Positions 1 to 41,228 of a DNA stretch of 41,228 bases are shown one piece after another. Made by a program: the position numbers and the translations under genes. The notes under the pieces are model-generated. The model made no database searches and was not told the origin of the DNA. It worked only from the letters and a program-made list of their open reading frames with translations. Origin of the DNA: an uncultured Victivallaceae bacterium (lineage in GTDB: Bacteria > Verrucomicrobiota > Kiritimatiellia > UBA8416 > CAYSRM01); contig CAYTRK010000001.1 of NCBI GenBank assembly GCA_964440205.1, forward strand, positions 1-41,228, read 5' to 3'. Numbering within the stretch: the first letter of the stretch is position 1; each line of letters starts with the position of its first letter.

Positions 1-403
1 ATATGTCAGCAGCTGAGCTTCATGGAGAGCCTCCAGCGCTTTGACAGCCTTCAACATGATCTGCTCTGTCAAATCGCTTTCTCTCATGCTCTCATCTTTC
101 TCCCACCACCACTGTCGTGTGAATTCGGGTCCTCACGAATTCACGCGACCTCTTCTCCGTGACTCAGTGTCTCCGTGGTACGTCCCCCTTTTGCCATATG
201 GGACGCTAGTGGTCTGCATTGATATTTCCAGCCATAATTATCGCCTTTCTTCAGGTTGAATTTTGGAGGCGGAAGTATACGTTTATGCAGGCATGTCCGT
301 CAATGGTTACTTGGGAGGGTGGTAAAAGCTGAAATGGGGAAAGCAGAAAGCTGGAATGTGGAGGATGGTGACGCTTGATTGATGCGGGGGAAGAGGGTAG
401 TAT

Positions 404-1831
404 GTGAATATGAAAATTTGTTTCAGTATTTCTTTGAGTGGTGCGGCCGTGCTTGCCGCTTTCTCTTGTCTTGTGATATGTGATTCGGCCCTGGGGGGCG
501 CTGAAGATGAGGGGAATAAGCGAATTGAGGCTGCGTTCAGCCGTGTGCAGAGCATAGCCGAGACGGTGGAGGAAATCAGGGGGCTTGAGTTTACTAATCG
601 TATCGACGTTGCAATCCAGTCGATGCCGGGGCTGAAGTCTTACGTCGAAAAGGAACTCCAGGACCAGTTTGAAGACCAGGACCCTCAACACTATGTCGCA
701 GCCCTGGTAAAGCTTGGCGCATTGAAGGAGTCTCTGGACTTTAATGAATGGATCTATGGTTTTCTCAAAGATCAGGCTGCCGCTCATTATGCTCCTGGGG
801 AAAAAACATACTATTTGGTTCAGACTAATCTGAACAGTATGATGCTGGACGTGATTACCTCTCATGAGCTGTGTCATGCATTGCAGGACCATAATTTTGA
901 TCTGGAGCGCCTTACGAAGGGTGATCCGCAAATGATTAGGGATAATGGCGACCTGTTGCTCGCCAGGCAGTCGCTCTTTGAGGGCGAGGCCACATGGGTA
1001 ATGACTGCGTGGATGTTTATGGACCAGTTGGGCGGGAAGAGCCTGGCGGCTGTGGATCCGATGGTGTCCATGGCTGTAAAAGCGCAGGCAGCGATGGATT
1101 TTGATAGTCTGGTCAAGCTTTCAGGGCAGAGCGCTGGCGGCCTGGACAGTGGCGGTGAGATGCTGAGCATGCCCGAGGTTGATCTCGAAGGCCACCCGAG
1201 ATTTTTTGTCCAACAGATACTAGGAGTGTATATCCAGGGCGCGTTGATGATCGATCATGTCAAGTCGCAAGGCGGGTGGGATGCGGTTTCAGCTCTTTAT
1301 CGTGACAATCCTATCGAGTCTACGGAGCAGGTGCTGCATCCTGAAAAACTTTTCGGTGAAACGAGGGAGAGCCCCGTGGCGGTGCGGATTATGGGCCTTG
1401 AACAGAGTCTGCCGCAAGGTTGGAATCTTGTCGAACAGGATGTTCTGGGTGAAATGAGCATGGTTTTTCTTTTTGAGCTGTGGAAAGATGGTGAAGAGGG
1501 CGGGGTGGATGCGGCTTCGGTTGCGAAGGGATGGGGCGGAGACAGGTACTACTACTTTCTTAACGAAGCATCTGGCGAAGATATGCTGGTCTGGAAAACG
1601 GTCTGGGACAGCGAGAGGGAAGCCAGCGAGTTTGCGGCAGGCTACAGGATGATGCTTGCAAGGCGATTTCCTGATCTTAAGCCGGTACGAAGGGCGAAGG
1701 GCAAGTCCGGCTTTTCATCTCAGGTATGGGAAGTGGAAAAGGGACGTTTCCTGAAACTCGCGCGCAGTGACAAGGTCGTGGGTATTGTGGATGCAGGACA
1801 TCGGAAGTTGTTGCGGCTTATCTGGGAGTAG
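404..1831 (+). CDS. Secreted HExxH (gluzincin-like) metallopeptidase, family unassigned
   Basis: 475-aa ORF. It has a hydrophobic N-terminal signal-like segment (ICFSISLSGAAVLAAFSCLVIC). The zinc motif ITSHELCHALQDH is followed ~35 aa later by FEGEATWVM, a candidate third-ligand Glu. The track start is GTG 404 and ATG 410 is an alternative; AGAGGG lies at 392-397. Confidence 0.7.
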   Translation: MNMKICFSISLSGAAVLAAFSCLVICDSALGGAEDEGNKRIEAAFSRVQSIAETVEEIRGLEFTNRIDVAIQSMPGLKSYVEKELQDQFEDQDPQHYVAALVKLGALKESLDFNEWIYGFLKDQAAAHYAPGEKTYYLVQTNLNSMMLDVITSHELCHALQDHNFDLERLTKGDPQMIRDNGDLLLARQSLFEGEATWVMTAWMFMDQLGGKSLAAVDPMVSMAVKAQAAMDFDSLVKLSGQSAGGLDSGGEMLSMPEVDLEGHPRFFVQQILGVYIQGALMIDHVKSQGGWDAVSALYRDNPIESTEQVLHPEKLFGETRESPVAVRIMGLEQSLPQGWNLVEQDVLGEMSMVFLFELWKDGEEGGVDAASVAKGWGGDRYYYFLNEASGEDMLVWKTVWDSEREASEFAAGYRMMLARRFPDLKPVRRAKGKSGFSSQVWEVEKGRFLKLARSDKVVGIVDAGHRKLLRLIWE

Positions 1832-1995
1832 CCGGCTTATCGCGCAGAGTCAAAAGAGGAAATTTATCACTTTACCCCGCGCGACTGATTTGAGAATTTC
1901 CGGGGCTGGATAAGGATTTGATGCAAAAGGCAGATTATTAACAGGCGGCGGCCAGGCAAGACCGGCATCTGGCTCGCGCTCAGGGAAGGGGAGTA

Positions 1996-3327
1996 ATGAA
2001 GAATTCAGCGAACAAGATTTTCATTTTGGATACCAATGTTATTCTGCACGACAGCTCGTGCATAGACCAGTTTGATGAACATGACGTAATCATTCCCATA
2101 GTTGTGCTGGAGGAACTGGATCATTTTAAGAAAGGACATCAGGTCATAAGTTATCATGCCCGGAATTTTTTGAGACGTGTTGATGCGCTTAGCGGACAGC
2201 TTCTGTTCTCCGAAGGCGTTCGCATAGGTCCGAAAAAGGGGAGACTCAGTGTAGAGCTTGCCAAAGAAATGCATGAAGACCTCAAACTGAATTTTCCCGT
2301 TCATCAGCCGGATCATCAGATCCTGAATATTGCCTATCATATGGCGAAAGAGAATTCTGAACGAAAAGTCACGCTAGTCAGCAAAGACGTAAACCTGCGG
2401 CTCAAGGCCAAATCCGTTGGACTTCATTCTGAGGACTATACTACCGACAGGGTGAAGGATGCTTCCAGCCTGTATTCCGGCAAAAGGATTGTCGAGGACC
2501 TGCCCGAGTCGCTGATTGCCGCTCTTTATCACGAGCCGTTTGAAGTTGAAGCCTCTTCTCTTGAATGCCACGAGGATCTGCTGCCCAACGAGTACCTTAG
2601 TGTCAGCAGCGGGAAAAAATCGGGACTGGCGACTTACGACGCATATACCGATACCATTAAGAGAGTGGACAAGGCGCCACTATACAATATAACGCCCAGG
2701 AACGCGGAACAGACTTTTGCCATGAACGCCCTGATGAATCCGGATATTCCTCTTGTGACGCTCTCGGGAAAGGCGGGGACTGGTAAGACTCTGCTGGCAA
2801 TGGCTGCGGCTCTTGAATTGCAGAAGAAGCATAAGCAGATACTGCTTGCTCGTCCTATTGTGACGTTGAGCAATAAGGATATGGGTTACCTCCCCGGCGA
2901 AATCGGAGAGAAACTGGCGCCCTTTATGCAGCCGTTATACGACAATCTCGGGGTTATCAGGAACCAGTTTCCGAAATCCGACAGCCGCTTTAAGGCGATC
3001 AGAAAGATGCTTGATGACGAGGAACTGATTATAACGCCGCTCTCGTACATACGGGGGCGGAGTCTTGTTGATGTGTTCTTCATAGTGGACGAGGGACAGA
3101 ACCTCACACCTCACGAAGTCAAAACGATCATCACGCGGGCGGGGGAGGGCGCAAAAATTGTATTCACAGGGGATATTTTCCAGATAGATCATCCCTATCT
3201 TGACGCTGAATCGAACGGGCTGAGCTACTTGATCGAAAAGATGCAGGGCCAACAGATGTATGCGCATGTGAACCTTGAAAAGGGAGAACGCTCGGAGCTT
3301 GCGGAACTGGCAAGCAACATTCTGTGA
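1996..3327 (+). CDS. PIN-domain + PhoH-like ATPase (PhoH2/YlaK type)
   Basis: 443-aa ORF with ATG start and AGGGGAG upstream. N-terminal PIN-like IFILDTNVILHD...VVLEELD, Walker A LSGKAGTGKTLLAMAAA, and Walker B-like FFIVDEGQNLTPHE. Confidence 0.9.
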   Translation: MKNSANKIFILDTNVILHDSSCIDQFDEHDVIIPIVVLEELDHFKKGHQVISYHARNFLRRVDALSGQLLFSEGVRIGPKKGRLSVELAKEMHEDLKLNFPVHQPDHQILNIAYHMAKENSERKVTLVSKDVNLRLKAKSVGLHSEDYTTDRVKDASSLYSGKRIVEDLPESLIAALYHEPFEVEASSLECHEDLLPNEYLSVSSGKKSGLATYDAYTDTIKRVDKAPLYNITPRNAEQTFAMNALMNPDIPLVTLSGKAGTGKTLLAMAAALELQKKHKQILLARPIVTLSNKDMGYLPGEIGEKLAPFMQPLYDNLGVIRNQFPKSDSRFKAIRKMLDDEELIITPLSYIRGRSLVDVFFIVDEGQNLTPHEVKTIITRAGEGAKIVFTGDIFQIDHPYLDAESNGLSYLIEKMQGQQMYAHVNLEKGERSELAELASNIL

Positions 3328-3427
3328 TAAAGAAAAAACGGTAAGAGTTTTACCTGATTTATGCGGGAGCCGGTCTCCTGATCGGCGATATGCGGGATAA
3401 ACAAGCGTAGAAGGATTGACCTGAGAT

Positions 3428-3859
3428 TTGAATGAAATGGGAAAGTCGGGACGGATTGCTGAATGGGTAAAGAAACTGGGCCGGTCGAATGAAGGCCTTG
3501 CAGGAATGCTTAGAATTCGGGTGCGTGCTTCTTTTGTGCTCTGGTTGGTTATGACCCTTGCATCGCTGGTGTTGCTGAACCATCTTACTGCTGGGACCGG
3601 CAGGAATTGTAAATGGTCGCTTTTCGGTATCTGGGCCGAGAGGTACAGTTACATCATTGACTCCGGCGATCCGATGTACTACGTCGGTCAGATCTTTGTC
3701 GGCGCGCACGGTCATTGGTTGTTGTTGTATACATCCCTGCACATAGTAGTCGCGATTATTCTGGGATGGGCCGCTGCGGCTGTTATATGCTCAATCAGGG
3801 CTTTGTGGCGTTATCGCCTTCGGGAAGGCGCGGGCATCACGGATCGGAGAAAAGGATGA
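3428..3859 (+). CDS. Hypothetical small membrane protein (start uncertain; ATG 3506 possible)
   Basis: Two hydrophobic helices (FVLWLVMTLASLVLL; IVVAIILGWAAAAVICSI). Its TGA (3857-3859) overlaps the ATG (3856-3858) of the downstream lipid kinase as ATGA, which suggests translational coupling. No recognisable motif. Confidence 0.35.
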   Translation: MNEMGKSGRIAEWVKKLGRSNEGLAGMLRIRVRASFVLWLVMTLASLVLLNHLTAGTGRNCKWSLFGIWAERYSYIIDSGDPMYYVGQIFVGAHGHWLLLYTSLHIVVAIILGWAAAAVICSIRALWRYRLREGAGITDRRKG

Positions 3860-4758
3860 AATCGGTCAAGAGAGTACTTATTCTGGTTAACAGAAAAGCG
3901 GGATTGTTCTGGTCTTTTAATTCAATGCGGGAGGCCATAGACCGGCACTGGGAGAGTACGGGCCTGGATATTAAATACCAGTTCTGCCAGAACGCCGAAG
4001 ATGGTTCCATAAAGACGCAGAGGGCGCTTGACCAGCACATCGATACGATCCTTGTTGCCGGAGGAGACGGAACCGTTAATACGGTAGGCAAGGTCGTTGC
4101 CGGAACGGAAGTGTCGATTGGTGTCATTCCCAGCGGTAGCGGCAATGGCTTTGCGCGCCATTTCGGGATTCCGCTTGCTGTCGATCAGGCTGTTCGATCT
4201 CTCGCGAGCGCGGAGGTCAAGCGCATTGATGTCGGGGTGATGAATGACATCCCTTTTTTTATAACCTGCAGCATGGCCTGGGACGCGTCGCTGGTTCGAT
4301 CTTTTGAGAAATCGCAGGTTCGGGGTATATTCCCCTATGTATTTGCGGGAGTTAACGAGTTTTTTCAGTATCAACCGCAACCGTTTTACGTAACACTCGA
4401 TGGTGACAGAAAACGGACGTTTAAAAATCCGATGGTCTTTACGGTGGCAAACCTCACACAGTTCGGCGGGGGCGCCAAGATAGCTCCCCAGGCGCGGCCG
4501 GACGACGGCAAGCTTGAACTTGTAGCGGCGCTTCGGCAGGATATTCCCAGATTGATTGGAAATATCGGACGACTCTTCAACGGATCCGTCAATTCAATCC
4601 CTGAAGTTATCTCGGACAGGTTCACAGAAATGCGCGTAGAAAGGCAAAAACCCGGACCGGTACAGATTGACGGGGAACTTATCGAAGCAGAGAAAGACAT
4701 CCTTATTAAGGTGCGACCAAACGCTTTGAAGGTTTTGGTTCCGAAAGGGCGTGAGTAG
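3856..4758 (+). CDS. Diacylglycerol/lipid kinase family protein (YegS/BmrU-like)
   Basis: I trimmed the ORF 3715..4758 to ATG 3856 (MKSVKRVLILVNRKAG) with GGAGAAAAGG upstream. DAGK catalytic motifs ILVAGGDGTVNTVG and GVIPSGSGNGFARHFG. Confidence 0.85.
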   Translation: MKSVKRVLILVNRKAGLFWSFNSMREAIDRHWESTGLDIKYQFCQNAEDGSIKTQRALDQHIDTILVAGGDGTVNTVGKVVAGTEVSIGVIPSGSGNGFARHFGIPLAVDQAVRSLASAEVKRIDVGVMNDIPFFITCSMAWDASLVRSFEKSQVRGIFPYVFAGVNEFFQYQPQPFYVTLDGDRKRTFKNPMVFTVANLTQFGGGAKIAPQARPDDGKLELVAALRQDIPRLIGNIGRLFNGSVNSIPEVISDRFTEMRVERQKPGPVQIDGELIEAEKDILIKVRPNALKVLVPKGRE

Positions 4759-4775
4759 GGGCGCGGGAGGCGAGG

Positions 4776-5027
4776 CTAATACTGCTTTTCGTATTCGCCT
4801 TTTCCGAGCTTCTTGAGTTTGTGGAACCCGGCATTTTTCGCACGGTCGTCGAGTCCCGATCTTGAGAGACCCACAGAGGGGGCCGATATCTGTTTTTCTA
4901 CTGGAGCCCCGCAATCAGGGCATCTCTTCAACGGCTCATCGGAAAGTTTCTGCATATACTCGAACCCTACTTTGCAGTGAGAACAGGAGTTCTTTGGGGT
5001 TTTTGCTTTGTATTCGTATATTGGCAT
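4776..5027 (-). CDS. FmdB-family zinc-ribbon regulatory protein
   Basis: 83 aa. Begins with the characteristic MPIYEYKA...CSHC...FEYMQKLSDEPLKRCPDCGAPVEKQIS (CxxC...CxxC ribbon). Confidence 0.9.
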   Translation of the reverse strand: MPIYEYKAKTPKNSCSHCKVGFEYMQKLSDEPLKRCPDCGAPVEKQISAPSVGLSRSGLDDRAKNAGFHKLKKLGKGEYEKQY

Positions 5028-5195
5028 GAGAGCATCCTAACATGGACCCTGGGGCGAGATCAAGGGGGGAGAAGAGAGTGAAGACTGCGGGGCTTGGAAA
5101 GCGGAATTTGGGGGAGAAGAGGTTTTGACGGGATGAAGGTGAGAGGCCTGCTCTCGGGATGGTTACTTTTTTTTTCAAAAACCCGTTTATTGTAG

Positions 5196-5224
5196 TTGCG
5201 TTTGTTGCGCTATGCTGCTTAAAT
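5196..5224 (+). promoter_or_regulatory. Candidate sigma-70-type promoter for the HU gene
   Basis: TTGCGT (5196-5201), 17-nt spacer, TTAAAT (5219-5224), ~48 nt upstream of ATG 5272. Pattern match only. Confidence 0.25.
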
Positions 5225-5271
5225 GCGGCCTGATAAGTGGTTTCATTTAACCAAATTGAAAGGAGATTTCT

Positions 5272-5562
5272 ATGGCGAAACCAAAAACCAAGAGTGAGAT
5301 CGTAGCAGGAGTAGCAGAGGGCGCGGAAATTACGAAGAAGCAGGCGAAGGCTGCGCTCGAAACACTTGCAGAAATGGCTTACAAGAATGCAAAAGACGGA
5401 TTTACAATTCCGGGACTCGGCAAGCTTGTAAAGGTTCGCAGGAAGGCGCGTAAAGGCCGCAATCCGCAAACGGGCGAAAGCATCCGCATACCGGCCAAGA
5501 CGACGTTGAAGTTCAGAATTTCGAAAGCTGCCAAAGACGCGGTTCTGCCGAAAAAGAAGTAG
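5272..5562 (+). CDS. hup: HU-family nucleoid-associated DNA-binding protein with short Lys-rich tail
   Basis: 96 aa with AAAGGAG RBS. The full-length HU/IHF pattern is present: ...GFTIPGLGKLVKVRRKARKGRNPQTGESIRIPAKTTLKFRISKAAKDAV, ending PKKK. Confidence 0.93.
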   Translation: MAKPKTKSEIVAGVAEGAEITKKQAKAALETLAEMAYKNAKDGFTIPGLGKLVKVRRKARKGRNPQTGESIRIPAKTTLKFRISKAAKDAVLPKKK

Positions 5563-5580
5563 ACATTCTTTGTGCTATTG

Positions 5581-5614
5581 AGGCCGCTGCGGGGACGTGG
5601 CGGCCTTTTTCTTT
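5581..5614 (+). terminator. Rho-independent terminator after HU
   Basis: Stem AGGCCGC (5581-5587) / GCGGCCT (5600-5606) followed by TTTTTCTTT, 19 nt after the HU stop. Confidence 0.7.
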
Positions 5615-5647
5615 GGGCAAGGCCCCGGTGAAAGTCGGAAGATCAAC

Positions 5648-7243
5648 ATGACGGATAAAAAAGATAACGATAACGAGAAAAGCCTGGAAGACAATTTGCG
5701 GGAGATGCTTCGACGGGCGAATATCGCTTTCATGGGAGGCCCTTCGACAGAAGAAGAGTCCGGGTCAGGCGAAAGCGAAGAGGAAAAGACCGAACCCGGC
5801 GAGGAGGAAGCTCTGCAGACGATCAGGGAATTCAGCCTCAAGCCCCGCGATATCAAAAAGTACCTCGACCGATTTGTCATAAAGCAGGACGAGGCAAAGA
5901 AAGTTTTGTCGGTTGCCATATGCGATCACTTCAATCACGTGCGACGATGTATCGAAGATCCGGCTGAGATCGAAAAGGATTACTCGAAGCACAACATCAT
6001 GCTTATCGGGCCGACCGGCGTGGGTAAGACTTACCTGATGCGCTGTATTGCACGACTGATCGGCGTGCCGTTCGTAAAGGCTGACGCCACCAAGTTCAGC
6101 GAGACCGGGTACGTTGGACACGATGCGGAGGATCTTGTTAGAGATCTTGTGAAAGTGGCCGGAGGCAACACTGATCTGGCCCGGTACGGAATTATCTATG
6201 TGGACGAGATCGACAAGATAGCGTCTCAGTCGACTTCCGGAGGCAAGGATGTGTCCGGGCGAGGCGTCCAGGTTAATCTCCTGAAGCTAATGGAAGAAAC
6301 TGAAGTGAACCTTGTCAGCCAGACGGATATAGCGGGACAGATGCAGGCTGTGATGGATATCCAGAAAGGCAGGGGCGCCGGCAAGCGCACCATTAACACC
6401 AGGCACATGCTTTTCATCGTCAGCGGCGTATTCGACAAGTTAAGCGAACAGGTAAGGCGGCGTGTCGAGTCGTCAAAAATCGGATTTGTTTCGACCAGAG
6501 AGACCGAGATGGAAAAGGCGGATTACCTGAAAAAGGTCAGGACCGGCGACTTTGTGGAATACGGATTCGAACCGGAGTTTGCCGGACGGCTGCCCATACG
6601 GGTAGTTTGCGATCCTCTCGGCGTCGACGACCTCGAACAGATCATGTTGAATTCGGAAGGAAGCATTCTTTCGCAGTATCGGAAGGACTTTGAAGGGTAT
6701 GACATAAGCGCTGAGTTTGACAACGGCGCGGTGCGCGCCATTGCGGAGAAGGCGTACCAGGAAAAAACGGGCGCAAGGGGATTGATGACTGTCTGTGAGC
6801 AAGTGTTGAGAAACTTCAAATTTGATATCCCTTCGACGCCGTTGCGCACCTTGCGCATCACGAGGGATTCTGTTGAAGATTCGGTAAAAGAGTTGGAACG
6901 GATTCTGGCGGATAAAAGGGGGCCGCAAGAGGAAGGCATAAAGAATGATATCGTTAAGTTTACGGAATCTTTTAAGAATGAACATGGAATACGGCTTAGT
7001 TTCGACAAAACTGCGGTCCGCGAGGTGATTGATCGCTGTGTGAAGGAAGGCACATCCGCACAGGATTTTATGGATCAGAACTTCCACGATTTCGAGTACG
7101 GGTTCAAGCTTATCTCGCGCAATACGGGGAAGGATTATTTCCGTATTACGGCGGCTTTTGTCAGAAACCCGTCCGAGGCGCTGTCAAAGCGTATTGCCCG
7201 GAGCGTCAGGGGTCGGGGAGGCGAGGGTAAGCGGAAAGGGTAA
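5648..7243 (+). CDS. ClpX-family AAA+ unfoldase paralog lacking the N-terminal zinc-binding domain
   Basis: I trimmed the ORF to ATG 5648 because the upstream part of the ORF overlaps the terminator. Walker A IMLIGPTGVGKTYL, pore loop SETGYVGHD, Walker B GIIYVDEIDKIAS, GRGVQVNLLKLMEETEV, IGF-type loop SSKIGFVS, and sensor-2-like GARGLMTVCEQVL. The N-terminus is acidic (SGSGESEEEKTEPGEEE) and there is a ~110-aa extra C-terminal region. Confidence 0.85.
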   Translation: MTDKKDNDNEKSLEDNLREMLRRANIAFMGGPSTEEESGSGESEEEKTEPGEEEALQTIREFSLKPRDIKKYLDRFVIKQDEAKKVLSVAICDHFNHVRRCIEDPAEIEKDYSKHNIMLIGPTGVGKTYLMRCIARLIGVPFVKADATKFSETGYVGHDAEDLVRDLVKVAGGNTDLARYGIIYVDEIDKIASQSTSGGKDVSGRGVQVNLLKLMEETEVNLVSQTDIAGQMQAVMDIQKGRGAGKRTINTRHMLFIVSGVFDKLSEQVRRRVESSKIGFVSTRETEMEKADYLKKVRTGDFVEYGFEPEFAGRLPIRVVCDPLGVDDLEQIMLNSEGSILSQYRKDFEGYDISAEFDNGAVRAIAEKAYQEKTGARGLMTVCEQVLRNFKFDIPSTPLRTLRITRDSVEDSVKELERILADKRGPQEEGIKNDIVKFTESFKNEHGIRLSFDKTAVREVIDRCVKEGTSAQDFMDQNFHDFEYGFKLISRNTGKDYFRITAAFVRNPSEALSKRIARSVRGRGGEGKRKG

Positions 7244-7261
7244 GAGGGAAGAGTGTAGAAC

Positions 7262-7786
7262 GTGGAACGTAGAAAGTGGGATGTGGGACATGGAGAAGGA
7301 GAGTTAACTACGAAATTCACGAAAGGACGCGAAATTGCATTATTTACTGTTGACCACATGCTGATAGGGCTCGGCAGGTATCTGCGCATTCTGGGGTATG
7401 ATACGTATTGGAACGCTGCTTTAAGAACGCATGAGTTGATTTTAAGGTCCAATGCTGAAAACCGCATCTTCGTCAGCCGCAACACGAGACTGAGCGAGCA
7501 ATATCCCGCTGTTGACGAGTACCTGATTATTCAGTCAGAAGACCCTTCGGCGCAATTGCGGGAAGTCATCGACGCGTGCGGACTTGATTGTTCCTCATAC
7601 CTGTTCAGCCGGTGTGTGAACTGTAATGTTGAACTGGTCCAGGTTCCGGCAAAGGAAGAGATTAAAGCAAGGGTTCATCCCAACGTTTACAACAGATACG
7701 ATCAGTTCTTTGTCTGTCCGGACTGCGGCCAGGTCTACTGGAAAGGCTCGCATGTCCGTAATACAATCACCAGGTTGGGCCTTTAA
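7262..7786 (+). CDS. Mut7-C (DUF82) PIN-like RNase domain protein with C-terminal zinc ribbon
   Basis: FTVDHMLIGLGRYLRILGYDT matches the Mut7-C N-terminal signature. C-terminal ribbon CVNCNVEL...CPDCGQVYWKGSH. The start is uncertain (GTG 7262 or GTG 7283); no in-frame ATG lies upstream of the conserved strand. Confidence 0.75.
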   Translation: MERRKWDVGHGEGELTTKFTKGREIALFTVDHMLIGLGRYLRILGYDTYWNAALRTHELILRSNAENRIFVSRNTRLSEQYPAVDEYLIIQSEDPSAQLREVIDACGLDCSSYLFSRCVNCNVELVQVPAKEEIKARVHPNVYNRYDQFFVCPDCGQVYWKGSHVRNTITRLGL

Positions 7787-7868
7787 AAGTAACTGCTTCC
7801 GGAATCCATCGGGGTTTCTGTAAGCGGCTATTCTTCGCCGCTGTCATGTACGACTCCGTCTGTTTTCC

Positions 7869-8035
7869 TTAGCCCGCATATCTCACAAAATTCCTGCTGC
7901 GAGCGCGGATAGCGCCACTGCGACGGCACGAATTGGCAAAACGCCAGATTGCAGTATGTCTATACGGCTGCTCCGGAGTTTTATTGATTTGCACCCTCGC
8001 AGAAGCACCCTTTGCGCTCTCGCTACGAAATTCTG
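7869..8035. repeat. Degenerate/interrupted copy of the ~105-bp palindromic element
   Basis: 7869-7916 is identical to the left 48 bp of the 9391 copy. 8014-8035 (GCGCTCTCGCTACGAAATTCTG) matches the right arm with an 8-bp deletion. About 97 bp of unrelated sequence lies between them, and the right terminus is absent. Confidence 0.6.
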
Positions 8036-8446
8036 CCTCGATTTGGTCGGCTTTTGACGGATCCAAGGTGGGAGGCACTGATGCAGTGGGCGGAAATCGA
8101 TGTCGCGCAAGCAAATCATGCGAAAGCATAGAGAAATGTGGCGCAAATGCAATCAGAATGACGAAAGCACTTTTTGATAATCGTCATTGCATTCAGTCAT
8201 GAATGAGGGCAGAATTCAACGAGTCTGATTTATTCATGAACCTTCGTTGGGAGAGTGCATGGTTTGCGGCAGATCAAGGGATTGTCGCAGGAAGCCGGGC
8301 GAAGGCGTGTTAGAAGACTCCGAGGCCGGCTTTCAAGACAAGTCATTGAGATGTCGTGACATGTGTACTCGCAGTAGATTGTTTATGAATAAGTAAGGCT
8401 GGTGGGTTTGGAGTATATGGCAATTCATAAAAGAAAGGTCGGAACT

Positions 8447-9196
8447 ATGAGTCGTATCATTACTATGTCTGTTATTATGGGTGCAGTGCTTGTTTTTTCT
8501 ATTACGGATCTGCATGCAGGGGATTCGAGTGTTGGCGCTGACGTCAATGCCGGATATGTATGGCGTGGTATTACCTTCAACGATGGAACAGTGTTTCAGC
8601 CATGGGTTGATGTTCCGATGGGGGACGGGTTCGGTGTTAATGTATGGGGTAACATGGACATTGATGACAACGACGGCGCCTACGAGGATGGTGAATTTTC
8701 AGAAGTGGATATTACATTGAACTATACAAGAGAGATTGGCGGTGTGGAGGTCTCTGGCGGGTATCTCGAGTATTTGTATCCACATCAGACAGATGTCACA
8801 AATGCCCTTGCAGGGACGCGAGAGGTTTATCTGTCGTTGTCCGCCGGGATCATCAGCGACCTTTCATGTACGTTTTCTTTCTATTACGACATTGATGAAA
8901 TTGAGGACTATTATGCATCCTTGGGCTTGGATTACGAGCTTGATCCTGAGGGACCGCTGAGCTTTGGCATAGGGGCCCGGATTGGTTACGCAGGCAAGGA
9001 CTGGGCAATTTTCAATTCAGGCGGTATTGACGGTGGATTTCACGAGTATGTTGTCCAGTCTTTCGCGTCTTACGAGGTTACAGATGCCATGAGTCTTGGT
9101 GCGACGGTGGCATATGCGGATTCGCTGGATGAAGATGTTCTGCCTGATCAGGATGTTGATGTGTATGGTGGTCTCAATTTGTCGTTGAGCCTCTGA
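8447..9196 (+). CDS. Gcw_chp/TorF-like outer-membrane beta-barrel protein (paralog 1)
   Basis: I trimmed the ORF to ATG 8447 (MSRIITMSVIMGAVLVFSITDLHA signal) with AAAGAAAGG upstream. Signature GADVNAGYVWRGITFNDGTVFQPWVDV...GVNVWGNMDI. The sequence alternates beta-like and ends GGLNLSLSL. Confidence 0.65.
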   Translation: MSRIITMSVIMGAVLVFSITDLHAGDSSVGADVNAGYVWRGITFNDGTVFQPWVDVPMGDGFGVNVWGNMDIDDNDGAYEDGEFSEVDITLNYTREIGGVEVSGGYLEYLYPHQTDVTNALAGTREVYLSLSAGIISDLSCTFSFYYDIDEIEDYYASLGLDYELDPEGPLSFGIGARIGYAGKDWAIFNSGGIDGGFHEYVVQSFASYEVTDAMSLGATVAYADSLDEDVLPDQDVDVYGGLNLSLSL

Positions 9197-9390
9197 TCCG
9201 ACAGTTGACGGCGCATCTTGTGACGGCGCTGGCAAGGGTTTTCGGCGGATATCACGACGGCGCTGGGAATTGGCGACACAGAGAGATTCCCGTGTTGCTC
9301 CAATTCGATCGGAAAAAAGTCTCAGAGTGGGAAATCGGTCGTTTCCACGACCCGAGCCTTGTCGGTAACAAATGAATTTCCGGGCAGGCT

Positions 9391-9497
9391 TTAGCCCGCA
9401 TATCTCACAAAATTCCTGCTGCGAGCGCGGATAGCGCCCCCGCAGCAGCGCTCTCCACGCTCCCGCTACGAAAGTCTGTGAAGATATGCGGGTTAGG
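9391..9497. repeat. Full-length ~105-bp palindromic MITE/REP-like element
   Basis: TTAG-CCCGCATATCT...AGATATGCGGG-TTAG: 11-bp perfect terminal inverted repeats, with TTAG on both flanks. Internal ~30-bp arms are imperfectly complementary around a CCCCGCAGCA centre. It lies between convergent genes. Confidence 0.85.
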
Positions 9498-9541
9498 AAA
9501 TATTGCGCGCAATGTGCGTGAACGCGTTGTGTGAAGCTGCT

Positions 9542-10567
9542 CTATTTGAGCACTTTTACGCAACGAAATCCCAGTACCGGTCTCGTAAGGTTGGGGTAAT
9601 CAAAGCTTCTGAACGCAGATTCGATGGATCTTTCTTTAATCACCCAGTCTATTGCAAAAGGAATACCCATCTTGGCGTTGCCGGGATCATAATTCCAACT
9701 GCCGCCGCGTACGACCTTGAGCGGCCAGTATGTCTTGATCATCTTGATAAACACCAGAGGGCTTGAAGGGGGGCCAACCGGATCGGTTATTTCTGTATTG
9801 TCCGGGTAAGCGTCATACCAGTCGTTGCACCATTCGGCGACATTGCCGGCGAGATCGCAAATGCCGATAGCGTTGTCCCCTGCCGGCGAGAATGATCCCA
9901 CGGTTGTTGTTCCTCCGAATTTATCAAGACAGTTTGCCAGAGTGCGGGAAGGCGCAGATCTGCCCCACGGATAAGGCCGACCGTCATTGTACCGCGCAGA
10001 ATACTCCCATTCCGCTTCTGTAGGAAGTCGGTAGCCGGTCTTGTTGTATACGGTGCAGGTCCAGTTATCGATGTTATAAAGTTTATCAAGGCCTTCTTGC
10101 TCGCTAAGCATATTGCAATAGAAAGCTGCACCGTACCATGAGACCTCAATTACGGGCATGTCAGCTTTCCCTTTTAAGGGTGTGAATTTTCCGTCTGTAA
10201 ACTCTATTTCGCAGTCGTTGTCCTCGATATCGAGAAGTTTCTGAGGAGCTTTGCTGAGGCATTGTACGGATTTGCGTTCAACCTGGGCGGCAAGCGGCTT
10301 CTTGTTGATGTAGCCTTTTTTCATTGCGTAGTTCAGCATTTCTGCGAACTTTGCGTTGGTTACCTCGTATTTATCCATATACAAGCCATGTGTCAATGCG
10401 ACATTGCGTTCCGGTCTTGCATCCTCAATGTCGGCATTGCCCATGATAAACGAGCTGGGCTGAAGAAGTAGCATTTCGTGTTCATGCCAGTTCTGTGCGT
10501 CGGCGATATTTATGAAACAGTCTAACGTAACAATACAAACCGCTATAATCCAAGATGAGTATTTCAT
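9542..10567 (-). CDS. Secreted FGE-sulfatase-fold (SUMF1/EgtB/PvdO family) protein
   Basis: 341 aa with a signal-like N-terminus. Motifs VTNAKFAEMLNY, VSWYGAAFYCNMLS, YRLPTEAEWEYSARY, GNVAEWCNDWY, VVRGGSWNYD and LGFRCVKV. Confidence 0.9.
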   Translation of the reverse strand: MKYSSWIIAVCIVTLDCFINIADAQNWHEHEMLLLQPSSFIMGNADIEDARPERNVALTHGLYMDKYEVTNAKFAEMLNYAMKKGYINKKPLAAQVERKSVQCLSKAPQKLLDIEDNDCEIEFTDGKFTPLKGKADMPVIEVSWYGAAFYCNMLSEQEGLDKLYNIDNWTCTVYNKTGYRLPTEAEWEYSARYNDGRPYPWGRSAPSRTLANCLDKFGGTTTVGSFSPAGDNAIGICDLAGNVAEWCNDWYDAYPDNTEITDPVGPPSSPLVFIKMIKTYWPLKVVRGGSWNYDPGNAKMGIPFAIDWVIKERSIESAFRSFDYPNLTRPVLGFRCVKVLK

Positions 10568-10584
10568 TTCTTAGTTCCTTCTGC

Positions 10585-12186
10585 TCAGAAGCCAACCCTG
10601 ATGCCGCTGTTCTTTCCGGGGTTGGACCTTGGGTTATTTGCCGCGAACCGGAGGCTGACCAGCAGGTATTTGCCGGCAGGCGAGGACCATACACCGCCGC
10701 GATTCCCTGCGCCAGCCCCTTCTCTTCCGGGCCAGTCGTCCACATTGGCATATCCTTTCGCGTCCAATTCGCCGTCGCCGTATGATCCTTGAAATGACCG
10801 CCCTTTCGGGTGTCCGATCGTGACGCATCGCTCCCAGAGGTTGCCGCTGAGTTCCATAATGCCGTAGTAAGAAGCGCCGTCGTTCAGGCGTTTTGGCACG
10901 CCCTGATGCTGAGTGTTTTCAAAGAGGCCGATACTGCACGGGCCTTCAAATCCGGGATTGTCTGGAATCTTTTTTCCGGCCGCTATTTCGAACGGGGCTA
11001 TGCCTCCATGAAAACAGCAATTGACAATACCTTGTTCGGGCACCTTTTTCTCGTCACCCGAACCATCTGCTCCATCGAAAGAATTGACTCTTGCCGGATC
11101 TTCAGTGCCCCACGCGTATTCTTCAGGTCGTGGTATTTCGGGGCCGCGGCATGCTTTCTCGTACTCTAGTTCAGTGATGGGGCGAAGGGCTGCCCAGTCG
11201 GCATAAGCTTCAAGATCAGCCCACGAAATATAGTTGCACGCCCTGGCAGGCGCGTATGTGTGGAACTTGATTGGCTCGGTTTTGCCGTTGCCTTTTTTGG
11301 GACAGCAGATGGACTGTCGCAAGACTTCTTTTTCGCTGTGGGTCATGACATGATATTCCTTCACTTCGTCGCCGCTGATATCTGAGGTTACCCGTGCCGC
11401 CTGCTGTTTGCGCGACAGGGTGTTTAGCATATCAACGTACTGCTGTGAGCTTAACTCATATTTCATGCACCAGAATGCTTTGTATCCTTTGGGGAATTCC
11501 GAGGGAATGGTAAAGGGTGTATTGTCTCTGCTCATCGGGTTATCTTGTTCACAGAAAAAAGAACCTGCTTTTTCCTCAACCGGGATGGCCTTTTCAGAAT
11601 CTATCAGGTATGGGCCTTTGTCGGGATAGGTGAAAAATGTGTTATCCGGCCCGTCGGCTCCGCGCGGATCTCCGACATAGTACTTGTCTTCGGGGACATA
11701 TACCATTTCGATGCCGAACACCCTGATCTCGGTCTTTCGCAGATCAGTGGCTGAGAGACCGTCTGCCTTGTAATCCCAGGCCAGTCGAACGTCGTCTGAA
11801 ATAACGTTTCCCGTGCCGGCAGTTCTGAAAAGGAATGCTCCCTTGCGGGTATTCGGTGTCCACATTCCAAGCGCGGTATTGTCGCCGCATGAGAAATATT
11901 CCGGTGTCTGGTCCAGGTAATTAAAATCATTCTTACTGCTGTTGAGAAGCGTGAGGTGTTTCCACGCGCCTTCAGGTTGCCTGTATTTTGCAAACAGCCA
12001 TACGGCGTCGCAATTGAGATTGTTCTTCCATGCCTTGTCCCATCTGACATTGCAGTTGACCTTCGCATAATCCTTCGCCGGATGAATAAGTATAAGCGCC
12101 GTATTATCTATTGACAGGCGGCTTGCCGTAACTTGCGCCTGTGAAAAGAGCAGTATAAAAGAGCAGACAGTTAATATTTTTTTCAT
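10585..12186 (-). CDS. Secreted protein with novel N-terminal half and C-terminal FGE-sulfatase-fold domain
   Basis: 533 aa with signal MKKILTVCSFILLFSQAQVTA. Motifs ISWADLEAYADWAALRPITELEYEKACRG, SGNLWERCVT, NRGGVWSS and the terminal SGIRVGF. Confidence 0.85.
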   Translation of the reverse strand: MKKILTVCSFILLFSQAQVTASRLSIDNTALILIHPAKDYAKVNCNVRWDKAWKNNLNCDAVWLFAKYRQPEGAWKHLTLLNSSKNDFNYLDQTPEYFSCGDNTALGMWTPNTRKGAFLFRTAGTGNVISDDVRLAWDYKADGLSATDLRKTEIRVFGIEMVYVPEDKYYVGDPRGADGPDNTFFTYPDKGPYLIDSEKAIPVEEKAGSFFCEQDNPMSRDNTPFTIPSEFPKGYKAFWCMKYELSSQQYVDMLNTLSRKQQAARVTSDISGDEVKEYHVMTHSEKEVLRQSICCPKKGNGKTEPIKFHTYAPARACNYISWADLEAYADWAALRPITELEYEKACRGPEIPRPEEYAWGTEDPARVNSFDGADGSGDEKKVPEQGIVNCCFHGGIAPFEIAAGKKIPDNPGFEGPCSIGLFENTQHQGVPKRLNDGASYYGIMELSGNLWERCVTIGHPKGRSFQGSYGDGELDAKGYANVDDWPGREGAGAGNRGGVWSSPAGKYLLVSLRFAANNPRSNPGKNSGIRVGF

Positions 12187-12286
12187 ATGATTGCCCCTGT
12201 TCGTGTATTGTCTTATGTCAGTTGATCTTTTTTATGACACACCGATGTCCCCGGTGTCCAACGAGTGTGCCGCGTGTGGTCTTTTC

Positions 12287-13702
12287 CTATTCATCTCTCG
12301 CCTTATCTCGATGCCCTGAAACAGATATAAGAACAGCCGGGATAATTGCAACGCCCAGTAATATGGCAAGGAGCATGAACTGTGCGCGTATGGATTCACT
12401 GCCCATGAGAGATGATGCCTTGCCCAGTACGATAGGGGAGGTGAACTGGCCGAAATATACCCCGGAACTGACTATTGCCATGCCGAAAGCCCTGGCGACC
12501 GGTGTGACGCTTTTTGACACCTTGAGAAGAAGCAGGGGCATCATGAATCCGGAGCTTAGGCCTATGCAGACGACACCTGCATAGACAAAAGAAAGTGACT
12601 GTGCTGTGCCTAGCAGCCAGAAGCCTCCGCCCATGAGGGCGATTGTTGCCGCCGGGAAAAGACGCCTCATTATGCGCATAAGCATAGCAAGGGCGATGCC
12701 GGAAACGACACCGGCGAGGGTCATTGCTGACAGCGCGAAGCCTGCAACTGCGGGTCTGCCGAGACGAGCATTGCTTATCATCAGGGCGTTTTCGGTCTTC
12801 TTTACGGCGTAACTTCGGTTGGCGTCTTTTAATAGCCAGCGCTTGCCGGGTTCTTCCTCGCTGATTGTAAGCTTGCCGTTAACCTGGATGCCGTTTTCAA
12901 TAAGAGCCTGTCTTGTCTGCTCGGGTACGATGCCGGTTCTAATGCTCTCTACAAGCTGTTCTTTGCTTTCCATTAGCGGGATATGGCTCTCAAAGATTGT
13001 TTCCTCTTCTTCTATGAATAGCGCCATATTAGTGGGTACCGCATAGAACGCTATCATCATGAGTGCGCCGAGCAGGGCGCACAACCATACGCTACCGGGC
13101 AGTCTGAATGCGTTTTGGCTCGACTTTTGTTTTTTCTCCCAGTCGGGCAGCCAGCGCAGGACGAGGGCCAGTGAGACAACAGCGAGGCTATAGACAGCAA
13201 ATGCGTAGCGCCAGCTAATGCATGCGAGCCAGCCGGATACAACGAGGAAAAGCACACCGCCGAGATGGCTTACTGAACCTGAGAGGCCCATCATCTTTGT
13301 CCGCTGTTCGCCTTCAAAAAGGTCAGCTATGAGTGATGTTGAAAGCGGCATTATAAGGCCCACGCCGACACCGAGCAGTCCTCTGAAAAACAGGAGCTGT
13401 TTGATTGTTGTTGTAAGTCCGCCGCCTATACCGCCGATGCAGAAAATAATAAGTCCTGTGATCAATACTTTCCGGGGTGTCCATTTTGACACGAGCCAGC
13501 CGGAGAAGAGGCTGAAAGGTATGATAAGCAGGGCGGGAAGTGTAAGTGTCAGTTTGATTACAGTCTTGCTCACTTCAGGGAAGGCCTGACTAATCTTTGC
13601 GAGCGCCGGTGAGACTGCGGCGGCAGCCATGATGGTAAGCAGTGACAGAGAGAGAACTGCTGTTTTTAATCCGATACCGGATTTGGTCTTTTTGTGGTTC
13701 AT
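12287..13702 (-). CDS. MFS transporter with ~85-aa soluble insertion
   Basis: 471 aa with ~12 hydrophobic helices by eye. A charged loop PDWEKKQKSSQ follows helix 6. A hydrophilic insertion (EEEETIFESH...ISNARLG) follows the next helix. Confidence 0.88.
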   Translation of the reverse strand: MNHKKTKSGIGLKTAVLSLSLLTIMAAAAVSPALAKISQAFPEVSKTVIKLTLTLPALLIIPFSLFSGWLVSKWTPRKVLITGLIIFCIGGIGGGLTTTIKQLLFFRGLLGVGVGLIMPLSTSLIADLFEGEQRTKMMGLSGSVSHLGGVLFLVVSGWLACISWRYAFAVYSLAVVSLALVLRWLPDWEKKQKSSQNAFRLPGSVWLCALLGALMMIAFYAVPTNMALFIEEEETIFESHIPLMESKEQLVESIRTGIVPEQTRQALIENGIQVNGKLTISEEEPGKRWLLKDANRSYAVKKTENALMISNARLGRPAVAGFALSAMTLAGVVSGIALAMLMRIMRRLFPAATIALMGGGFWLLGTAQSLSFVYAGVVCIGLSSGFMMPLLLLKVSKSVTPVARAFGMAIVSSGVYFGQFTSPIVLGKASSLMGSESIRAQFMLLAILLGVAIIPAVLISVSGHRDKARDE

Positions 13703-13706
13703 ATTG

Positions 13707-15695
13707 TTACCTTGTTGACCTTACTGGTCTGAAGGGGTATTTGCCGGTCTTTTTGCCGGCGTAGTATCCGTCGTAGCCGAATTGGAAGTTCACGCCCCAC
13801 GCAAACGATGAGGCATAAGTGGACGCAGCCCAGTAAAACCCAAGAGGCTTAGTCTTTACTTCAGGGAAGACATTTTTGTCGTGCCAGCTGTTCTCTGAGA
13901 AAGATACATCTATCAGAGTGGCAATTTCCTTGATGCTCGGCATGCGCCAGTCTGTCTGTCCGGCAAGGTCAAGTTCAGTGCAGTATTTCATGGCTTCGTT
14001 CCAGTTCAGATCCGGAGGTTCACCTTGCATCCACATAAGGCCGGTATTATTGTCGATCACGGTACCGTCACTGTTGTCTGTATAGGATCTTGCATCCGGT
14101 GTTCCGAATGCAAGGTTGTAACCGCCGCGTACGGCCCTGACTGCATAGCGATTTTCTTTCGGGTAACAGATGCCGCATCCGATTGCAAAGTATATGCCCC
14201 ACACCAGGTCAGGATTGGCTCCATAAGGATCGCAGGACCAGTAGAACTCGCAGGCGCACATGTCGTCAAAAGTATCAGCGAGGGAAGGTGAGTATTTTCC
14301 GTAACTTACGATAGATCTCAGCTCTTCCCTGTTAGGCATTCTCCAGTCACTGAAGCCACCGTACATATTCTCGTTAAGTATCTCTATATAATCAAGCGCC
14401 TGTCCATAAGTATAGCGCTTATGGATTGAGTTTAAGGCAACTGGATCATTCGATTTAGTTTCCCAGATGAGCCCTGTATTGTTATCGAAGACCATGCTGA
14501 AGCCCTCTTCTTCGGTCACATTGTCGGCTATAGGGTGTCCGCCATCTCTCATTTTATTGCATGAGAGGGGGTGTATCTGGAAATTGCCGTCTTGTCCGTA
14601 AAAGTCATCGCCTTTGGCAGGTTCATTTATGACGTTACCTTCATCGTCATAGCAGTCGCGCTGTCCGGAATCGGAAAGCACGAAAGCGTTTGATGATTTC
14701 AGGGGCGCATCCAGATTGCGTACTGCGCGGAAAAGCAGTGTCGCTTTTTTGCTGGCGTAATAACCGTCGTAACCAAAGCAAAAATTGGTTACCCAGACGT
14801 AGTATTTTTCATAGGGTGTAGACGAGAAGTAATGCAGTAGTGGTGGTTGAAGTCCGTCGGCGGGGAAGGCGTCTTTGAAATACCACCAGCCGTCATCGTA
14901 GTTCAGGTTAAGTATTGTGTTTAATTCTTTAATGTTTGGCAGGCGCCAGTCCTTATGACCTGCGAGGTCCATCTTTTCGCAGGATTCCAGAGCATCAAAC
15001 CAACTCATCCGGTCGTTTTCATCCTTTTGCCACATCAATCTGGTGACGTTGTCGGTGATGGTTCCATCGCCATTGTCCTGAAAGCGCGATTTGTCCGGCT
15101 TCCCGAACTGGGCATTGTTCCCCCCGCGCACGGCGCGGACATATTGATTTGCGGTCTGTCCGCTGGCGGTTCCACTGCCGAGCCCGAAAAAGAGTACCCA
15201 GCCGAAATACGGCTGCATCTGATATACGTCTTTTGTCCAGTAAAAGTCTATTTGAGTGTGAGGGAAATACCAGGTATCGACGGCTGGATTAATTATACTG
15301 TAGTCAAAGATTGAGCGCAGTTCATCTTTATTCGGCATTCTCCAGTCAGAGTGGCCGCCGTATTCAGAATCATTGAGCCTTTTGATGTAAACGGTTTGTG
15401 CGTCTTTAAAGCTATACTGATCCTTGCAATAGTTAATGTCATCTGGATCGGGCGACTTGATTTCCCAGGTCAGGCCGGTGTTCTCGTCGCAAACCATACG
15501 GTAGCCGTCTTCCCATGATGCGGCATCAGCGATATCTTCGGCGTTTGCATCGAGTTTTTTGAATTGCATAGGATGCAACTCAAAGCATCCGTCCTGCCCG
15601 TAATATTGTTCTCCCTTGCCTGGGGTGGGGATGTCTTTGCCGAGGTTGTCGTAACAGTTGTTTACGCCTGTATCGGGAAGGTTCAGCCGACTCAT
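13707..15695 (-). CDS. Four-module DUF1566 (Lcl C-terminal-like) protein, no signal peptide
   Basis: 662 aa. Four DUF1566 signatures: HSDWRMPNKDELRSI, HKDWRLPNIKELNTI, FSDWRMPNREELRSI, QTDWRMPSIKEIATL. Two PDTG/DSGQ-x-CYD...YGQDG leader motifs indicate an internal ~330-aa duplication. The stop is 4 nt from the MFS start. Confidence 0.85.
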   Translation of the reverse strand: MSRLNLPDTGVNNCYDNLGKDIPTPGKGEQYYGQDGCFELHPMQFKKLDANAEDIADAASWEDGYRMVCDENTGLTWEIKSPDPDDINYCKDQYSFKDAQTVYIKRLNDSEYGGHSDWRMPNKDELRSIFDYSIINPAVDTWYFPHTQIDFYWTKDVYQMQPYFGWVLFFGLGSGTASGQTANQYVRAVRGGNNAQFGKPDKSRFQDNGDGTITDNVTRLMWQKDENDRMSWFDALESCEKMDLAGHKDWRLPNIKELNTILNLNYDDGWWYFKDAFPADGLQPPLLHYFSSTPYEKYYVWVTNFCFGYDGYYASKKATLLFRAVRNLDAPLKSSNAFVLSDSGQRDCYDDEGNVINEPAKGDDFYGQDGNFQIHPLSCNKMRDGGHPIADNVTEEEGFSMVFDNNTGLIWETKSNDPVALNSIHKRYTYGQALDYIEILNENMYGGFSDWRMPNREELRSIVSYGKYSPSLADTFDDMCACEFYWSCDPYGANPDLVWGIYFAIGCGICYPKENRYAVRAVRGGYNLAFGTPDARSYTDNSDGTVIDNNTGLMWMQGEPPDLNWNEAMKYCTELDLAGQTDWRMPSIKEIATLIDVSFSENSWHDKNVFPEVKTKPLGFYWAASTYASSFAWGVNFQFGYDGYYAGKKTGKYPFRPVRSTR

Positions 15696-15730
15696 ATCGC
15701 ATCTCCATGTTGAGGTGTTATTTACAAGGC

Positions 15731-17386
15731 TCAGACCTTACCCAGGCTGAATGGCGGATACACTTCCGATTCAATATGAACATCGATCAGCGTTGGTTTG
15801 CCATCCTCGATAGCCTTCTTCAGGACCGGCTCGAAATCTTCAATCTTCTCCACGCGGTAGCCTTTGGCGCCGCACGCCTTAGCGTATTGGATATAGTCAG
15901 GGTTGTTGAATGTCATGTAAGCATGCCTGTTGTACATATTGATCAGGAACTTCTTGATCACATTGAATTCACCGTTGTTGAAAATGACCCATATGACAGG
16001 TATATTATACTGAACAGCAGTCATCAGTTCGAAACCAGCCATCAGGTAGCATCCGTCTCCGGAGCCGCTTATTACCACCTTGTCAGGGTTTGCGCATTTG
16101 ACACCGATACAGCCGTTTGTATGGCTGGCCATCGGGCCGAAAGAGCCCGGGTTCTGGTAACGCTGGTTTTGTCCATATTTCATATGCGCGCAGAGCCACA
16201 GCATGTGTGAGCCGGCATCGCCCATGACGATTGCATCGGGCGGCAGACATTTTGATATTTCTCTGCAGAGCTCTCCGGGATGTATCTTTGAGCCGGAGTG
16301 TTCTATGGGCAGGTCGCAATTTCGTTCGCTTTCGACATGTATTTGTTCAGGCTGATCAGGAATGGCTTTTTCCATTTCCGCATGCAGGGCTTCAATCGCT
16401 GGCAGAATATCGCTGACCATGCCGTAATCGGCCTTGTAGACCTTGTCTATTTCATTGGGGTCTATATTGATATGAAGCAGCGTTTTATTCTCATAGAGAT
16501 CGGGTTTGAATGAGAAGGTTGCATTTTGTGCAAACGAGTTGCCCAGAGCTAGAATTACATCGGCGCTGTCGAAGAAGGCTGTTGCTCCCGGATCGCCGGA
16601 TGTTCCGTACATGCCTAAGCTCAGGTGGGTCTCTTCGGAGAGAGCTCCTTTGGCGTCCATCGTAGTGAAATATGGCAATTGAAAACGGTCTACCAGCTTG
16701 CGCAGGGCTTTTTCAGCGTGACTGCGAATACAGCCGTAGCCGATGATGACGCCGACTTTTTTGTTGCTCTTAATAGCGTCTGAAAGTACGTCGGCAAACT
16801 CCTTGACCTTGGCTGTGTCTGGAAGAACAGGCTTGATGTCCAGTTTAATTTCTCTGAAGTTCGGCACTTCCATGACTGTTACGTCTTTAGGCACATGGAT
16901 GTGAACGGGACCCGGGCGGCCTTCAAACGCGGTATTGAGAGCATCTTCCAGTATGTCACAGGTATCCTTCGGGTCTTCTATGATATAAGATTTTTTTGTA
17001 GTAGCCGAGAACATGGCGTGGGAATCAGGAGTTCTGTTGAGACCCGTTGACTCGTTCAGTGCGCCTTTGCCGCGCTGGCTGGCAGAGGTGTAGCCGGTGA
17101 TGCCGAGTATTGGCAGGGAGTCGTAATAGGCGACAGCCATACCTGAGAAAAGGTTAAAAGCGCCCGGTCCGCCGGTGGCGAAACAGACGCCTAGTTTATC
17201 GGAGAACATCGAGTATCCGCAGGCCATGAAAGATGCAGCCTGCTCGTTCTTGACTATCACGGTTTTTATGTGGTCTGATTTCTCAAGCGCCAGGAGCATA
17301 GATGCATTAACCTGGCCTGAACCCCCGAAAACGTGATCTACGCTGATGTGTTCCAGTGTGCTGACAATTGCTTCATTAACGTCCAT
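15731..17386 (-). CDS. Thiamine-diphosphate-dependent enzyme (acetolactate synthase/decarboxylase superfamily; substrate unknown)
   Basis: 551 aa. ThDP motif GSGDGCYLMAGFELMTAVQYNIPVIWVIFNNGEFN. N-terminal Pyr domain HVFGGSGQVN...GPGAFNL. Confidence 0.92.
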   Translation of the reverse strand: MDVNEAIVSTLEHISVDHVFGGSGQVNASMLLALEKSDHIKTVIVKNEQAASFMACGYSMFSDKLGVCFATGGPGAFNLFSGMAVAYYDSLPILGITGYTSASQRGKGALNESTGLNRTPDSHAMFSATTKKSYIIEDPKDTCDILEDALNTAFEGRPGPVHIHVPKDVTVMEVPNFREIKLDIKPVLPDTAKVKEFADVLSDAIKSNKKVGVIIGYGCIRSHAEKALRKLVDRFQLPYFTTMDAKGALSEETHLSLGMYGTSGDPGATAFFDSADVILALGNSFAQNATFSFKPDLYENKTLLHINIDPNEIDKVYKADYGMVSDILPAIEALHAEMEKAIPDQPEQIHVESERNCDLPIEHSGSKIHPGELCREISKCLPPDAIVMGDAGSHMLWLCAHMKYGQNQRYQNPGSFGPMASHTNGCIGVKCANPDKVVISGSGDGCYLMAGFELMTAVQYNIPVIWVIFNNGEFNVIKKFLINMYNRHAYMTFNNPDYIQYAKACGAKGYRVEKIEDFEPVLKKAIEDGKPTLIDVHIESEVYPPFSLGKV

Positions 17387-17425
17387 GCCGCTACCATCCT
17401 TCTTTACATTGGGTTCTTAAAGCAG

Positions 17426-17659
17426 TCAGTCCTTGCCGTCTTCTTTTTTACTGAAAGCGCCATGACCGAGCCGCGGGGGGGTTTTTGAAAAGAGCTTGCC
17501 GTTCGCTGCCGCGCAATCCAGCGGATACCCGTCAAAAAATATGTATATGCGATCCATGGGAACGCCGGAGACTTCAGATACGGCATTGCCTATTTTGTCG
17601 GCCAGTATTTCTTTTTGTTCCTCAGTGAATTCAAGGCTTTGTACTGTTACTGAAGGCAT
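17426..17659 (-). CDS. 4-oxalocrotonate tautomerase family protein
   Basis: 77 aa starting MPSVTVQSLEFTEEQKEILADKIGNAVSEVSGVP (catalytic Pro-1 pattern, beta-alpha-beta). Confidence 0.8.
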   Translation of the reverse strand: MPSVTVQSLEFTEEQKEILADKIGNAVSEVSGVPMDRIYIFFDGYPLDCAAANGKLFSKTPPRLGHGAFSKKEDGKD

Positions 17660-17722
17660 TGTGTCTCCTCTGGTAAGCGAAGCGCTCCCCGGGGTTCTCC
17701 GGGGAGCGCTTCTGTTTATTGT

Positions 17723-18502
17723 CTAGCGTGAAGCAAGAACTTCGGCGACCTTCTGGCCGAAAGCAATCGATGATTCCACGGAATTGCCTGTTATGAATGG
17801 CCAGTCAAAAGCCACGCGCGGGTTGTCCCGCGTTGCTTTCGGATCGCCTATGCATTCGCCCTCGGGGCCGACTGCATCCCTGACGATATCCTCCAGCGGA
17901 TAAAGGAAGCCGGAATACACGGCGTCCGTGCCTTTGTTGTCATCAGTAGCGCCCCAGAGATCAAGGGTGACTTCATCTTCAAAGTCCCATGATCGCGGAT
18001 GCGCACAGACGGTTTTGCCGTATATCACACTCTTGTAATCATTGTTTGGATCACGGGTGAATATGAGTGCGGCTGTGGCGTAGCACAGTGTCGCGACCAG
18101 CTTGTCCTGAGCTATTGCTTCGAGGATCAGCCGCTTGAAGTGCTTATTTGGTGCGATGTCCATCATCGCGCCAAGACCGCCAGTACCTACAACGGCGTCA
18201 TAATCGTCCATTTTGGCATCTGCCAGCTTGATAGGGTTCGCCCATTCGTTGCTTTTGACCAGTTCCTTGGTTCTCTCGCACACGAATTCGGGGTTAACCT
18301 TTGGGTTGAGCCCTGGGAGGTTGTCCAGCATAGGATCAACAAAATCAGGATCAACGCTTATTTTAAGCGGCAGTGGTTTTTTGCCTTGTGGTGTTGCCAG
18401 CGTCAGGTCGAAACCTGCTTTTTTGAGTTCGTCCCATGGTCCCTGGAGCTCTTCAGCCCACACACCAAAGTTTGTTGCCAGAACTAGTACTTTCTTACTC
18501 AC
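17723..18502 (-). CDS. DJ-1/PfpI-superfamily (class I glutamine amidotransferase-like) protein, copy A
   Basis: I moved the start to GTG 18502 (AAGGAG 6 nt upstream; MSKKVLVLATN parallels the copy B start), whereas the track uses TTG 18517. Motifs GTGGLGAMMD and the nucleophile-elbow-like ATLCYATAAL. Confidence 0.85.
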   Translation of the reverse strand: MSKKVLVLATNFGVWAEELQGPWDELKKAGFDLTLATPQGKKPLPLKISVDPDFVDPMLDNLPGLNPKVNPEFVCERTKELVKSNEWANPIKLADAKMDDYDAVVGTGGLGAMMDIAPNKHFKRLILEAIAQDKLVATLCYATAALIFTRDPNNDYKSVIYGKTVCAHPRSWDFEDEVTLDLWGATDDNKGTDAVYSGFLYPLEDIVRDAVGPEGECIGDPKATRDNPRVAFDWPFITGNSVESSIAFGQKVAEVLASR

Positions 18503-18537
18503 TGAAATCTCCTTCAATACTATATTTTGTTCATTAT

Positions 18538-19302
18538 TTAGCGTGAAGCGAGAACTTCGCAGATCTTGTCGCCGTAGGCGATTGAAGATTCAACGGAGGT
18601 TCCTGTAATAAACGGCCAGTCAAACGCCACTTCAGGATCTTCCCGGTTTGCGGTTTCGCGTGCTATGCACTCGCCGTCAGGGCCAACAGCGTCACGTACG
18701 AGGTGTTCGATGGGCCAGAGGAATCCGGGGGTGTGGACATCTGTGCCGTTGTTGTCATCGGTTGCACCATAGAGGTCGTAGGTGAAGTCCCAATCCGGGC
18801 CGTAGAAGTCCCAGGATGCCGGGTGCGCTGCTACCTTTTTGCCGTAGATCAGGGCTTTGCCGTCATCTCTACGGGCAAAGACCAGAGACGTGACTGCATA
18901 ACAAAGAGCGCAGGTCAGCTTGTCCTGTGCGATCGAGTCTTTGAGCAGCTTGTGTACATTGTAATTATTACACATATCTATCATTGCGCCAAGACCGCCT
19001 GTAAGGACTATGGCGTCATAATTCTTCATGTCGGCATCTTTAAACGTAATGGGGTTAGCCCATTCGTCACCGTCCGTGAGCTCTTTAATCCTGTCGCAGA
19101 CCTCGGGTGGATTTACCGCGAAGTTGATAATAGGATCGACGAACTCAGGATCGACACTGACTGCCAGCGGAAGAGGTTTCTTTCCGAGTGGTGTTGCCAG
19201 AGTCACGTTGTGACCTGCCTTGTTGAGCGCGTCCCACGGCGCCTGGAGCTCTTCGCCCCAAGTGCCGTAGTTCGTCGCAAGTACTAGTACTTTCTTACCC
19301 AT
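18538..19302 (-). CDS. DJ-1/PfpI-superfamily protein, copy B (tandem paralog)
   Basis: 254 aa with AAGGAG RBS. It is collinear with copy A over the full length (MGKKVLVLATNYG...LTGGLGAMID...CALCYAVTSL...EVLASR). Confidence 0.87.
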   Translation of the reverse strand: MGKKVLVLATNYGTWGEELQAPWDALNKAGHNVTLATPLGKKPLPLAVSVDPEFVDPIINFAVNPPEVCDRIKELTDGDEWANPITFKDADMKNYDAIVLTGGLGAMIDMCNNYNVHKLLKDSIAQDKLTCALCYAVTSLVFARRDDGKALIYGKKVAAHPASWDFYGPDWDFTYDLYGATDDNNGTDVHTPGFLWPIEHLVRDAVGPDGECIARETANREDPEVAFDWPFITGTSVESSIAYGDKICEVLASR

Positions 19303-19347
19303 TTTTATCTCCTTATTATGGTTGTTTGGGTTTGTGAAACCTTTTTG

Positions 19348-19680
19348 TTATTTGTTTTTGCCCGGGATATCTTCTTTTACCGGATTGAAAACATCGATTG
19401 CTTCTGTTTCGCCGAGAGCAGTGAATGTGTGTTTGACATTGGGAGGGATGAAATAAGAATCACCTTCCAGTAGACGCGTCTTGTCGTTCCCTATAGTCAT
19501 GTCGAAGCCGCCCTTGATAACATATCCGAACTGTTCCTGAGGGTGGTTGTGCAGAGGTATCACGCTTCCGTCATCCATGTTCCAGTGAAGAACGTTCATG
19601 TTAGTACCAGGGCCAAGCTCCTGCATGAGGATGCCGCCGCCGATATCTTTCTTGGGAATCTTTTTGTGATAACAATACAT
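19348..19680 (-). CDS. Cupin-domain protein
   Basis: 110 aa with GAGGAGG RBS. Cupin motif 1 PLHNHPQEQFGYVIKG and motif 2 GDSYFIPPNVKHTFTA. Confidence 0.85.
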   Translation of the reverse strand: MYCYHKKIPKKDIGGGILMQELGPGTNMNVLHWNMDDGSVIPLHNHPQEQFGYVIKGGFDMTIGNDKTRLLEGDSYFIPPNVKHTFTALGETEAIDVFNPVKEDIPGKNK

Positions 19681-19807
19681 GTATTGTGCCTCCTCGTTGT
19701 GCGAGAGTTAGAGTTCGGGGTTAGTCCCGAAATAAAACTGCCTGTAAAATACGACTTCCGCCCAAAGGGGGCAAGCAGAAAGAAGACCAGAAACACCTTT
19801 GTTCCTG

Positions 19808-19911
19808 TTAGCCCGCATATCTCACGCAATTTCGTAGCGAGAGCGTGGAGAGCCCCGCAGCAGCGCTATCCGCGCTCGCAGCGGGAATTTTGTTAAGATA
19901 TGCGGGTTAGG
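19808..19911. repeat. Full-length ~104-bp palindromic MITE/REP-like element (arm-swapped variant)
   Basis: It has the same TTAG-CCCGCATATCT...AGATATGCGGG-TTAG termini and CCCGCAGCA centre as the 9391 copy. The two internal arms match that copy only in exchanged, reverse-complemented positions. It sits in a divergent intergenic region. Confidence 0.85.
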
Positions 19912-20055
19912 GCATTGTTAGGCGCGAAAGCCTTAAAAAATGGTTTTTGGCGACAGATTTGTTGACTTTGGCGCTGCAAACGGATAGTCCTTATAGCTTG
20001 ATTTTATATGGCTACAAATAATGGAGTGAGTGCAGGCGAAAGGACAGGTTACATA

Positions 20056-20880
20056 ATGATGCAAAAAGTTTTGTTGCTCACGTGTTTCTGCTTATTAGTC
20101 CAGTGTTCGTGTGCCAGGTTCCCTGAAGGCAGTCCTGGCCGCGGGGCCGAAGCCCCGCGGCTTGACAAGAGCGTTAAGTTTATCGCCGGCCCCGACAAGA
20201 AGTGGTTCACGGATGATGATCCTGTCTATCACTATCACGCGTATCGTTACGGCGCGGATGGACGCAAGCTCTTGACTATATGCCATGGCGCAGGTGACTA
20301 CGGTGAAGTCTGTACAGATGATGATGTACAGTTTTACCTGGCTCATTCGTACGACATGGGCGGCATGGTTTCTTCTGAAACTTTCCACAATTCTGCGGGT
20401 CCTGATGGAGTGTGGTTTAATGATAATGATCCTGTTGGCTGGGAACAGGTCTTTGAATATGAAGGTGACAGAAAAAAGCAATATCTTCGCAAAAAAAACG
20501 GCGAGACAATTCGTCTGATGACTTATGAATACGACGGCGAGAACATTGTAAAGGACGCCGAGTATAACGCGCCTGGTCCTGATGGAGTGTGGTGCACGGA
20601 CGATGATGTGCTGGAAAGATATCATAGGTTCACTTTTGATGAACACGGCAGGAAAATTAAGTCGAGAGAATATCATGCTCATCACCGTGGCAGTGGTGAT
20701 GATGGCGAATGGTTTACCGAAGATGATATTGTGTCTTCTGCCATGACGCATCTGTATCATCACGGTCGTGCAGCGAGGGACATTAAACTGATAGGGGCAG
20801 GGGCTGATTGTAAATGGTTTACGGATGACGATGTCCTTCAATATTATGTTGTCCACGATTATTCCTGTGCTGTTGAATGA
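20056..20880 (+). CDS. Secreted (possibly lipo-) protein built from six ~35-aa GxDGxWFTDDD repeats
   Basis: I trimmed the ORF to ATG 20056 (MMQKVLLLTCFCLLVQCSC signal). The repeats are GPDKKWFTDDDPV, GDYGEVCTDDDVQ, GPDGVWFNDNDPV, GPDGVWCTDDDVL, GDDGEWFTEDDIV and GADCKWFTDDDVL, each followed by an aromatic-rich Y..Y..G(R/K)K segment. Confidence 0.75.
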   Translation: MMQKVLLLTCFCLLVQCSCARFPEGSPGRGAEAPRLDKSVKFIAGPDKKWFTDDDPVYHYHAYRYGADGRKLLTICHGAGDYGEVCTDDDVQFYLAHSYDMGGMVSSETFHNSAGPDGVWFNDNDPVGWEQVFEYEGDRKKQYLRKKNGETIRLMTYEYDGENIVKDAEYNAPGPDGVWCTDDDVLERYHRFTFDEHGRKIKSREYHAHHRGSGDDGEWFTEDDIVSSAMTHLYHHGRAARDIKLIGAGADCKWFTDDDVLQYYVVHDYSCAVE

Positions 20881-22592
20881 TTAACAAATATATAGCTGCA
20901 GTCCTTGTTTGCGCGCTTGCGCCTGTCTGTGTGTTTGCATTAATTGATGAGGACAGTGGAAGCGGCAATGATGTGAGAAGCAGGTATATGCTGCCCAAAC
21001 CTGCTGCTCAAAAGAAGTTTGACAAATTCATGAAGCAGGTTTCGCGTGCCATGGTACGTTCTGAAGTCCCTGCAGGCAGTTACAGACTTAGCGGCTTTGA
21101 GGTTGACGGCCCGGAGATAATCTCGCGCAAGATTGTAGCGAGGATAATAAAGGGCTATCTCGACAAACCATTATCTTCTGACGATATCCGGGCGTGTGTT
21201 GATGCTGTTACAAAGGAGCACCGCAAACGCGGTTATGTAACGTCTTATGCCGATTTTGGCGGGCTTACCCGGGCCGGCGAGGGTGATACTTATATTCTCA
21301 ATGTGGAAATAGTTGCGGGCAAGATTGGCGATGTAAAAGTCGCAGGCAACAGATTTTTCAGTGAAGACGTTATAAGGGACAGGCTCGATGTGGAGCAGGG
21401 TGAATATTTCAATCTCAAGGATCTTCAGTTTGGTGTATACAAGACGAGCCGTGTTATGGACAGGCGGGGGACATTGGATATTGATTATGATATGGACAGT
21501 GGTCTTTCTGATGTCAGTGTTATGGTTAAGGACACGGTGCCTGTTCATGTTACGTTTGAGATGGATAGTTACGGTTCGTGGTTCATTAATCAGAACCGTT
21601 ACAGGATCATGACCCTGCATAACAATCTCACCGGGCATGATGACCAGATACAGTTCAAGATGCAGTGGGCAGATAAAAGTGCGCATGAGCTTTATGATGT
21701 AGCTTACAGACTGCCGCTGGGGAACAAGTTCTGGTGGGAAGGTTATTTTATGCCTTATAAGGCGGAGGACTACTTTCATGATATGGCAGGCATTCACAAG
21801 CGTGCCTGGAAGACTTACACTTACCTGCATTACAATATGATAGAAGAGCCGGGCAGGAGTTTTATCTGGGATCTGGGTTTCGTGTATAAGCACATAGACT
21901 GGCAGTTGCCCCAGGGTAGTAATGTCAAGAGGGATCATTTCAGCGGTGTGCTTTTCGGATTCGACCTGGATTTCTCGGACAAGCGTGGCAGGACCATAAT
22001 TACGGATGATCTTGAAATCGGCATACCGGGTCTTTTCGGCGCAACGGAAGAAGATGTGGACGAAACTTCGGTAAAAGGCGCTGACGGGCAGTATGTCAGG
22101 AATCACCTTATTGTTGCGCGCAGACAGAAGCTGTTCGAGGGAACGGATTTTTTGCTGAAAAGTCATTGGCAGGTGGCAGATGCGGTGCTGACCGGTGTTA
22201 ACGCTTTCAGTGTGGGCGGCTATTTTGGGATAATAGACATGCGCGGATATCCGCGCGCTCAGGCGTACGGCGAGAACGGTTTATCTGTGTCTTCCGGATT
22301 TTCGTTTGCACCCTATTTCCTGCCCAGGGACATGAAGGTGCCGGGATCTAAGGGCACTTTTTTCAAGACAACCCAGTTGTTTGCCCTTATTGATTGGGCG
22401 ACGGTCAGCAAAAAACAGCCGCCTGAGGGTGAATCTCACAGCACAACGCTGGCGTCTGGTGTGGCCGGCATGCAGATGACGTTGCCGGAAAAGTTTTTTT
22501 GCAGGCTCGATGTGGGTATCCCGTTGACTGATGATGAACCTAAGGACGACAGGGACTATCAGGTATGGTTTCGTATAAGCAAAATGTATTGA
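20877..22592 (+). CDS. ShlB/FhaC/HecB-type (TpsB-like, Omp85 superfamily) outer-membrane transporter
   Basis: 571 aa. Its ATG overlaps the upstream TGA (ATGA at 20877-20880). Signal MINKYIAAVLVCALAPVCVFA. POTRA-like YRLSGFEVDG...KEHRKRGYVTSYADF...LNVEIVAGKIGDVKVAGNRFF. A long beta-barrel region ends in the aromatic WFRISKMY. Confidence 0.85.
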   Translation: MINKYIAAVLVCALAPVCVFALIDEDSGSGNDVRSRYMLPKPAAQKKFDKFMKQVSRAMVRSEVPAGSYRLSGFEVDGPEIISRKIVARIIKGYLDKPLSSDDIRACVDAVTKEHRKRGYVTSYADFGGLTRAGEGDTYILNVEIVAGKIGDVKVAGNRFFSEDVIRDRLDVEQGEYFNLKDLQFGVYKTSRVMDRRGTLDIDYDMDSGLSDVSVMVKDTVPVHVTFEMDSYGSWFINQNRYRIMTLHNNLTGHDDQIQFKMQWADKSAHELYDVAYRLPLGNKFWWEGYFMPYKAEDYFHDMAGIHKRAWKTYTYLHYNMIEEPGRSFIWDLGFVYKHIDWQLPQGSNVKRDHFSGVLFGFDLDFSDKRGRTIITDDLEIGIPGLFGATEEDVDETSVKGADGQYVRNHLIVARRQKLFEGTDFLLKSHWQVADAVLTGVNAFSVGGYFGIIDMRGYPRAQAYGENGLSVSSGFSFAPYFLPRDMKVPGSKGTFFKTTQLFALIDWATVSKKQPPEGESHSTTLASGVAGMQMTLPEKFFCRLDVGIPLTDDEPKDDRDYQVWFRISKMY

Positions 22593-22607
22593 GAAGAGGT
22601 CTTTAAT

Positions 22608-23453
22608 ATGACAGTGAAGAGGTTGTTGGCGTTTAGCACAGCAGTTATCTTGATGTGTGGTTGCGGTGTACTGGAGGGAGCAGAGTCTGATCATAACTTG
22701 TTTGATACCCGCCTGGGCCTTGATGTCGGGTCGGCATACATCTTCAGGGGCGCCACAATGAACGATGGTTGGGTGCTGCAGCCGTCGGCGGAGGTCAGTG
22801 CGTTCGGGCTTTTCGCCGGCGCATGGGCTAATTATGACCTTAACGATTACTCCGGTATTCTTGACAGATTCCGCTTTACGGAGGAGCGTATTTATGGTGG
22901 ATACCGTGCCGGGGCATGGGGGTTTCAAATTAAACTTGGTTATACATACTATCTGGAACGCCTTTCTCATACGGCTGTCGACGAGGCGCCCATAGACCTG
23001 AGCCGGCTGACCTTGCCCGAGATTCAGGAGATCAGGAAATCAATAAAACGGGAAGCGATGTCCGATCAATATCCGGTCTTCGAGAGTGATGATGCTTCGG
23101 AAGGAGTGTTTGAGCTCTCATATCCGGCGAGATGGACACCGTCGCTGAGTGTTTATCACGGATTGGACGGTAGTCTTGAAGATATGACTTATGTTATTGC
23201 AGGGCTGGACTTCAGATATTACGACCGGGCTGGATGGAGGATGTCGATGGGCGGGTCGTTTGCATATTATGACGGGCCGGATCAAGACGGGATGAGTTAC
23301 TGTGTTATAACACACGCGGTATCCTACGGATATTTGCGCGCGGAGATAAGGTTTATTGGCAATTTTGATGAAGATCTGCTGCCTGACGCGGAAGACGGTG
23401 GGCCATATGATATCCGGGAGTACGCGCTTATAGGTTTAAGCAGGCATTTCTGA
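22608..23453 (+). CDS. Gcw_chp/TorF-like outer-membrane beta-barrel protein (paralog 2)
   Basis: 281 aa, 15 nt after the TpsB-like stop. It has a signal sequence. LGLDVGSAYIFRGATMNDGWVLQPSAEV...AGAWANYDLND matches the signature of the 8447 gene. Confidence 0.65.
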   Translation: MTVKRLLAFSTAVILMCGCGVLEGAESDHNLFDTRLGLDVGSAYIFRGATMNDGWVLQPSAEVSAFGLFAGAWANYDLNDYSGILDRFRFTEERIYGGYRAGAWGFQIKLGYTYYLERLSHTAVDEAPIDLSRLTLPEIQEIRKSIKREAMSDQYPVFESDDASEGVFELSYPARWTPSLSVYHGLDGSLEDMTYVIAGLDFRYYDRAGWRMSMGGSFAYYDGPDQDGMSYCVITHAVSYGYLRAEIRFIGNFDEDLLPDAEDGGPYDIREYALIGLSRHF

Positions 23454-23492
23454 TACGTTTCGAAATTTCTGCCAGTGTTGTGGAGAATAAAG

Positions 23493-23885
23493 ATGAGCGA
23501 TGAGAAGAAACATATTCTTCTGGTTGGCACTGAGAAATGCTTTATATCAACGCAGGGCACGAAGCGCCTCTGATATATTCGGCTGAAGGCGCCTTGAAAG
23601 GATCGCTCCCGCCATGCGGTCCTGTTGTAGGGATTATTCCTGACGCTACTTATTCATCCCAGAAGGTTGTCATCGAGAAGAATCACTCGCTGGTTCTGTA
23701 TGCCGATGGCCTTACTGATTCACGTAACGGGCAGGGAAAGGAATATACTTTCGACCGGCTGAAGAAGCTTTGCGGCAATCCGGTTTGATCGGGTGCGGAG
23801 ATGCTGGACATGATCACCTCGGATGTGCAGGGGCACATAGGTGGCGCAGATCAGTTTGATGATCTTACGGCTGTCGTGGCGCCGG
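23493..23885 (+). pseudogene. Remnant of a response-regulator/PP2C (SpoIIE-type) phosphatase gene
   Basis: Three frame-discontinuous pieces. (1) MSDEKKHILLVG (receiver-like start) runs into a stop at ~23570. (2) An 83-aa ORF, LYINAGHEAPLIY...LVLYADGLTDSRN, corresponds to the C-terminal half of a PP2C domain. (3) Another frame after 23788 reads GAEMLDMITSDVQGHIGGADQFDDLTAVVA, the PP2C C-terminal motif. The N-terminal metal-binding half is missing. Confidence 0.6.
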
Positions 23886-23899
23886 ACGGTCTGACCGTT

Positions 23900-25483
23900 T
23901 CAGGGTTTGATCATCTTGAGTGTAAGGATGGTAATGTCGTCAGACTGGGGAGACAGGCCCGCGTGGTGTGTTACTGAATTCATAATTTCCTCGGTTATTT
24001 TGCGTGGGTCTGTATGTCCCGTTTTTTCCAGCGTGGATTGGAGTCTTTTCTCGTAATACATCTCTCTGTTGACATTCATGGCTTCTGTTACGCCGTCTGT
24101 GCAAACGACTATGGTCTCGCCCTGTTGCAATTCAGAGGTAAGGGTCGTATATTTGGCTCCCGGCATTACCCCGAGTACTATGCCTTTCGGAAGTTCGAGT
24201 CGACGCGATGAGTTTTTTGTCTCCATAATCAGGGGCGGGTTGTGACCGGCGTTTGAATACCGGAGTTCGCCTGTCTTGATATTAAGGATTGCGCAGAACA
24301 TTGTAACGAAGAGCAGGCGCTCGTTTTCCTGCGAAAGATCTTCGTTTACGCGATCGAGTATTTCAGCCGGGTTATTGCCTATTTCGTGCGCGGCGCGTTT
24401 CATGAGAGTTATGGTTACAGCCATCATCAGAGCGGCCGGGACACCTTTGTCCGAAACGTCGCCTACGTAGAAGAAGAGGTGATCATCGTCTATCATGTAA
24501 AAATCATAGAGATCCCCTCCGACTTCCTTTGCCGGAACGAGTGTGGCGTACAGATCAAATTCCTTTTTGTCCGGGAAGACTGGAAACAGTTTCTTAAGGA
24601 AACTCATCTGTATGTCATGTGCGATTTTGAGTTCACTCTCAATGCGCTCTTTCGCGGCTGTTGTTTCCTTGAGATTCTTGATGTATTCGAGCAGCCGCGC
24701 AGCCATTGTAGAGAATGCGGAAGCAAGCTGACCGACCTCGTCCTTGTAGACAAGTCCCATCTGGTGCAGTTCGGCGCGCTGTTCCTCCGTGAATTTGAAT
24801 CCGCCTTCGGACAGAACATGGATATACGAAGTCAGCCTGCCGACAGGCTTCAGAATATGGGAAATTACGATATAACTGCATATCCATACCAGCACGGAGA
24901 TGAGCAATCCCAGCCCGACATTGATCATGATGCTGCGATTAAGTTCGTGTGCAATGAAATCGAGGGACACATCGGCGCCGATGATATAGCGGTTTCCGTT
25001 TGCGGTTGTGCGCGGAATAAAAATAGAGCGGAAGAAACCCCATTCGTCTGAATATTCAGCGTATTGGACCGTGCGTGTTTTCCACGCTTTTGTCATTGCC
25101 GCGGGTGGTTGTTCATACTTGGTGAAATAGGGGGTTTCGTTTTCGTTGCGGATCTCGTCTTCTGTTGCGCTTGTCGTTGCGACATAGAACTGTCCCTGGT
25201 ATTTGACATAGGTGTAAAGGTATTTTATGTCAATTTTGTTGGCATACTGGCTCAATTCGCGAAGTATATGTTTGTGTTCTTCGGAAGAGATCGCGTCGGG
25301 AGTCCGGGCTCTATCGTGGAAGCCTTCCGGGATCAGTTTAGGAAGCACAGTTGCTACAGACTCTAATTTGCTGTCGACGCCTTCCAGGAATGCGTTACGC
25401 TGGAGTATGCAGGCGGTAATTGTAAAGGCGATGGTAGCGACAATGTTGATCGCAAAAGCAATCAACAGCATTTTACTCCTCAT
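23900..25483 (-). CDS. Membrane sensor PP2C phosphatase (TM - periplasmic Cache-like domain - TM - HAMP - SpoIIE), RsbU-like
   Basis: All PP2C/SpoIIE motifs are intact: KEVGGDLYDFYMI, YVGDVSDKGVPAALMMAV, YSNAGHNPPLI, VVCTDGVTEA, SDDITILTL. The HAMP-like region is ILKPVGRLTSYIHVLSEG. Start options are ATG 25483, ATG 25471 (GAGGAG upstream) or TTG 25501 (4-nt overlap with the upstream stop). Confidence 0.9.
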   Translation of the reverse strand: MRSKMLLIAFAINIVATIAFTITACILQRNAFLEGVDSKLESVATVLPKLIPEGFHDRARTPDAISSEEHKHILRELSQYANKIDIKYLYTYVKYQGQFYVATTSATEDEIRNENETPYFTKYEQPPAAMTKAWKTRTVQYAEYSDEWGFFRSIFIPRTTANGNRYIIGADVSLDFIAHELNRSIMINVGLGLLISVLVWICSYIVISHILKPVGRLTSYIHVLSEGGFKFTEEQRAELHQMGLVYKDEVGQLASAFSTMAARLLEYIKNLKETTAAKERIESELKIAHDIQMSFLKKLFPVFPDKKEFDLYATLVPAKEVGGDLYDFYMIDDDHLFFYVGDVSDKGVPAALMMAVTITLMKRAAHEIGNNPAEILDRVNEDLSQENERLLFVTMFCAILNIKTGELRYSNAGHNPPLIMETKNSSRRLELPKGIVLGVMPGAKYTTLTSELQQGETIVVCTDGVTEAMNVNREMYYEKRLQSTLEKTGHTDPRKITEEIMNSVTHHAGLSPQSDDITILTLKMIKP

Positions 25484-25497
25484 TGTAAGTCTTTTTC

Positions 25498-26874
25498 TCA
25501 AATCTTATCCTGTCTTTTAAAGTCAATTCTCTTAACCAATAACATCGGAATCTCTTTATGAACAGCATATTGTTGTGCAATCGCTTGAATATTGCGGGCC
25601 AATTCGTCGATATTGTCCTGTGAGTATGTTCTTATGCAGGAATCGAGCTTTTTTCCGGCTTCATTGTCTTCCATGTGGAGAATCACAGTTTTTTCTGCCG
25701 GCTCTGCATCTTCGACATGTATCGACCCGTTCGGGCCGTTGTATTTTACGATTTTGATACTGCCGGTTTCTGCAGAGCATTCGATGCCTGCGATCTTGTC
25801 TATCCTGAAAATTTCCAGGGCTTGTTCAACGGCTTTTTCGATACCATTTATGCTGAGTTTCTGTTTCAGCAGTGCTTCTGCGGCCGATGCCATGATGGCG
25901 GTATCCAGCGGTTTTGTGCCGTGGGAAACAGCTCCAACTATCGCGTATAAGGTGGGGTCATTGTTCGTAATTACGCATATATTTGAAATTTCGTTATCTG
26001 CATGTGCGGTTATACGGATATGGAATGAATCGGTGTCAAGGGCGCGGGTTCTTTTCCTGTTTTGTCTGTAGGCGATTGCCAGATCCTGTTCTGTTCGGAA
26101 CATTTCTACATCCATGAGTTCGCGGCGGGCCCTGACCTCGGTGTCCTTGAATATGCTGGCCGCCGTAAGGAACGTGTTCCAGAGATCATGTATCTCCCGG
26201 ATGCTGCCGGGTGGAGGCATGCTGGTTTTTGTGTCGGAATTGGAGATCGTTTCTACCGACTCGGCGAATGTTCGGATGTTACTTTTGAGCATCTGGCTTA
26301 CGATGAATACGCAAAGCAGGCCCATGCCGAGGGCAACTGCTATACCGCGCGAGATGGTTTTGATTGCCCTGGTTCTGGAAACGGCCAGTGACGATGCGTC
26401 TGTCTTGATCAGAACGTATCCTGCAATATTGTTGTCCGAATCAAGCAGAGGGGAGCAGGAGAATACGACATCGGTGTCTGCGCTATCGCGGGTGATCCTG
26501 GTGATGTTTCCGTCTTGGGCGCGGCATTCTTCAAGCAGAGACTTATCGGGAAGCGGTTTGCCTCTATCTCGGCCTATGTCGAGTATAATCTCCTGCTGAT
26601 CTTTTGTCAGAGCAATTATGCGCAGGGCAGTGCCGTGGCCTGTGACCTTCTTAACCGCGCGGAGCAGGTCGGGTGGGGGCTGCTCGTCGGCTTCAAGGGT
26701 CTGGATGTCTTCGGAAATAAATTCCGTAACCACGACGCAAATGCCCCCTGCTTCCTCCATCAAGCCCCATTTTGTCTCCTTAATTTCCATGATATAGACG
26801 ACAACGGCAGTTGCTGCGGCCAGTACAAGAAATACAGGGAGGATACTGCGGAAACATAGTGTGCGGATATTCAT
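25498..26874 (-). CDS. Membrane sensor protein with degenerate SpoIIE/PP2C-like C-terminal domain
   Basis: 458 aa, with an ATGA overlap with the upstream gene. Two TM helices flank a ~140-aa periplasmic region. The C-terminal region YAIVGAVSHGTKPLDTAIMASAA resembles the GDVSGHG..AA..M motif with Asp replaced, and IKIVKYNGPNGSIHV and IPMLLVKRI occupy the positions of the NAGH and DDITLL motifs. Confidence 0.75.
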   Translation of the reverse strand: MNIRTLCFRSILPVFLVLAAATAVVVYIMEIKETKWGLMEEAGGICVVVTEFISEDIQTLEADEQPPPDLLRAVKKVTGHGTALRIIALTKDQQEIILDIGRDRGKPLPDKSLLEECRAQDGNITRITRDSADTDVVFSCSPLLDSDNNIAGYVLIKTDASSLAVSRTRAIKTISRGIAVALGMGLLCVFIVSQMLKSNIRTFAESVETISNSDTKTSMPPPGSIREIHDLWNTFLTAASIFKDTEVRARRELMDVEMFRTEQDLAIAYRQNRKRTRALDTDSFHIRITAHADNEISNICVITNNDPTLYAIVGAVSHGTKPLDTAIMASAAEALLKQKLSINGIEKAVEQALEIFRIDKIAGIECSAETGSIKIVKYNGPNGSIHVEDAEPAEKTVILHMEDNEAGKKLDSCIRTYSQDNIDELARNIQAIAQQYAVHKEIPMLLVKRIDFKRQDKI

Positions 26875-27281
26875 GCGGAGACGGTTTCCTCTTGTTTGTT
26901 AAGTGTCTCAAGCTGGGGCTCTGCAAGCATATTAAGTATTATGGACGGATGCTGATAGATGATGGTGAAAAATATGCCTCTTTCAAGTATGAGGCAGATT
27001 GCTCCGACCGGCGAAGCAATAATGTCTTCACCAACCTGCATGTCGAGCAGAAGCGATGCCGGACCGAATACCGATGGTGTTCGCCTGTCGGTCCTTGTCT
27101 GAAAAGACCCTTCGATTACGATGTACATGCGGCTTAATTTCTTGCCGGCACTGCAGAACAGTTCGTCCGGTTCGTAGGCTCGTTCTAGGAGTGAATCCGC
27201 TATTCTGGCAATGTCCAGGTCCGAGAGCTCGGAAAAGACGTCAGAACGCTTCAAGGCGAATATCTTTTCTATTATGTTCAC
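26871..27281 (-). CDS. Stand-alone cyclic-nucleotide-binding-like (CNB/CAP-fold) domain protein
   Basis: 136 aa with GTG start and 4-nt overlaps at both ends. CNB-like pattern SDVFSELSDLDIARIADSLLERAYEPDELFCSAGKKLSRMYIVIEGSF...FGPASLL...AICLILERGIF. The phosphate-binding-cassette Glu/Arg are not evident. Confidence 0.65.
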   Translation of the reverse strand: MNIIEKIFALKRSDVFSELSDLDIARIADSLLERAYEPDELFCSAGKKLSRMYIVIEGSFQTRTDRRTPSVFGPASLLLDMQVGEDIIASPVGAICLILERGIFFTIIYQHPSIILNMLAEPQLETLNKQEETVSA

Positions 27282-29419
27282 GGCGCCGCCTTTCTGTTTC
27301 TAAATACACCTATGAATATTTGTCTTCCATCTCTGTTGGTCAGTTCCTTCAGAATAACGCTTATCAGCTCGAATGCCTTTGGCGGATCTGCTTGGTTTTG
27401 CTTCATCAAGAGCATGTTTTTGACCTCATCGCTGATGGTTTCGAGATTGTCCGAAATGATGATCCACTCGATGTCTGTGTTGAGGGGGGTGTGGCCATTG
27501 TTGAGTTGGGTCTCTTCGATTTTGCCGGCTTTAATGGTGAGTGCCGGAACAGGGGTGTCGGTTCGGCAGAATATACCTTTCTCTGAATACGTTACAGTTG
27601 TCTTCAGCGCGGGGTCCGCGGGGTGATCCAGGCCGCCGGATATCATCGCGCATGTTTCACATCTTTTGCCGATCGCATCGATCGCGTTTTCGTGATGATC
27701 TTTCGCGAGCCATGCTACGGTGCGGTCTCCGTTGCTTGCGTATCCTGATGATGTCCGGTGGTCGGAGCTGTCCGTCCATCCGAAAGCCCAATTTTCGCAT
27801 GACTCTTGTGAGCATTGCTGTGTTGATCTGTCGAGCGCTGACAACAGATCATTGTTCATCCTGCGGGCGCCTATGTCGCTGTTGGTGGTTCTGAGGTTAT
27901 GGACGGTCTCCTCCAGTTTCCGGCCGAGTCCATTGAAAGCCGACGAGAGACGTTGCAATTCCGACGGCGTTGTTATTTCGACCTTGTGGCTGTAAACTCC
28001 GGCGGCGATCATGAGCGCGGAGTTTCGCAAGGCTGTAATGGGTTTTATCAGTTTGGCGGAGAACTGTATCGATATGTAACCGGCGCCCAGAGCGGCGCCC
28101 AGAGCGAGCATGCCGAGCGTAAAAAGAGCGAGACGGGTCTTGTTGTTTACAACCGTAATGTTTATGTCTGCGCCAGTCATGGCGGTGATGCTGTCGTCGA
28201 TGTTATAGATAGGCGCGTAAGACACCTTCAGGAGGCCCCATTGGTCGGTGGCTGTTATGTCTCCTATATGTATAACGCCGTAAAGAAGAACACGTTGGGC
28301 GCCGTCGTAGTCCTCGCTGGCGAGTGTGTCTTCGTCACCGATCATGCTTTCCTGGGTGGCGTCGAGAACATAAACGCAGTTTGGTTTTTCCTGAAGAACC
28401 TGGGTATAGAGGTAGGTTAGTCCGGTTCTGTCGAGTATCCTCTTCATCGTCCTGACGTATTTTCTGTACACAGGCGACTGCATATCGTGTGACTTGTATA
28501 TGGCGGCATGCTCTTCGCCCTTAATGAAGCATCCCGTAGAACCGCTCAGGCCAGCAAGTTTCCTGTTAAAGCCGTCAATGATGATATTGTGCAATTGGTT
28601 GTAGAAAATAAAGCCCCAGAACAAAGTCACGACAAGCAGGGCAGGAACGACCAGCAAGAGAACAAAAGTCTGCAGTTTTACGGCGGTACTGTGTGCTGCC
28701 ATGATGTCGTCGCCGTGCGCAGCAGAGAGCAGTTGTATCTGTCGGGCCACAGCGTGGCCTATGAGCCACGACATAATGATTCCGACAAGAGCAATGGCCG
28801 CAGAGACCTGGCTGAGTCGAATTTTCCATGTCCTGATCTCTGCGCGTACATCTTCAATGTACATCCCGGTTCCGATAATCCAGCCCCATGGTCTGAAAAG
28901 TCTTACATAACTTATTTTCGGCACGATACGCGTGGCATCGTCCTGCCATTGCCAGGAGTATTGCACGAAGCCGGCACCGTCTTGGCGGCATACGTTCACG
29001 GCTTCAACGAAAAGGGCTGTACCGTTGGGGTCCCTGAATTTTACAAGATCACTGCCGTCCATTTCCGGCTTATAGGGATGCATAATCATTCTGGGCTGCA
29101 TATCGTTAATCCAGAAGTAATCTTTCATCTCCGGGCCGTAGCGTATGTGTTTGATGAGATTCGCAGCCTGCCGCCTGGCTTCCTGTAGAGGCATGATGCC
29201 TTGTTCTGCCAGAGAATTATGGTGGTTCAATATGCTCCATGCCGTTTCAGTTGCTTCGCGCAGTTTCTCGCGTTTTTTGTTGATAAGAGCTTTTTCGGCA
29301 GTAGGAATGATGACCAGAAAATTAGTAAGTACGAAAAGGGATGTTATGATCAGGCCGCCGATAATGACCTTGGTTGATACCCTGAGGCGTTTCAATATGG
29401 TTTTACCTGCCTGGCTCAT
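27278..29419 (-). CDS. Four-TM double-sensor protein: sCache_2-like domain + second Cache-like domain + HAMP + degenerate PP2C-like C-terminus
   Basis: 713 aa with an ATGA overlap with the upstream gene. sCache_2 signature IRYGPEMKDYFWINDMQPRMIMHPYKPEMDGSDL...GAGFVQYSWQW...WGWIIGTGMYIEDV. The second extracytoplasmic domain (GLTYLYTQV...WGLLKVSYAPI...GADINI) resembles the sensor of the 23900 phosphatase. HAMP-like LIKPITALRNSALMIAAG. The C-terminus has no intact PP2C Asp motifs. Confidence 0.85.
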   Translation of the reverse strand: MSQAGKTILKRLRVSTKVIIGGLIITSLFVLTNFLVIIPTAEKALINKKREKLREATETAWSILNHHNSLAEQGIMPLQEARRQAANLIKHIRYGPEMKDYFWINDMQPRMIMHPYKPEMDGSDLVKFRDPNGTALFVEAVNVCRQDGAGFVQYSWQWQDDATRIVPKISYVRLFRPWGWIIGTGMYIEDVRAEIRTWKIRLSQVSAAIALVGIIMSWLIGHAVARQIQLLSAAHGDDIMAAHSTAVKLQTFVLLLVVPALLVVTLFWGFIFYNQLHNIIIDGFNRKLAGLSGSTGCFIKGEEHAAIYKSHDMQSPVYRKYVRTMKRILDRTGLTYLYTQVLQEKPNCVYVLDATQESMIGDEDTLASEDYDGAQRVLLYGVIHIGDITATDQWGLLKVSYAPIYNIDDSITAMTGADINITVVNNKTRLALFTLGMLALGAALGAGYISIQFSAKLIKPITALRNSALMIAAGVYSHKVEITTPSELQRLSSAFNGLGRKLEETVHNLRTTNSDIGARRMNNDLLSALDRSTQQCSQESCENWAFGWTDSSDHRTSSGYASNGDRTVAWLAKDHHENAIDAIGKRCETCAMISGGLDHPADPALKTTVTYSEKGIFCRTDTPVPALTIKAGKIEETQLNNGHTPLNTDIEWIIISDNLETISDEVKNMLLMKQNQADPPKAFELISVILKELTNRDGRQIFIGVFRNRKAAP

Positions 29420-32400
29420 GCGGGATCCTGCTTATTTCGTGTATTATGCGTGTATGAGAACATTTGTACGACGATTTCCGGGTAAATTCTTGCAGTTTGC
29501 AGAATGCTGTTGCGGGGTATTGCGAGCAGTACAGCGTCTTTTCCGACAGCCTGACTTGTATAGCAATCAAGGCCCCGAAGCAGCTCATCGCCGGCGAGTT
29601 CGTGACAGGATCTTGATATGCCCGTGCCGTTTTTACCGATGCATTCTACGTTGCCTTCCAGAATGACGTAAAGTGTTTCTGCAGGATCCCCCTTGTTGTA
29701 GAGGGCGCCGTTGGGGGCAGAGATTACTTCGGAAGTATTGATTAAAGTTTCAAGCTGGGTAACGCGTATATCGCGGAAGAACTTTGCCTTTGTCAGGCAG
29801 TAAGCTTTTTCCATGGGGTTGAGCTGCAGGCTGTCTTTGTCTTGCGGTGAAGTCTCGTTCAGCAGAGCGAATATTGCTTCGGAGATCATCATGTCGGCAT
29901 TACCGATATTATGCTTCATTATTTCTCTCAACGCGGCACGGCAGATGGGGTCATCAGGTTGGTAGTTCAGTCGCCATGCGGCTTGCAATGCAGAGGCTTG
30001 TTCAACAGGAATTCTGCTTGAGCAGCTTTTCAGCAGGACGTCGGATACGGAAAGGGGTTTATAATCGAAGTTATCCCTGTAGAAGGTAATTGTATCGCTC
30101 ACGGGCCGTGCATCAAGCAAGGGCAGAAGCATTCCAAACGTTTTTCTACTGCATCCCTGTTCAATTGTCTCTATGGCATTTGCCCGCTCCTTCGCATTGC
30201 GTGATCGCAGGAATACTGCGAGCATCTCAAAGTCGGGAAGCCGGCCTGCAATGGTTAGTGTTTTCAGCACGAAATCGATTATAGCTGACTGAGTATCCCT
30301 GTATACGCGCGCGAGAAATTCCAGCGCGGGTATTGATGTTGAATGCCCGGAGATTATCCAATGTGCGTTAATGTATTGATATGCCTTTTCTATCGCATCG
30401 AAAATAAGCTCGTCAGCCACTGCTTCGAACTGCGGGAATGAAAGAATGCCGAGTGTCTGGGTCGCAACTGATTTGTTGGCGAAAGTGACGTCCGGGTCTC
30501 TGAGTATTGAGATAAGTGAGGGGACGCTGCTCAGTCCCGTTTTTAGAACGATCTCCTCCACACGTTTTTTCTCGGGAGGGGTAAACCCGGATGTCATGTT
30601 GATAAGAGGCCTGATGCAGGATGGGTTTGCTATGGCTTCCAGGGCATCAAAACCGCGGTCTCGCAGTCTGCCGTCATCGCGGCTGACAAAATCAATGATT
30701 GGCGGCACAAGGCGTTCGGATGACGGGCCGACCAGCATGGATATTGATTTTATGGCCTGCTCCCGTACGGACTGTGAATCGTATGTCAGAAATTCGGCAA
30801 GGAAGTGTGCGTATTTGGTATTGCCGGAGGATTCTACAATTTGCATGGCCGCGATTTTCTCGCTGTCGGCCCCCGTCATAAAATCACTTGCCACCTGCAT
30901 GGATGTGAGGCCCTCTGTCGGTTTCCAGCTTCGCCACCTGGCGATAGCGGCAGCAGTCTGATGTGCGATCGCGGGGTCTTCTGAGAGTGTTTGTATTTCC
31001 TGTTGGCTTAACATGTTGTATCGTGCGCATATTTCGAGCAGGCGGGAAGATACCTGCATGCGTTTATCGTTCAGCCATTGCAGCACCTTTCTGCGTCGTA
31101 TGCTGTTATCATTCTGAAGAACGATTTCAAATAAGTCTACTGCCGATTCGGGTGGATCCATGCTGTGAGCGGACATAAAATCAAGAAACATGTCGAGCGC
31201 TTTATTTTTGTCGTTGAGCCAATAGATGGCTATGGCCGACACGGCATGAGCCGGGTTCGGCGAGCGTGTTTCTTTTTCTAACGAATCCAATTCTTTGTTG
31301 TCCAGCATGGCCAGGCGGTTTCGCTCAGAGCGGGAGAAATTAAGCCATGTTTTCTTAAGGCTGTAGAGCATGGATGTGAGGTAATGGGCTCTCAGTCCGA
31401 ATATGGAACACAGTGCGATAGCCGTACCCGCAAGTCCTATCAGCGACAACGTTTGTGCGCTGAGTCTGGGGGCTAACATAACCAGAAAGAGTCCTGCTGA
31501 TGCTGTCGCCAGCGGTTCGCATAATCCCTCGATGAATGTACGGACCTGCGCCTTATCTCTGGCTGGTATGGCATTGAATAGAAAGTTCTGGTTATTGTAC
31601 TCCACGGATGTCAGTACGCCCTGATAGGCGAAAAAGCCGGCAACCGCCGCGCCGAAACCGTAGTCCAGCAGAAAGTAGCTGAAGGTAACGGCATAGACCA
31701 CAGGCTGTATCAGCGTAACATTTCTTACTCCCATAAATGCCACAAGCCGGTTGAAGACAAAAAGGTTGATGAGAATATTAAGTCCGTTCACGCCGGTATA
31801 GAGCTTGCCGAAAAGTGAGGCTACTTCAGCTTCGGTCCGGTTCTGTTCGAAGATCTGCATATACTGGAACTCGCAGAGAGTGGTAATCATCAGTGTTGTC
31901 AGGAATGCCAGGATCATGAAGTTAGTATAACGTGATTCGCGGAGAATGGCGTACAGGCGAGAGATCTGCTCGCGAAAAGACGGTAGTTCTTTTGTTGTAA
32001 GGGCCTCTTCTTCGCTTATCTTATGCCAGTGTTTCCTGAGGCGGAAGACCACTGGAAATGCCGCAAGCACCAGGGCTGACCACACCAGAAACAGGTGCTG
32101 AACATTTACAAACTGAATGAGTGTTACAACAATGCTGCCGCCTATCATTGTGCCGAACGCCATTCCTGCGCTCATGAAGCTGAACAGCCTTTTTGCGTCT
32201 AGTATGTGGAAATAGCAGTCTATAAAGTTCCATAGCAGTGTATAGAGAGCTATGTACCACAGTGTTGTGTAAAGCTTGGCCACATAGTACAACAGTGCGG
32301 GGGGCGCATCGCAGCCCGGTATAAGCCCCGGCGATAGAAGTATGTAGAGGGCTGCGCCTCCGGCTATAAGTGTGCACATGGTGATGTATAGCAGTCGGTC

Positions 32401-32637
32401 TATACCGAGCCTGTTGGTCAGGTACGCGAAAGCCGGTATGTAGATCAGCATGATGAACGGGGTGGCCATATAGATGAAGGGAAGTTTGTCTGCGCCGACA
32501 TGGATCAGGAACAGTGCGTCGGCACAGCTTATGCCTACCGCGAGCCCTGCCTGCAGTATTGCGGCAAGAAGGGCGAAGCTGAGAACTTTTTTCCCTTCGC
32601 CCGGATGTATTTTTAAAAGTTGCTGCAGCTTTTCCAA
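29416..32637 (-). CDS. 1073-aa fusion: TLC/ATP:ADP-antiporter-like polytopic transporter + HEAT repeats + C-terminal CNB-like domain
   Basis: The N-terminal ~440 aa have ~12 TM helices, with a start typical of TLC-like carriers (LLKIHPGEGKKVLSFALLAAILQAGLAVGISCADALFL). The middle has HEAT-like repeats (DSQSVREQAIKSISMLVG..., SRDDGRLRDRGFDALEAIANPSCIRPL, RSRNAKERANAIETIEQG). The C-terminus reads FFRDIRVTQLETLI...GDPAETLYVILEGNVECIG...LAGDELL...AVLLAIPRNSI. Confidence 0.85.
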   Translation of the reverse strand: MEKLQQLLKIHPGEGKKVLSFALLAAILQAGLAVGISCADALFLIHVGADKLPFIYMATPFIMLIYIPAFAYLTNRLGIDRLLYITMCTLIAGGAALYILLSPGLIPGCDAPPALLYYVAKLYTTLWYIALYTLLWNFIDCYFHILDAKRLFSFMSAGMAFGTMIGGSIVVTLIQFVNVQHLFLVWSALVLAAFPVVFRLRKHWHKISEEEALTTKELPSFREQISRLYAILRESRYTNFMILAFLTTLMITTLCEFQYMQIFEQNRTEAEVASLFGKLYTGVNGLNILINLFVFNRLVAFMGVRNVTLIQPVVYAVTFSYFLLDYGFGAAVAGFFAYQGVLTSVEYNNQNFLFNAIPARDKAQVRTFIEGLCEPLATASAGLFLVMLAPRLSAQTLSLIGLAGTAIALCSIFGLRAHYLTSMLYSLKKTWLNFSRSERNRLAMLDNKELDSLEKETRSPNPAHAVSAIAIYWLNDKNKALDMFLDFMSAHSMDPPESAVDLFEIVLQNDNSIRRRKVLQWLNDKRMQVSSRLLEICARYNMLSQQEIQTLSEDPAIAHQTAAAIARWRSWKPTEGLTSMQVASDFMTGADSEKIAAMQIVESSGNTKYAHFLAEFLTYDSQSVREQAIKSISMLVGPSSERLVPPIIDFVSRDDGRLRDRGFDALEAIANPSCIRPLINMTSGFTPPEKKRVEEIVLKTGLSSVPSLISILRDPDVTFANKSVATQTLGILSFPQFEAVADELIFDAIEKAYQYINAHWIISGHSTSIPALEFLARVYRDTQSAIIDFVLKTLTIAGRLPDFEMLAVFLRSRNAKERANAIETIEQGCSRKTFGMLLPLLDARPVSDTITFYRDNFDYKPLSVSDVLLKSCSSRIPVEQASALQAAWRLNYQPDDPICRAALREIMKHNIGNADMMISEAIFALLNETSPQDKDSLQLNPMEKAYCLTKAKFFRDIRVTQLETLINTSEVISAPNGALYNKGDPAETLYVILEGNVECIGKNGTGISRSCHELAGDELLRGLDCYTSQAVGKDAVLLAIPRNSILQTARIYPEIVVQMFSYTHNTRNKQDPA

Positions 32638-32639
32638 CG

Positions 32640-33329
32640 TCAGTCTCTTGATTTTGAAAGCGAGAACACGTGGCTGATATGTTCATGTTCCTCGTCTCTG
32701 AATCCCGGGTGCGGCGGTTCCCGCCACGTGTAAACTGTGTTTGCATCAATGTTGAATCCCTCGTCCCGGAGAATCTCTGATATCTCATTCTCTTCCCAGA
32801 ACCGGTAAAGGTATTGCTCTTTGTAAAGAAAGGTCATGTCGGAAAAGGGGGTCATGTTCTTGCCGGCAATTCCGTCATTCCCGCCGGGGATGTTGCATAT
32901 CATTCTTCCGCCGGCCGCGAGGATCCGGTATATTTCCTGCAATGCAGGACGGGGATTCTCGAAAGTTTCGAAGACATCACAGAGAAGGACGAGATCAAAC
33001 GAACCTGATCGATAAGGCATGCGGATCAAGCTGCATTGAGCGCAGAAGACCTTCTCCCTGACTTCGGGAGAAATTTTATTAAGCGCGTTAATGGAGGAGT
33101 CGCAGGCGTGCAGAGTCGCATTGGTGTTGAGCAGTAGTTTCAGGTGTCGCCCTTCGCCTGTGCCTGCGTCCAGCACGCGCGATTGTGCATTAGGGATGCC
33201 TTTGAGCCGATCCAGTTCGGGTTGCAGAAAGGGAACCGGTACATTGCCCCAGATTTTTTTAATGCTTGTGCTGTATAGCGCGTTCCATGCATTGATGGAG
33301 ACGTCGTTTATGTTTTTGCTGCTTTTCAT
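32640..33329 (-). CDS. Class I SAM-dependent methyltransferase
   Basis: 229 aa with motif I RVLDAGTGEGRHL. Post-I/II motifs LHACDSS and FDLVLLCDVFE, then LAAGGRMI. Confidence 0.88.
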   Translation of the reverse strand: MKSSKNINDVSINAWNALYSTSIKKIWGNVPVPFLQPELDRLKGIPNAQSRVLDAGTGEGRHLKLLLNTNATLHACDSSINALNKISPEVREKVFCAQCSLIRMPYRSGSFDLVLLCDVFETFENPRPALQEIYRILAAGGRMICNIPGGNDGIAGKNMTPFSDMTFLYKEQYLYRFWEENEISEILRDEGFNIDANTVYTWREPPHPGFRDEEHEHISHVFSLSKSRD

Positions 33330-33345
33330 AAAATCTGCTTCCTTT

Positions 33346-34542
33346 TCAGGGAACCATTTTTTCCAGGAAAGATCCTCTGCAGCAATGGTTGGAACTCATC
33401 GAACTTCCATAGCCGCCCGCGTTTAGCAAGGCGAGATAATCACCCTCTTTGACAGGTGAAAGCAAGATATTCCTGCCGAAAACATCAAGTGCTTCGTTGA
33501 TATTGCCTGCTATTGTTACTCTTTGCTTTGAGCCGGGACGCGGCCGGCAGGGCACAACATGCAGGGGAAGGTTGTAGAAGGCGGGTTCGATATGTATATT
33601 AAAACCTGCGTTTACGCCCACAAAAAGCGTATCTTGTCGCTGTTCTACGGTGTTTATCTGTACGATAAGGATTCCTGCGTCTTTGACAATGTAGTCGCCG
33701 GGTTCCACCCATAAGTTGACTTCTCTGCGCTGTAAATGTTTCTCCATAAGGGAGGACCATGCTTCAAGGTCCAGCGGTTTATCATTTTGGCTGAGTGGAA
33801 CGCCGAGGCCGCCGCCTATGTTCAAGTGATCAACATCGGGGAACATGTTGATGAAAGAAAGCAGTCCCTGCAGTATGCTCTCCATATTGTCAAGGTCGCC
33901 GTTCAGATAGCCGCAGCCGCAGTGAAAATGAATGCCTGATATTTTAAGCCCGTGATTTTCGGCCAGATCACGTGCTTCCTCAATACGGTCGTAATATATG
34001 CCGAATTTAGTCGTATTGCCGCCCGAATATCTCAGGAGTTTGTTCTGTTGATAACCAAGGCCGATGTCCGGGTTGATTCTGATTCCGATGGAACGGGGGC
34101 CGCCGATGGCGGCAAATCTGCGCATCATGCTCAGGGAATCGCAGTTCACGTATATATCCGGCTTGCCGGAAAGGAAGCGAAGATCGGCATCGGAAAGGGA
34201 TGTTCCCGTATAAGATATATCCTGTTCCTTAAACCCGCAGGCCAGCGCCAGCTTGACTTCGCCGGGCGAGCAGGCATCAATACCGCATAGATCCGTATGC
34301 TTTATAAGGTCCAGGACTTTTTCAAAGCGATTGGCTTTCATGGCATAAAACAGCCTGAAATCAAGGGTACGCTTCTTTAATGCTTTTGTGAGTCTTTCAA
34401 TATTTTCCTGGATGCGCTTTCTGCTATATAAATAGAGTGGTATTCCGGCCTGTGCAGCGAGTTCATCAGGTCGTATTCCGTCGAAAAACAGTCCATGTTC
34501 GTCGAGGCCTAATTCAGGCTTTTGCCACCATTGATTGTTCAT
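33346..34542 (-). CDS. PLP-dependent group IV decarboxylase (Orn/DAP/Arg decarboxylase fold; LysA/NspC-like, substrate unknown)
   Basis: 398 aa. PLP-Lys motif RLFYAMKANRFEKV, then HLNIGGGLGVP, WVEPGDYIVKDAG and NAGGYGSSMSSNHCCRG. Confidence 0.9.
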   Translation of the reverse strand: MNNQWWQKPELGLDEHGLFFDGIRPDELAAQAGIPLYLYSRKRIQENIERLTKALKKRTLDFRLFYAMKANRFEKVLDLIKHTDLCGIDACSPGEVKLALACGFKEQDISYTGTSLSDADLRFLSGKPDIYVNCDSLSMMRRFAAIGGPRSIGIRINPDIGLGYQQNKLLRYSGGNTTKFGIYYDRIEEARDLAENHGLKISGIHFHCGCGYLNGDLDNMESILQGLLSFINMFPDVDHLNIGGGLGVPLSQNDKPLDLEAWSSLMEKHLQRREVNLWVEPGDYIVKDAGILIVQINTVEQRQDTLFVGVNAGFNIHIEPAFYNLPLHVVPCRPRPGSKQRVTIAGNINEALDVFGRNILLSPVKEGDYLALLNAGGYGSSMSSNHCCRGSFLEKMVP

Positions 34543-34680
34543 GTTTAATTAAATCAGAGAAACTCAAGCAACTTTGCTTGACCTTTTGATCACCTATTGA
34601 TATTTCCTAGTGGCTACATATGTTATTCTCTGCAAGGGATGATCTCACAGTGAAAACCATAAATCAAGGGAGATAGTAGA

Positions 34681-36501
34681 ATGAAAACTGGTTTCTCGAT
34701 TTCAGACACAATTGCCGGTTATGTTGCGTCCTCTGATCCTAAGAGCAGAAAGTTCAAGCTGAAGACAAGTGACGATCGGGAATTCGAGGTGCTTATTACT
34801 GATGCGACGTATGCCTACATGGTCATGAACTTTGGCGACGACTGGAAGGACTGCATGGGGGACATTGCTGACCGGCTTGTCGCGGGCGCTTTTATTTTTG
34901 TGCATGGTTTCTTTTATCCCGATGCTGATGGAGAGTTTGAAGCCAAGTGGCTGGTATTTAATGGTGACAATCCTGGGGGCTACCGTCATATGGAGCAGGA
35001 TTGGTGGATCAGGCAGATCAGCGCCATTGCTTCAAAATACATCGAGTGGCAGTTCGACTATCCGGAGAAAGATATTGATTACAACAATTACAGGACAAAG
35101 CTGCATGTCAACGGCCAGAAATTAGGTGACGGCATTCAGGAGGTTGACACGATCTCCAGGATGACATACGGCATGGCCTCGGCCTACATGCTGACAGGTG
35201 ATGAGAAATTCCTTGAAGCAGCGGAGAAGGGAACCAATTACCTGCGTGATCATGCGCGCTGTACAGACAAGGAAGACATTGTTTACTGGCTGCATGCTGT
35301 CGAGAAGAAAGAGGACGGTAGTGAGGAGAAGATGCTGTGTTCTCTCTTTGGCGATGACTACGGGACCATACCGGTATATGAACAGATATACGCGCTTGCA
35401 GGACCGATTCAAACGTACCGCTTGACGGGCGATCCGCAGATTCTTGATGACGCCGACAAGACCATTGCGTTGTTTGACAACTACTGCAAGGACAAAGAGA
35501 AGGGCGGCTACTGGTCGCATATCGATCCGGAGACATTCAGTTGCACGGCGGAGAAGCTGGACGAGACTAATAACCGCGCCAGGAAGAACTGGAACTCGGT
35601 GGGCGACCACGCTCCGGCTTATCTTATCAACCTCTGGCTTGCCACGGGTGATGATAAATATGCGGATTTTCTTGAATACACTTTCGATACGATCGAAAAA
35701 CACTTTCCGGATTATGATGAGAGCCCGTTTGTACAGGAGAAATTCTTTGATGACTGGAGTAAAGACCAGACATGGGGCTGGCAGCAGAACAGAGCGGTTG
35801 TCGGGCACAATCTGAAAATTGCCTGGAACCTTATGCGAATGAATAGTCTCAGGGCTAAGGATTCGTATGTTGCTCTTGCCCGGAAGATCGCTGACCTGAT
35901 GCCTGATGCAGGCTGTGACAGACAGAGGGGCGGTTGTTATGACGTGGTGAGTCGCACTCTTGAAAAGGGACAGAAGCAATATCGCTTCACGTGGCACGAC
36001 AGGAAGGCCTGGTGGCAGCAGGAACAGATGATACTTGCCTACCTTATCCTTTACGGCATTCTTGGTGACGATGAGTACGGTAAGCACGCTGTTGAATCGG
36101 CGGCTTTCTATAATGCCTTCTTTCTTGACCTGGCAGATGGCGGAGTTTACTTCAACGTTTTGGCAAACGGACTTCCGTATCTTTGCGGAACGGAGCGACA
36201 CAAGGGCAGTCATTCCATGAGCGCATATCATTCCACGGAACTCTGCTTCCTGGCGGCTGTTTACACAAACCTTCTCATTACAAAGAAGCCGATGGATTTT
36301 TATTTCGCGCCGAAGTCGAACGGATTTAAGGATGGGATACTGCGGGTGTCTCCGGACATACTTCCTGCCGGCAGTATTAAGATTACGAGCGTGGAGATAG
36401 ACGGTAATGCGTATGATGATTACGATGCAGAGGGGCTGACCGTTAAGCTTCCGGAGACGGAGTCAAATCTCCGCGTCAAGGTTACTGTCTCTCCCGTGTA
36501 A
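34681..36501 (+). CDS. AGE-superfamily (N-acylglucosamine 2-epimerase-like, alpha/alpha-6 barrel) protein with extra N- and C-terminal domains
   Basis: 606-aa ORF. KAWWQQEQMILAYLILYGILGDDEYGKHAVESAAFYNAFFLDLADGGVYF and VGHNLKIAWNLMRM resemble AGE-family helix-pair motifs. The family call comes from pattern recognition only. Confidence 0.6.
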   Translation: MKTGFSISDTIAGYVASSDPKSRKFKLKTSDDREFEVLITDATYAYMVMNFGDDWKDCMGDIADRLVAGAFIFVHGFFYPDADGEFEAKWLVFNGDNPGGYRHMEQDWWIRQISAIASKYIEWQFDYPEKDIDYNNYRTKLHVNGQKLGDGIQEVDTISRMTYGMASAYMLTGDEKFLEAAEKGTNYLRDHARCTDKEDIVYWLHAVEKKEDGSEEKMLCSLFGDDYGTIPVYEQIYALAGPIQTYRLTGDPQILDDADKTIALFDNYCKDKEKGGYWSHIDPETFSCTAEKLDETNNRARKNWNSVGDHAPAYLINLWLATGDDKYADFLEYTFDTIEKHFPDYDESPFVQEKFFDDWSKDQTWGWQQNRAVVGHNLKIAWNLMRMNSLRAKDSYVALARKIADLMPDAGCDRQRGGCYDVVSRTLEKGQKQYRFTWHDRKAWWQQEQMILAYLILYGILGDDEYGKHAVESAAFYNAFFLDLADGGVYFNVLANGLPYLCGTERHKGSHSMSAYHSTELCFLAAVYTNLLITKKPMDFYFAPKSNGFKDGILRVSPDILPAGSIKITSVEIDGNAYDDYDAEGLTVKLPETESNLRVKVTVSPV

Positions 36502-36554
36502 GGAATAATGCAACAGACTTCTTCTCCGAAACGGCGGAAGAATGAAAGGAAATT

Positions 36555-36890
36555 ATGAAAATAGAAAACAGAGAGAAGGATGGCATTGCGATCGTATCTA
36601 TATCGGGCGAAATAGACAGCAAGACGGCTCCAGATGCGCAGGAAAAGCTTCTGCCCCTGGTGGATCAGTATCACTCGATGATTATGGATCTTAACGATCT
36701 CACTTTCATGTCCAGCGCCGGCCTGAGGATTATGCTTCTGCTGTACAGACATGCTACCGCCCAGAGCGGGAAAGTGGCTCTCGTCGGTTTGTCCGAGCAG
36801 ATACAGGATACGATGTCGGCTACCGGGTTTCTGAGTTTCTTTGATTTATCAGACAGCATTGACGAAGCTATGGACGCTGTTAAAGAATGA
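36555..36890 (+). CDS. STAS-domain anti-sigma-factor antagonist (RsbV/SpoIIAA-like)
   Basis: 111 aa. IAIVSISGEIDSKTAPDAQEKL...MIMDLNDLTFMSSAGLRIMLLLY carries the conserved phosphorylatable-Ser context, then KVALVGLSEQIQDTMSATGF. Confidence 0.9.
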   Translation: MKIENREKDGIAIVSISGEIDSKTAPDAQEKLLPLVDQYHSMIMDLNDLTFMSSAGLRIMLLLYRHATAQSGKVALVGLSEQIQDTMSATGFLSFFDLSDSIDEAMDAVKE

Positions 36891-36900
36891 GGAATATTCT

Positions 36901-39021
36901 GTGGACACACGTATAGATTTTTATCCTACTCACGAACACGACGGGTTTAAATTGCGGTTGGGGAAGCCGTATCCTTTTGGGGCCACTCTGGTTCCGAACG
37001 GTGTTAATTTTTCTATCTTCTCAAGGAATGCTACGTCATGTACACTTGTTCTTTTCGAGAAACATGCTGACAAGCCGTTAGTGGAAATTCCTTTCAGGGA
37101 GTCGTTTCGCATAGGCAACGTTTACTGCATGGTAGTGTTCGGCCTGGATTGCGAGGACATCGAATACGGGTATCGCATGGAAGGTTCTGACGACCCAGAC
37201 AAGGGCCATCGTTTTGATCCCGGCAAGATTCTGCTTGATCCCTATGCTAAGGCTATAGGTGGGCGTGATGAATGGGGGCAGCAGCCCGACTGGGATAATG
37301 TGTTTCCGCATCGCGGTCGGCTTGTGTTTGAAGATTTCGATTGGGAGGATGACAGGGCTCTCGAGATACCCAACGAGGATCTGATCATATATGAGACGCA
37401 TGTACGCAGTTTTACCCGGCATGACAGTTCCGGGGTCAAGCATCCCGGCACATACGCCGGCATTATGGAAAAGATACCTTATCTCAAAGAACTGGGCATA
37501 AATTGTCTTGAGCTGATGCCTGTTTTTGAATTTGATGAATTTGAGAACAGCAAGGAAAACCCTGTTACCGGCGAGACCAATTACAACTATTGGGGGTACA
37601 GTACGGTAGGTTTCTTTGCTCCTAAGGCCGGGTATGCCGCCACGGGCATGTTAGGTATGCAGGTCGATGAATTGAAGAACATGGTCAAGCAGCTGCATAA
37701 GAACGGCATCGAGGTGATGCTTGATGTGGTGTTTAATCATACAGCTGAAGGTAATGAGAAGGGGCCGACGATTTCTTTCAGGGGCATAGACAATAGCACG
37801 TACTACATGTTGACGCCCGAGGGTTACTATTTCAATTTCAGTGGATGCGGGAATACGCTGAACTGTAACAACCCGATTGTCAGGAATATGGTTCTGGATT
37901 GCCTGCGCTACTGGGCATCCGAGTACCACATTGACGGGTTTCGTTTTGATCTTGCCGCGATACTGGGGCGGGATCCCTGGGGCGCGCCTCTGCCCAATCC
38001 GCCCTTGCTTGAGACGCTGGCTTTTGATCCGGTTCTTGGGAAGTGTAAGCTGGTGGCCGAAGCATGGGATGCTGGTGGATTGAACCAGGTGGGGAGGTTC
38101 CCCTCGTACGGCCGCTGGGCAGAGTGGAATGGCGAGTTCAGGGATGACCTGCGCCGTTTCCTGAGGGGTGAAGAAGGGTTGGTAGGAAGGCTGGCTCAGC
38201 GTGTACAGGGATCTCCTGACATGTATCGCCAGGCCAACAGGGGGCCGACGGCTTCTATAAATTTTGTTACATGCCATGACGGATTCACTCTCTATGACTG
38301 TGTTTCCTACGATGGCAAGCACAACGAGGCAAACGGTGAGGATGGTCGCGATGGTAGTGACGACAACCTGAGTTGGAACTGTGGCGTTGAGGGCGAGACA
38401 GAGGATACTGCCGTTAAGGATCTTCGTAAACGCCAGATCAAGAATGCTGTAACAATGCTGATGGTCAGCCACGGGGTGCCCCTGATATTGATGGGGGATG
38501 AGGTGGGCAGGACACAATACGGCAATAACAATACTTACTGCCATGACAACGAGCTTAACTGGCTTGACTGGGGGCTTGTGGAGAAGAACGGCGAGCTGCT
38601 CGATTATTTCAAGAAAATGATCATGTTCAGGCGAGCGCACCCGGTGCTTCGTCCGGCGGAGCATCCCCGGAACTGTGATTATGTCGGCAGTGGGCTGCCG
38701 GACATTTCGTGGCATGGTGTGCAGGCGTGGAATGCTGACTGGGCGGGGTGTTGCCGCGTGCTCGCGTTTATGATGGACGGCAAGCATGCCAAGAGCGGAT
38801 CGATTGAGGACAATACAGTGTACGTTGCTGTCAACGGTTACTGGGATTGTCTGCCGTTTGAACTGCCTGGCGCCCCGCATGGCAAGCAATGGTACAACTT
38901 TGCAAATACTTCCCTGCCCTCACCTGATGATATTTGTGAGGTGGGCAATGAAATCAAACTGGACAGCCAGAAGGAATACCTCGTCGGAGGCCGTTCGGTT
39001 GTTGTGCTTATAGCAAAATAG
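36901..39021 (+). CDS. glgX: Glycogen debranching enzyme (GH13 isoamylase-type)
   Basis: GH13 regions GIEVMLDVVFNHTAEG, IDGFRFDLAAILGR, LVAEAWD and INFVTCHDGFTLYD, plus the N-terminal CBM48-like GATLVPNGVNFSIFSRNATSCTLVLF. There is no in-frame ATG. I chose GTG 36901 (GAGGA 7 nt upstream); the track uses TTG 36841, which would overlap the STAS gene by 50 nt. Confidence 0.93.
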   Translation: MDTRIDFYPTHEHDGFKLRLGKPYPFGATLVPNGVNFSIFSRNATSCTLVLFEKHADKPLVEIPFRESFRIGNVYCMVVFGLDCEDIEYGYRMEGSDDPDKGHRFDPGKILLDPYAKAIGGRDEWGQQPDWDNVFPHRGRLVFEDFDWEDDRALEIPNEDLIIYETHVRSFTRHDSSGVKHPGTYAGIMEKIPYLKELGINCLELMPVFEFDEFENSKENPVTGETNYNYWGYSTVGFFAPKAGYAATGMLGMQVDELKNMVKQLHKNGIEVMLDVVFNHTAEGNEKGPTISFRGIDNSTYYMLTPEGYYFNFSGCGNTLNCNNPIVRNMVLDCLRYWASEYHIDGFRFDLAAILGRDPWGAPLPNPPLLETLAFDPVLGKCKLVAEAWDAGGLNQVGRFPSYGRWAEWNGEFRDDLRRFLRGEEGLVGRLAQRVQGSPDMYRQANRGPTASINFVTCHDGFTLYDCVSYDGKHNEANGEDGRDGSDDNLSWNCGVEGETEDTAVKDLRKRQIKNAVTMLMVSHGVPLILMGDEVGRTQYGNNNTYCHDNELNWLDWGLVEKNGELLDYFKKMIMFRRAHPVLRPAEHPRNCDYVGSGLPDISWHGVQAWNADWAGCCRVLAFMMDGKHAKSGSIEDNTVYVAVNGYWDCLPFELPGAPHGKQWYNFANTSLPSPDDICEVGNEIKLDSQKEYLVGGRSVVVLIAK

Positions 39022-39029
39022 AGGTCTCT

Positions 39030-39449
39030 ATGAAGACGCAGACTTTTCCCGGGGTGCTTGATTCACTGACGCCCGTTCGAGACTTTGTCAAAGCTTCGGC
39101 GCTTGAGGCCGGACTTTCGGAACCGTCTGTCTACAAGTTGATTCTTGCGGTCGACGAGCTGGTCACCAACTCAATTAAGTACGGTTATGCCGACAACAAC
39201 ATCAGCGGTGATATTGTGGTGGCCGTTGACTGCGATGGTGATGAATTTGTGGTAACTCTGGAAGACACGGCTCCGCCTTTTGATCCGCGCGAGAGCTCTC
39301 TTCCGACAAAGGACGATATGGCAGCGCCCCTTGATGAGCGTGACATCGGAGGGCTTGGAATATTTCTGGCCATGAGCGAGGTCGACCGTTTTGATTACCG
39401 CAGAACCGGGACCTCTAATGTTAGTGAACTCGCGATGCAGATCGAATAA
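39030..39449 (+). CDS. RsbW/SpoIIAB-like anti-sigma-type serine protein kinase (HATPase_c_2)
   Basis: 139 aa, 8 nt after the glgX stop. N-box DELVTNSIKYGY, G-box-like DIGGLGIFLAMSEVD, and the size typical of this family. Confidence 0.85.
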   Translation: MKTQTFPGVLDSLTPVRDFVKASALEAGLSEPSVYKLILAVDELVTNSIKYGYADNNISGDIVVAVDCDGDEFVVTLEDTAPPFDPRESSLPTKDDMAAPLDERDIGGLGIFLAMSEVDRFDYRRTGTSNVSELAMQIE

Positions 39450-39468
39450 CAAAAAAGGAGAATGAGTG

Positions 39469-40035
39469 ATGCCTGCAGATGCTAAGAAGGTGGGTATATT
39501 GATTGAGTCTGATTTCTATGAACCCGAAATATGGTACTATGAACGGCGCTTTGCGGAAGAGGGCATGGATGTTCATTTTATGACCAGACTGTGGGGCTGT
39601 GAATCGATCACATTTACGGGGCATGAACATCGGGCGCCCTTTGAATGCGGGGAGTCTTTTGAGGACATCAGCGACGGAGACCTCGATGAATACTCGGCGA
39701 TAATAGTGCCTGCCGGAATGGTGTCCGATCGGCTTCGCTATACTGAAGATGTCAATAAAGTTCCGCCTGCTACAGAGTTTCTTGCAAAGGCATTTGCAAA
39801 TAAAAACATAATCAAGGGGGTTATATGTCACGGGATGTGGCTCGTTGCTCCGCTGCCCGAGCTGGTTAAAGGCCGGCGCGTTACCGTGCACAATAATCTG
39901 CTCGGTGATGCAAAGGCGTATGGCGCCGAGTATGTGGACGAAGATGTAGTTGTGGATGGTGACCTTGTGACGGCTAGGACGGGCGGGGACTGCCATATGT
40001 TTGCGAGGAAGATAATAGAACTGGTGTCAAAATAA
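39469..40035 (+). CDS. DJ-1/PfpI family protein
   Basis: ATG 39469 with AAGGAG 8 nt upstream (the track uses GTG 39466). Nucleophile elbow GVICHGMWLVAP, and SAIIVPAGM. Confidence 0.88.
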   Translation: MPADAKKVGILIESDFYEPEIWYYERRFAEEGMDVHFMTRLWGCESITFTGHEHRAPFECGESFEDISDGDLDEYSAIIVPAGMVSDRLRYTEDVNKVPPATEFLAKAFANKNIIKGVICHGMWLVAPLPELVKGRRVTVHNNLLGDAKAYGAEYVDEDVVVDGDLVTARTGGDCHMFARKIIELVSK

Positions 40036-40055
40036 ATTTTAGAAGGAGAGAAGTC

Positions 40056-40424
40056 ATGGCTGTAAAAGCGAAAAAGGCGGACGGAAAGCTGAAGAAGAAA
40101 ACAGTTGCAAAACCTAAAAAGAAAACAGATGCAGGTTCTAAGAAAAAGGCAGATGGCAAGAAAGACAACGGGAAGGCTGTGACTTTCAGTGTGATTGCCG
40201 ATAAGGGCTCAAGTGTCTACGTTGCCGGCACCTTCAACGGATGGAATGAGGAAGTCGACAAGCTTTCTTACGGAAACGGCAAGTATTCCGTCAGACTGTG
40301 TCTTGAGCCGGGGCGTCACGAGTACAAGTTTATCATTGACGGAGCCTGGCACGCCGATCCGGAATGTCATGAATGGTCTCACAACGATCTGGGGTCAGTA
40401 AATAGCGTAATCTTTGTTGATTGA
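40056..40424 (+). CDS. Lys-rich tail + CBM48/AMPK-beta-type glycogen-binding module
   Basis: 122 aa with GAAGGAGAG RBS. Residues 1-40 are ~40% Lys (KAKKADGKLKKKTVAKPKKKTDAGSKKKADGKK). They are followed by VTFSVIADKGSSVYVAGTFNGWNE...GRHEYKFIIDGAWHADPE. Confidence 0.8.
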   Translation: MAVKAKKADGKLKKKTVAKPKKKTDAGSKKKADGKKDNGKAVTFSVIADKGSSVYVAGTFNGWNEEVDKLSYGNGKYSVRLCLEPGRHEYKFIIDGAWHADPECHEWSHNDLGSVNSVIFVD

Positions 40425-41228
40425 CATTTTTTCGGTGGTTTCGAGGCAAATGCCCTGAAGGATTTGAGCGCACATTATCAGCGTAAGCAGGGTTAGTGTT
40501 GTGGTCGCTGATGTTTGGACAAGGCCGATGCCCGCGGCAAGTACGGCGCCTCCAGTTTTGAAGACAAACAGTTTGATGTTTGCTCGGCGCAGGAGGTATT
40601 TATCCTTGCTGATGGCTCCGATAATGCTCATTGCAAGCATTAGGGTAGCCACGGACCCGCATAACAGCCATCGGGTTGCATCCGGCATGGTATTTGTTCC
40701 TGACCGGACAGTGTTAGTTATACCCGCTCCGATAGCTGCGATAGAGATGACAATAGGCGCATGCAGGTAGCTCCAGACCAGTATCCACCAGATACCCCCC
40801 TGGAAGGGGCGAAAGATGATGTGGTCGAAATAGACCCACCATATTGCAAATGCGAGGCTGAGGCTGAGCGTTGAAATGACGACGGTCAGCAAGGTCGCGT
40901 TTTGACTGCTCGTTGCCCCGTTTATGATCCCGACAGCGCATTCGCCAAGCGCCAGTATTGTAAGCAGGCCGAACCTTTCCGGGATATGTGTACTGCTCAG
41001 TTTCGGCATCCGGGCCTGTATCCATATTGTTGACACGGGTGTAAGCAGGTCGATGGTGAGGCCGGCAATCCACAAAATGTAGCGCGCCGGAGGATTTGTA
41101 AAGGTCGACAGTATCCATAGCATGGCTGAAGCGGAGTAGCCGACACCGAATCTATGAGCAGCCTGCGATGTGAGGGGATCTATTTTGCTTGCCCGGAGCC
41201 ACATTGCGACATGGATAATGCGCAATGC
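40395..41228 (-). CDS. LtrA (low-temperature-requirement A)-family membrane protein, N-terminus beyond window
   Basis: The ORF is open to the window edge. It is polytopic, with the LtrA-type motif FAIWWVYFDH. Its stop at 40395-40397 overlaps the convergent CBM48 gene by 30 nt. Confidence 0.72.
   Translation of the reverse strand, partial: ALRIIHVAMWLRASKIDPLTSQAAHRFGVGYSASAMLWILSTFTNPPARYILWIAGLTIDLLTPVSTIWIQARMPKLSSTHIPERFGLLTILALGECAVGIINGATSSQNATLLTVVISTLSLSLAFAIWWVYFDHIIFRPFQGGIWWILVWSYLHAPIVISIAAIGAGITNTVRSGTNTMPDATRWLLCGSVATLMLAMSIIGAISKDKYLLRRANIKLFVFKTGGAVLAAGIGLVQTSATTTLTLLTLIMCAQILQGICLETTEKMSINKDYAIY

Follow-up and report, generated by a model that had tools for sequence, protein, structure and literature searches.

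A predicted TpsB-type Omp85 subfamily without a TPS-domain partner, encoded with a YD-repeat protein and a small barrel in an uncultured Victivallaceae bacterium

A dedicated TPS-domain cargo is the defining feature of TpsB transporters. This cargo, the TpsA exoprotein, is large and carries a TPS domain of ~250 aa, NPNL/NPNG motifs, and a beta-helix. A canonical TpsB has a ShlB/FhaC-type 16-stranded barrel with a plug helix (H1) and a linker. The Arg of its L6 motif, VRGY/F, pairs with the F/GxDxG motif on strand beta13. Translocation is the known activity of TpsB proteins (PMC4104836, PMC5422565), and in some cases one TpsB can serve more than one TpsA (PMC5422565). In Flavobacterium johnsoniae, the Omp85 protein BamA is stably bound to a second barrel, BamG, and to extra subunits (PMC12611786), and a POTRA-less ("noNterm") architecture has been described for Omp85-type barrels (PMC4104836, PMC11358297). 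A FecR-CHASE2 pairing is known in Burkholderia and Pseudomonas (PMC5192318).

The stretch of DNA analyzed here, called the window, is 41 kb long and comes from an uncultured Victivallaceae bacterium. A preliminary description of the window had reported three co-oriented genes, with an ATGA overlap between the first two and a 15-nt gap before the third, and ORF calling found them at exactly these positions. A (20056..20880, plus strand) encodes a 274-aa YD/Rhs-type repeat protein, predicted to be Sec-exported, with six GxDGxWFTDDD and YD-hairpin units. B (20877..22592, plus strand) encodes a 571-aa divergent TpsB-type Omp85 transporter with a signal peptide, POTRA_2, POTRA, and a predicted ShlB barrel. 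C (22608..23453, plus strand) encodes a 281-aa protein with ...SRHF at its end, a putative small outer-membrane beta-barrel of the TorF/Gcw_chp superfamily. The A/B junction reads ...GTTGAATGATTAAC..., with the ATG of B overlapping the TGA of A by 4 nt, and the B/C spacer is GAAGAGGTCTTTAAT. We took MMQKV as the start of A, which gives 274 aa; the longest ORF would begin at 20008, and the L003 homolog of A (69% identical) has a start equivalent to 20059. Since all three have homologs, A, B, and C are real genes and not chance ORFs. They form one operon, which is one end of a larger cluster (8402-23453). The divergent intergenic region (19681..20055), between A-B-C and a minus-strand operon running from a cupin gene to FGE-like genes, is presumed to hold the promoters of both operons. 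A consensus promoter/terminator scan of 19200-24000 was uninformative and gave promoter matches no different from those in shuffled sequence, and searches of the window for tRNA and Rfam elements were negative.

B had been described as a TpsB-type protein with a signal peptide, two POTRA-like segments, and an aromatic barrel end, and both Pfam and the sequence itself agree. The signal peptide is likely cleaved at VFA/LID, POTRA_2 is detected at residues 71-127 (E 1.4e-9) and POTRA at 149-201 (3.6e-6), and the C-terminus is ...SKMY. The ShlB model (PF03865) gave 30.9 bits against a cut-off of 22.7, a weak match in two partial stretches. When a profile of B was searched against the PDB, CdiB (5e-24) and FhaC (5e-13) were the best matches and BamA (about 1e-8) was weaker. 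Residues 73-256 align to the POTRA domains of CdiB, and the barrel part of that alignment is insignificant. The ~50 residues between the signal peptide and POTRA1 (22-72) are the right length for plug helix H1 and the linker. The L6 motif is MRGY (455-458), within IDMRGYPR (453-460), and D454, R456, G457, Y458, P459, and R460 are invariant among 28 homologs. At the F/GxDxG position, the motif is degenerate: it reads LIDWA (504-508) in B and FxDWA in Omnitrophota. All members of the window clade share its Asp, Ala stands in the Gly position, and the window B lacks the Phe. An alignment of B with a canonical TpsB paralog covers the full length at 26% identity and shows a strongly diverged barrel and a 3-residue insertion before RGY. 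The family has conserved motifs of its own (MPYKxEDY, ARRQKL, GVNxFSxGG). Taken as sequence evidence, these comparisons place B in the TpsB (type Vb) branch of Omp85 and not in the BamA branch.

The lack of a large TpsA nearby, noted in the preliminary description, holds across the 41-kb window, where no TPS-domain protein (PF05860) was found in any ORF of at least 150 aa. Canonical TpsB-TpsA pairs that adjoin related Omnitrophota clusters (L005, L007) served as a positive control, as their TPS domains were detected at E 9e-35. Each of these TpsA genes has its own adjacent canonical TpsB, distinct from B. Across about 35 B-family loci, no gene with a TPS domain partners B. The B family is monophyletic in the tree, and B is best classed as a member of a distinct monophyletic TpsB subfamily without a TPS-domain partner. 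A sister subclade of B adjoins a 1785-aa secreted Ig-like-repeat protein that has no TPS domain, and this suggests that the B family handles non-TPS proteins. Three B variants (L031, L035, P0054) lack POTRA domains, their barrel being preceded by just a signal peptide and a short acidic segment.

For A, the preliminary description claimed a Sec-type signal, an Asp-rich and repetitive sequence, and none of the features of a TpsA. An N-terminal hydrophobic signal is indeed present, Asp makes up 12.6% of the protein, and six motifs of the GxDGxW[FC]T[DE]DD type were counted. There is no TPS/Haemagg_act (PF05860) match in A even at E<=1. A direct Pfam/NCBIfam search gave nothing usable for A, including no match to PF05593, which is carried by 4 of the 45 A homologs found. 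YD-type repeats can be read in A (YRYGADGRK, YEYDGENIV, FTFDEHGRK), and its profile matched Rhs 7q97 in the PDB (9e-7). The AF2 model (pLDDT 90.8) has 14 beta strands forming a hairpin-repeat sheet and not a beta-helix. Its best Foldseek matches were Rhs, teneurin, and Tc shells (TcB/TcC) at E about 1e-6. Because the TM-scores to these shells are <0.3, only local architecture is common to A and Rhs-type shells. At ~250 residues when mature and with no extra domain, A does not have a closed, toxin-enclosing Rhs shell. A is confidently modeled as a free-standing YD/Rhs-type beta-hairpin protein. At 274 aa, with no TPS match and no beta-helix in the model, it is not a TpsA. Its lipobox is non-canonical (LLVQC/SC) and Omnitrophota homologs have signal-peptidase-I-type signals; A is therefore an unproven, candidate lipoprotein.

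C had been called a Gcw_chp barrel. This stands at the level of family profile homology and does not extend to a direct model match, as C matched no Pfam or NCBIfam model at E<=1. A profile of C and 3 relatives retrieved 1722 proteins at E<=1e-3. Among 50 sampled relatives, PF09694 was found in 27 (best 3.8e-15) and TIGR02001 in 29 (best 1.6e-18). This evidence is only transitive, and it makes C a putative TorF/Gcw_chp-type barrel. C starts with a signal peptide and ends in Phe. Its AF2 model, built from 4 sequences, is of low confidence (pLDDT 50, about 13 strands), which leaves its fold matches no more than suggestive; it resembles only porins, FapF, and OmpG (E 2e-4 to 1e-2, TM 0.3-0.48). 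A paralog of C (8402..9196, plus strand; 27% identity, HMM 2.9e-17) is a further putative TorF-type barrel, at the edge of the cluster. A match between C and the Omnitrophota BBP2_2 barrel was considered and rejected, as hhalign reached a probability of only 47% across 66 columns. Our literature search turned up nothing on what the TorF/Gcw_chp family does.

The rest of the cluster was identified by Pfam, N-termini, and synteny. Its divergent operon, on the minus strand, starts with a Cupin_2 protein (19348..19680), present also in the L031 cluster. It is followed by two DJ-1/PfpI (ThiJ-like) proteins, a cytoplasmic one (18538..19302) that is a cluster member in Omnitrophota loci and a second one (17723..18517). 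Then come a TPP-dependent enzyme (15731..17386), a protein with four Lcl_C (DUF1566) domains and no signal peptide (13707..15695), and an MFS transporter (12287..13702). The last two genes encode a long FGE-sulfatase-like protein (FGEL, 533 aa, 10585..12186) and a short one (FGES, 341 aa, 9542..10567), whose orthologs elsewhere adjoin A or form a fusion with it. Signal peptides occur only in FGES, FGEL, A, B, and C. Downstream of C, the last ~116 aa of a GAF-SpoIIE gene remain (23534..23881, plus strand), recognized by a Pfam SpoIIE fragment and by tblastn/blastn against L003; the gene is intact after C in L003 and L036. After one inversion, the window cluster is collinear with a 12-13-gene Omnitrophota cluster: inverting block 9542-19680 would restore the Omnitrophota order ...MFS-FGEL-FGES-A-B. 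The cluster is common to Omnitrophota and Lentisphaerae-like bacteria and is uncharacterized. The earlier statement that the three-gene arrangement matches no described system fits our literature search (CHASE2/FecR/POTRA, Gcw_chp/TorF, orphan TpsB, and DUF1566/FGE/Omnitrophota), which found no paper on this arrangement or on the cluster within incomplete journal coverage. An analogy of the two FGE-like proteins to T9SS GldJ/GldK was set aside, as no other T9SS components are present.

The A-B-C triad had been proposed as a unit, but the constant pair in the window's clade is B-C, and A is fused, replaced, or absent in other loci. C follows B directly in 8/8 window-clade loci. A is free-standing upstream of B in only two loci of this clade, and the A-B ATGA overlap is kept in L003 at 74% DNA identity. 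A is absent in L029, L036, and L004, an ankyrin protein takes its place in L028, and it is fused to FGES (FGES::A) in L031 and L035, with the L035 fusion directly upstream of B and C. At both fusion loci, B has no POTRA domains. In Omnitrophota, A always comes after the short FGE-like gene, and in 13/13 cluster loci with upstream sequence it is found no more than about 1 kb upstream of B. Here, FecR, a BBP2_2 barrel, and a CHASE2 cyclase come after B in place of C (FecR and BBP2_2 barrel in 14/15 loci). A or FGES::A is directly upstream of B in the phylogenetically distant L008, L013, L016, and L035. A-family genes without a nearby B occur in L001, L002, and L032; L002 has the order LCL-DJ1-MFS-FGEL-FGES-A, with no B within 6 kb. 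FGES adjoins A in 15 related loci and is fused to it in 2. A is thus tied more tightly to FGES than to B, and the short FGE-sulfatase-like periplasmic protein is its primary evolutionary partner. A metagenome scan with the close-clade alignment gave only 3 loci. Since the triad is not a conserved unit and the module ends a larger cluster, reading A as cargo is just one of several interpretations.

The reading we favor, tentatively and at somewhat less than even likelihood, is a TPS-independent Omp85 module that exports or anchors A, and possibly an FGE-like protein, with C as an outer-membrane partner. A would be exported by Sec alone, together with an FGE-like protein, or as part of one. It would then be handed to B, which, independently of any TPS domain, would either translocate it or tether it to the outer membrane; this B-dependent step could be powered by the Asp-rich YD hairpins as they fold one after another. 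C, beside B, may be an accessory barrel or a porin for a small molecule of the MFS, TPP, DJ-1, and cupin genes. POTRA-mediated recognition of the cargo is disfavored because B lacks POTRA domains at both fusion loci. The genes themselves, their domain identities, the missing TpsA, the synteny, and the fusions are observed, whereas which protein is the cargo, which way it moves, and whether B and C touch are inferred. The A-B overlap, the 13/13 Omnitrophota linkage, the FGES::A-B-C order of L035, the 8/8 adjacency of B and C, the restriction of signal peptides to FGES, FGEL, A, B, and C, and the Ig-like-repeat neighbor of the sister subclade speak for this reading. Speaking against it, A is not always beside B, A-family genes also occur with no B nearby, A is closer to FGES, the ShlB match is weak and partial, and the F/GxDxG motif is degenerate.

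Another explanation, possible but doubtful, is that B and C form a two-barrel outer-membrane module that inserts membrane proteins or serves the cluster as an envelope scaffold or conduit, while A and the FGE-like proteins work together in the periplasm and are not moved by B. The most conserved feature is B with a small barrel (C in 8/8 window-clade loci, FecR and BBP2_2 in 14/15 Omnitrophota loci), and C is retained beside POTRA-less B variants. The A-FGES fusions also point to a periplasmic A-FGES unit, and BamA-BamG of Flavobacterium johnsoniae is a precedent (PMC12611786). However, B falls in the branch of the known TpsB translocases and not that of BamA (PMC4104836, PMC5422565). Also, the partner barrel is not a conserved subunit, because C and BBP2_2 are not detectably homologous (hhalign 47%). 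The A-FGES adjacency and fusions also agree with an unlikely interpretation in which the A-B adjacency is a by-product of rearrangement. A would then work only with the FGE-like proteins, C would be the outer-membrane porin of a small-molecule pathway made up of the MFS, TPP enzyme, DJ-1, and cupin genes, and B would have an unrelated role under shared regulation. The order regained by inverting 9542-19680, the L002 cluster that ends in FGES-A with no B within 6 kb, the annotation of the TorF family as putative porin, and the second C paralog at the other cluster edge all fit. This is hard to reconcile with the ATGA overlap retained in L003 at 74% DNA identity, with A or FGES::A directly upstream of B in four distant loci, and with B remaining in the cluster across phyla.

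Canonical two-partner secretion with a large TpsA encoded elsewhere in the genome is very improbable. Only 41 kb of the genome is visible and there are TpsB proteins with more than one TpsA (PMC5422565), but about 35 B-family loci offer no TPS-domain partner for B, and the TpsA genes of L005 and L007 adjoin canonical TpsB genes of their own. B barrels are strongly diverged from the canonical paralog (26% identity), and some variants lack the POTRA domains that TPS recognition needs. A bolder version of the favored export/anchoring module, which we regard as quite unlikely, treats the B family as a TPS-independent type V offshoot. Together with the TorF-type barrel, it would export or display the YD module on the cell surface. 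The YD module would be a recognition and folding-ratchet domain replacing the TPS beta-helix, a passenger could be attached, as with the FGE-sulfatase-like domain fused in L031 and L035, and the TpsB-derived barrel would have lost its POTRA domains in some lineages.

A B subfamily with no TPS cargo, conserved across Omnitrophota and Lentisphaerae-like bacteria, always in one multi-gene cluster and sometimes POTRA-less, would widen the known roles of type Vb-derived Omp85 barrels. It also gives a setting to three functionally uncharacterized families: TorF/Gcw_chp barrels, GxDGxWFTDDD/YD-repeat proteins, and the secreted pair of FGE-like proteins. With three or four small co-expressible genes, it provides a testable handle on the envelope biology of uncultured PVC and Omnitrophota lineages.

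Compared with known systems, A shares YD-type beta-hairpin repeats with Rhs/YD proteins (T6SS Rhs effectors, Tc toxin BC shells, and teneurins). Unlike them, it has ~250 residues and 14 strands, too few to close a cocoon, no toxin domain, aspartyl-protease motif, or PAAR or VgrG link, and an extra GxDGxWFTDDD motif per unit. C resembles TorF/Gcw_chp porins (PF09694, TIGR02001) in size (about 250-280 aa), beta-strand pattern, and the N-terminal SxYxxRG...NDG..QP motif; it differs in falling below the reporting thresholds of both models and in having an insertion of about 40 residues that contains a predicted helix (residues ~120-160). The Bacteroidota BAM complex (BamA, BamG, and the surface lipoproteins BamH/BamM) likewise combines an Omp85 protein, a smaller barrel, and non-membrane subunits. 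However, its BamA is a five-POTRA insertase and its BamG is FadL-like and unrelated to C; the resemblance is in architecture only. FecR and CHASE2 sensor pairs recall the Omnitrophota loci, where B, FecR, a barrel, and a CHASE2-cyclase stand in series. The window clade has neither and carries C instead, with a GAF-SpoIIE phosphatase in L003 and L036. The POTRA-less B variants (L031, L035, P0054) are barrels without POTRA domains like noNterm Omp85 proteins, but these are of the Omp85 (PF01103) type and the variants are of the ShlB/TpsB type; the window B retains both POTRA domains. With FhaC, ShlB, and CdiB, B shares the signal peptide, ~50-residue segment, two POTRA domains (POTRA_2 type), predicted ShlB-type barrel, L6 (V/M)RGY motif, and C-terminal aromatic residue. 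In contrast to these TpsB proteins, B loci have no TPS-domain TpsA partner, some members are POTRA-less, the barrel is divergent with family-specific motifs, and genes for a small YD-repeat protein and a small barrel flank B.

The three co-oriented plus-strand genes lie where the preliminary description had placed its three ORFs: A, a small YD-repeat protein, at 20056-20880 (274 aa from MMQKV), B, a TpsB-like Omp85 transporter, at 20877-22592 (571 aa), and C, a small barrel, at 22608-23453 (281 aa). The maximal A ORF begins at 20008, and its homologue in the related locus L003 (69% identity) begins at the equivalent of 20059. The DNA at the A/B junction reads GTTGA-ATGA-TTAAC, in which the B start codon and the A stop codon share the ATGA. 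A spacer of 15 bases, with a GAAGAGG Shine-Dalgarno-like run, separates B from C. Word-seeded searches of public data found 45 homologues of A, 35 of B, and 3 of C. Since each has public homologues, A, B, and C are genes rather than chance ORFs.

B contains POTRA_2 (E 1.4e-9), POTRA (3.6e-6), and ShlB (30.9 bits; cut-off, 22.7) domains. When compared with solved structures, a profile of 28 B homologues matched CdiB (5e-24) and FhaC (5e-13), with the best BamA at about 1e-8. The Omp85 L6 motif is IDMRGYPR, in which R456, G457, and Y458 are invariant, and the beta13 F/GxDxG motif is degenerate (LIDWA). The defining TpsB features used for comparison were taken from PMC5422565. The Pfam domains, the CdiB and FhaC matches, and the L6 motif place B in the TpsB branch, which upholds the TpsB-like reading first given to it. 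B is only 26% identical to the canonical TpsB of Omnitrophota loci, carries conserved motifs of its own and three extra residues ahead of RGY, and its family is monophyletic in a neighbour-joining tree. This sequence comparison indicates a paralogue separate from canonical TpsB. The closest B homologue that the genome scan found is from Lentisphaerae bacterium RIFOXYA12_FULL_48_11 (56% identity). One B homologue, on the L022 contig binned as 'Candidatus Aenigmatarchaeota archaeon', matches that of Omnitrophota locus L021 in length, N-terminus, and HMM score; L022 is probably a mis-binned bacterial contig.

A has no Pfam match. It is made of six units, in each of which a YD-type hairpin (e.g. 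YRYGADGRK, YEYDGENIV, FTFDEHGRK) comes after GxDGxW[FC]T[DE]DD, and its Asp content is 12.6%. The AlphaFold2 model of A, made with 28 homologues, has 14 long beta strands (pLDDT 90.8, pTM 0.80). Foldseek with this model retrieved the YD shells of Rhs, Tc-toxin, and teneurin proteins (E about 1e-6, TM < 0.3), and the sequence profile of A matches an Rhs protein at 9e-7. A is thus modelled as a small free-standing YD-repeat sheet and not as a TPS beta-helix, in keeping with the earlier remark that it lacks the features of a TpsA cargo. At 7076-8975 of L011, two tandem copies of the A gene (304 and 295 aa) precede Ion_trans_2 and B.

To compare neighbourhoods, 36 loci (L001-L036) were gathered by scanning genomes with the B alignment, by scanning metagenomes, and by tracing individual proteins to their loci, and all their ORFs were classified by family HMMs. 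The co-directional order in Omnitrophota is TPP enzyme, Lcl_C, DJ-1/PfpI, MFS, FGEL, FGES, A, (Ion_trans_2), B, FecR, BBP2_2 barrel, and CHASE2-cyclase by Pfam, where FGEL and FGES are the long and short FGE-sulfatase-like proteins. DUF3307 follows the CHASE2-cyclase on the opposite strand. A is upstream of B in 13/13 Omnitrophota loci with upstream sequence, and FecR-BBP2_2 is downstream of B in 14/15. The window holds the same gene families. A, B, and C are on its plus strand, and eight genes (cupin, two DJ-1, TPP, Lcl_C, MFS, FGEL, and FGES) run on the minus strand from 19680 down to 9542. Inverting this 9542-19680 block gives the Omnitrophota order ...MFS-FGEL-FGES-A-B, which puts the two arrangements one inversion apart. 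Because the families are shared and collinear after inversion, A-B-C is best described as the end part of a roughly 15-kb cluster. The preliminary description had treated these genes as a triad, and the comparison does not support such a unit, A being variable in the clade.

Signal peptides were predicted only in FGES, FGEL, A, B, and C, and in none of Lcl_C, TPP, DJ-1, and cupin. The four-domain Lcl_C (DUF1566) protein at 13707-15695 (-) begins directly with an LPDTG...CYD motif. Since it has no signal peptide, it appears to be cytoplasmic, though secretion had been expected. GlcNAc-2-epimerase-like and isoamylase genes lie at 34681-39021 (+); they also border B in RIFOXYA12_FULL_48_11 and in the Lentisphaerae-type loci L004, L026, and L030. 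Together with the closest B homologue, these two genes suggest that the window probably stems from a related uncultured member of the Lentisphaerota / PVC group.

In the window's own clade, B is 49-81% identical. C is downstream of B in all eight clade loci with downstream sequence (window, L003, L027, L028, L029, L031, L035, and L036). In the window and L003, A is a separate gene in translational coupling with B; it is absent from the Lentisphaerae-type loci L029, L036, and L004, and an ankyrin-repeat protein takes its place in L028. In L031 (11986-13842, -) and L035 (2-1171, +; order FGES::A-B-C), FGES carries it as a C-terminal fusion. In both fusion loci, B has no H1/POTRA region (406-422 aa) and keeps its signal peptide and acidic N-terminal motif. 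L002 has LCL-DJ1-MFS-FGEL-FGES-A without B, and L001 has A alone, also without B. These clade and variant neighbourhoods point to FGES as the tightest partner of A and to a small barrel as that of B. L032 carries four A-like paralogues (385-416 aa) among a BBP2-like small barrel at 5750-13381 with no B homologue nearby, suggesting that no Omp85 is needed for A-family proteins to associate with small barrels. After C, L003 and L036 have an intact GAF-SpoIIE phosphatase gene (609-616 aa). The window keeps only its last ~116 aa (23534-23881, +), and about 1.5 kb of this region is missing compared to L003.

C has no direct Pfam or NCBIfam family match. A profile of C and three relatives retrieved 1722 proteins among 1.84 billion representatives; in a sample of 50, 27 matched Gcw_chp and 29 matched TIGR02001, 'TorF family putative porin'. 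The original Gcw_chp call is therefore right only at the superfamily level, through the relatives of C. AF2 modelled C poorly (pLDDT 50), with a resemblance to porins only. A second TorF-type barrel at 8402-9196 (+), a C paralogue (27% identity, HMM E 2.9e-17), is convergent with FGES at the far edge of the cluster.

A TPS domain was found in none of the window ORFs of at least 150 aa, all of which were scanned; the largest of them encodes an MFS/HEAT/cNMP protein of 1073 aa. The positive control came from Omnitrophota loci L005 and L007. A second, canonical TpsB (ShlB 85 bits) followed by a >1000-aa TPS-domain protein (E 9e-35) adjoins the cluster there, so these genomes own ordinary TPS systems. 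Canonical TpsB comes directly after the cluster in L005 (16874-21735), L007 (17283-21703), and L018 (17366-19069), and the TpsA after it in L005 and L007 is a TPS-domain/Laminin_G protein. In L007 and L018, this TpsB is broken into two ORFs, which may reflect a frameshift, a pseudogene, or an assembly error. That B itself serves a canonical TPS system with a distant TpsA is unlikely.

The best-supported reading is that B would export or anchor A independently of a TPS domain, and likewise FGES where it is fused to A, with C beside B. In favour of this, B is of TpsB descent, its gene is translationally coupled to A, and A or FGES::A recurs immediately upstream of it in lineages far apart. It is also favoured by a sister subclade (L017, L019, L023; e.g. 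L019 491-8303), where a 1785-aa protein with a signal peptide and a ~210-aa one of unknown family come before B. The former is an Ig-like-repeat protein with CarboxypepD_reg, DUF11, and SdrD_B repeats and no TPS domain. Against this reading stand the B variants without POTRA domains, which speak against recognition through POTRA, and those B-C loci that lack A. In a serious rival reading, B and C would form a two-barrel outer-membrane module, like BamA-BamG in Bacteroidota (PMC12611786), and A-FGES would act in the periplasm. C and the Omnitrophota BBP2_2 barrel have no detectable homology, which means that no single conserved subunit serves as the partner barrel.

The searchable literature held no description of this cluster or of the TpsB/TorF/YD-repeat combination; the FecR-CHASE2 pairing alone is already known (PMC5192318). 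B shares POTRA domains and the L6 motif with TpsB proteins, is ambiguous in its barrel and beta13 features, and differs from them in having no TPS-domain partner, and we only infer that it works in a TpsB-like way. The point of interest is a conserved TpsB subfamily of putative function in uncultured phyla, TpsA-less and sometimes POTRA-less.

Follow-up and report, generated by a model that had tools for sequence, protein, structure and literature searches.

The locus analysed here raises the question of what a decarboxylase, a methyltransferase, a giant transporter-like protein and a set of membrane sensors, encoded one after another, might do together. The original prediction, made from the window (the whole stretch of DNA analysed, 41,228 nt), described them as a seven-gene, overlap-coupled operon, and all seven consecutive ORFs were indeed present at 23900-34542 on the minus strand:

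33346-34542, minus strand: LysA-like fold-III PLP decarboxylase (deC), 398 aa, a cluster-specific paralogue (Pfam, TIGR01048)
32640-33329, minus strand: class-I SAM-dependent methyltransferase (MT), 229 aa, deC partner (Methyltransf_11, 64 bits)
29416-32637, minus strand: giant, a membrane protein of 1073 aa built as NTT(TLC/MFS-like)-HEAT-cNBD, which anchors the conserved core (family-level Pfam, homology)
27278-29419, minus strand: CACHE713, a 4-TM sensor of 713 aa with sCache_2 (38-196), a conserved periplasmic PDC (~272-430), HAMP (456-503) and a C-terminal ~200 aa that is a probable pseudo-PP2C
26871-27281, minus strand: mini-CNB, a stand-alone CNB-fold protein of 136 aa without the canonical phosphate-binding-cassette (PBC) Glu/Arg (family profile)
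25498-26874, minus strand: S458, a predicted pseudo-phosphatase sensor of 458 aa (TM, periplasmic PDC, TM, HAMP, PP2C-fold domain)
23900-25501, minus strand: PP2C533, the putative catalytic output, 533 aa (TM, PDC, TM, HAMP, RsbU/SiaA-type PP2C serine phosphatase)

The junction sizes, recomputed from the sequence, agreed with the prediction. deC and MT are separated by 16 nt and MT and the giant gene by 2 nt, and 4-nt overlaps join the giant to CACHE713 (ATGA, 29416-29419), CACHE713 to mini-CNB (GTGA, 27278-27281), mini-CNB to S458 (ATGA, 26871-26874) and S458 to PP2C533 (TTGA, 25498-25501). The last of these had been offered only as a possibility; we favour it because the N-termini of orthologues reach as far as the TTG, the other starts (ATG codons 7 and 11) leaving gaps of 14 and 26 nt. 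A consensus scan for promoters and terminators gave matches at chance level. Domains of the window proteins were assigned by hmmscan with Pfam and TIGRFAM-type models (e.g. TIGR01048, TIGR00377 and TIGR02100), and the Orn/DAP decarboxylase, SAM methyltransferase, sCache_2, HAMP and SpoIIE/PP2C models all matched as anticipated.

The arrangement is conserved far beyond chance. We found 80 loci, spread over some 14 lineages of phylum rank and no fewer than a dozen bacterial phyla, in which the core, running from the giant through the PDC/HAMP sensor and mini-CNB to the 458-aa sensor, keeps its strand, its order and its 4-nt overlaps. The giant gene is followed by a CACHE713 orthologue in 73/73 informative loci, mini-CNB is next in 63/72 and S458 follows in 42/65, a count bounded by the limit of single-sequence detection. 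Giant and CACHE genes overlap in >60 of 73 loci, and 4-nt overlaps link CACHE to mini-CNB in 52/65, mini-CNB to S458 in 32/46 and S458 to PP2C in 5/8; in one locus (L034) the gene set is intact though its order is permuted. Protein identities among the loci are 28-50%, which argues against a mis-assembly or one recent mobile element behind them. The original prediction had been staked on synteny in other genomes, which these 80 loci provide, and its proposal of tight coupling and a probable complex is strengthened by gene order and overlaps kept across phyla. Full flanks were available for 44 of the 80 loci, and these 44 underlie the counts of deC absence and of the output genes. PP2C, STAS and kinase genes occur together in 22 of them; neither PP2C nor cyclase is found in 11, and the core may therefore function on its own.

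By profile comparison, CACHE713, S458 and PP2C533 are paralogues on one TM-PDC-TM-HAMP chassis: hhalign probabilities among the three periplasmic domains are 95-99%, with the CACHE713 PDC reaching 98.2 and 98.9% against those of S458 and PP2C533, and S458-family members cross-match CACHE713 residues 248-511. The forecast that the three membrane proteins would carry four periplasmic ligand-binding domains between them is upheld by sCache_2 and PDC matches, TM segments and the modelled S458 structure. CACHE713 (sCache_2 132 bits, HAMP 29 bits) does carry both domains of the double-Cache sensor foreseen for it, but its sCache_2 is an accessory periplasmic module, a lineage-specific add-on of a kind that varies between lineages.

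S458 had no Pfam match by hmmscan. In its AF2 model (pLDDT 89), Foldseek related the periplasmic domain to the PDC of CitA/DcuS/WalK and the C-terminal domain to RsbX 3w40 (E = 6e-6, TM 0.65), 3zt9, MtX, Rv1364c and SpoIIE. Across 191 family representatives, all about 450 aa, no Asp is conserved, those of 'GGD' and 'GDVSGKG' being replaced; a PP2C fold without any metal-binding Asp argues that S458 is a pseudo-phosphatase, as the model indicates. In Azospirillaceae (Niveispirillum) it is fused to an RsbW-type kinase. The C-terminus of CACHE713 is probably a pseudo-PP2C too: it scored 79% against the S458 C-terminus, and the predicted model (pLDDT 76) has a topology like that of S458, although the paralogue MSA behind it introduces a bias; neither Foldseek nor a PDB sequence profile gave a PP2C match for this domain. 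PP2C533 matched SpoIIE (172 bits) and HAMP, and in PDB profiles RssB, Rv1364c, SiaA and SpoIIE. The window protein has all five metal-binding residues (D330, D348, D469, D521 and D522), each at least 97% conserved among 41 orthologues, so that it alone of the three keeps a catalytic PP2C site. Hence the single catalytic PP2C output with neighbouring STAS and kinase holds, whereas the three membrane sensors of the original prediction, although PDC/HAMP membrane proteins, include two phosphatase paralogues, S458 as a pseudo-phosphatase and CACHE713 probably so. A precedent is found in Chlamydia, where RsbU (CT588) has a neighbouring paralogue, CT589, that lacks the metal-binding residues (PMC4552016). 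The output itself is swappable: some lineages have a HAMP-PP2C as the fifth gene, others a nucleotidyl cyclase built on the common chassis, such as the HAMP-cyclase of Spirochaetota and Bdellovibrionota; in locus L011, residues 31-307 match PP2C533 4-279 (165 bits) and residues 288-554 are a class-III cyclase.

The domain assignments of the giant and mini-CNB are supported at the family level. About 10 hydrophobic segments lie within residues 18-415 of the giant, and its MFS/TLC, HEAT_2 and cNMP matches each fall under the Pfam gathering score in the window sequence alone; within its family (156 homologues of about 1050 aa), HEAT_2 matched 24/24 members, cNMP_binding 16/24 and TLC 7/24, and the predicted TLC/HEAT/CNB composition stands on that footing. 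Compared with the NTT-HEAT fusion of C. trachomatis, it is 27% identical to that protein's NTT domain (E = 1e-34), and it is a member of the group of NTT-HEAT-cNBD fusions reported in 2017 (PMC5381601). As a single sequence, mini-CNB gave a weak Pfam cNMP match (E = 0.002), and its family profile matches the CNB domains of PKG/PKA/CRP/MloK1 (best E = 3e-29). Its PBC Glu/Arg are not conserved and the giant's cNBD has no PBC Arg; thus the CNB modules keep the predicted fold at family level, but the canonical cNMP-binding Arg is absent in this lineage.

The neighbouring operon, transcribed divergently, encodes the expected partners:

34543-34680, no strand: divergent intergenic region, 138 bp, with a perfect palindrome at 34564-34581 (sequence)
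34681-36501, plus strand: AGE/cellobiose-2-epimerase-like (α/α)6 protein, 606 aa (GlcNAc_2-epim, 60 bits)
36555-36890, plus strand: STAS anti-sigma-factor antagonist, 111 aa (STAS 79 bits; TIGR00377 88.9 bits, over the 53.45 cutoff)
36841-39021, plus strand: glycogen debranching enzyme GlgX (TIGR02100 697 bits, over the 640.9 cutoff; CBM_48, Alpha-amylase and Isoamylase_C), its true start probably downstream of the listed TTG
39030-39449, plus strand: RsbW/SpoIIAB-type serine kinase/anti-sigma-like switch protein, 139 aa (HATPase_c_2 80 bits; weak RsbW matches)
39466-40035, plus strand: DJ-1/PfpI-family protein, 189 aa, a recurrent companion (DJ-1_PfpI, 78.5 bits)
40056-40424, plus strand: small CBM48/AMPK-β-type glycogen-binding protein, 122 aa (AMPK1_CBM, 58.8 bits)

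The STAS/kinase pair foreseen for this operon is thus in place, with glgX between the two genes. The STAS protein is presumed to be the substrate of both PP2C and kinase; its phospho-acceptor motif S-S-A-G-L-R is invariant in 31/31 cluster-linked orthologues, and kinase homologues adjoin STAS in 33/80 loci. By gene order and annotation, the operon resembles the Synechocystis icfG carbon-regulation cluster (slr1855-slr1861), in which the kinase phosphorylates its STAS proteins, the PP2C dephosphorylates Slr1856, and growth on glucose and low carbon is affected (PMC12329169, PMC8670252). The AGE-like protein is the equivalent, by annotation, of Slr1855, an annotated N-acetylglucosamine 2-epimerase (PMC8670252). 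The order AGE-like, STAS, GlgX, kinase is shared by the window and loci L004, L008, L043, L047, L048 and L080, and the GlgX/AGE-like trio is confined to part of the PVC loci; the connection with glycogen may therefore be particular to certain lineages. No sigma-factor gene lies within the window.

We therefore consider it fairly probable that the seven genes encode the membrane-bound input side of an icfG-type partner switch, with the divergent operon supplying the output side. From gene order, fusions and folds, we propose that the core proteins join in one membrane complex, scaffolded on the cytoplasmic side by the HEAT domain. The HAMP-linked paralogues would take up conformations dictated by ligands of two kinds: periplasmic ones sensed by the PDC/Cache domains, and one that is cytoplasmic or transported and acts via the NTT-like and CNB modules. 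The two pseudo-phosphatase paralogues would control the active HAMP-PP2C through hetero-oligomerisation. PP2C would then dephosphorylate STAS~P, and unphosphorylated STAS would capture the RsbW-type kinase, freeing the kinase's other partner, which could be an enzyme or, like the SigC partner of Slr1861, a sigma factor. The switch may act on carbon-storage metabolism through GlgX, the AGE-like enzyme and the CBM48 protein, and in lineages carrying the deC-MT pair, its product may be an N-methylated amine that serves as substrate or ligand of the complex. The component parts are known, but we found no description of the assembly in the literature; the claim that no such system had been described holds for the assembly and not for the giant's fusion family (PMC5381601) or the icfG-like divergent operon (PMC12329169, PMC8670252). 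The large and so far unexplained family of "nucleotide-transporter fusion" proteins thereby gains its first testable role.

deC matches Orn_Arg_deC_N (115 bits) and Orn_DAP_Arg_deC (57 bits), and its closest PDB sequences are DAP decarboxylases; this, and the short gaps rather than overlaps of the deC-MT part, would suit a fortuitous juxtaposition of a housekeeping lysA and a methyltransferase with unrelated sensor genes. However, deC scores 249 bits against TIGR01048, under the 297.9 cutoff, as do ten orthologues from other phyla (198-230 bits), so that canonical LysA was rejected in 11/11 cases tested, and its scores against cluster-linked orthologues are 380-460 bits, which mark it as a dedicated paralogue. 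Moreover, the same linkage is seen in different phyla, also as fusions and in permuted order, and the synteny of the core contradicts chance association, which we regard as very improbable. deC is present in 42/80 loci, in several positions and orientations; an MTase adjoins it in 35 of these 42 and is fused to it in L043, L048 and L080. MT itself stands beside deC in Verrucomicrobiota and is replaced elsewhere by a SET-domain MTase or, in L005, by an NNMT/PNMT-type amine N-methyltransferase, all of which bears out the two enzymes as a functional pair. Since these interchangeable, non-orthologous class I, SET and NNMT/PNMT-type enzymes all N-methylate amines, a small-molecule step is indicated. 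A self-contained loop of signal production, transport and perception, such as the original prediction proposed, would have the pair make an N-methylated amine that the NTT-like domain exports or re-imports and the PDC/Cache domains perceive, forming an autocrine or quorum-type device that drives the PP2C/STAS/kinase switch. The MT gene abuts that of the giant, amines, amino acids and carboxylates are common ligands of Cache/PDC domains, and the periplasmic PDB neighbours of S458 agree with such a range. Yet no deC lies within 10 kb in 13/44 fully flanked loci, including all Leptospiraceae, Bdellovibrionota and Bacteroidota examples, and thus the core can work without a linked signal-synthesis module. 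In Alphaproteobacteria, deC sits in the kinase operon (kinase-SET-deC), apart from the transporter, and could therefore be target rather than source. As the accessory sensor module also differs among lineages and the NTT-like domain gives no inferable substrate or transport direction, we consider such a loop plausible but rather unlikely.

STAS domains regulate other transporters, and the cluster might instead serve chiefly transport, the NTT-like domain importing or exchanging a nucleotide or related metabolite and the sensors, CNB and PP2C/STAS/kinase acting as accessory regulators of it, not as a pathway leading to a transcriptional or enzymatic target. The membrane domain falls in the NTT clade (PMC5381601), and its K149, R150, E256, R366 and E370 are invariant, charged intramembrane residues that suggest a binding or transport site under selection. 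For the cNBD, Major et al. put forward a role in tuning ATP uptake, and the loci without a catalytic output gene (11/44) would also fit. Nevertheless, two conserved pseudo-phosphatase paralogues with swappable PP2C/cyclase outputs are typical of signal transduction, a single-domain STAS with an invariant phospho-serine and an RsbW-type kinase form a classical partner-switch pair, and the Synechocystis STAS/kinase/GlgX set acts on a sigma factor. We hold this explanation to be improbable.

Two smaller observations concern the divergent side of the locus. DJ-1 orthologues scoring 274-340 bits occur in L008, L024, L034, L043, L047, L054 and L080. The terminator scan flagged the palindrome between the operons, TCAAGCAA-N-TTGCTTGA, on either strand.

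The seven minus-strand genes at 23900-34542 were all found as originally predicted and encode a 398-aa decarboxylase (deC), a 229-aa methyltransferase (MT), a 1073-aa NTT-HEAT-cNBD protein (the giant), a 713-aa sensor (CACHE713), a 136-aa protein (mini-CNB), a 458-aa sensor (S458) and a 533-aa HAMP-PP2C protein (PP2C533). On recomputation, gaps of 16 nt between deC and MT and 2 nt between MT and the giant are followed by four 4-nt start/stop overlaps (ATGA, GTGA, ATGA and TTGA); the orthologues of PP2C533 have N-termini that support its TTG start. The expected domains were likewise recovered by hmmscan, namely a fold-III PLP decarboxylase, a class-I SAM methyltransferase, sCache_2 and HAMP in CACHE713, and HAMP and SpoIIE/PP2C in PP2C533.

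Diverse homologues of the giant (24 sequences) were aligned, and with this alignment we identified 80 loci on contigs taken from one genome per species, whose ORFs were searched with the window proteins. The CACHE713 orthologue lies directly after the giant gene in every locus with enough DNA (73/73), mini-CNB is next in order in 63 of 72 and the S458 family follows in 42 of 65, a lower bound since this family is only about 20% identical. The genes for the giant and CACHE713 overlap in >60 of 73 loci, and the 4-nt overlaps are kept between CACHE713 and mini-CNB (52/65), mini-CNB and S458 (32/46), and S458 and PP2C (5/8). These loci belong to Verrucomicrobiota, Kiritimatiellota, Lentisphaerota, a deltaproteobacterial MAG, Cloacimonadota, Gemmatimonadota, Bacteroidota, Spirochaetota, Bdellovibrionota, Armatimonadota, Cyanobacteria, Schekmanbacteria, Campylobacterota, and Alpha- and Gammaproteobacteria. 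Since the order of the core and its 4-nt overlaps are conserved across phyla, the idea that the gene set has no synteny in other genomes, which would have counted against the original prediction, is decisively contradicted. The giant, CACHE713, mini-CNB and S458 genes form a conserved, overlap-coupled four-gene core.

The arrangement varies in some lineages. In a cyanobacterial MAG (Cyanobacteria bacterium UBA8530), the genes lie on one strand in the permuted order MT, CACHE, mini-CNB, S458, giant and decarboxylase. In Sphingomonadales and Phenylobacterium (L051-L079) the cluster is short, with a giant of ~870 aa that lacks the cNBD, a CACHE orthologue of ~430 aa that lacks the accessory sensor, a PP2C gene divergently upstream and, downstream, a STAS / kinase-SET-decarboxylase unit with a SET-domain methyltransferase instead of the class-I enzyme. 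In the window itself, a promoter and terminator scan performed at chance level, Rfam and tRNA scans returned no feature, and a PADLOC scan gave only generic similarity for the methyltransferase (mad2, 41 bits) and no match to defence models for the other eight proteins. The window is an entire NCBI contig of 41,228 bp, which by its gene content and closest relatives may come from a member of the PVC group.

The original prediction described CACHE713, S458 and PP2C533 as membrane sensors, and for the Cache and HAMP domains and the catalytic PP2C533 this was borne out. Their periplasmic domains, namely the second domain of CACHE713 (~272-430), S458 (25-180) and PP2C533 (30-195), are mutually homologous (hhalign 95-99%), which indicates that the three proteins are paralogues on one TM-PDC-TM-HAMP chassis. 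CACHE713 carries in addition an sCache_2 domain between TM1 and TM2 (132 bits, cutoff 25). This N-terminal accessory module is lineage-specific, being replaced by sCache_3/dCache_3 in a Kiritimatiellae locus and by DUF6923-type repeats elsewhere, and absent in Alphaproteobacteria.

S458 is instead predicted to be a pseudo-phosphatase paralogue, and CACHE713 probably is as well. A word-indexed homologue search with S458 returned the query alone, and an exhaustive HMMER search gave 191 representatives, each about 450 aa. In an AlphaFold2 model built on 51 representatives (pLDDT 89), the periplasmic domain resembles CitA/DcuS/WalK-type PDC sensors and also KinD by Foldseek, while the C-terminal ~200 residues match RsbX (3w40; E = 6e-6, TM 0.65, rmsd 3.7 Å over 212 columns), with further matches to 3zt9, Rv1364c (3ke6) and SpoIIE (5ucg). 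When aligned with the PP2C motifs by hhalign, 'EISNICV' of S458 faces 'GGDLYD' and 'GAVSHGT' faces 'GDVSDKG', and no Asp is conserved in the C-terminal domain among 51 or 50 family members. PP2C533, which matches SpoIIE at 172 bits, has D330, D348, D469, D521 and D522, each at least 97% conserved in 41 orthologues, and with these five metal-binding Asp residues its site is predicted to be intact. Given that S458 is modelled with a PP2C fold but has no conserved Asp, and that the true PP2C family keeps five, we regard S458 as a PP2C-fold pseudo-phosphatase that lacks the metal-coordinating Asp residues. The C-terminus of CACHE713 matches that of S458 by hhalign at 79% and PP2C at only 14%, and is co-linear with the PP2C motifs; its model has the same topology as S458, but with a pLDDT of 60-77 and a biased MSA. 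Because neither Foldseek nor a PDB profile returned a PP2C match for this region, we consider a PP2C fold here only probable.

NTT-HEAT and NTT-HEAT-cNBD fusions constitute a monophyletic, widespread and uncharacterised clade, found also in Chlamydia (Major et al. 2017, Genome Biol Evol, PMC5381601). The giant is homologous to the Chlamydia trachomatis NTT-HEAT protein listed there, the sequence of which was taken from the 2017 supplement (PMC5381601), with 27% identity over the whole NTT domain (E = 1e-34). Its MFS/TLC, HEAT_2 and cNMP matches are each sub-threshold in the single window sequence and solid at the level of the family. The TLC model (PF03219) reaches 19.3 bits against a gathering score of 21 and matches 7 of 24 family members (best E = 1.6e-10); HEAT_2 scores 24.5 bits, slightly below its gathering score of 27.7, and is found in all 24 aligned members (best E = 1.5e-13); cNMP_binding scores 21.8 bits at residues 976-1048 and is found in 16 of 24. 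Charged intramembrane residues are conserved in the alignment of the membrane domain. Judged from these profiles, the giant has the features of the NTT-HEAT-cNBD family: an NTT/TLC membrane domain, a central HEAT region and, at fold level, a C-terminal cNBD.

The canonical phosphate-binding cassette motif, for which we used G-E...R-[ST/A]-A, occurs in neither the giant nor mini-CNB. The giant cNBD keeps the cassette Gly and Glu, but most members, the window protein among them, lack the Arg; the mini-CNB family has a genuine CNB fold (profile E = 3e-29 to PKG/PKA/CRP/MloK1) and conserves neither the phosphate-binding Glu nor the Arg. With the Arg missing from the giant and both residues from mini-CNB, binding of cAMP or cGMP by the window proteins appears doubtful. 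A canonical 'RRATV' in the giant cNBD is confined to Spirochaetota loci. Five of these (L021, L022, L025, L027 and L030; Spirochaetota / Leptospiraceae) encode a long insertion ahead of 'RRATV' and have clusters with a HAMP-cyclase. A true cNMP loop may operate in this lineage; Spirochaetes were without NTTs in the account of Major et al. (PMC5381601). A general co-variation of cyclase output with the canonical cassette Arg of the giant was considered and rejected, as it holds in Spirochaetota only and fails in the cyclase-bearing Opitutaceae and Bdellovibrionota loci.

A HAMP-PP2C protein is the catalytic partner of the core in PVC bacteria and Alphaproteobacteria, encoded downstream or divergently upstream, whereas the fifth gene specifies a HAMP-class-III cyclase in Spirochaetota and Bdellovibrionota and a 7TMR-DISM cyclase in some Opitutaceae. 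Among the 44 fully flanked loci, 33 have a PP2C or a cyclase and 22 have PP2C, STAS and kinase together. In a Bacteroidota MAG (L011:8253-9962), a single protein, encoded immediately upstream of the giant gene, resembles residues 4-279 of PP2C533 (sensor and HAMP, 165 bits) and continues into a class-III nucleotidyl cyclase (~200 bits); by sequence, this is a clean output swap on the PP2C533 chassis. The position of S458 is taken in Azospirillaceae by an S458-RsbW-kinase fusion. In Niveispirillum irakense and Azospirillum sp. (L042:14831-16576 and L044), this fusion is 582 aa long, has HATPase_c_2 at residues 445-566 and is directly followed by a STAS gene. The window also holds, at 23537-23910 on the plus strand, what is left of a second PP2C gene: a decayed C-terminal half that still shows NAGH, YADGLTD and QFDDLT and is interrupted by an in-frame stop near 23789. 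This remnant runs convergently into the HAMP-PP2C gene, whose 3' end it overlaps, and has no N-terminal catalytic half; either a former paralogue has left this relic, or the sequencing or assembly is in error.

The STAS and kinase pair that the original prediction had placed in the divergent operon is indeed there, both genes scoring above their model cutoffs.

Genes of the divergent operon, with the best model match of each product
34681-36501, plus strand: AGE-like (α/α)6 protein (GlcNAc_2-epim, 60 bits)
36555-36890, plus strand: STAS protein (TIGR00377, 88.9 bits, cutoff 53.45)
36841-39021, plus strand: GlgX (TIGR02100, 697 bits, cutoff 640.9)
39030-39449, plus strand: RsbW-type kinase (HATPase_c_2, 80.3 bits, cutoff 27.4)
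39466-40035, plus strand: DJ-1/PfpI protein (DJ-1_PfpI, 78.5 bits)
40056-40424, plus strand: CBM48 protein (AMPK1_CBM, 58.8 bits)

The phospho-acceptor motif of the STAS protein (S53-S54-A-G-L-R) is present in all 31 cluster-linked orthologues, and the AGE-like, STAS and GlgX genes adjoin the core in six other PVC-type loci. No sigma factor was found among the window ORFs scanned against Pfam, which were all but a few (such as 251-931), and the target of the kinase may be encoded elsewhere or may be an enzyme. Read from the listed TTG at 36841, the GlgX ORF shares 50 nt with the STAS gene; its true start is probably further downstream because the GlgX model aligns from residue 41 only. The 138-bp divergent region between deC and the AGE-like gene contains a perfect palindrome, TCAAGCAA-N-TTGCTTGA, at 34564-34581, a candidate operator co-regulating both operons.

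Based on these observations, we place the cluster in the class of partner-switching, HAMP-linked signalling systems and propose the following model. The core proteins would form one membrane complex with the HEAT region as its scaffold, in which the active PP2C would be gated by its pseudo-phosphatase paralogues and by the NTT-like and CNB modules. The PP2C would then set the phosphorylation state of the STAS protein and hence the availability of the other partner of the RsbW-type kinase, through which glycogen catabolism would be adjusted. We hold this reading as a whole, from membrane complex to glycogen catabolism, to be moderately probable.

The alternative put forward in the original prediction, a self-contained device that produces, transports and perceives its own amine, depends on the two enzymes. 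As a fold-III PLP decarboxylase, deC is clearly recognised, although at 249.3 bits it falls short of the LysA equivalog cutoff (TIGR01048, 297.9). Ten cluster-linked orthologues from other phyla score 198-230 bits to the LysA model and 380-460 bits to the window deC, and since the family lies below the LysA cutoff and has high mutual scores, deC appears to be a distinct, cluster-linked LysA-like paralogue. A methyltransferase adjoins it in 35 of 42 loci: a class-I enzyme in Verrucomicrobiota, with or without a second MTS/PrmC-like one, a SET-domain enzyme in Sphingomonadales and Caulobacterales, and an amine N-methyltransferase of the NNMT/PNMT/TEMT family in Cloacimonadota. In three Verrucomicrobiota loci (L043, L048 and L080), the two activities are joined in a single polypeptide of 656-668 aa. 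This pairing speaks for the predicted product, a decarboxylated, N-methylated amine, and for an autocrine loop built on it, whereas the absence of deC from 13 of the 44 fully flanked loci speaks against such a loop. Furthermore, deC of Alphaproteobacteria lies within a kinase-SET-deC operon, where it is conceivably a target of the system rather than the source of its signal. An autocrine loop is compatible with our partner-switching model as an added layer, and we consider it rather unlikely. That the cluster is a regulated transporter seems to us less likely again; Major et al. found the fusions to be widespread in free-living bacteria and treated them as candidate nucleotide transporters, leaving their function unassigned (PMC5381601). 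Chance juxtaposition of genes whose order recurs across phyla is highly improbable.

Two observations concern further methyltransferases. In Opitutaceae loci (for example, L016:8448-9248), the second MTS/PrmC-like enzyme is encoded between deC and the class-I methyltransferase, and in Azospirillaceae an MTS/PrmC-like gene adjoins the SET gene (L042:7330-8022).

The cluster is real and non-trivial; it is built from well-known signalling and metabolic domains, and two of its sub-assemblies have been published. The giant shares family and architecture with the fusions of Major et al., who had already seen a separate cNBD gene nearby in some genomes, whereas two or three PDC/HAMP paralogues, PP2C or cyclase, STAS and kinase, or decarboxylase-methyltransferase neighbours are not reported there (PMC5381601). 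In the searchable literature the term 'NTT-HEAT' is used in three papers, which give no account of this neighbourhood, and we found no description of the conserved assembly of NTT-HEAT-cNBD hub, pseudo-phosphatases, CNB-like subunit, plug-in modules and decarboxylase-methyltransferase pair.

The divergent operon resembles the icfG cluster (slr1855-slr1861 within slr1852-1862) of Synechocystis sp. PCC 6803, which encodes the GlcNAc-2-epimerase-like Slr1855, the STAS protein Slr1856, GlgX2 (Slr1857), a further STAS protein (Slr1859), the PP2C IcfG and the kinase Slr1861 (PMC12329169, PMC8670252). There, Slr1861 both phosphorylates the STAS proteins and serves as an anti-SigC factor, IcfG removes the phosphate from Slr1856, and mutants show impairment on glucose or under low carbon (PMC12329169, PMC8670252). 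By published composition, the components and their order (AGE-like, STAS, GlgX, kinase) are the same, and in both cases PP2C/STAS/kinase logic is tied to carbon metabolism. In contrast to icfG, the PP2C of the window is a membrane HAMP-linked sensor encoded in a separate, opposite operon with the NTT-HEAT core, the kinase gene directly follows GlgX with no second STAS and PP2C between, and DJ-1 and CBM48 genes are added. The window has one STAS gene; a second is present in L004, L008, L043 and L080.

The Rsb system of Chlamydia trachomatis comprises the membrane RsbU CT588 with a periplasmic sensor, its paralogue CT589, which lacks the catalytic residues, RsbV1/V2 and RsbW; it signals to STAS proteins and the RsbW kinase and reflects the metabolic state (PMC4552016, PMC13463777). 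As in the window, a HAMP-PP2C adjoins a membrane paralogue that no longer has the metal-binding residues in its PP2C domain, and by this likeness RsbU/CT589 is the closest functional analogy for the active/inactive phosphatase pair. The RsbU periplasmic domain showed no sequence link to the window domains, by single sequence or by profile. The idea that CT590 (954 aa, beside CT589 and RsbU) is the Chlamydia NTT-HEAT protein, by which the rsbU locus would be a reduced version of the cluster, is not supported, as the published Tn-junction peptide 'RVQDL' at residues 123-127 of CT590 mismatches the 'PTFLY' of NTT-HEAT. An NTT-HEAT gene beside rsbU is also unsupported, since the retrieved contigs, including that of C. 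psittaci, show unrelated SDF/SNF transporters upstream and end downstream.

The triad of PP2C, STAS or STAS-like substrate and HATPase_c_2 kinase is shared with SiaABCD of Pseudomonas aeruginosa, Bacillus RsbU/RsbV/RsbW and SpoIIE/SpoIIAA/SpoIIAB. SiaA is likewise a HAMP-PP2C membrane protein, and PP2C533 matches its model NF038263 and PDB 6k4e. However, SiaABCD and the Bacillus switches have no counterpart of the NTT-HEAT-cNBD giant, the pseudo-phosphatase paralogues, the stand-alone mini-CNB or the linked decarboxylase-methyltransferase pair, and the window proteins score far below all their equivalog cutoffs. In Mycobacterium tuberculosis, Rv1364c, the structural neighbour of the S458 C-terminal domain, unites PAS, PP2C, RsbW kinase and STAS in one polypeptide, so that PP2C and kinase are joined as in the Azospirillaceae fusion; unlike S458, which is membrane-bound with a degenerate site, it is cytosolic with a catalytically competent PP2C. 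A Sphingomonas general-stress paper proved to be about PhyR/NepR, and the glgX in it is unrelated.

NTT-HEAT(-cNBD) proteins of free-living bacteria in many phyla, cyanobacteria, pathogenic Chlamydiae and oomycetes have been without a function since their description in 2017 and are now given a genomic context. More speculatively, they could be, rather than the orphan nucleotide transporters for which they have been taken, the hub of an unrecognised, very widespread transmembrane signalling machine, in which the transporter-like domain acts as a receptor or 'transceptor', HEAT-scaffolded pseudo-phosphatases and a CNB-like subunit are combined with lineage-specific plug-in modules for input (Cache, PDC, DUF6923) and output (PP2C partner switch or cNMP cyclase), and an N-methylated amine of the cell's own making is sensed in many lineages; we regard this as possible but unlikely as a whole. 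The conserved neighbourhood offers testable points, namely protein interactions, STAS phosphorylation, ligand binding and a glycogen phenotype, and as the cluster is present in culturable hosts (Niveispirillum irakense DSM 11586, Sphingopyxis flava, Novosphingobium mangrovi, Rhizorhabdus argentea and Thiorhodospira sibirica), genetics is feasible. The cyanobacterial icfG system gains a candidate membrane input that is absent from its studied form. An apparent design principle is the control of one active enzyme by its inactive paralogues, the pseudo-phosphatases; Chlamydia RsbU/CT589 hints at the same.

The contig carries three DJ-1/PfpI/ThiJ-like genes, within 17723-19302 (minus strand) and at 39466-40035 (plus strand), and orthologues of the latter, a member of the divergent operon, lie beside the cluster in seven other loci and are strongly conserved (274-340 bits). 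At 9542-15695 (minus strand) and 20008-22592 (plus strand) lie two FGE-sulfatase-type genes and genes for an MFS transporter, an Lcl_C-repeat protein and a ShlB/FhaC-type two-partner-secretion transporter, content that is unrelated to the cluster and typical of polysaccharide degraders of the PVC group.

Follow-up and report, generated by a model that had tools for sequence, protein, structure and literature searches.

In RsbU-type PP2Cs, dimerisation driven by the linker is the on-switch, and the pseudo-phosphatase domain of Escherichia coli RssB acts as an adaptor (PMC12143880). The closest precedent for the locus described here is the CT588/CT589 pair of Chlamydia: in Chlamydia trachomatis, CT589 is a paralog of RsbU (CT588) that carries the adjacent number, its function is poorly understood, and an interaction with RsbU has been proposed (PMC5177608). 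We analysed a stretch of 41,228 nucleotides from an uncultured Victivallaceae bacterium (the window), in which two neighboring sensors of 458 and 713 amino acids had been described as carrying PP2C-like domains with replaced catalytic aspartates. Our models show both C-terminal domains with a predicted PP2C/PPM fold derived from an RsbU/SpoIIE-type phosphatase, and both proteins have lost the binuclear metal site. The initial annotation of these sensors as candidate pseudophosphatases is well founded, since neither protein has a complete metal site.

A conserved module with one intact phosphatase

The two sensors belong to a conserved and translationally coupled module that contains one intact HAMP-PP2C. 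The module consists of minus-strand ORFs encoding, in order, proteins of 1073, 713, 136, 458 and 533 aa, with 4-bp overlaps between neighbors. These five genes (an MFS-HEAT-CNB giant, a Cache pseudo-sensor, a mini-CNB protein, a PDC pseudo-sensor and a HAMP-PP2C) form an intact module in all syntenic loci examined, with every ORF intact in 13 of 13. The first gene (29416–32637, minus strand) encodes an MFS/TLC-like transporter followed by HEAT repeats and a C-terminal cNMP-binding-like domain, as suggested by sub-threshold Pfam matches to MFS_1, TLC, HEAT_2 and cNMP_binding; this gene is found upstream of the sensors in those related loci that reach that far. The 136-aa gene (26871–27281, minus strand) encodes a cytoplasmic protein with a weak cyclic-nucleotide-binding-like signal (PF00027, E = 0.002, below the cut-off). 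All 13 syntenic loci carry this gene, flanked by the two pseudo-sensor genes, at a mean identity of 41%.

The last gene of the module (23900–25501, minus strand) encodes the intact phosphatase already recognized in the initial annotation. This 533-aa sensor phosphatase combines a periplasmic domain, a HAMP domain and a SpoIIE/RsbU-type PP2C domain (PF07228, E = 2e-50). All five Asp residues of the GGD, GDVS, TDG and DD motifs are present, and these residues (D330, D348, D469, D521 and D522) are conserved in 13/13 syntenic loci.

At 79% completeness, the assembled genome contains a single SpoIIE-type PP2C, a single STAS protein and a single RsbW-type kinase, each encoded within the window, and no gene of the PP2C_2 type was found in this assembly. 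Apart from a decayed remnant, no other SpoIIE-type gene was present in the assembled genome, so that the proposed single active PP2C holds at that scope. At this level of completeness, the genome may hold additional PP2C, STAS or kinase genes. The RsbV-like STAS protein (36555–36890, plus strand; PF01740, E = 2.8e-22) is the sole STAS match in the assembled genome; it carries a Ser-Ser pair in an FMSSAGL motif and is likely the substrate of the active PP2C. The RsbW-like switch kinase (39030–39449, plus strand; HATPase_c_2, PF13581, E = 1.6e-22) is the sole stand-alone copy in the assembly. These two genes are located 11–14 kb away from the intact phosphatase gene, and the pair adjoins the module in several related loci. 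Beside the module, the window also carries an AGE-like gene and an isoamylase gene.

The C-terminal domains of the two sensors

The 458-aa membrane sensor (25498–26874, minus strand) was resolved from its ORF, an AF2 model and Foldseek into a TM segment, a periplasmic PDC/sCache-like domain, a second TM segment, a HAMP domain, a linker helix and a pseudo-PP2C domain. Its family, which is unannotated, comprises about 190 clusters when grouped at 50% identity (191 representatives). The periplasmic domain (residues ~35–165; 26380–26772, minus strand) is of the DcuS/CitA-like PDC type, as indicated by PDB profiles (3by8 and 1p0z) and by Foldseek (1p0z, 3by8 and 4ywz). We detected no PP2C match for this protein in Pfam or NCBIfam, none of 87 family members matched SpoIIE (PF07228) at E ≤ 0.01, and the PDB profile search returned a DcuS/CitA-type PDC domain and HAMP with no PP2C. 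The pseudo-PP2C domain (residues ~275–450; 25525–26052, minus strand) was delimited with hhalign and Foldseek. When the C-terminus of the family was aligned to the active PP2Cs, hhalign returned 180 collinear columns (E = 7e-5, probability 63%) in which ISN pairs with GGD, GAV with GDV and HME with CTD. These pairings agree with those first made by eye; the additional pairing of YNGPNGS with NAGHNPP was unsupported by hhalign. The AF2 model, which includes long TM helices, has a pLDDT of 90.1, and its best Foldseek match at the C-terminus is RsbX (3w40; E = 4.5e-6, TM-score 0.64, rmsd 3.4 Å), followed by 3zt9, 3ke6, 6ihu and 5ucg. These matches support a C-terminal domain resembling RsbX, RsbU and SpoIIE.

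None of the four metal-binding positions of the window's 458-aa protein is an Asp (N298, A315, E402 and I442, with the D_IV equivalence placed by strand register and not by superposition), and the 458-like proteins of the 13 syntenic loci likewise present no Asp at any metal position. Across the 87 family members, Asp was found at D_I in just 24 and at D_II in none, this second position being Arg or Lys in 49; D_III is Leu or Phe in 64 members and D_IV is Gly in 73. A G-D-F relic of the GGD[FLY] motif persists in 24/87 members, and His400 is conserved in 62/87.

The 713-aa membrane sensor (27278–29419, minus strand) was delineated with Pfam, which matches sCache_2 (E = 2e-38) and HAMP, and with BLASTP. 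It starts with a TM segment and an sCache_2 periplasmic domain (28832–29308, minus strand; PF17200, E = 2.4e-38; PF08269, E = 4e-39), followed by two TM segments, a second periplasmic domain that has no Pfam model (28130–28597, minus strand), a further TM segment, HAMP, a linker helix and a pseudo-PP2C domain. The second periplasmic domain is homologous to that of the active PP2C sensor: residues 278–530 match the N-terminal sensor and HAMP of the 533-aa protein (residues 36–296) with a BLASTP E-value of 2e-8, and the domain has a mean identity of 46% across loci. Together with the PDC domain of the 458-aa protein, the two periplasmic domains of this sensor fit the three extra periplasmic inputs that had been proposed.

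The evidence for the pseudo-PP2C domain of the 713-aa protein (residues ~540–710; 27290–27802, minus strand) comes from AF2 and Foldseek. No PP2C was detected in this protein by Pfam or NCBIfam. The hhalign comparison of its family with PP2C was insignificant (E = 0.16), and the comparison with the 458 family yielded E = 0.002 over 185 columns. The AF2 model of the C-terminal domain was built from an alignment of 14 sequences and has a pLDDT of 78.8 and a pTM of 0.75. The best 50 Foldseek matches of this model in the PDB are all PP2C/PPM proteins, the best being SpoIIE (5ucg, E = 7e-5), with TM-scores of just 0.45–0.52. All residue equivalences in this family were inferred from motif and strand register, and not from superposition; on that basis, the candidate metal positions are Y560, K573, D657 and R699/Q700, with at most one Asp out of four. 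The protein appears to keep the Asp of the TDG motif (D657, in IIISD), so that the initial claim that no metal-binding Asp is retained stands for the 458-aa protein and is slightly off for the 713-aa protein. Among the 713-like proteins of the 13 syntenic loci, Asp is found at the TDG position only (8/13), and Q700 is invariant within the clade. The window's copy lacks a segment corresponding to switch helix alpha2 of the orthologs.

The pseudo-PP2C domains are the least conserved parts of their own proteins and present 20–23% identity across loci, against 62% for the active PP2C domain. Judging from these identities and from the ORFs, which are intact in all 13 loci, the pseudo-domains are relaxed but maintained. 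This low conservation fits awkwardly with a specific, conserved binding surface.

Possible roles of the pseudo-sensors

The PP2C fold is kept in both sensors and the metal-binding residues are lost, and these proteins are therefore probably non-catalytic regulators. We infer with moderate confidence that they are catalytically dead and that they bring additional periplasmic signals to a single partner switch through binding rather than catalysis. For the mechanism itself, we tentatively favor a model over the others in which each pseudo-sensor would form a homodimer. Ligand binding would reposition the pseudo-PP2C domain through HAMP and the linker, and this domain may then retain the STAS protein or phospho-STAS at the membrane and leave any phosphate in place. 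The pseudo-sensor would thereby be a competitor of the active phosphatase and of the kinase, or it could pass the substrate to them.

Almost as probable is an alternative in which the pseudo-sensors pair with the active enzyme and tune its activation, the heteromeric gating already suggested in the initial annotation. Mixed dimers or higher oligomers with the 533-aa phosphatase would form through the TM and HAMP segments, the crossing linker helices and the alpha0–alpha2 switch interface, and a ligand on any of the three extra periplasmic domains would activate or silence the sole catalytic domain. HAMP, a long helix and the PP2C fold follow one another in all three proteins, their genes are translationally coupled and co-conserved in 13/13 loci, and homology to the active enzyme covers the second periplasmic domain and the HAMP of the 713-aa protein. 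The established activation of RsbU-type PP2Cs by dimerisation (PMC12143880) and the proposed contact between CT589 and RsbU (PMC5177608) point in the same direction. However, the linker helix is 80% identical across the 13 loci in the active PP2C and 24–37% in the pseudo-sensors, whereas coiled-coil partners are expected to be equally constrained, although this is weak evidence against a mixed dimer. The lack of the alpha2 segment in the window's 713-aa copy is similarly weak evidence. The spacing from HAMP to the core differs among the three proteins (78, 83 and 73–78 residues), but this stretch includes loops and so bears little on the question. STAS sequestration is at least as likely as a mixed dimer with the active PP2C.

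A more speculative extension of the sequestration model, which we regard as unlikely, is that the 458-aa family and the smaller 713-aa family constitute a widespread unannotated class of "phospho-substrate trap" receptors, whose former metal pocket binds the STAS phosphoserine without hydrolysis. The rebuilt pocket would consist of the Arg or Lys that replaces the second Asp and of the conserved His, and periplasmic ligands would control the partner switch through regulated sequestration at the membrane. A phosphate trap is attractive because of the basic residue at D_II, yet the 458-aa protein of the window carries Ala at this position. If true, this would represent a signaling logic distinct from kinase as well as phosphatase control.

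It is also conceivable, but rather improbable, that the pseudo-PP2C domains serve an independent output. They might have been re-used to bind another product of the module, such as the 136-aa CNB-like protein or the 1073-aa transporter-like protein (in its CNB/HEAT part), and transport or second-messenger sensing would then be under their control instead of the STAS switch. In every case the 136-aa gene is placed between the pseudo-sensor genes, with the giant gene at the head of the module, and RssB offers a precedent for a PP2C remnant acting as an adaptor (PMC12143880). Nevertheless, the module conserves the active PP2C to the same degree, and the proximity of the STAS/kinase pair in several loci also argues against a separate output.

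We consider it very unlikely that the two proteins are enzymatically active, whether as weak phosphatases whose site is non-canonical or binds a single metal, or as carriers of a new activity on the PP2C scaffold. D657 and the invariant Q700 in the 713-like clade would be compatible with this, as would His400 and the Arg/Lys at D_II in the 458 family, and there is a faint chance of single-metal binding through D657 in the 713-aa protein or through E402 in the 458-aa protein. However, at most one metal ligand of four is left, no other arrangement of polar residues is conserved in their place, and the low identity of the domains across loci is typical of a scaffold and not of an active site. Finally, it is hardly credible that the C-terminal regions are a chance alpha/beta sandwich or a modeling artefact: although the Pfam, NCBIfam and PDB profile searches were blind to PP2C, and for the 713-aa protein the hhalign comparison with PP2C is insignificant and the TM-scores are modest, PP2C enzymes are the best domain-level matches of two independently built models (and the sole matches among the best 50 for the 713-aa protein), the 458 family aligns with collinear motifs and retains the G-D-F relic, and the position after HAMP and a linker helix matches that of the active paralog.

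Comparison with known systems

The two domains resemble active PPM phosphatases of the RsbU/SpoIIE/RsbX/SiaA type (PF07228) in their fold, in their position after HAMP and a long helical linker and in their genomic association with STAS and RsbW-type genes. They differ from this class in that neither pseudo-sensor reaches the cut-off of the family model, with no PF07228 score, and neither has the four metal-binding Asp residues. In gene content, the window can be likened to the icfG-type cluster of Synechocystis (AGE-like, STAS, GlgX, PP2C and RsbW-like kinase), in which case the 533-aa PP2C would fill the role of IcfG. To our knowledge, membrane pseudo-PP2C sensors have not been reported for the icfG cluster.

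The C-terminal domain of E. coli RssB is likewise a bacterial RsbU-type PP2C that has lost catalysis and was kept as a regulatory and binding module, in which the linker and the alpha1/alpha2 switch helices are still functionally important (PMC12143880). In contrast to the window's proteins, RssB resides in the cytoplasm, begins with a receiver domain and serves to deliver sigma-S to ClpXP. We found no Response_reg match in the 458-aa or 713-aa proteins, whose N-termini are membrane Cache/PDC sensors followed by HAMP.

CT589 presents a closer likeness. According to its published description, CT589 spans the membrane, with one domain in the periplasm and, on the cytoplasmic side, a PP2C-like domain from which the residues coordinating Mn2+/Mg2+ are missing. 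Its active paralog is an RsbU-type sensor phosphatase that belongs to a STAS/RsbW partner switch. The pseudo-sensors show the same arrangement of TM, periplasmic and cytoplasmic PP2C-like domains without conserved metal residues. Their genes stand beside an active RsbU-type phosphatase gene (4-bp overlap, with synteny in 13 loci), and STAS and RsbW-like genes are present in the window. CT589 still matches the InterPro PP2C signature, according to its description, whereas both domains studied here escape Pfam and NCBIfam. Unlike CT589, the module combines two unrelated-looking families of pseudo-sensors with a transporter-HEAT-CNB giant and a mini-CNB protein. If the ex-metal pocket did trap phosphorylated STAS proteins, CT589 would be explained as well.

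Module and genomic context

Five minus-strand genes, joined by a 4-bp overlap at each junction, occupy positions 23900-32637, and a SpoIIE domain was matched by Pfam in only one of the products, a 533-aa HAMP-SpoIIE phosphatase (23900-25501; E=2e-50). The other genes encode a 1073-aa protein combining an MFS/TLC-like transporter, HEAT repeats and a cNMP-binding-like end (29416-32637), a 713-aa sensor (27278-29419; Pfam sCache_2, E=2e-38, and HAMP), a 136-aa protein with a weak cNMP-binding-like signal (26871-27281) and a 458-aa sensor without any Pfam match (25498-26874). The final ~200 residues of these two sensors, hereafter pseudo-sensors, match no Pfam domain, and NCBIfam gave the same outcome. 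The gene order of the module was found again on contigs of the closest relatives of the active PP2C and in G020, a genome of the same order. At one related locus (L034:7787-9362), a HipBA-like toxin-antitoxin pair (hipA/HTH) lies between the genes of a 460-aa pseudo-sensor and the PP2C, interrupting the tight module. Immediately upstream of the module, a class I methyltransferase and an Orn/DAP/Arg-type PLP decarboxylase are encoded on the minus strand (32640-34542); these neighbours recur at several, not all, related loci (L027, L030 and L122).

The assembled genome (79% complete) presents one SpoIIE-type PP2C and one decayed remnant, no PP2C_2-type enzyme, one STAS protein (36555-36890) and one stand-alone RsbW-type kinase (39030-39449). 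Just upstream of the module, an isoamylase gene separates the STAS gene from the kinase gene, and these neighbours were found again at several related loci. In the STAS protein, the phospho-acceptor motif still has its Ser-Ser. From what is known of the RsbU/RsbV/RsbW family of systems, the simplest pathway would be that the 533-aa enzyme dephosphorylates this STAS protein. The remnant (23493-23885, plus strand) is tail-to-tail with the active PP2C and covers the C-terminal half of a SpoIIE domain, with the motifs NAGH, YADGLTD and DDLT. A TGA at 23789 disrupts this half and a receiver-like start (MSDEKKHILLVG) precedes it; the sequence probably derives from a response-regulator-PP2C gene.

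Fold of the pseudo-sensor C-termini

The initial annotation proposed that both pseudo-sensors end in PP2C-like domains. For the 458-aa protein, its by-eye pairing of GAVSHG...MASA with GDVSDKG...MMA coincides with the top segment of a pairwise BLASTP against the active enzyme, though that comparison is insignificant (E=2). A k-mer homolog search recovered the query alone, an order-level genome search found one full-length homolog (in G020), and a phylum-level search with the full-length profile yielded in most cases only TM/HAMP matches. Searching 1.84 billion representatives exhaustively with HMMER defined a family that comprises 191 clusters, with lengths of 430-480 aa in nearly all. None of 87 aligned members has a SpoIIE or PP2C match in Pfam, and a profile search of the PDB returned a DcuS/CitA-type periplasmic PDC domain and HAMP, and nothing else.

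When the C-terminal 209 residues of the family were compared by hhalign with 122 aligned active PP2C domains, a single collinear alignment of 180 columns was obtained (E=7e-5, probability 63%). It bears out the pairings of ISN with GGD, GAV with GDV and HME with CTD, and does not support that of YNGPNGS with NAGHNPP. An AlphaFold2 model based on the 87 sequences has a mean pLDDT of 90.1, and every top domain-level Foldseek match of its C-terminal part in the PDB is a PPM phosphatase: RsbX 3w40 (E=4.5e-6, TM 0.64, rmsd 3.4 A, 215 columns), then 3zt9 (stressosome-associated phosphatase), 3ke6 (RsbU domain of Rv1364c), 6ihu and 5ucg (SpoIIE). Matches to GAF domains were dismissed (rmsd ~20 A). 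Because of the hhalign alignment, the confident model and the PPM-only top matches, we consider the predicted PP2C fold of the 458-aa protein confirmed.

Relatives of the 713-aa C-terminus were found neither by k-mer search (query alone) nor in a 400-genome sample of the phylum; a contig search was drawn to the widespread sCache_2 motif, most of its hits being sensors unrelated to the query, and a metagenome scan for related loci added few. Orthologs were found via synteny, on contigs of the active PP2C's closest relatives and in G020, which gave 14 distinct C-terminal sequences. With these, hhalign was not significant against the active PP2C (E=0.16) and gave E=0.002 over 185 collinear columns against the 458-aa family. 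In global mode, the alignment to PP2C was meaningless, so that residues of this family were mapped by motif and strand register. The best 50 Foldseek PDB matches of an AlphaFold2 model of residues 500-713 (pLDDT 78.8, pTM 0.75) are all PP2C/PPM phosphatases, among them SpoIIE 5ucg (E=7e-5), 3pu9, 6ihu, MsPP, SiaA, tPphA, PstP, HAB1 and RssB, with moderate TM-scores of 0.45-0.52. On this model, it is quite probable that the 713-aa protein also ends in a PP2C/PPM fold, as had been proposed. The copy in the window is more eroded than its relatives, because at residues ~595-606 it lacks a 14-20-residue segment that all orthologs keep at the position of the PP2C switch helix alpha2.

The 713-like family forms two clades. 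The one including the window (with L027, L028, L030, L032, L035, L122 and L124) has an N-terminal sCache_2 and retains both the Asp of the TDG position and a Gln at the DD position; members of the second clade (L033, L034, L121, L123 and L005) have an N-terminal dCache_3/sCache_3 and neither of these residues. The first sensor domain has been swapped and the remainder of the protein conserved. On a metagenome contig (L122:6061-8222), the ortholog is divided, by a frameshift or naturally, between two overlapping ORFs, one of 260 aa with the sCache_2 part and one of 460 aa with the rest, which suggests a modular, separable first sensor domain. Homology (BLASTP 2e-8) links the periplasmic domain of the active PP2C sensor (24932-25399) to the second such domain of the 713-aa protein (28130-28597). 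Neither is covered by a Pfam model, and the two look like a sensor domain that lacks an annotation, in which TYLYT and WGLLK motifs are conserved.

Metal site and conservation

The metal-binding residues D330, D348 and D469 of the active enzyme (GGD, GDVS and TDG) correspond by hhalign to N298, A315 and E402 of the 458-aa protein, and strand register places the DD motif before the last strand at I442-P443. Among 87 members of the family, Asp is found at the GGD position in 24, as a relic of G-D-F, and never at the GDVS position, where 49 have Arg or Lys; Leu or Phe occupies the TDG position in 64, and Gly the DD position in 73. Across the 13 syntenic loci, Asp occupies all five positions in every copy of the active paralog and none of them in the 458-like proteins. 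By motif and strand register, the 713-like proteins of these loci have no acidic residue at the GGD and DD positions, one Asp and one Glu at the GDVS position, and Asp at the TDG position in 8 of 13, all within the sCache_2 clade and including D657 of the window. The claim that no metal-binding Asp is retained is thus accurate for the 458-aa protein (N298/A315/E402/I442) and has to be corrected slightly for the 713-aa protein, where D657 appears to be kept. On these mappings, neither protein has a complete metal site, in line with the proposed pseudophosphatases.

The ORFs of the pseudo-sensors are intact throughout the 13 loci, and their PP2C-like domains are their fastest-evolving parts. Identity across loci is 23% in this domain and 37% in the linker helix for the 458-aa family, 20% and 24% for the 713-aa family, and 62% and 80% for the active PP2C; HAMP-to-core spacing, measured over a stretch that takes in loops, differs among the three paralogs (78, 83 and 73-78 residues). 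Retained ORFs with fast-evolving PP2C-like domains are the pattern expected of a scaffold kept without its active site. The linker of the active PP2C (24587-24688, residues 272-305, between HAMP and catalytic domain) is more conserved than the catalytic domain itself, consistent with a regulatory element.

Possible roles and known systems

We favor, with some reservation, the interpretation that the pseudo-sensors are non-catalytic regulators of the single partner switch. Tentatively, they may act by sequestering the STAS protein. A phosphate-binding trap would fit the Arg or Lys that many members of the 458-aa family have in the former metal pocket; the copy in the window has Ala. In E. coli RssB, the linker and switch elements of a pseudo-phosphatase domain are re-used for an adaptor role (PMC12143880). 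RsbU-type PP2Cs, HAMP-linked ones among them, become active when their linker helices cross and bring the catalytic domains together as a dimer via an alpha0-alpha2 switch element (PMC12143880). Heteromeric gating, in which the pseudo-sensors pair with the active PP2C, is only slightly less probable than sequestration. The poor conservation of their linkers relative to that of the active enzyme and the missing alpha2 in the window's 713-aa protein each weigh mildly against a canonical mixed dimer.

To our knowledge, very few bacterial PP2C pseudophosphatases are known, namely E. coli RssB and Chlamydia CT589. New relative to these cases are two pseudo-PP2C domains invisible to Pfam and NCBIfam, the size of the 458-aa family, whose roughly 190 sequence clusters are missed by current domain libraries and can now be offered an annotation, and two distinct pseudo-sensor families sharing one conserved module with transporter-HEAT-CNB and mini-CNB proteins. 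One phosphatase, one STAS protein, one kinase and the two pseudo-sensors constitute a minimal system for rebuilding in E. coli, and a route to testing how pseudo-phosphatases pass extra signals to partner switches. CT589, a membrane protein paralogous to RsbU, lacks the metal ligands, and its role is still open, partly because attempted gene manipulation in Chlamydia failed (PMC5177608). The CT588/CT589 pair, in which an active membrane RsbU has a dead PP2C paralog at its side, is of the same kind as the arrangement described here, which extends the combination of an active RsbU-type membrane phosphatase and probably non-catalytic paralogs to a conserved module beyond Chlamydia.

Follow-up and report, generated by a model that had tools for sequence, protein, structure and literature searches.

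The icfG cluster, long familiar as a carbon-regulation locus of Synechocystis sp. PCC 6803, comprises slr1855 (AGE-like), slr1856 (STAS), slr1857 (GlgX2), slr1859 (STAS), slr1860 (the PP2C IcfG) and slr1861 (kinase) (PMC12329169, PMC8670252). Slr1855, annotated as "N-acetylglucosamine 2-epimerase", belongs to the slr1852-1862 operon. [quoted passage not shown] The assignment to SigC, worded by its authors as "most probably", was made from an AlphaFold model and from the holoenzyme content in vivo. The STAS protein involved is Ssr1600, and its gene adjoins no anti-sigma factor gene; the STAS proteins of the cluster itself are said to have no known output. Recombinant GlgX2 (Slr1857) alone is without debranching activity, and its knockout is without phenotype.

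The same trio of PP2C, phospho-Ser STAS protein and small HATPase_c_2 kinase makes up the RsbU/RsbV/RsbW-sigmaB and SpoIIE/SpoIIAA/SpoIIAB-sigmaF switches of B. subtilis. SiaABCD of Pseudomonas and SypE/SypA of Vibrio fischeri are not known to act through a sigma factor, a STAS-like phosphoprotein being the output that regulates polysaccharide or biofilm enzymes. SypA and SypE are described in PMC10120452. In Chlamydia trachomatis, also of the PVC superphylum, the Rsb switch (RsbU, RsbV1/V2, RsbW, sigma-66) has metabolic inputs and a housekeeping sigma factor as reported target, RsbW being reported in complex with sigma-66 (summarised in PMC11619594). Finally, Streptomyces GlgX is reported to bind c-di-GMP (PMC9530166).

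Here, we analysed a window (the whole stretch of DNA, 41,228 nucleotides) from a PVC-group metagenome-assembled genome. ORF checks and Pfam identified a plus-strand run of six genes encoding an AGE-like barrel, a STAS protein, GlgX, an RsbW-like kinase, a DJ-1/PfpI protein and a Lys-rich CBM48 protein, with intergenic gaps of 53, 10, 8, 19 and 20 nt (Table 1). The 19-nt gap presupposes a start at ATG 39469, the DJ-1/PfpI ORF opening at GTG 39466. This gene content and spacing had been given in a preliminary description of the locus and are confirmed, as are three further observations made there: the seven-gene sensor/PP2C operon diverging across a 138-bp AT-rich spacer, the phosphorylatable-Ser context of the STAS protein, and the N- and G-boxes of the kinase. 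The arrangement is not of a new kind. It has its counterpart in slr1855-slr1861, the icfG cluster of Synechocystis: the families are shared, the kinase follows AGE-like, STAS and isoamylase in that order, and neither cluster contains a sigma gene. The likeness is drawn from published descriptions and from cyanobacterial loci with the same cluster (L051, L054, L061, L069, L081, L084), whose kinases are 39-47% identical to that of the window; in addition, (M)DTRIDF at the N-terminus of the window GlgX is similar to MERIDI, the sequence encoded by the published slr1857 primer. In contrast to Synechocystis, the window is without a second STAS protein of the Slr1859 type, its PP2C is not adjacent but at the end of the divergent sensor operon, and the DJ-1/PfpI and CBM48 genes come after the kinase. 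The six genes thus very probably constitute a PVC-lineage variant, without STAS2, of an icfG-type cluster. Neither the icfG precedent nor the missing second STAS gene, near-universal in the cluster, was mentioned in the preliminary description.

Table 1. Features of the window, with coordinates, strand and supporting matches
Feature	Position	Strand	Basis
TPP-dependent enzyme	15731-17386	-	Pfam
ThiJ-like proteins (two)	17723-18517, 18538-19302	-	Pfam
HAMP-PP2C (SpoIIE-type) phosphatase, last gene of the divergent operon	23900..25501	-	Pfam SpoIIE 2.2e-50 and HAMP
Six other divergent-operon genes: Orn/DAP decarboxylase-like, methyltransferase, MFS-HEAT-cNMP fusion, Cache-HAMP sensor, two unknowns	25498..34542	-	Pfam
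AT-rich divergent spacer, 138 bp, putative promoter region	34543..34680		GC 35.5% (window 50.0%)
AGE-like (alpha/alpha)6-barrel protein, 606 aa	34681..36501	+	Pfam GlcNAc_2-epim 2.3e-16; Slr1855 position
STAS1-type anti-sigma-antagonist-like protein, 111 aa; predicted phospho-acceptor Ser54	36555..36890	+	Pfam STAS 2.8e-22, 78.9 bits; Slr1856 position
GlgX2-type isoamylase (GH13; CBM48, catalytic and C-terminal domains), 706 aa	36901..39021	+	Pfam CBM_48, Alpha-amylase and Isoamylase_C
RsbW-like Ser kinase / putative anti-sigma factor, 139 aa	39030..39449	+	Pfam HATPase_c_2 1.6e-22, 80.3 bits; Slr1861 position
DJ-1/PfpI-family protein, 188-189 aa	39469..40035 (ORF from 39466)	+	Pfam DJ-1_PfpI 6.6e-22
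Lys-rich N-terminal tail with AMPK-beta-type CBM48 glycogen-binding module, 122 aa	40056..40424	+	Pfam AMPK1_CBM/CBM_48 6.2e-16

The STAS protein scores 154 bits on a STAS1 HMM versus 64.5 on a STAS2 HMM, and 88.9 on TIGR00377 (cut-off 53.45). Ser54 of its TFMSSAGL motif aligns to the Ser of RsbV "YMDSTGL", and [YF][ML]SSAGL is found in 34 of 35 STAS1 orthologues. Among 28 aligned kinases (that of the window and 27 homologues), N47 (N-box), D79 and G107-G110 (G-boxes) are invariant, while E43 (N-box) is present in at least 90%. The best PDB match of the kinase profile is RsbW in 6M36 (5e-13), and the best solved relatives of the kinase and STAS1 together are RsbW and RsbV in that structure and SpoIIAA/AB. 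Compared with the B. subtilis switches, however, the two proteins score under the RsbW (NCBIfam) and SpoIIAA equivalog cut-offs, the operon is without a sigma gene, and a 2.1-kb enzyme gene splits STAS from kinase. The C. trachomatis Rsb system, compared by description, is without glgX or AGE-like linkage and has two antagonists versus one in the window.

GlgX scores 697.6 on TIGR02100 glgX_debranch (cut-off 640.9); its top PDB matches are plant ISA1 (1.8e-196), then TreX and GlgX, and the Streptomyces GlgX structure 7u39 is a good match (5.2e-153). The GH13 motifs DVVFNHT, GFRFDLA, AEAWD and FVTCHD are all found. Slr1857 is inactive alone although its orthologue in the window keeps these motifs, which would agree with an enzyme that requires an activating partner or acts on another substrate. 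The GlgX ORF opens at TTG 36841, and the 706-aa product is counted from GTG 36901, which has a GAGGA Shine-Dalgarno sequence 7 nt upstream; the related locus L088 carries the same 706-aa gene call. An ATG as the start that gives the 10-nt STAS-GlgX gap was rejected, the codon at 36901 being GTG. As for the AGE-like protein, its PDB relatives are all remote (best 8bry, 2e-8), and it scores far under the cut-offs of the NCBIfam epimerase models.

We then consider how widely this arrangement occurs. Searches yielded 496 relatives in species-representative genomes, and the survey covered 80 such genomes from at least 11 phyla, Bacteroidota, Chloroflexota and Acidobacteriota among them; the 69 loci whose upstream sequence reached 5 kb or more were taken as informative. 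The order AGE-like, STAS1, GlgX, STAS2, kinase is kept in 62 of these 69, usually with a PP2C. GlgX lies directly upstream of the kinase in 62/69, and the AGE-like gene is present too in 61/69, where the gene directly upstream of STAS1 is 56-65% identical to that of the window. GlgX identity across phyla is 62-72%, while input and neighbour genes surrounding the core vary from locus to locus. The STAS-glgX-kinase order singled out in the preliminary description is therefore not unique to this genome, and the functional connection proposed there, of the switch with the glucan genes, is supported.

What sets the window apart is STAS2, present in 67/69 other loci and absent here, with a glgX-kinase gap of 8 nt versus at least 345 nt elsewhere. 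A second organism, L088, has the same layout; the variant shared by the two consists of the deletion of STAS2, a PP2C in the divergent sensor operon and the added CBM48 gene. The latter is a lineage-specific addition: it gave no match in the 80 scanned loci, it occupies the same position in L088, and a Kiritimatiellae MAG has a 94-aa relative between GDE and GlgP-GlgA-GlgB. DJ-1/PfpI is a recurrent neighbour, with orthologues (at least 50% identity) in 39/80 loci, directly 3' of the kinase in L006, L078 and L088. The TPP-dependent enzyme and the ThiJ-like pair are members of the cluster's wider conserved neighbourhood, their homologues (identity up to 67-68%) flanking it in L001, L003, L006, L010-L014, L028, L032 and L076.

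The genes of the divergent operon are separated by 16, 2, -4, -4, -4 and -4 nt, the HAMP-SpoIIE PP2C being the last. A consensus scan of the spacer located a site at 34597-34624 (+) that may serve as a promoter, and a palindrome with 8-bp arms, TCAAGCAA-CT-TTGCTTGA, is found at 34564-34581. The PP2C is 40-55% identical to PP2Cs of 22 loci, the majority encoded within the cluster or next to it; that of L009, matching over the full length, begins 55 nt after the kinase. Judged from these similarities, its proposed pairing with the switch is plausible, making it a candidate STAS1-P phosphatase. Its best named NCBIfam relative, far under the cut-off (69.7 versus 700 bits), is SiaA, part of the sigma-independent SiaABCD switch; unlike SiaABCD and SypE/SypA, the window has no DGC or Syp-type target. 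The six other genes are context and possibly the input side, and their conservation with the cluster in other loci does not go beyond weak MFS-like matches.

No sigma-70-family protein was detected in the window when all of its long plausible ORFs were run against Pfam, and three sigma probes searched against it in all frames (E<=10) gave no match. Two of the probes (RpoD and SigF) were validated against Pfam, and the same probes picked up ECF sigmas in other loci. These results bear out the earlier statement that no such ORF is present. An enzyme as the probable target does not follow from it, however: a sigma-like ORF is nearby in just 2/87 loci (and absent from an extra 5 kb of L088), so a missing sigma gene is the rule near the cluster and is no evidence for a non-sigma target, and the icfG kinase is itself reported to act on SigC, whose gene is not among the listed cluster genes. 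The inorganic-carbon/SigC role is not simply transferable from Synechocystis, since the window's host is a non-photosynthetic bacterium. Moreover, because SigC is a cyanobacterial group-2 sigma and the cluster also occurs in Bacteroidota, Chloroflexota and Acidobacteriota, any sigma target shared by all of them would presumably need to be primary-like.

We propose that the kinase would phosphorylate STAS1 at Ser54 and that the HAMP-PP2C from the divergent Cache/HAMP sensor operon would remove the phosphate. STAS1 without phosphate would then capture the kinase, so that the kinase's second partner is set free. On the model of Slr1861 (SigC) and Chlamydia RsbW (sigma-66), this partner may be a sigma-70-family factor with its gene elsewhere in the genome, an output that we put forward tentatively, at slightly less than an even chance. 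The switch would coordinate with transcription a co-expressed alpha-glucan-processing arm made up of the AGE-like, GlgX2, PfpI and CBM48 proteins. Taken as a whole, the reading of the locus as an icfG-type variant with a PP2C/STAS1-Ser54/kinase switch, the kinase most likely holding an unlinked sigma-70-family factor, appears to us evenly balanced. The interleaving of glgX among the regulator genes is unexplained by a purely transcriptional output and counts against a sigma factor as target. It is one of the points in favour of a sigma-independent switch of the kind suggested in the preliminary description, in which STAS1 (with or without phosphate) or the kinase would bind and gate a cluster enzyme, the GlgX2-type isoamylase or the AGE-like protein, placing alpha-glucan processing under direct post-translational control of the PP2C/sensor inputs. 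STAS1-GlgX-STAS2-kinase interleaving with AGE-like upstream and very short gaps, in at least 11 phyla, is a pattern typical of physically interacting products, and the spread of the cluster across phyla with differing sigma repertoires would be simplest if the target travels along. The resemblance of the PP2C to SiaA, distant as it is, the inactivity of GlgX2 alone, its silent knockout and the lack of an assigned function for the in-cluster Synechocystis STAS proteins point the same way. Sigma-independent STAS outputs are discussed in PMC11619594, and c-di-GMP binding by Streptomyces GlgX (PMC9530166) is a precedent for regulating a GlgX directly, the regulator there being a nucleotide and the candidates here the STAS/kinase pair. 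Against this, a STAS-GlgX or kinase-GlgX contact is hypothetical, no STAS-GlgX or STAS-AGE fusion was present among the best 150 of 11,071 STAS relatives, and the sole experimental output reported for the kinase family is a sigma factor. Furthermore, the window lineage dropped STAS2, yet GlgX remains 90-92% identical to that of L088; STAS2, at least, is thus dispensable for GlgX2 function there. On balance, we regard direct gating of an enzyme as less likely than a sigma output, yet as a serious alternative.

The loss of STAS2, together with the unlinking of the PP2C, could also mean that the STAS1/kinase pair is a decaying remnant without regulatory output, carried along with the enzyme genes. 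The kinase is indeed the operon's fastest-evolving gene, its 66% identity to L088 (against the value given above for GlgX) being the lowest among pairs with similar GlgX identity. However, STAS1 and the kinase are intact both here and in L088, the kinase retains all family-invariant or near-invariant residues, STAS1 keeps the SSAGL phospho-site, and 9 kb away there is still a gene for a PP2C close to those that other clusters have. With dN/dS values between window and L088 of 0.18 (kinase) and 0.07 (STAS1), dS being near saturation, the kinase is under purifying selection, and decay appears very improbable. Somewhere short of that, but improbable too, is another unlinked target that is not a sigma factor, for instance a transporter or a diguanylate cyclase, with mere co-regulation of the genes nearby. 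In Sinorhizobium meliloti, mixed-linkage beta-glucan synthesis is reported to be promoted by a phosphorylated antagonist that acts via a diguanylate cyclase (cited in PMC11619594), and the variable input and neighbour genes around the core would fit such a target; nothing specific indicates one, though, and the only cluster-conserved candidates are the enzymes already listed. We retain the unlinked sigma factor as a working proposal. The icfG-type gene order, known from Synechocystis, is shown here to be conserved across many phyla.

The preliminary description had placed a six-gene glycan-metabolism operon at 34681-40424 (+). All six ORFs are present there and belong to the Pfam families assigned to them (see table), the intergenic gaps of 53, 10, 8, 19 and 20 nt were all reproduced, and a Shine-Dalgarno-like motif lies upstream of every gene. 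The glgX start behind the 10-nt gap is GTG 36901, with GAGGA 7 nt upstream, and the glgX gene call in L088, a comparison locus from a Logan assembly, is 706 aa long, as in the window. The spacer upstream of the operon measures 138 bp, as described, with a GC content of 35.5%, and the divergent operon beyond it comprises seven tightly spaced genes with the HAMP-SpoIIE PP2C last. Inside this divergent promoter spacer, at 34564-34581, we observed a perfect palindrome with 8-bp arms, TCAAGCAA-CT-TTGCTTGA, a candidate operator through which a dimeric regulator could act on both operons.

Genes of the six-gene operon, in the order in which they occur
Feature	Position	Strand	Pfam evidence
AGE-like (alpha/alpha)6 barrel		+	GlcNAc_2-epim, 2.3e-16
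STAS protein (STAS1), 111 aa		+	2.8e-22
GlgX-type isoamylase		+	CBM_48 + Alpha-amylase + Isoamylase_C
HATPase_c_2 kinase, 139 aa	39030-39449	+	1.6e-22
DJ-1/PfpI protein		+	6.6e-22
122-aa protein, Lys-rich tail + AMPK-beta-type CBM48 module		+	6.2e-16

This operon is a variant of the icfG-type partner-switch cluster, a kind already known. In Synechocystis, the icfG cluster comprises the antagonist genes slr1856 and slr1859, the isoamylase gene slr1857, slr1860 for the PP2C IcfG and slr1861 for the kinase (PMC12329169), and operon slr1852-1862 also encodes Slr1855, termed an “N-acetylglucosamine 2-epimerase” (PMC8670252). The same gene families occur in the window, where, as in the Synechocystis operon description, the AGE-like gene is followed by a STAS gene and a GlgX-type isoamylase gene, and the gene for an RsbW-like Ser kinase lies downstream of glgX. 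The likeness rests on the published descriptions, on cyanobacterial loci carrying the same cluster and on an slr1857 primer. Three marks distinguish the window variant: STAS2, the Slr1859-type antagonist, is lost, the PP2C has moved to the divergent Cache/HAMP sensor operon, and a CBM48 gene has been added.

How widely the arrangement occurs was determined by a species-representative scan (one genome per species) with the kinase alignment as query, which returned 496 relatives, the best 80 of which were analysed as loci. These best 80 of 496 derive from Gamma-, Beta- and Alphaproteobacteria (Contendobacter/Competibacter, Thiodiazotropha, Accumulibacter, Rhodoblastus), Bacteroidota (Hymenobacter, Dyadobacter), Chloroflexota, Acidobacteriota, Cyanobacteria, Deinococcota, Armatimonadota, Nitrospirota, Gemmatimonadota, Schekmanbacteria and KSB3. 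Synteny was counted from tblastn maps on 69 informative loci, each with at least 5 kb upstream: GlgX lies directly upstream of the kinase in 62 of the 69, and GlgX together with the AGE-like gene in 61. On long contigs, the closest kinase homologues are all found in a cluster of AGE-like (~605 aa), STAS, GlgX, STAS and kinase genes, which usually ends with a PP2C bearing varied sensor domains (dCache-HAMP, REC or none). Of these best 80 loci, 68 include a PP2C and 39 a PfpI orthologue. The STAS-glgX-kinase order is therefore not unique to the window genome, given the GlgX-kinase linkage in 62/69 loci, and this linkage is ancient or widely transferred. Identity to the window proteins reaches 62-72% for GlgX and 56-65% for the AGE-like protein, and only 39-54% for the kinase, i.e. 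the cluster enzymes are far better conserved than the cluster regulators. The window spans its 41,228-base contig completely, and in the initial homologue search no kinase relative exceeded 51% identity; the L088 kinase, reached via the CBM48 protein, is 66% identical to that of the window.

L088 also bears on the loss of STAS2. Only 8 nt separate glgX from the kinase gene in the window, leaving STAS2 absent between them, and a STAS2 HMM search of all frames of the 41-kb window gave no match except the STAS1 gene itself, which is clearly of STAS1 type (154 bits with the STAS1 HMM versus 64.5 bits with the STAS2 HMM). Elsewhere, STAS2 is present between GlgX and the adjoining kinase in 67/69 loci, with a gap of 345-1047 nt (median 427). 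The layout of L088 matches that of the window throughout: STAS, 10 nt, GlgX, 8 nt, kinase, PfpI, CBM48 and an opposite-strand LtrA. Because a second organism shows the same layout, the STAS2-less form is a genuine variant of the lineage rather than an error of assembly. By its PhoH-like and CBM48 homologues, this lineage falls within the PVC group, in Verrucomicrobiota or Kiritimatiellia. Another relative, L091 (PhoH 91% identical), was uninformative on the cluster flanks, as its synteny ends at a Mut7-C gene and then diverges. The small CBM48 gene had no match in any of the 80 scanned loci, and a 94-aa relative in a Kiritimatiellae MAG is flanked by a eukaryote-type debranching enzyme on one side and GlgP-GlgA-GlgB on the other; on these two grounds, the CBM48 protein appears to be a lineage-specific, glycogen-associated addition to the operon. 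The glycogen operon of that MAG (L089 5597-14447; L090) encodes a 1432-aa debranching enzyme (GDE_N/GDE_C) and the AMPK-beta-type CBM protein, then GlgP, GlgA and GlgB.

No PP2C adjoins the cluster in the window; the HAMP-PP2C at 23900-25501 is 9 kb distant and on the opposite strand, and L006 likewise has no adjacent PP2C. The 23900-25501 phosphatase is 40-55% identical to PP2Cs of 22 loci, most of which are encoded within or next to the cluster, and one of these, in L009, matches it along its entire length and begins 55 nt beyond the kinase gene. These identities support its proposed pairing with the switch, at the level of sequence likeness. The phosphatase does not qualify for a SiaABCD-type switch, with a score of 69.7 versus 700 bits on the SiaA-type model NF038263, and Pfam scans of the window ORFs gave no GGDEF protein, the SiaD-type cyclase target.

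The signature residues ascribed to the STAS protein and the kinase held up on alignment. STAS Ser54 (TFMSSAGL) aligns with the RsbV Ser in “YMDSTGL” (PDB 6M36), and in a 28-sequence alignment that includes the window kinase, the N- and G-box residues N47, D79 and G107-G110 do not vary, and E43 is kept in at least 90%. STAS1 is a single STAS domain (PF01740 score 78.9 versus a cut-off of 22.6) that passes TIGR00377 (88.9 versus 53.45) and falls below the SpoIIAA equivalog cut-off (TIGR02886, 54.9 versus 114.75). Likewise, the kinase scores 80.3 on the Bergerat-fold HATPase_c_2 model (Pfam cut-off 27.4) and has RsbW as its best PDB match (5e-13), and it stays short of the RsbW equivalog cut-offs (NF003144, 30.2 versus 145 bits; TIGR01924, 28.7 versus 155 bits). 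The closest solved STAS relative (1.8e-26) is PDB 4HYL, a structural genomics entry deposited as “Stage II sporulation protein”, which has the motif YMSSAGLR in common with the window STAS; it may itself belong to an icfG-type cluster and offers a possible template. TAL-effector matches to the STAS protein consisted of many sub-threshold repeat alignments and were set aside as noise.

We then considered what the kinase might bind. The preliminary description had found no sigma factor in the 41 kb and had concluded from this that the target may be an enzyme or one of the glycogen proteins encoded nearby. The observation itself stands: Pfam scans of all long plausible ORFs gave no sigma-70-family protein, and three sigma probes (RpoD, SigF and RpoE, two of them checked against Pfam), which detect ECF sigmas elsewhere, had zero matches in all frames of the window at E<=10. 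In L088, the ~5 kb past the point corresponding to the window's end contain no sigma ORF. Across the family, a sigma-like ORF lies within ~10 kb of the kinase in only 2/87 loci (L021 and L026), both ECF, so that a missing sigma gene in the neighbourhood is characteristic of the cluster family as a whole. At L021 10380-11027 (+), in an Accumulibacter MAG, the ECF-type ORF overlaps the stop of the cluster kinase; it is missing from five other Accumulibacter loci, which have unrelated genes at that position. A seemingly recurrent gene downstream of the kinase (family 18) was not sigma-like. In Synechocystis, the kinase has been assigned to SigC on the basis of in vivo holoenzyme content and an AlphaFold model, “most probably” in the authors' words, and in Chlamydia, another PVC lineage, RsbW is reported to complex with the housekeeping sigma-66, as summarised in PMC11619594. 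Since a sigma gene is seldom linked to the cluster in this family (2/87 loci) and kinases of this kind have been reported with SigC and sigma-66, the lack of a sigma gene in the window lends no weight to a non-sigma target, and the conclusion drawn from it is unsupported.

The most likely mechanism, though one we propose tentatively, is therefore one in which the PP2C, STAS1 through Ser54 and the kinase would form a partner switch, the kinase holding a sigma-70-family factor encoded outside the cluster. A serious rival, which we nonetheless regard as rather unlikely, is that the switch directly gates GlgX2 or the AGE-like enzyme. The window GlgX passes the NCBI glgX equivalog cut-off (TIGR02100, 697.6 versus 640.9), has CBM48, catalytic and C-terminal domains by Pfam, and finds its closest PDB relatives among plant ISA1-type isoamylases (1.8e-196); the AGE-like protein has remote solved relatives only. 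The motifs DVVFNHT, GFRFDLA, AEAWD and FVTCHD are present in the GlgX translation, and we take these to be GH13 regions I-IV with the catalytic Asp/Glu/Asp. According to a preprint, Synechocystis GlgX2 (Slr1857) did not debranch in vitro, and knocking it out caused no phenotype; a PLoS One paper of 2016 lists slr0237 among pullulan-active enzymes, where slr1857 is not listed, and makes no explicit statement on the latter, so that it counts for neither side. The Synechocystis papers give no target for the in-cluster antagonists Slr1856 and Slr1859. The case for a direct physical link rests most firmly on the deep conservation of glgX between the regulator genes. Gene fusions offer this rival no support: no STAS-GlgX or STAS-AGE fusion was found among the best 150 of 11,071 STAS relatives (1.84 billion representatives searched). 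Tandem-STAS proteins do occur among the closest STAS relatives (P0208, P0210 and P0342; 227, 563 and 882 aa, each carrying two or three STAS stretches), and the top match of the search (E = 1.8e-39) is a two-STAS protein.

An extended form of direct control, which we consider unlikely, is that the icfG-type cluster is a self-contained, horizontally mobile and sigma-independent module, in which one of the regulators (STAS1, STAS2 in the clusters that have it, or the kinase) binds either the GlgX2-type isoamylase or the AGE-like enzyme, turning it on or off with STAS phosphorylation. If true, this would account for the locked position of glgX2 between regulator genes in at least 12 phyla, for the inactivity of GlgX2 by itself and for the lack of a sigma gene moving along with the cluster, and the PVC variant would be the minimal one-STAS form of the module.

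Whichever partner is held, the STAS1/kinase pair is, by sequence, under purifying selection and not decaying, because dN/dS is low and no catalytic residue has been lost. The window-L088 comparison gave dN/dS values of 0.18 (kinase), 0.07 (STAS) and 0.025 (GlgX), at a dS close to saturation. The kinase (compared over 39030-39449 in the window and 3446-3865 in L088) is the fastest-evolving gene of the operon, at 66% identity versus 90-92% for GlgX, and its identity is the lowest among locus pairs with similar GlgX identity. This fast divergence may reflect re-tuning after STAS2 loss.

Other genes recur around the cluster. DJ-1/PfpI, ThiJ-like and TPP-enzyme genes lie near the homologue clusters, and a wider travelling set (TPP-dependent enzyme, ThiJ-like, DJ-1/PfpI, GMC-oxidoreductase-like, SnoaL-like, glyoxalase and ParA/CbiA-like ATPase) was seen near the cluster across phyla, in L001, L003, L006, L010-L014, L028, L032 and L076. 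The TPP-dependent enzyme and ThiJ-like genes of the window, at 15731-19302 (-), belong to this set, with up to 67-68% identity. In content, the set resembles machinery for handling reactive carbonyls or glycation, coupled to glucan breakdown. In three loci (L004 6528-6986, L005 400-858 and L087 6477-6935), a gene for a 152-aa dual-specificity phosphatase (DSPc) lies between the AGE-like and STAS1 genes; its product may be a laforin/SEX4-like glucan phosphatase, an identity that, if true, would tie the cluster further to glucan chemistry. The window also encodes, at 29416-32637 (-), a 1073-aa protein in which an MFS/TLC-like membrane domain is fused to HEAT repeats and a cyclic-nucleotide-binding domain and, near it at 26871-27281 (-), a 136-aa protein with a weak cNMP-binding match. 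Downstream of the cluster, four Chloroflexota loci encode weak homologues of the MFS part of the fusion, and L087 contains a full-length weak match. At 9542-12186 (-) and 13707-15695 (-), the window encodes two proteins with FGE-sulfatase domains and one of 662 aa with four Lcl_C (DUF1566) repeats; in L006, an FGE-sulfatase-like gene is the immediate upstream neighbour of the AGE-like gene, and L028 has another close to the cluster.

For the original proposal, the main value of these results is corrective: the arrangement has precedent, and the missing sigma gene is uninformative. The spread of the cluster in non-photosynthetic phyla, of which we found no report in the literature searched, may prove more interesting than the copy in the window. 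The role of the in-cluster STAS proteins and of the apparently inactive GlgX2 is an old question that is now directly testable, and the naturally STAS2-less variant in the window is a useful minimal system for testing it. The icfG cluster has been viewed as a cyanobacterial regulator of inorganic carbon and glucose. Its carriers include the glycogen-cycling wastewater bacteria Accumulibacter and Competibacter/Contendobacter as well as Bacteroidota, Chloroflexota, Acidobacteriota and a PVC lineage, and the same interleaved gene order in heterotrophs of many phyla suggests that its core job is the general handling of alpha-glucan or carbon stores.
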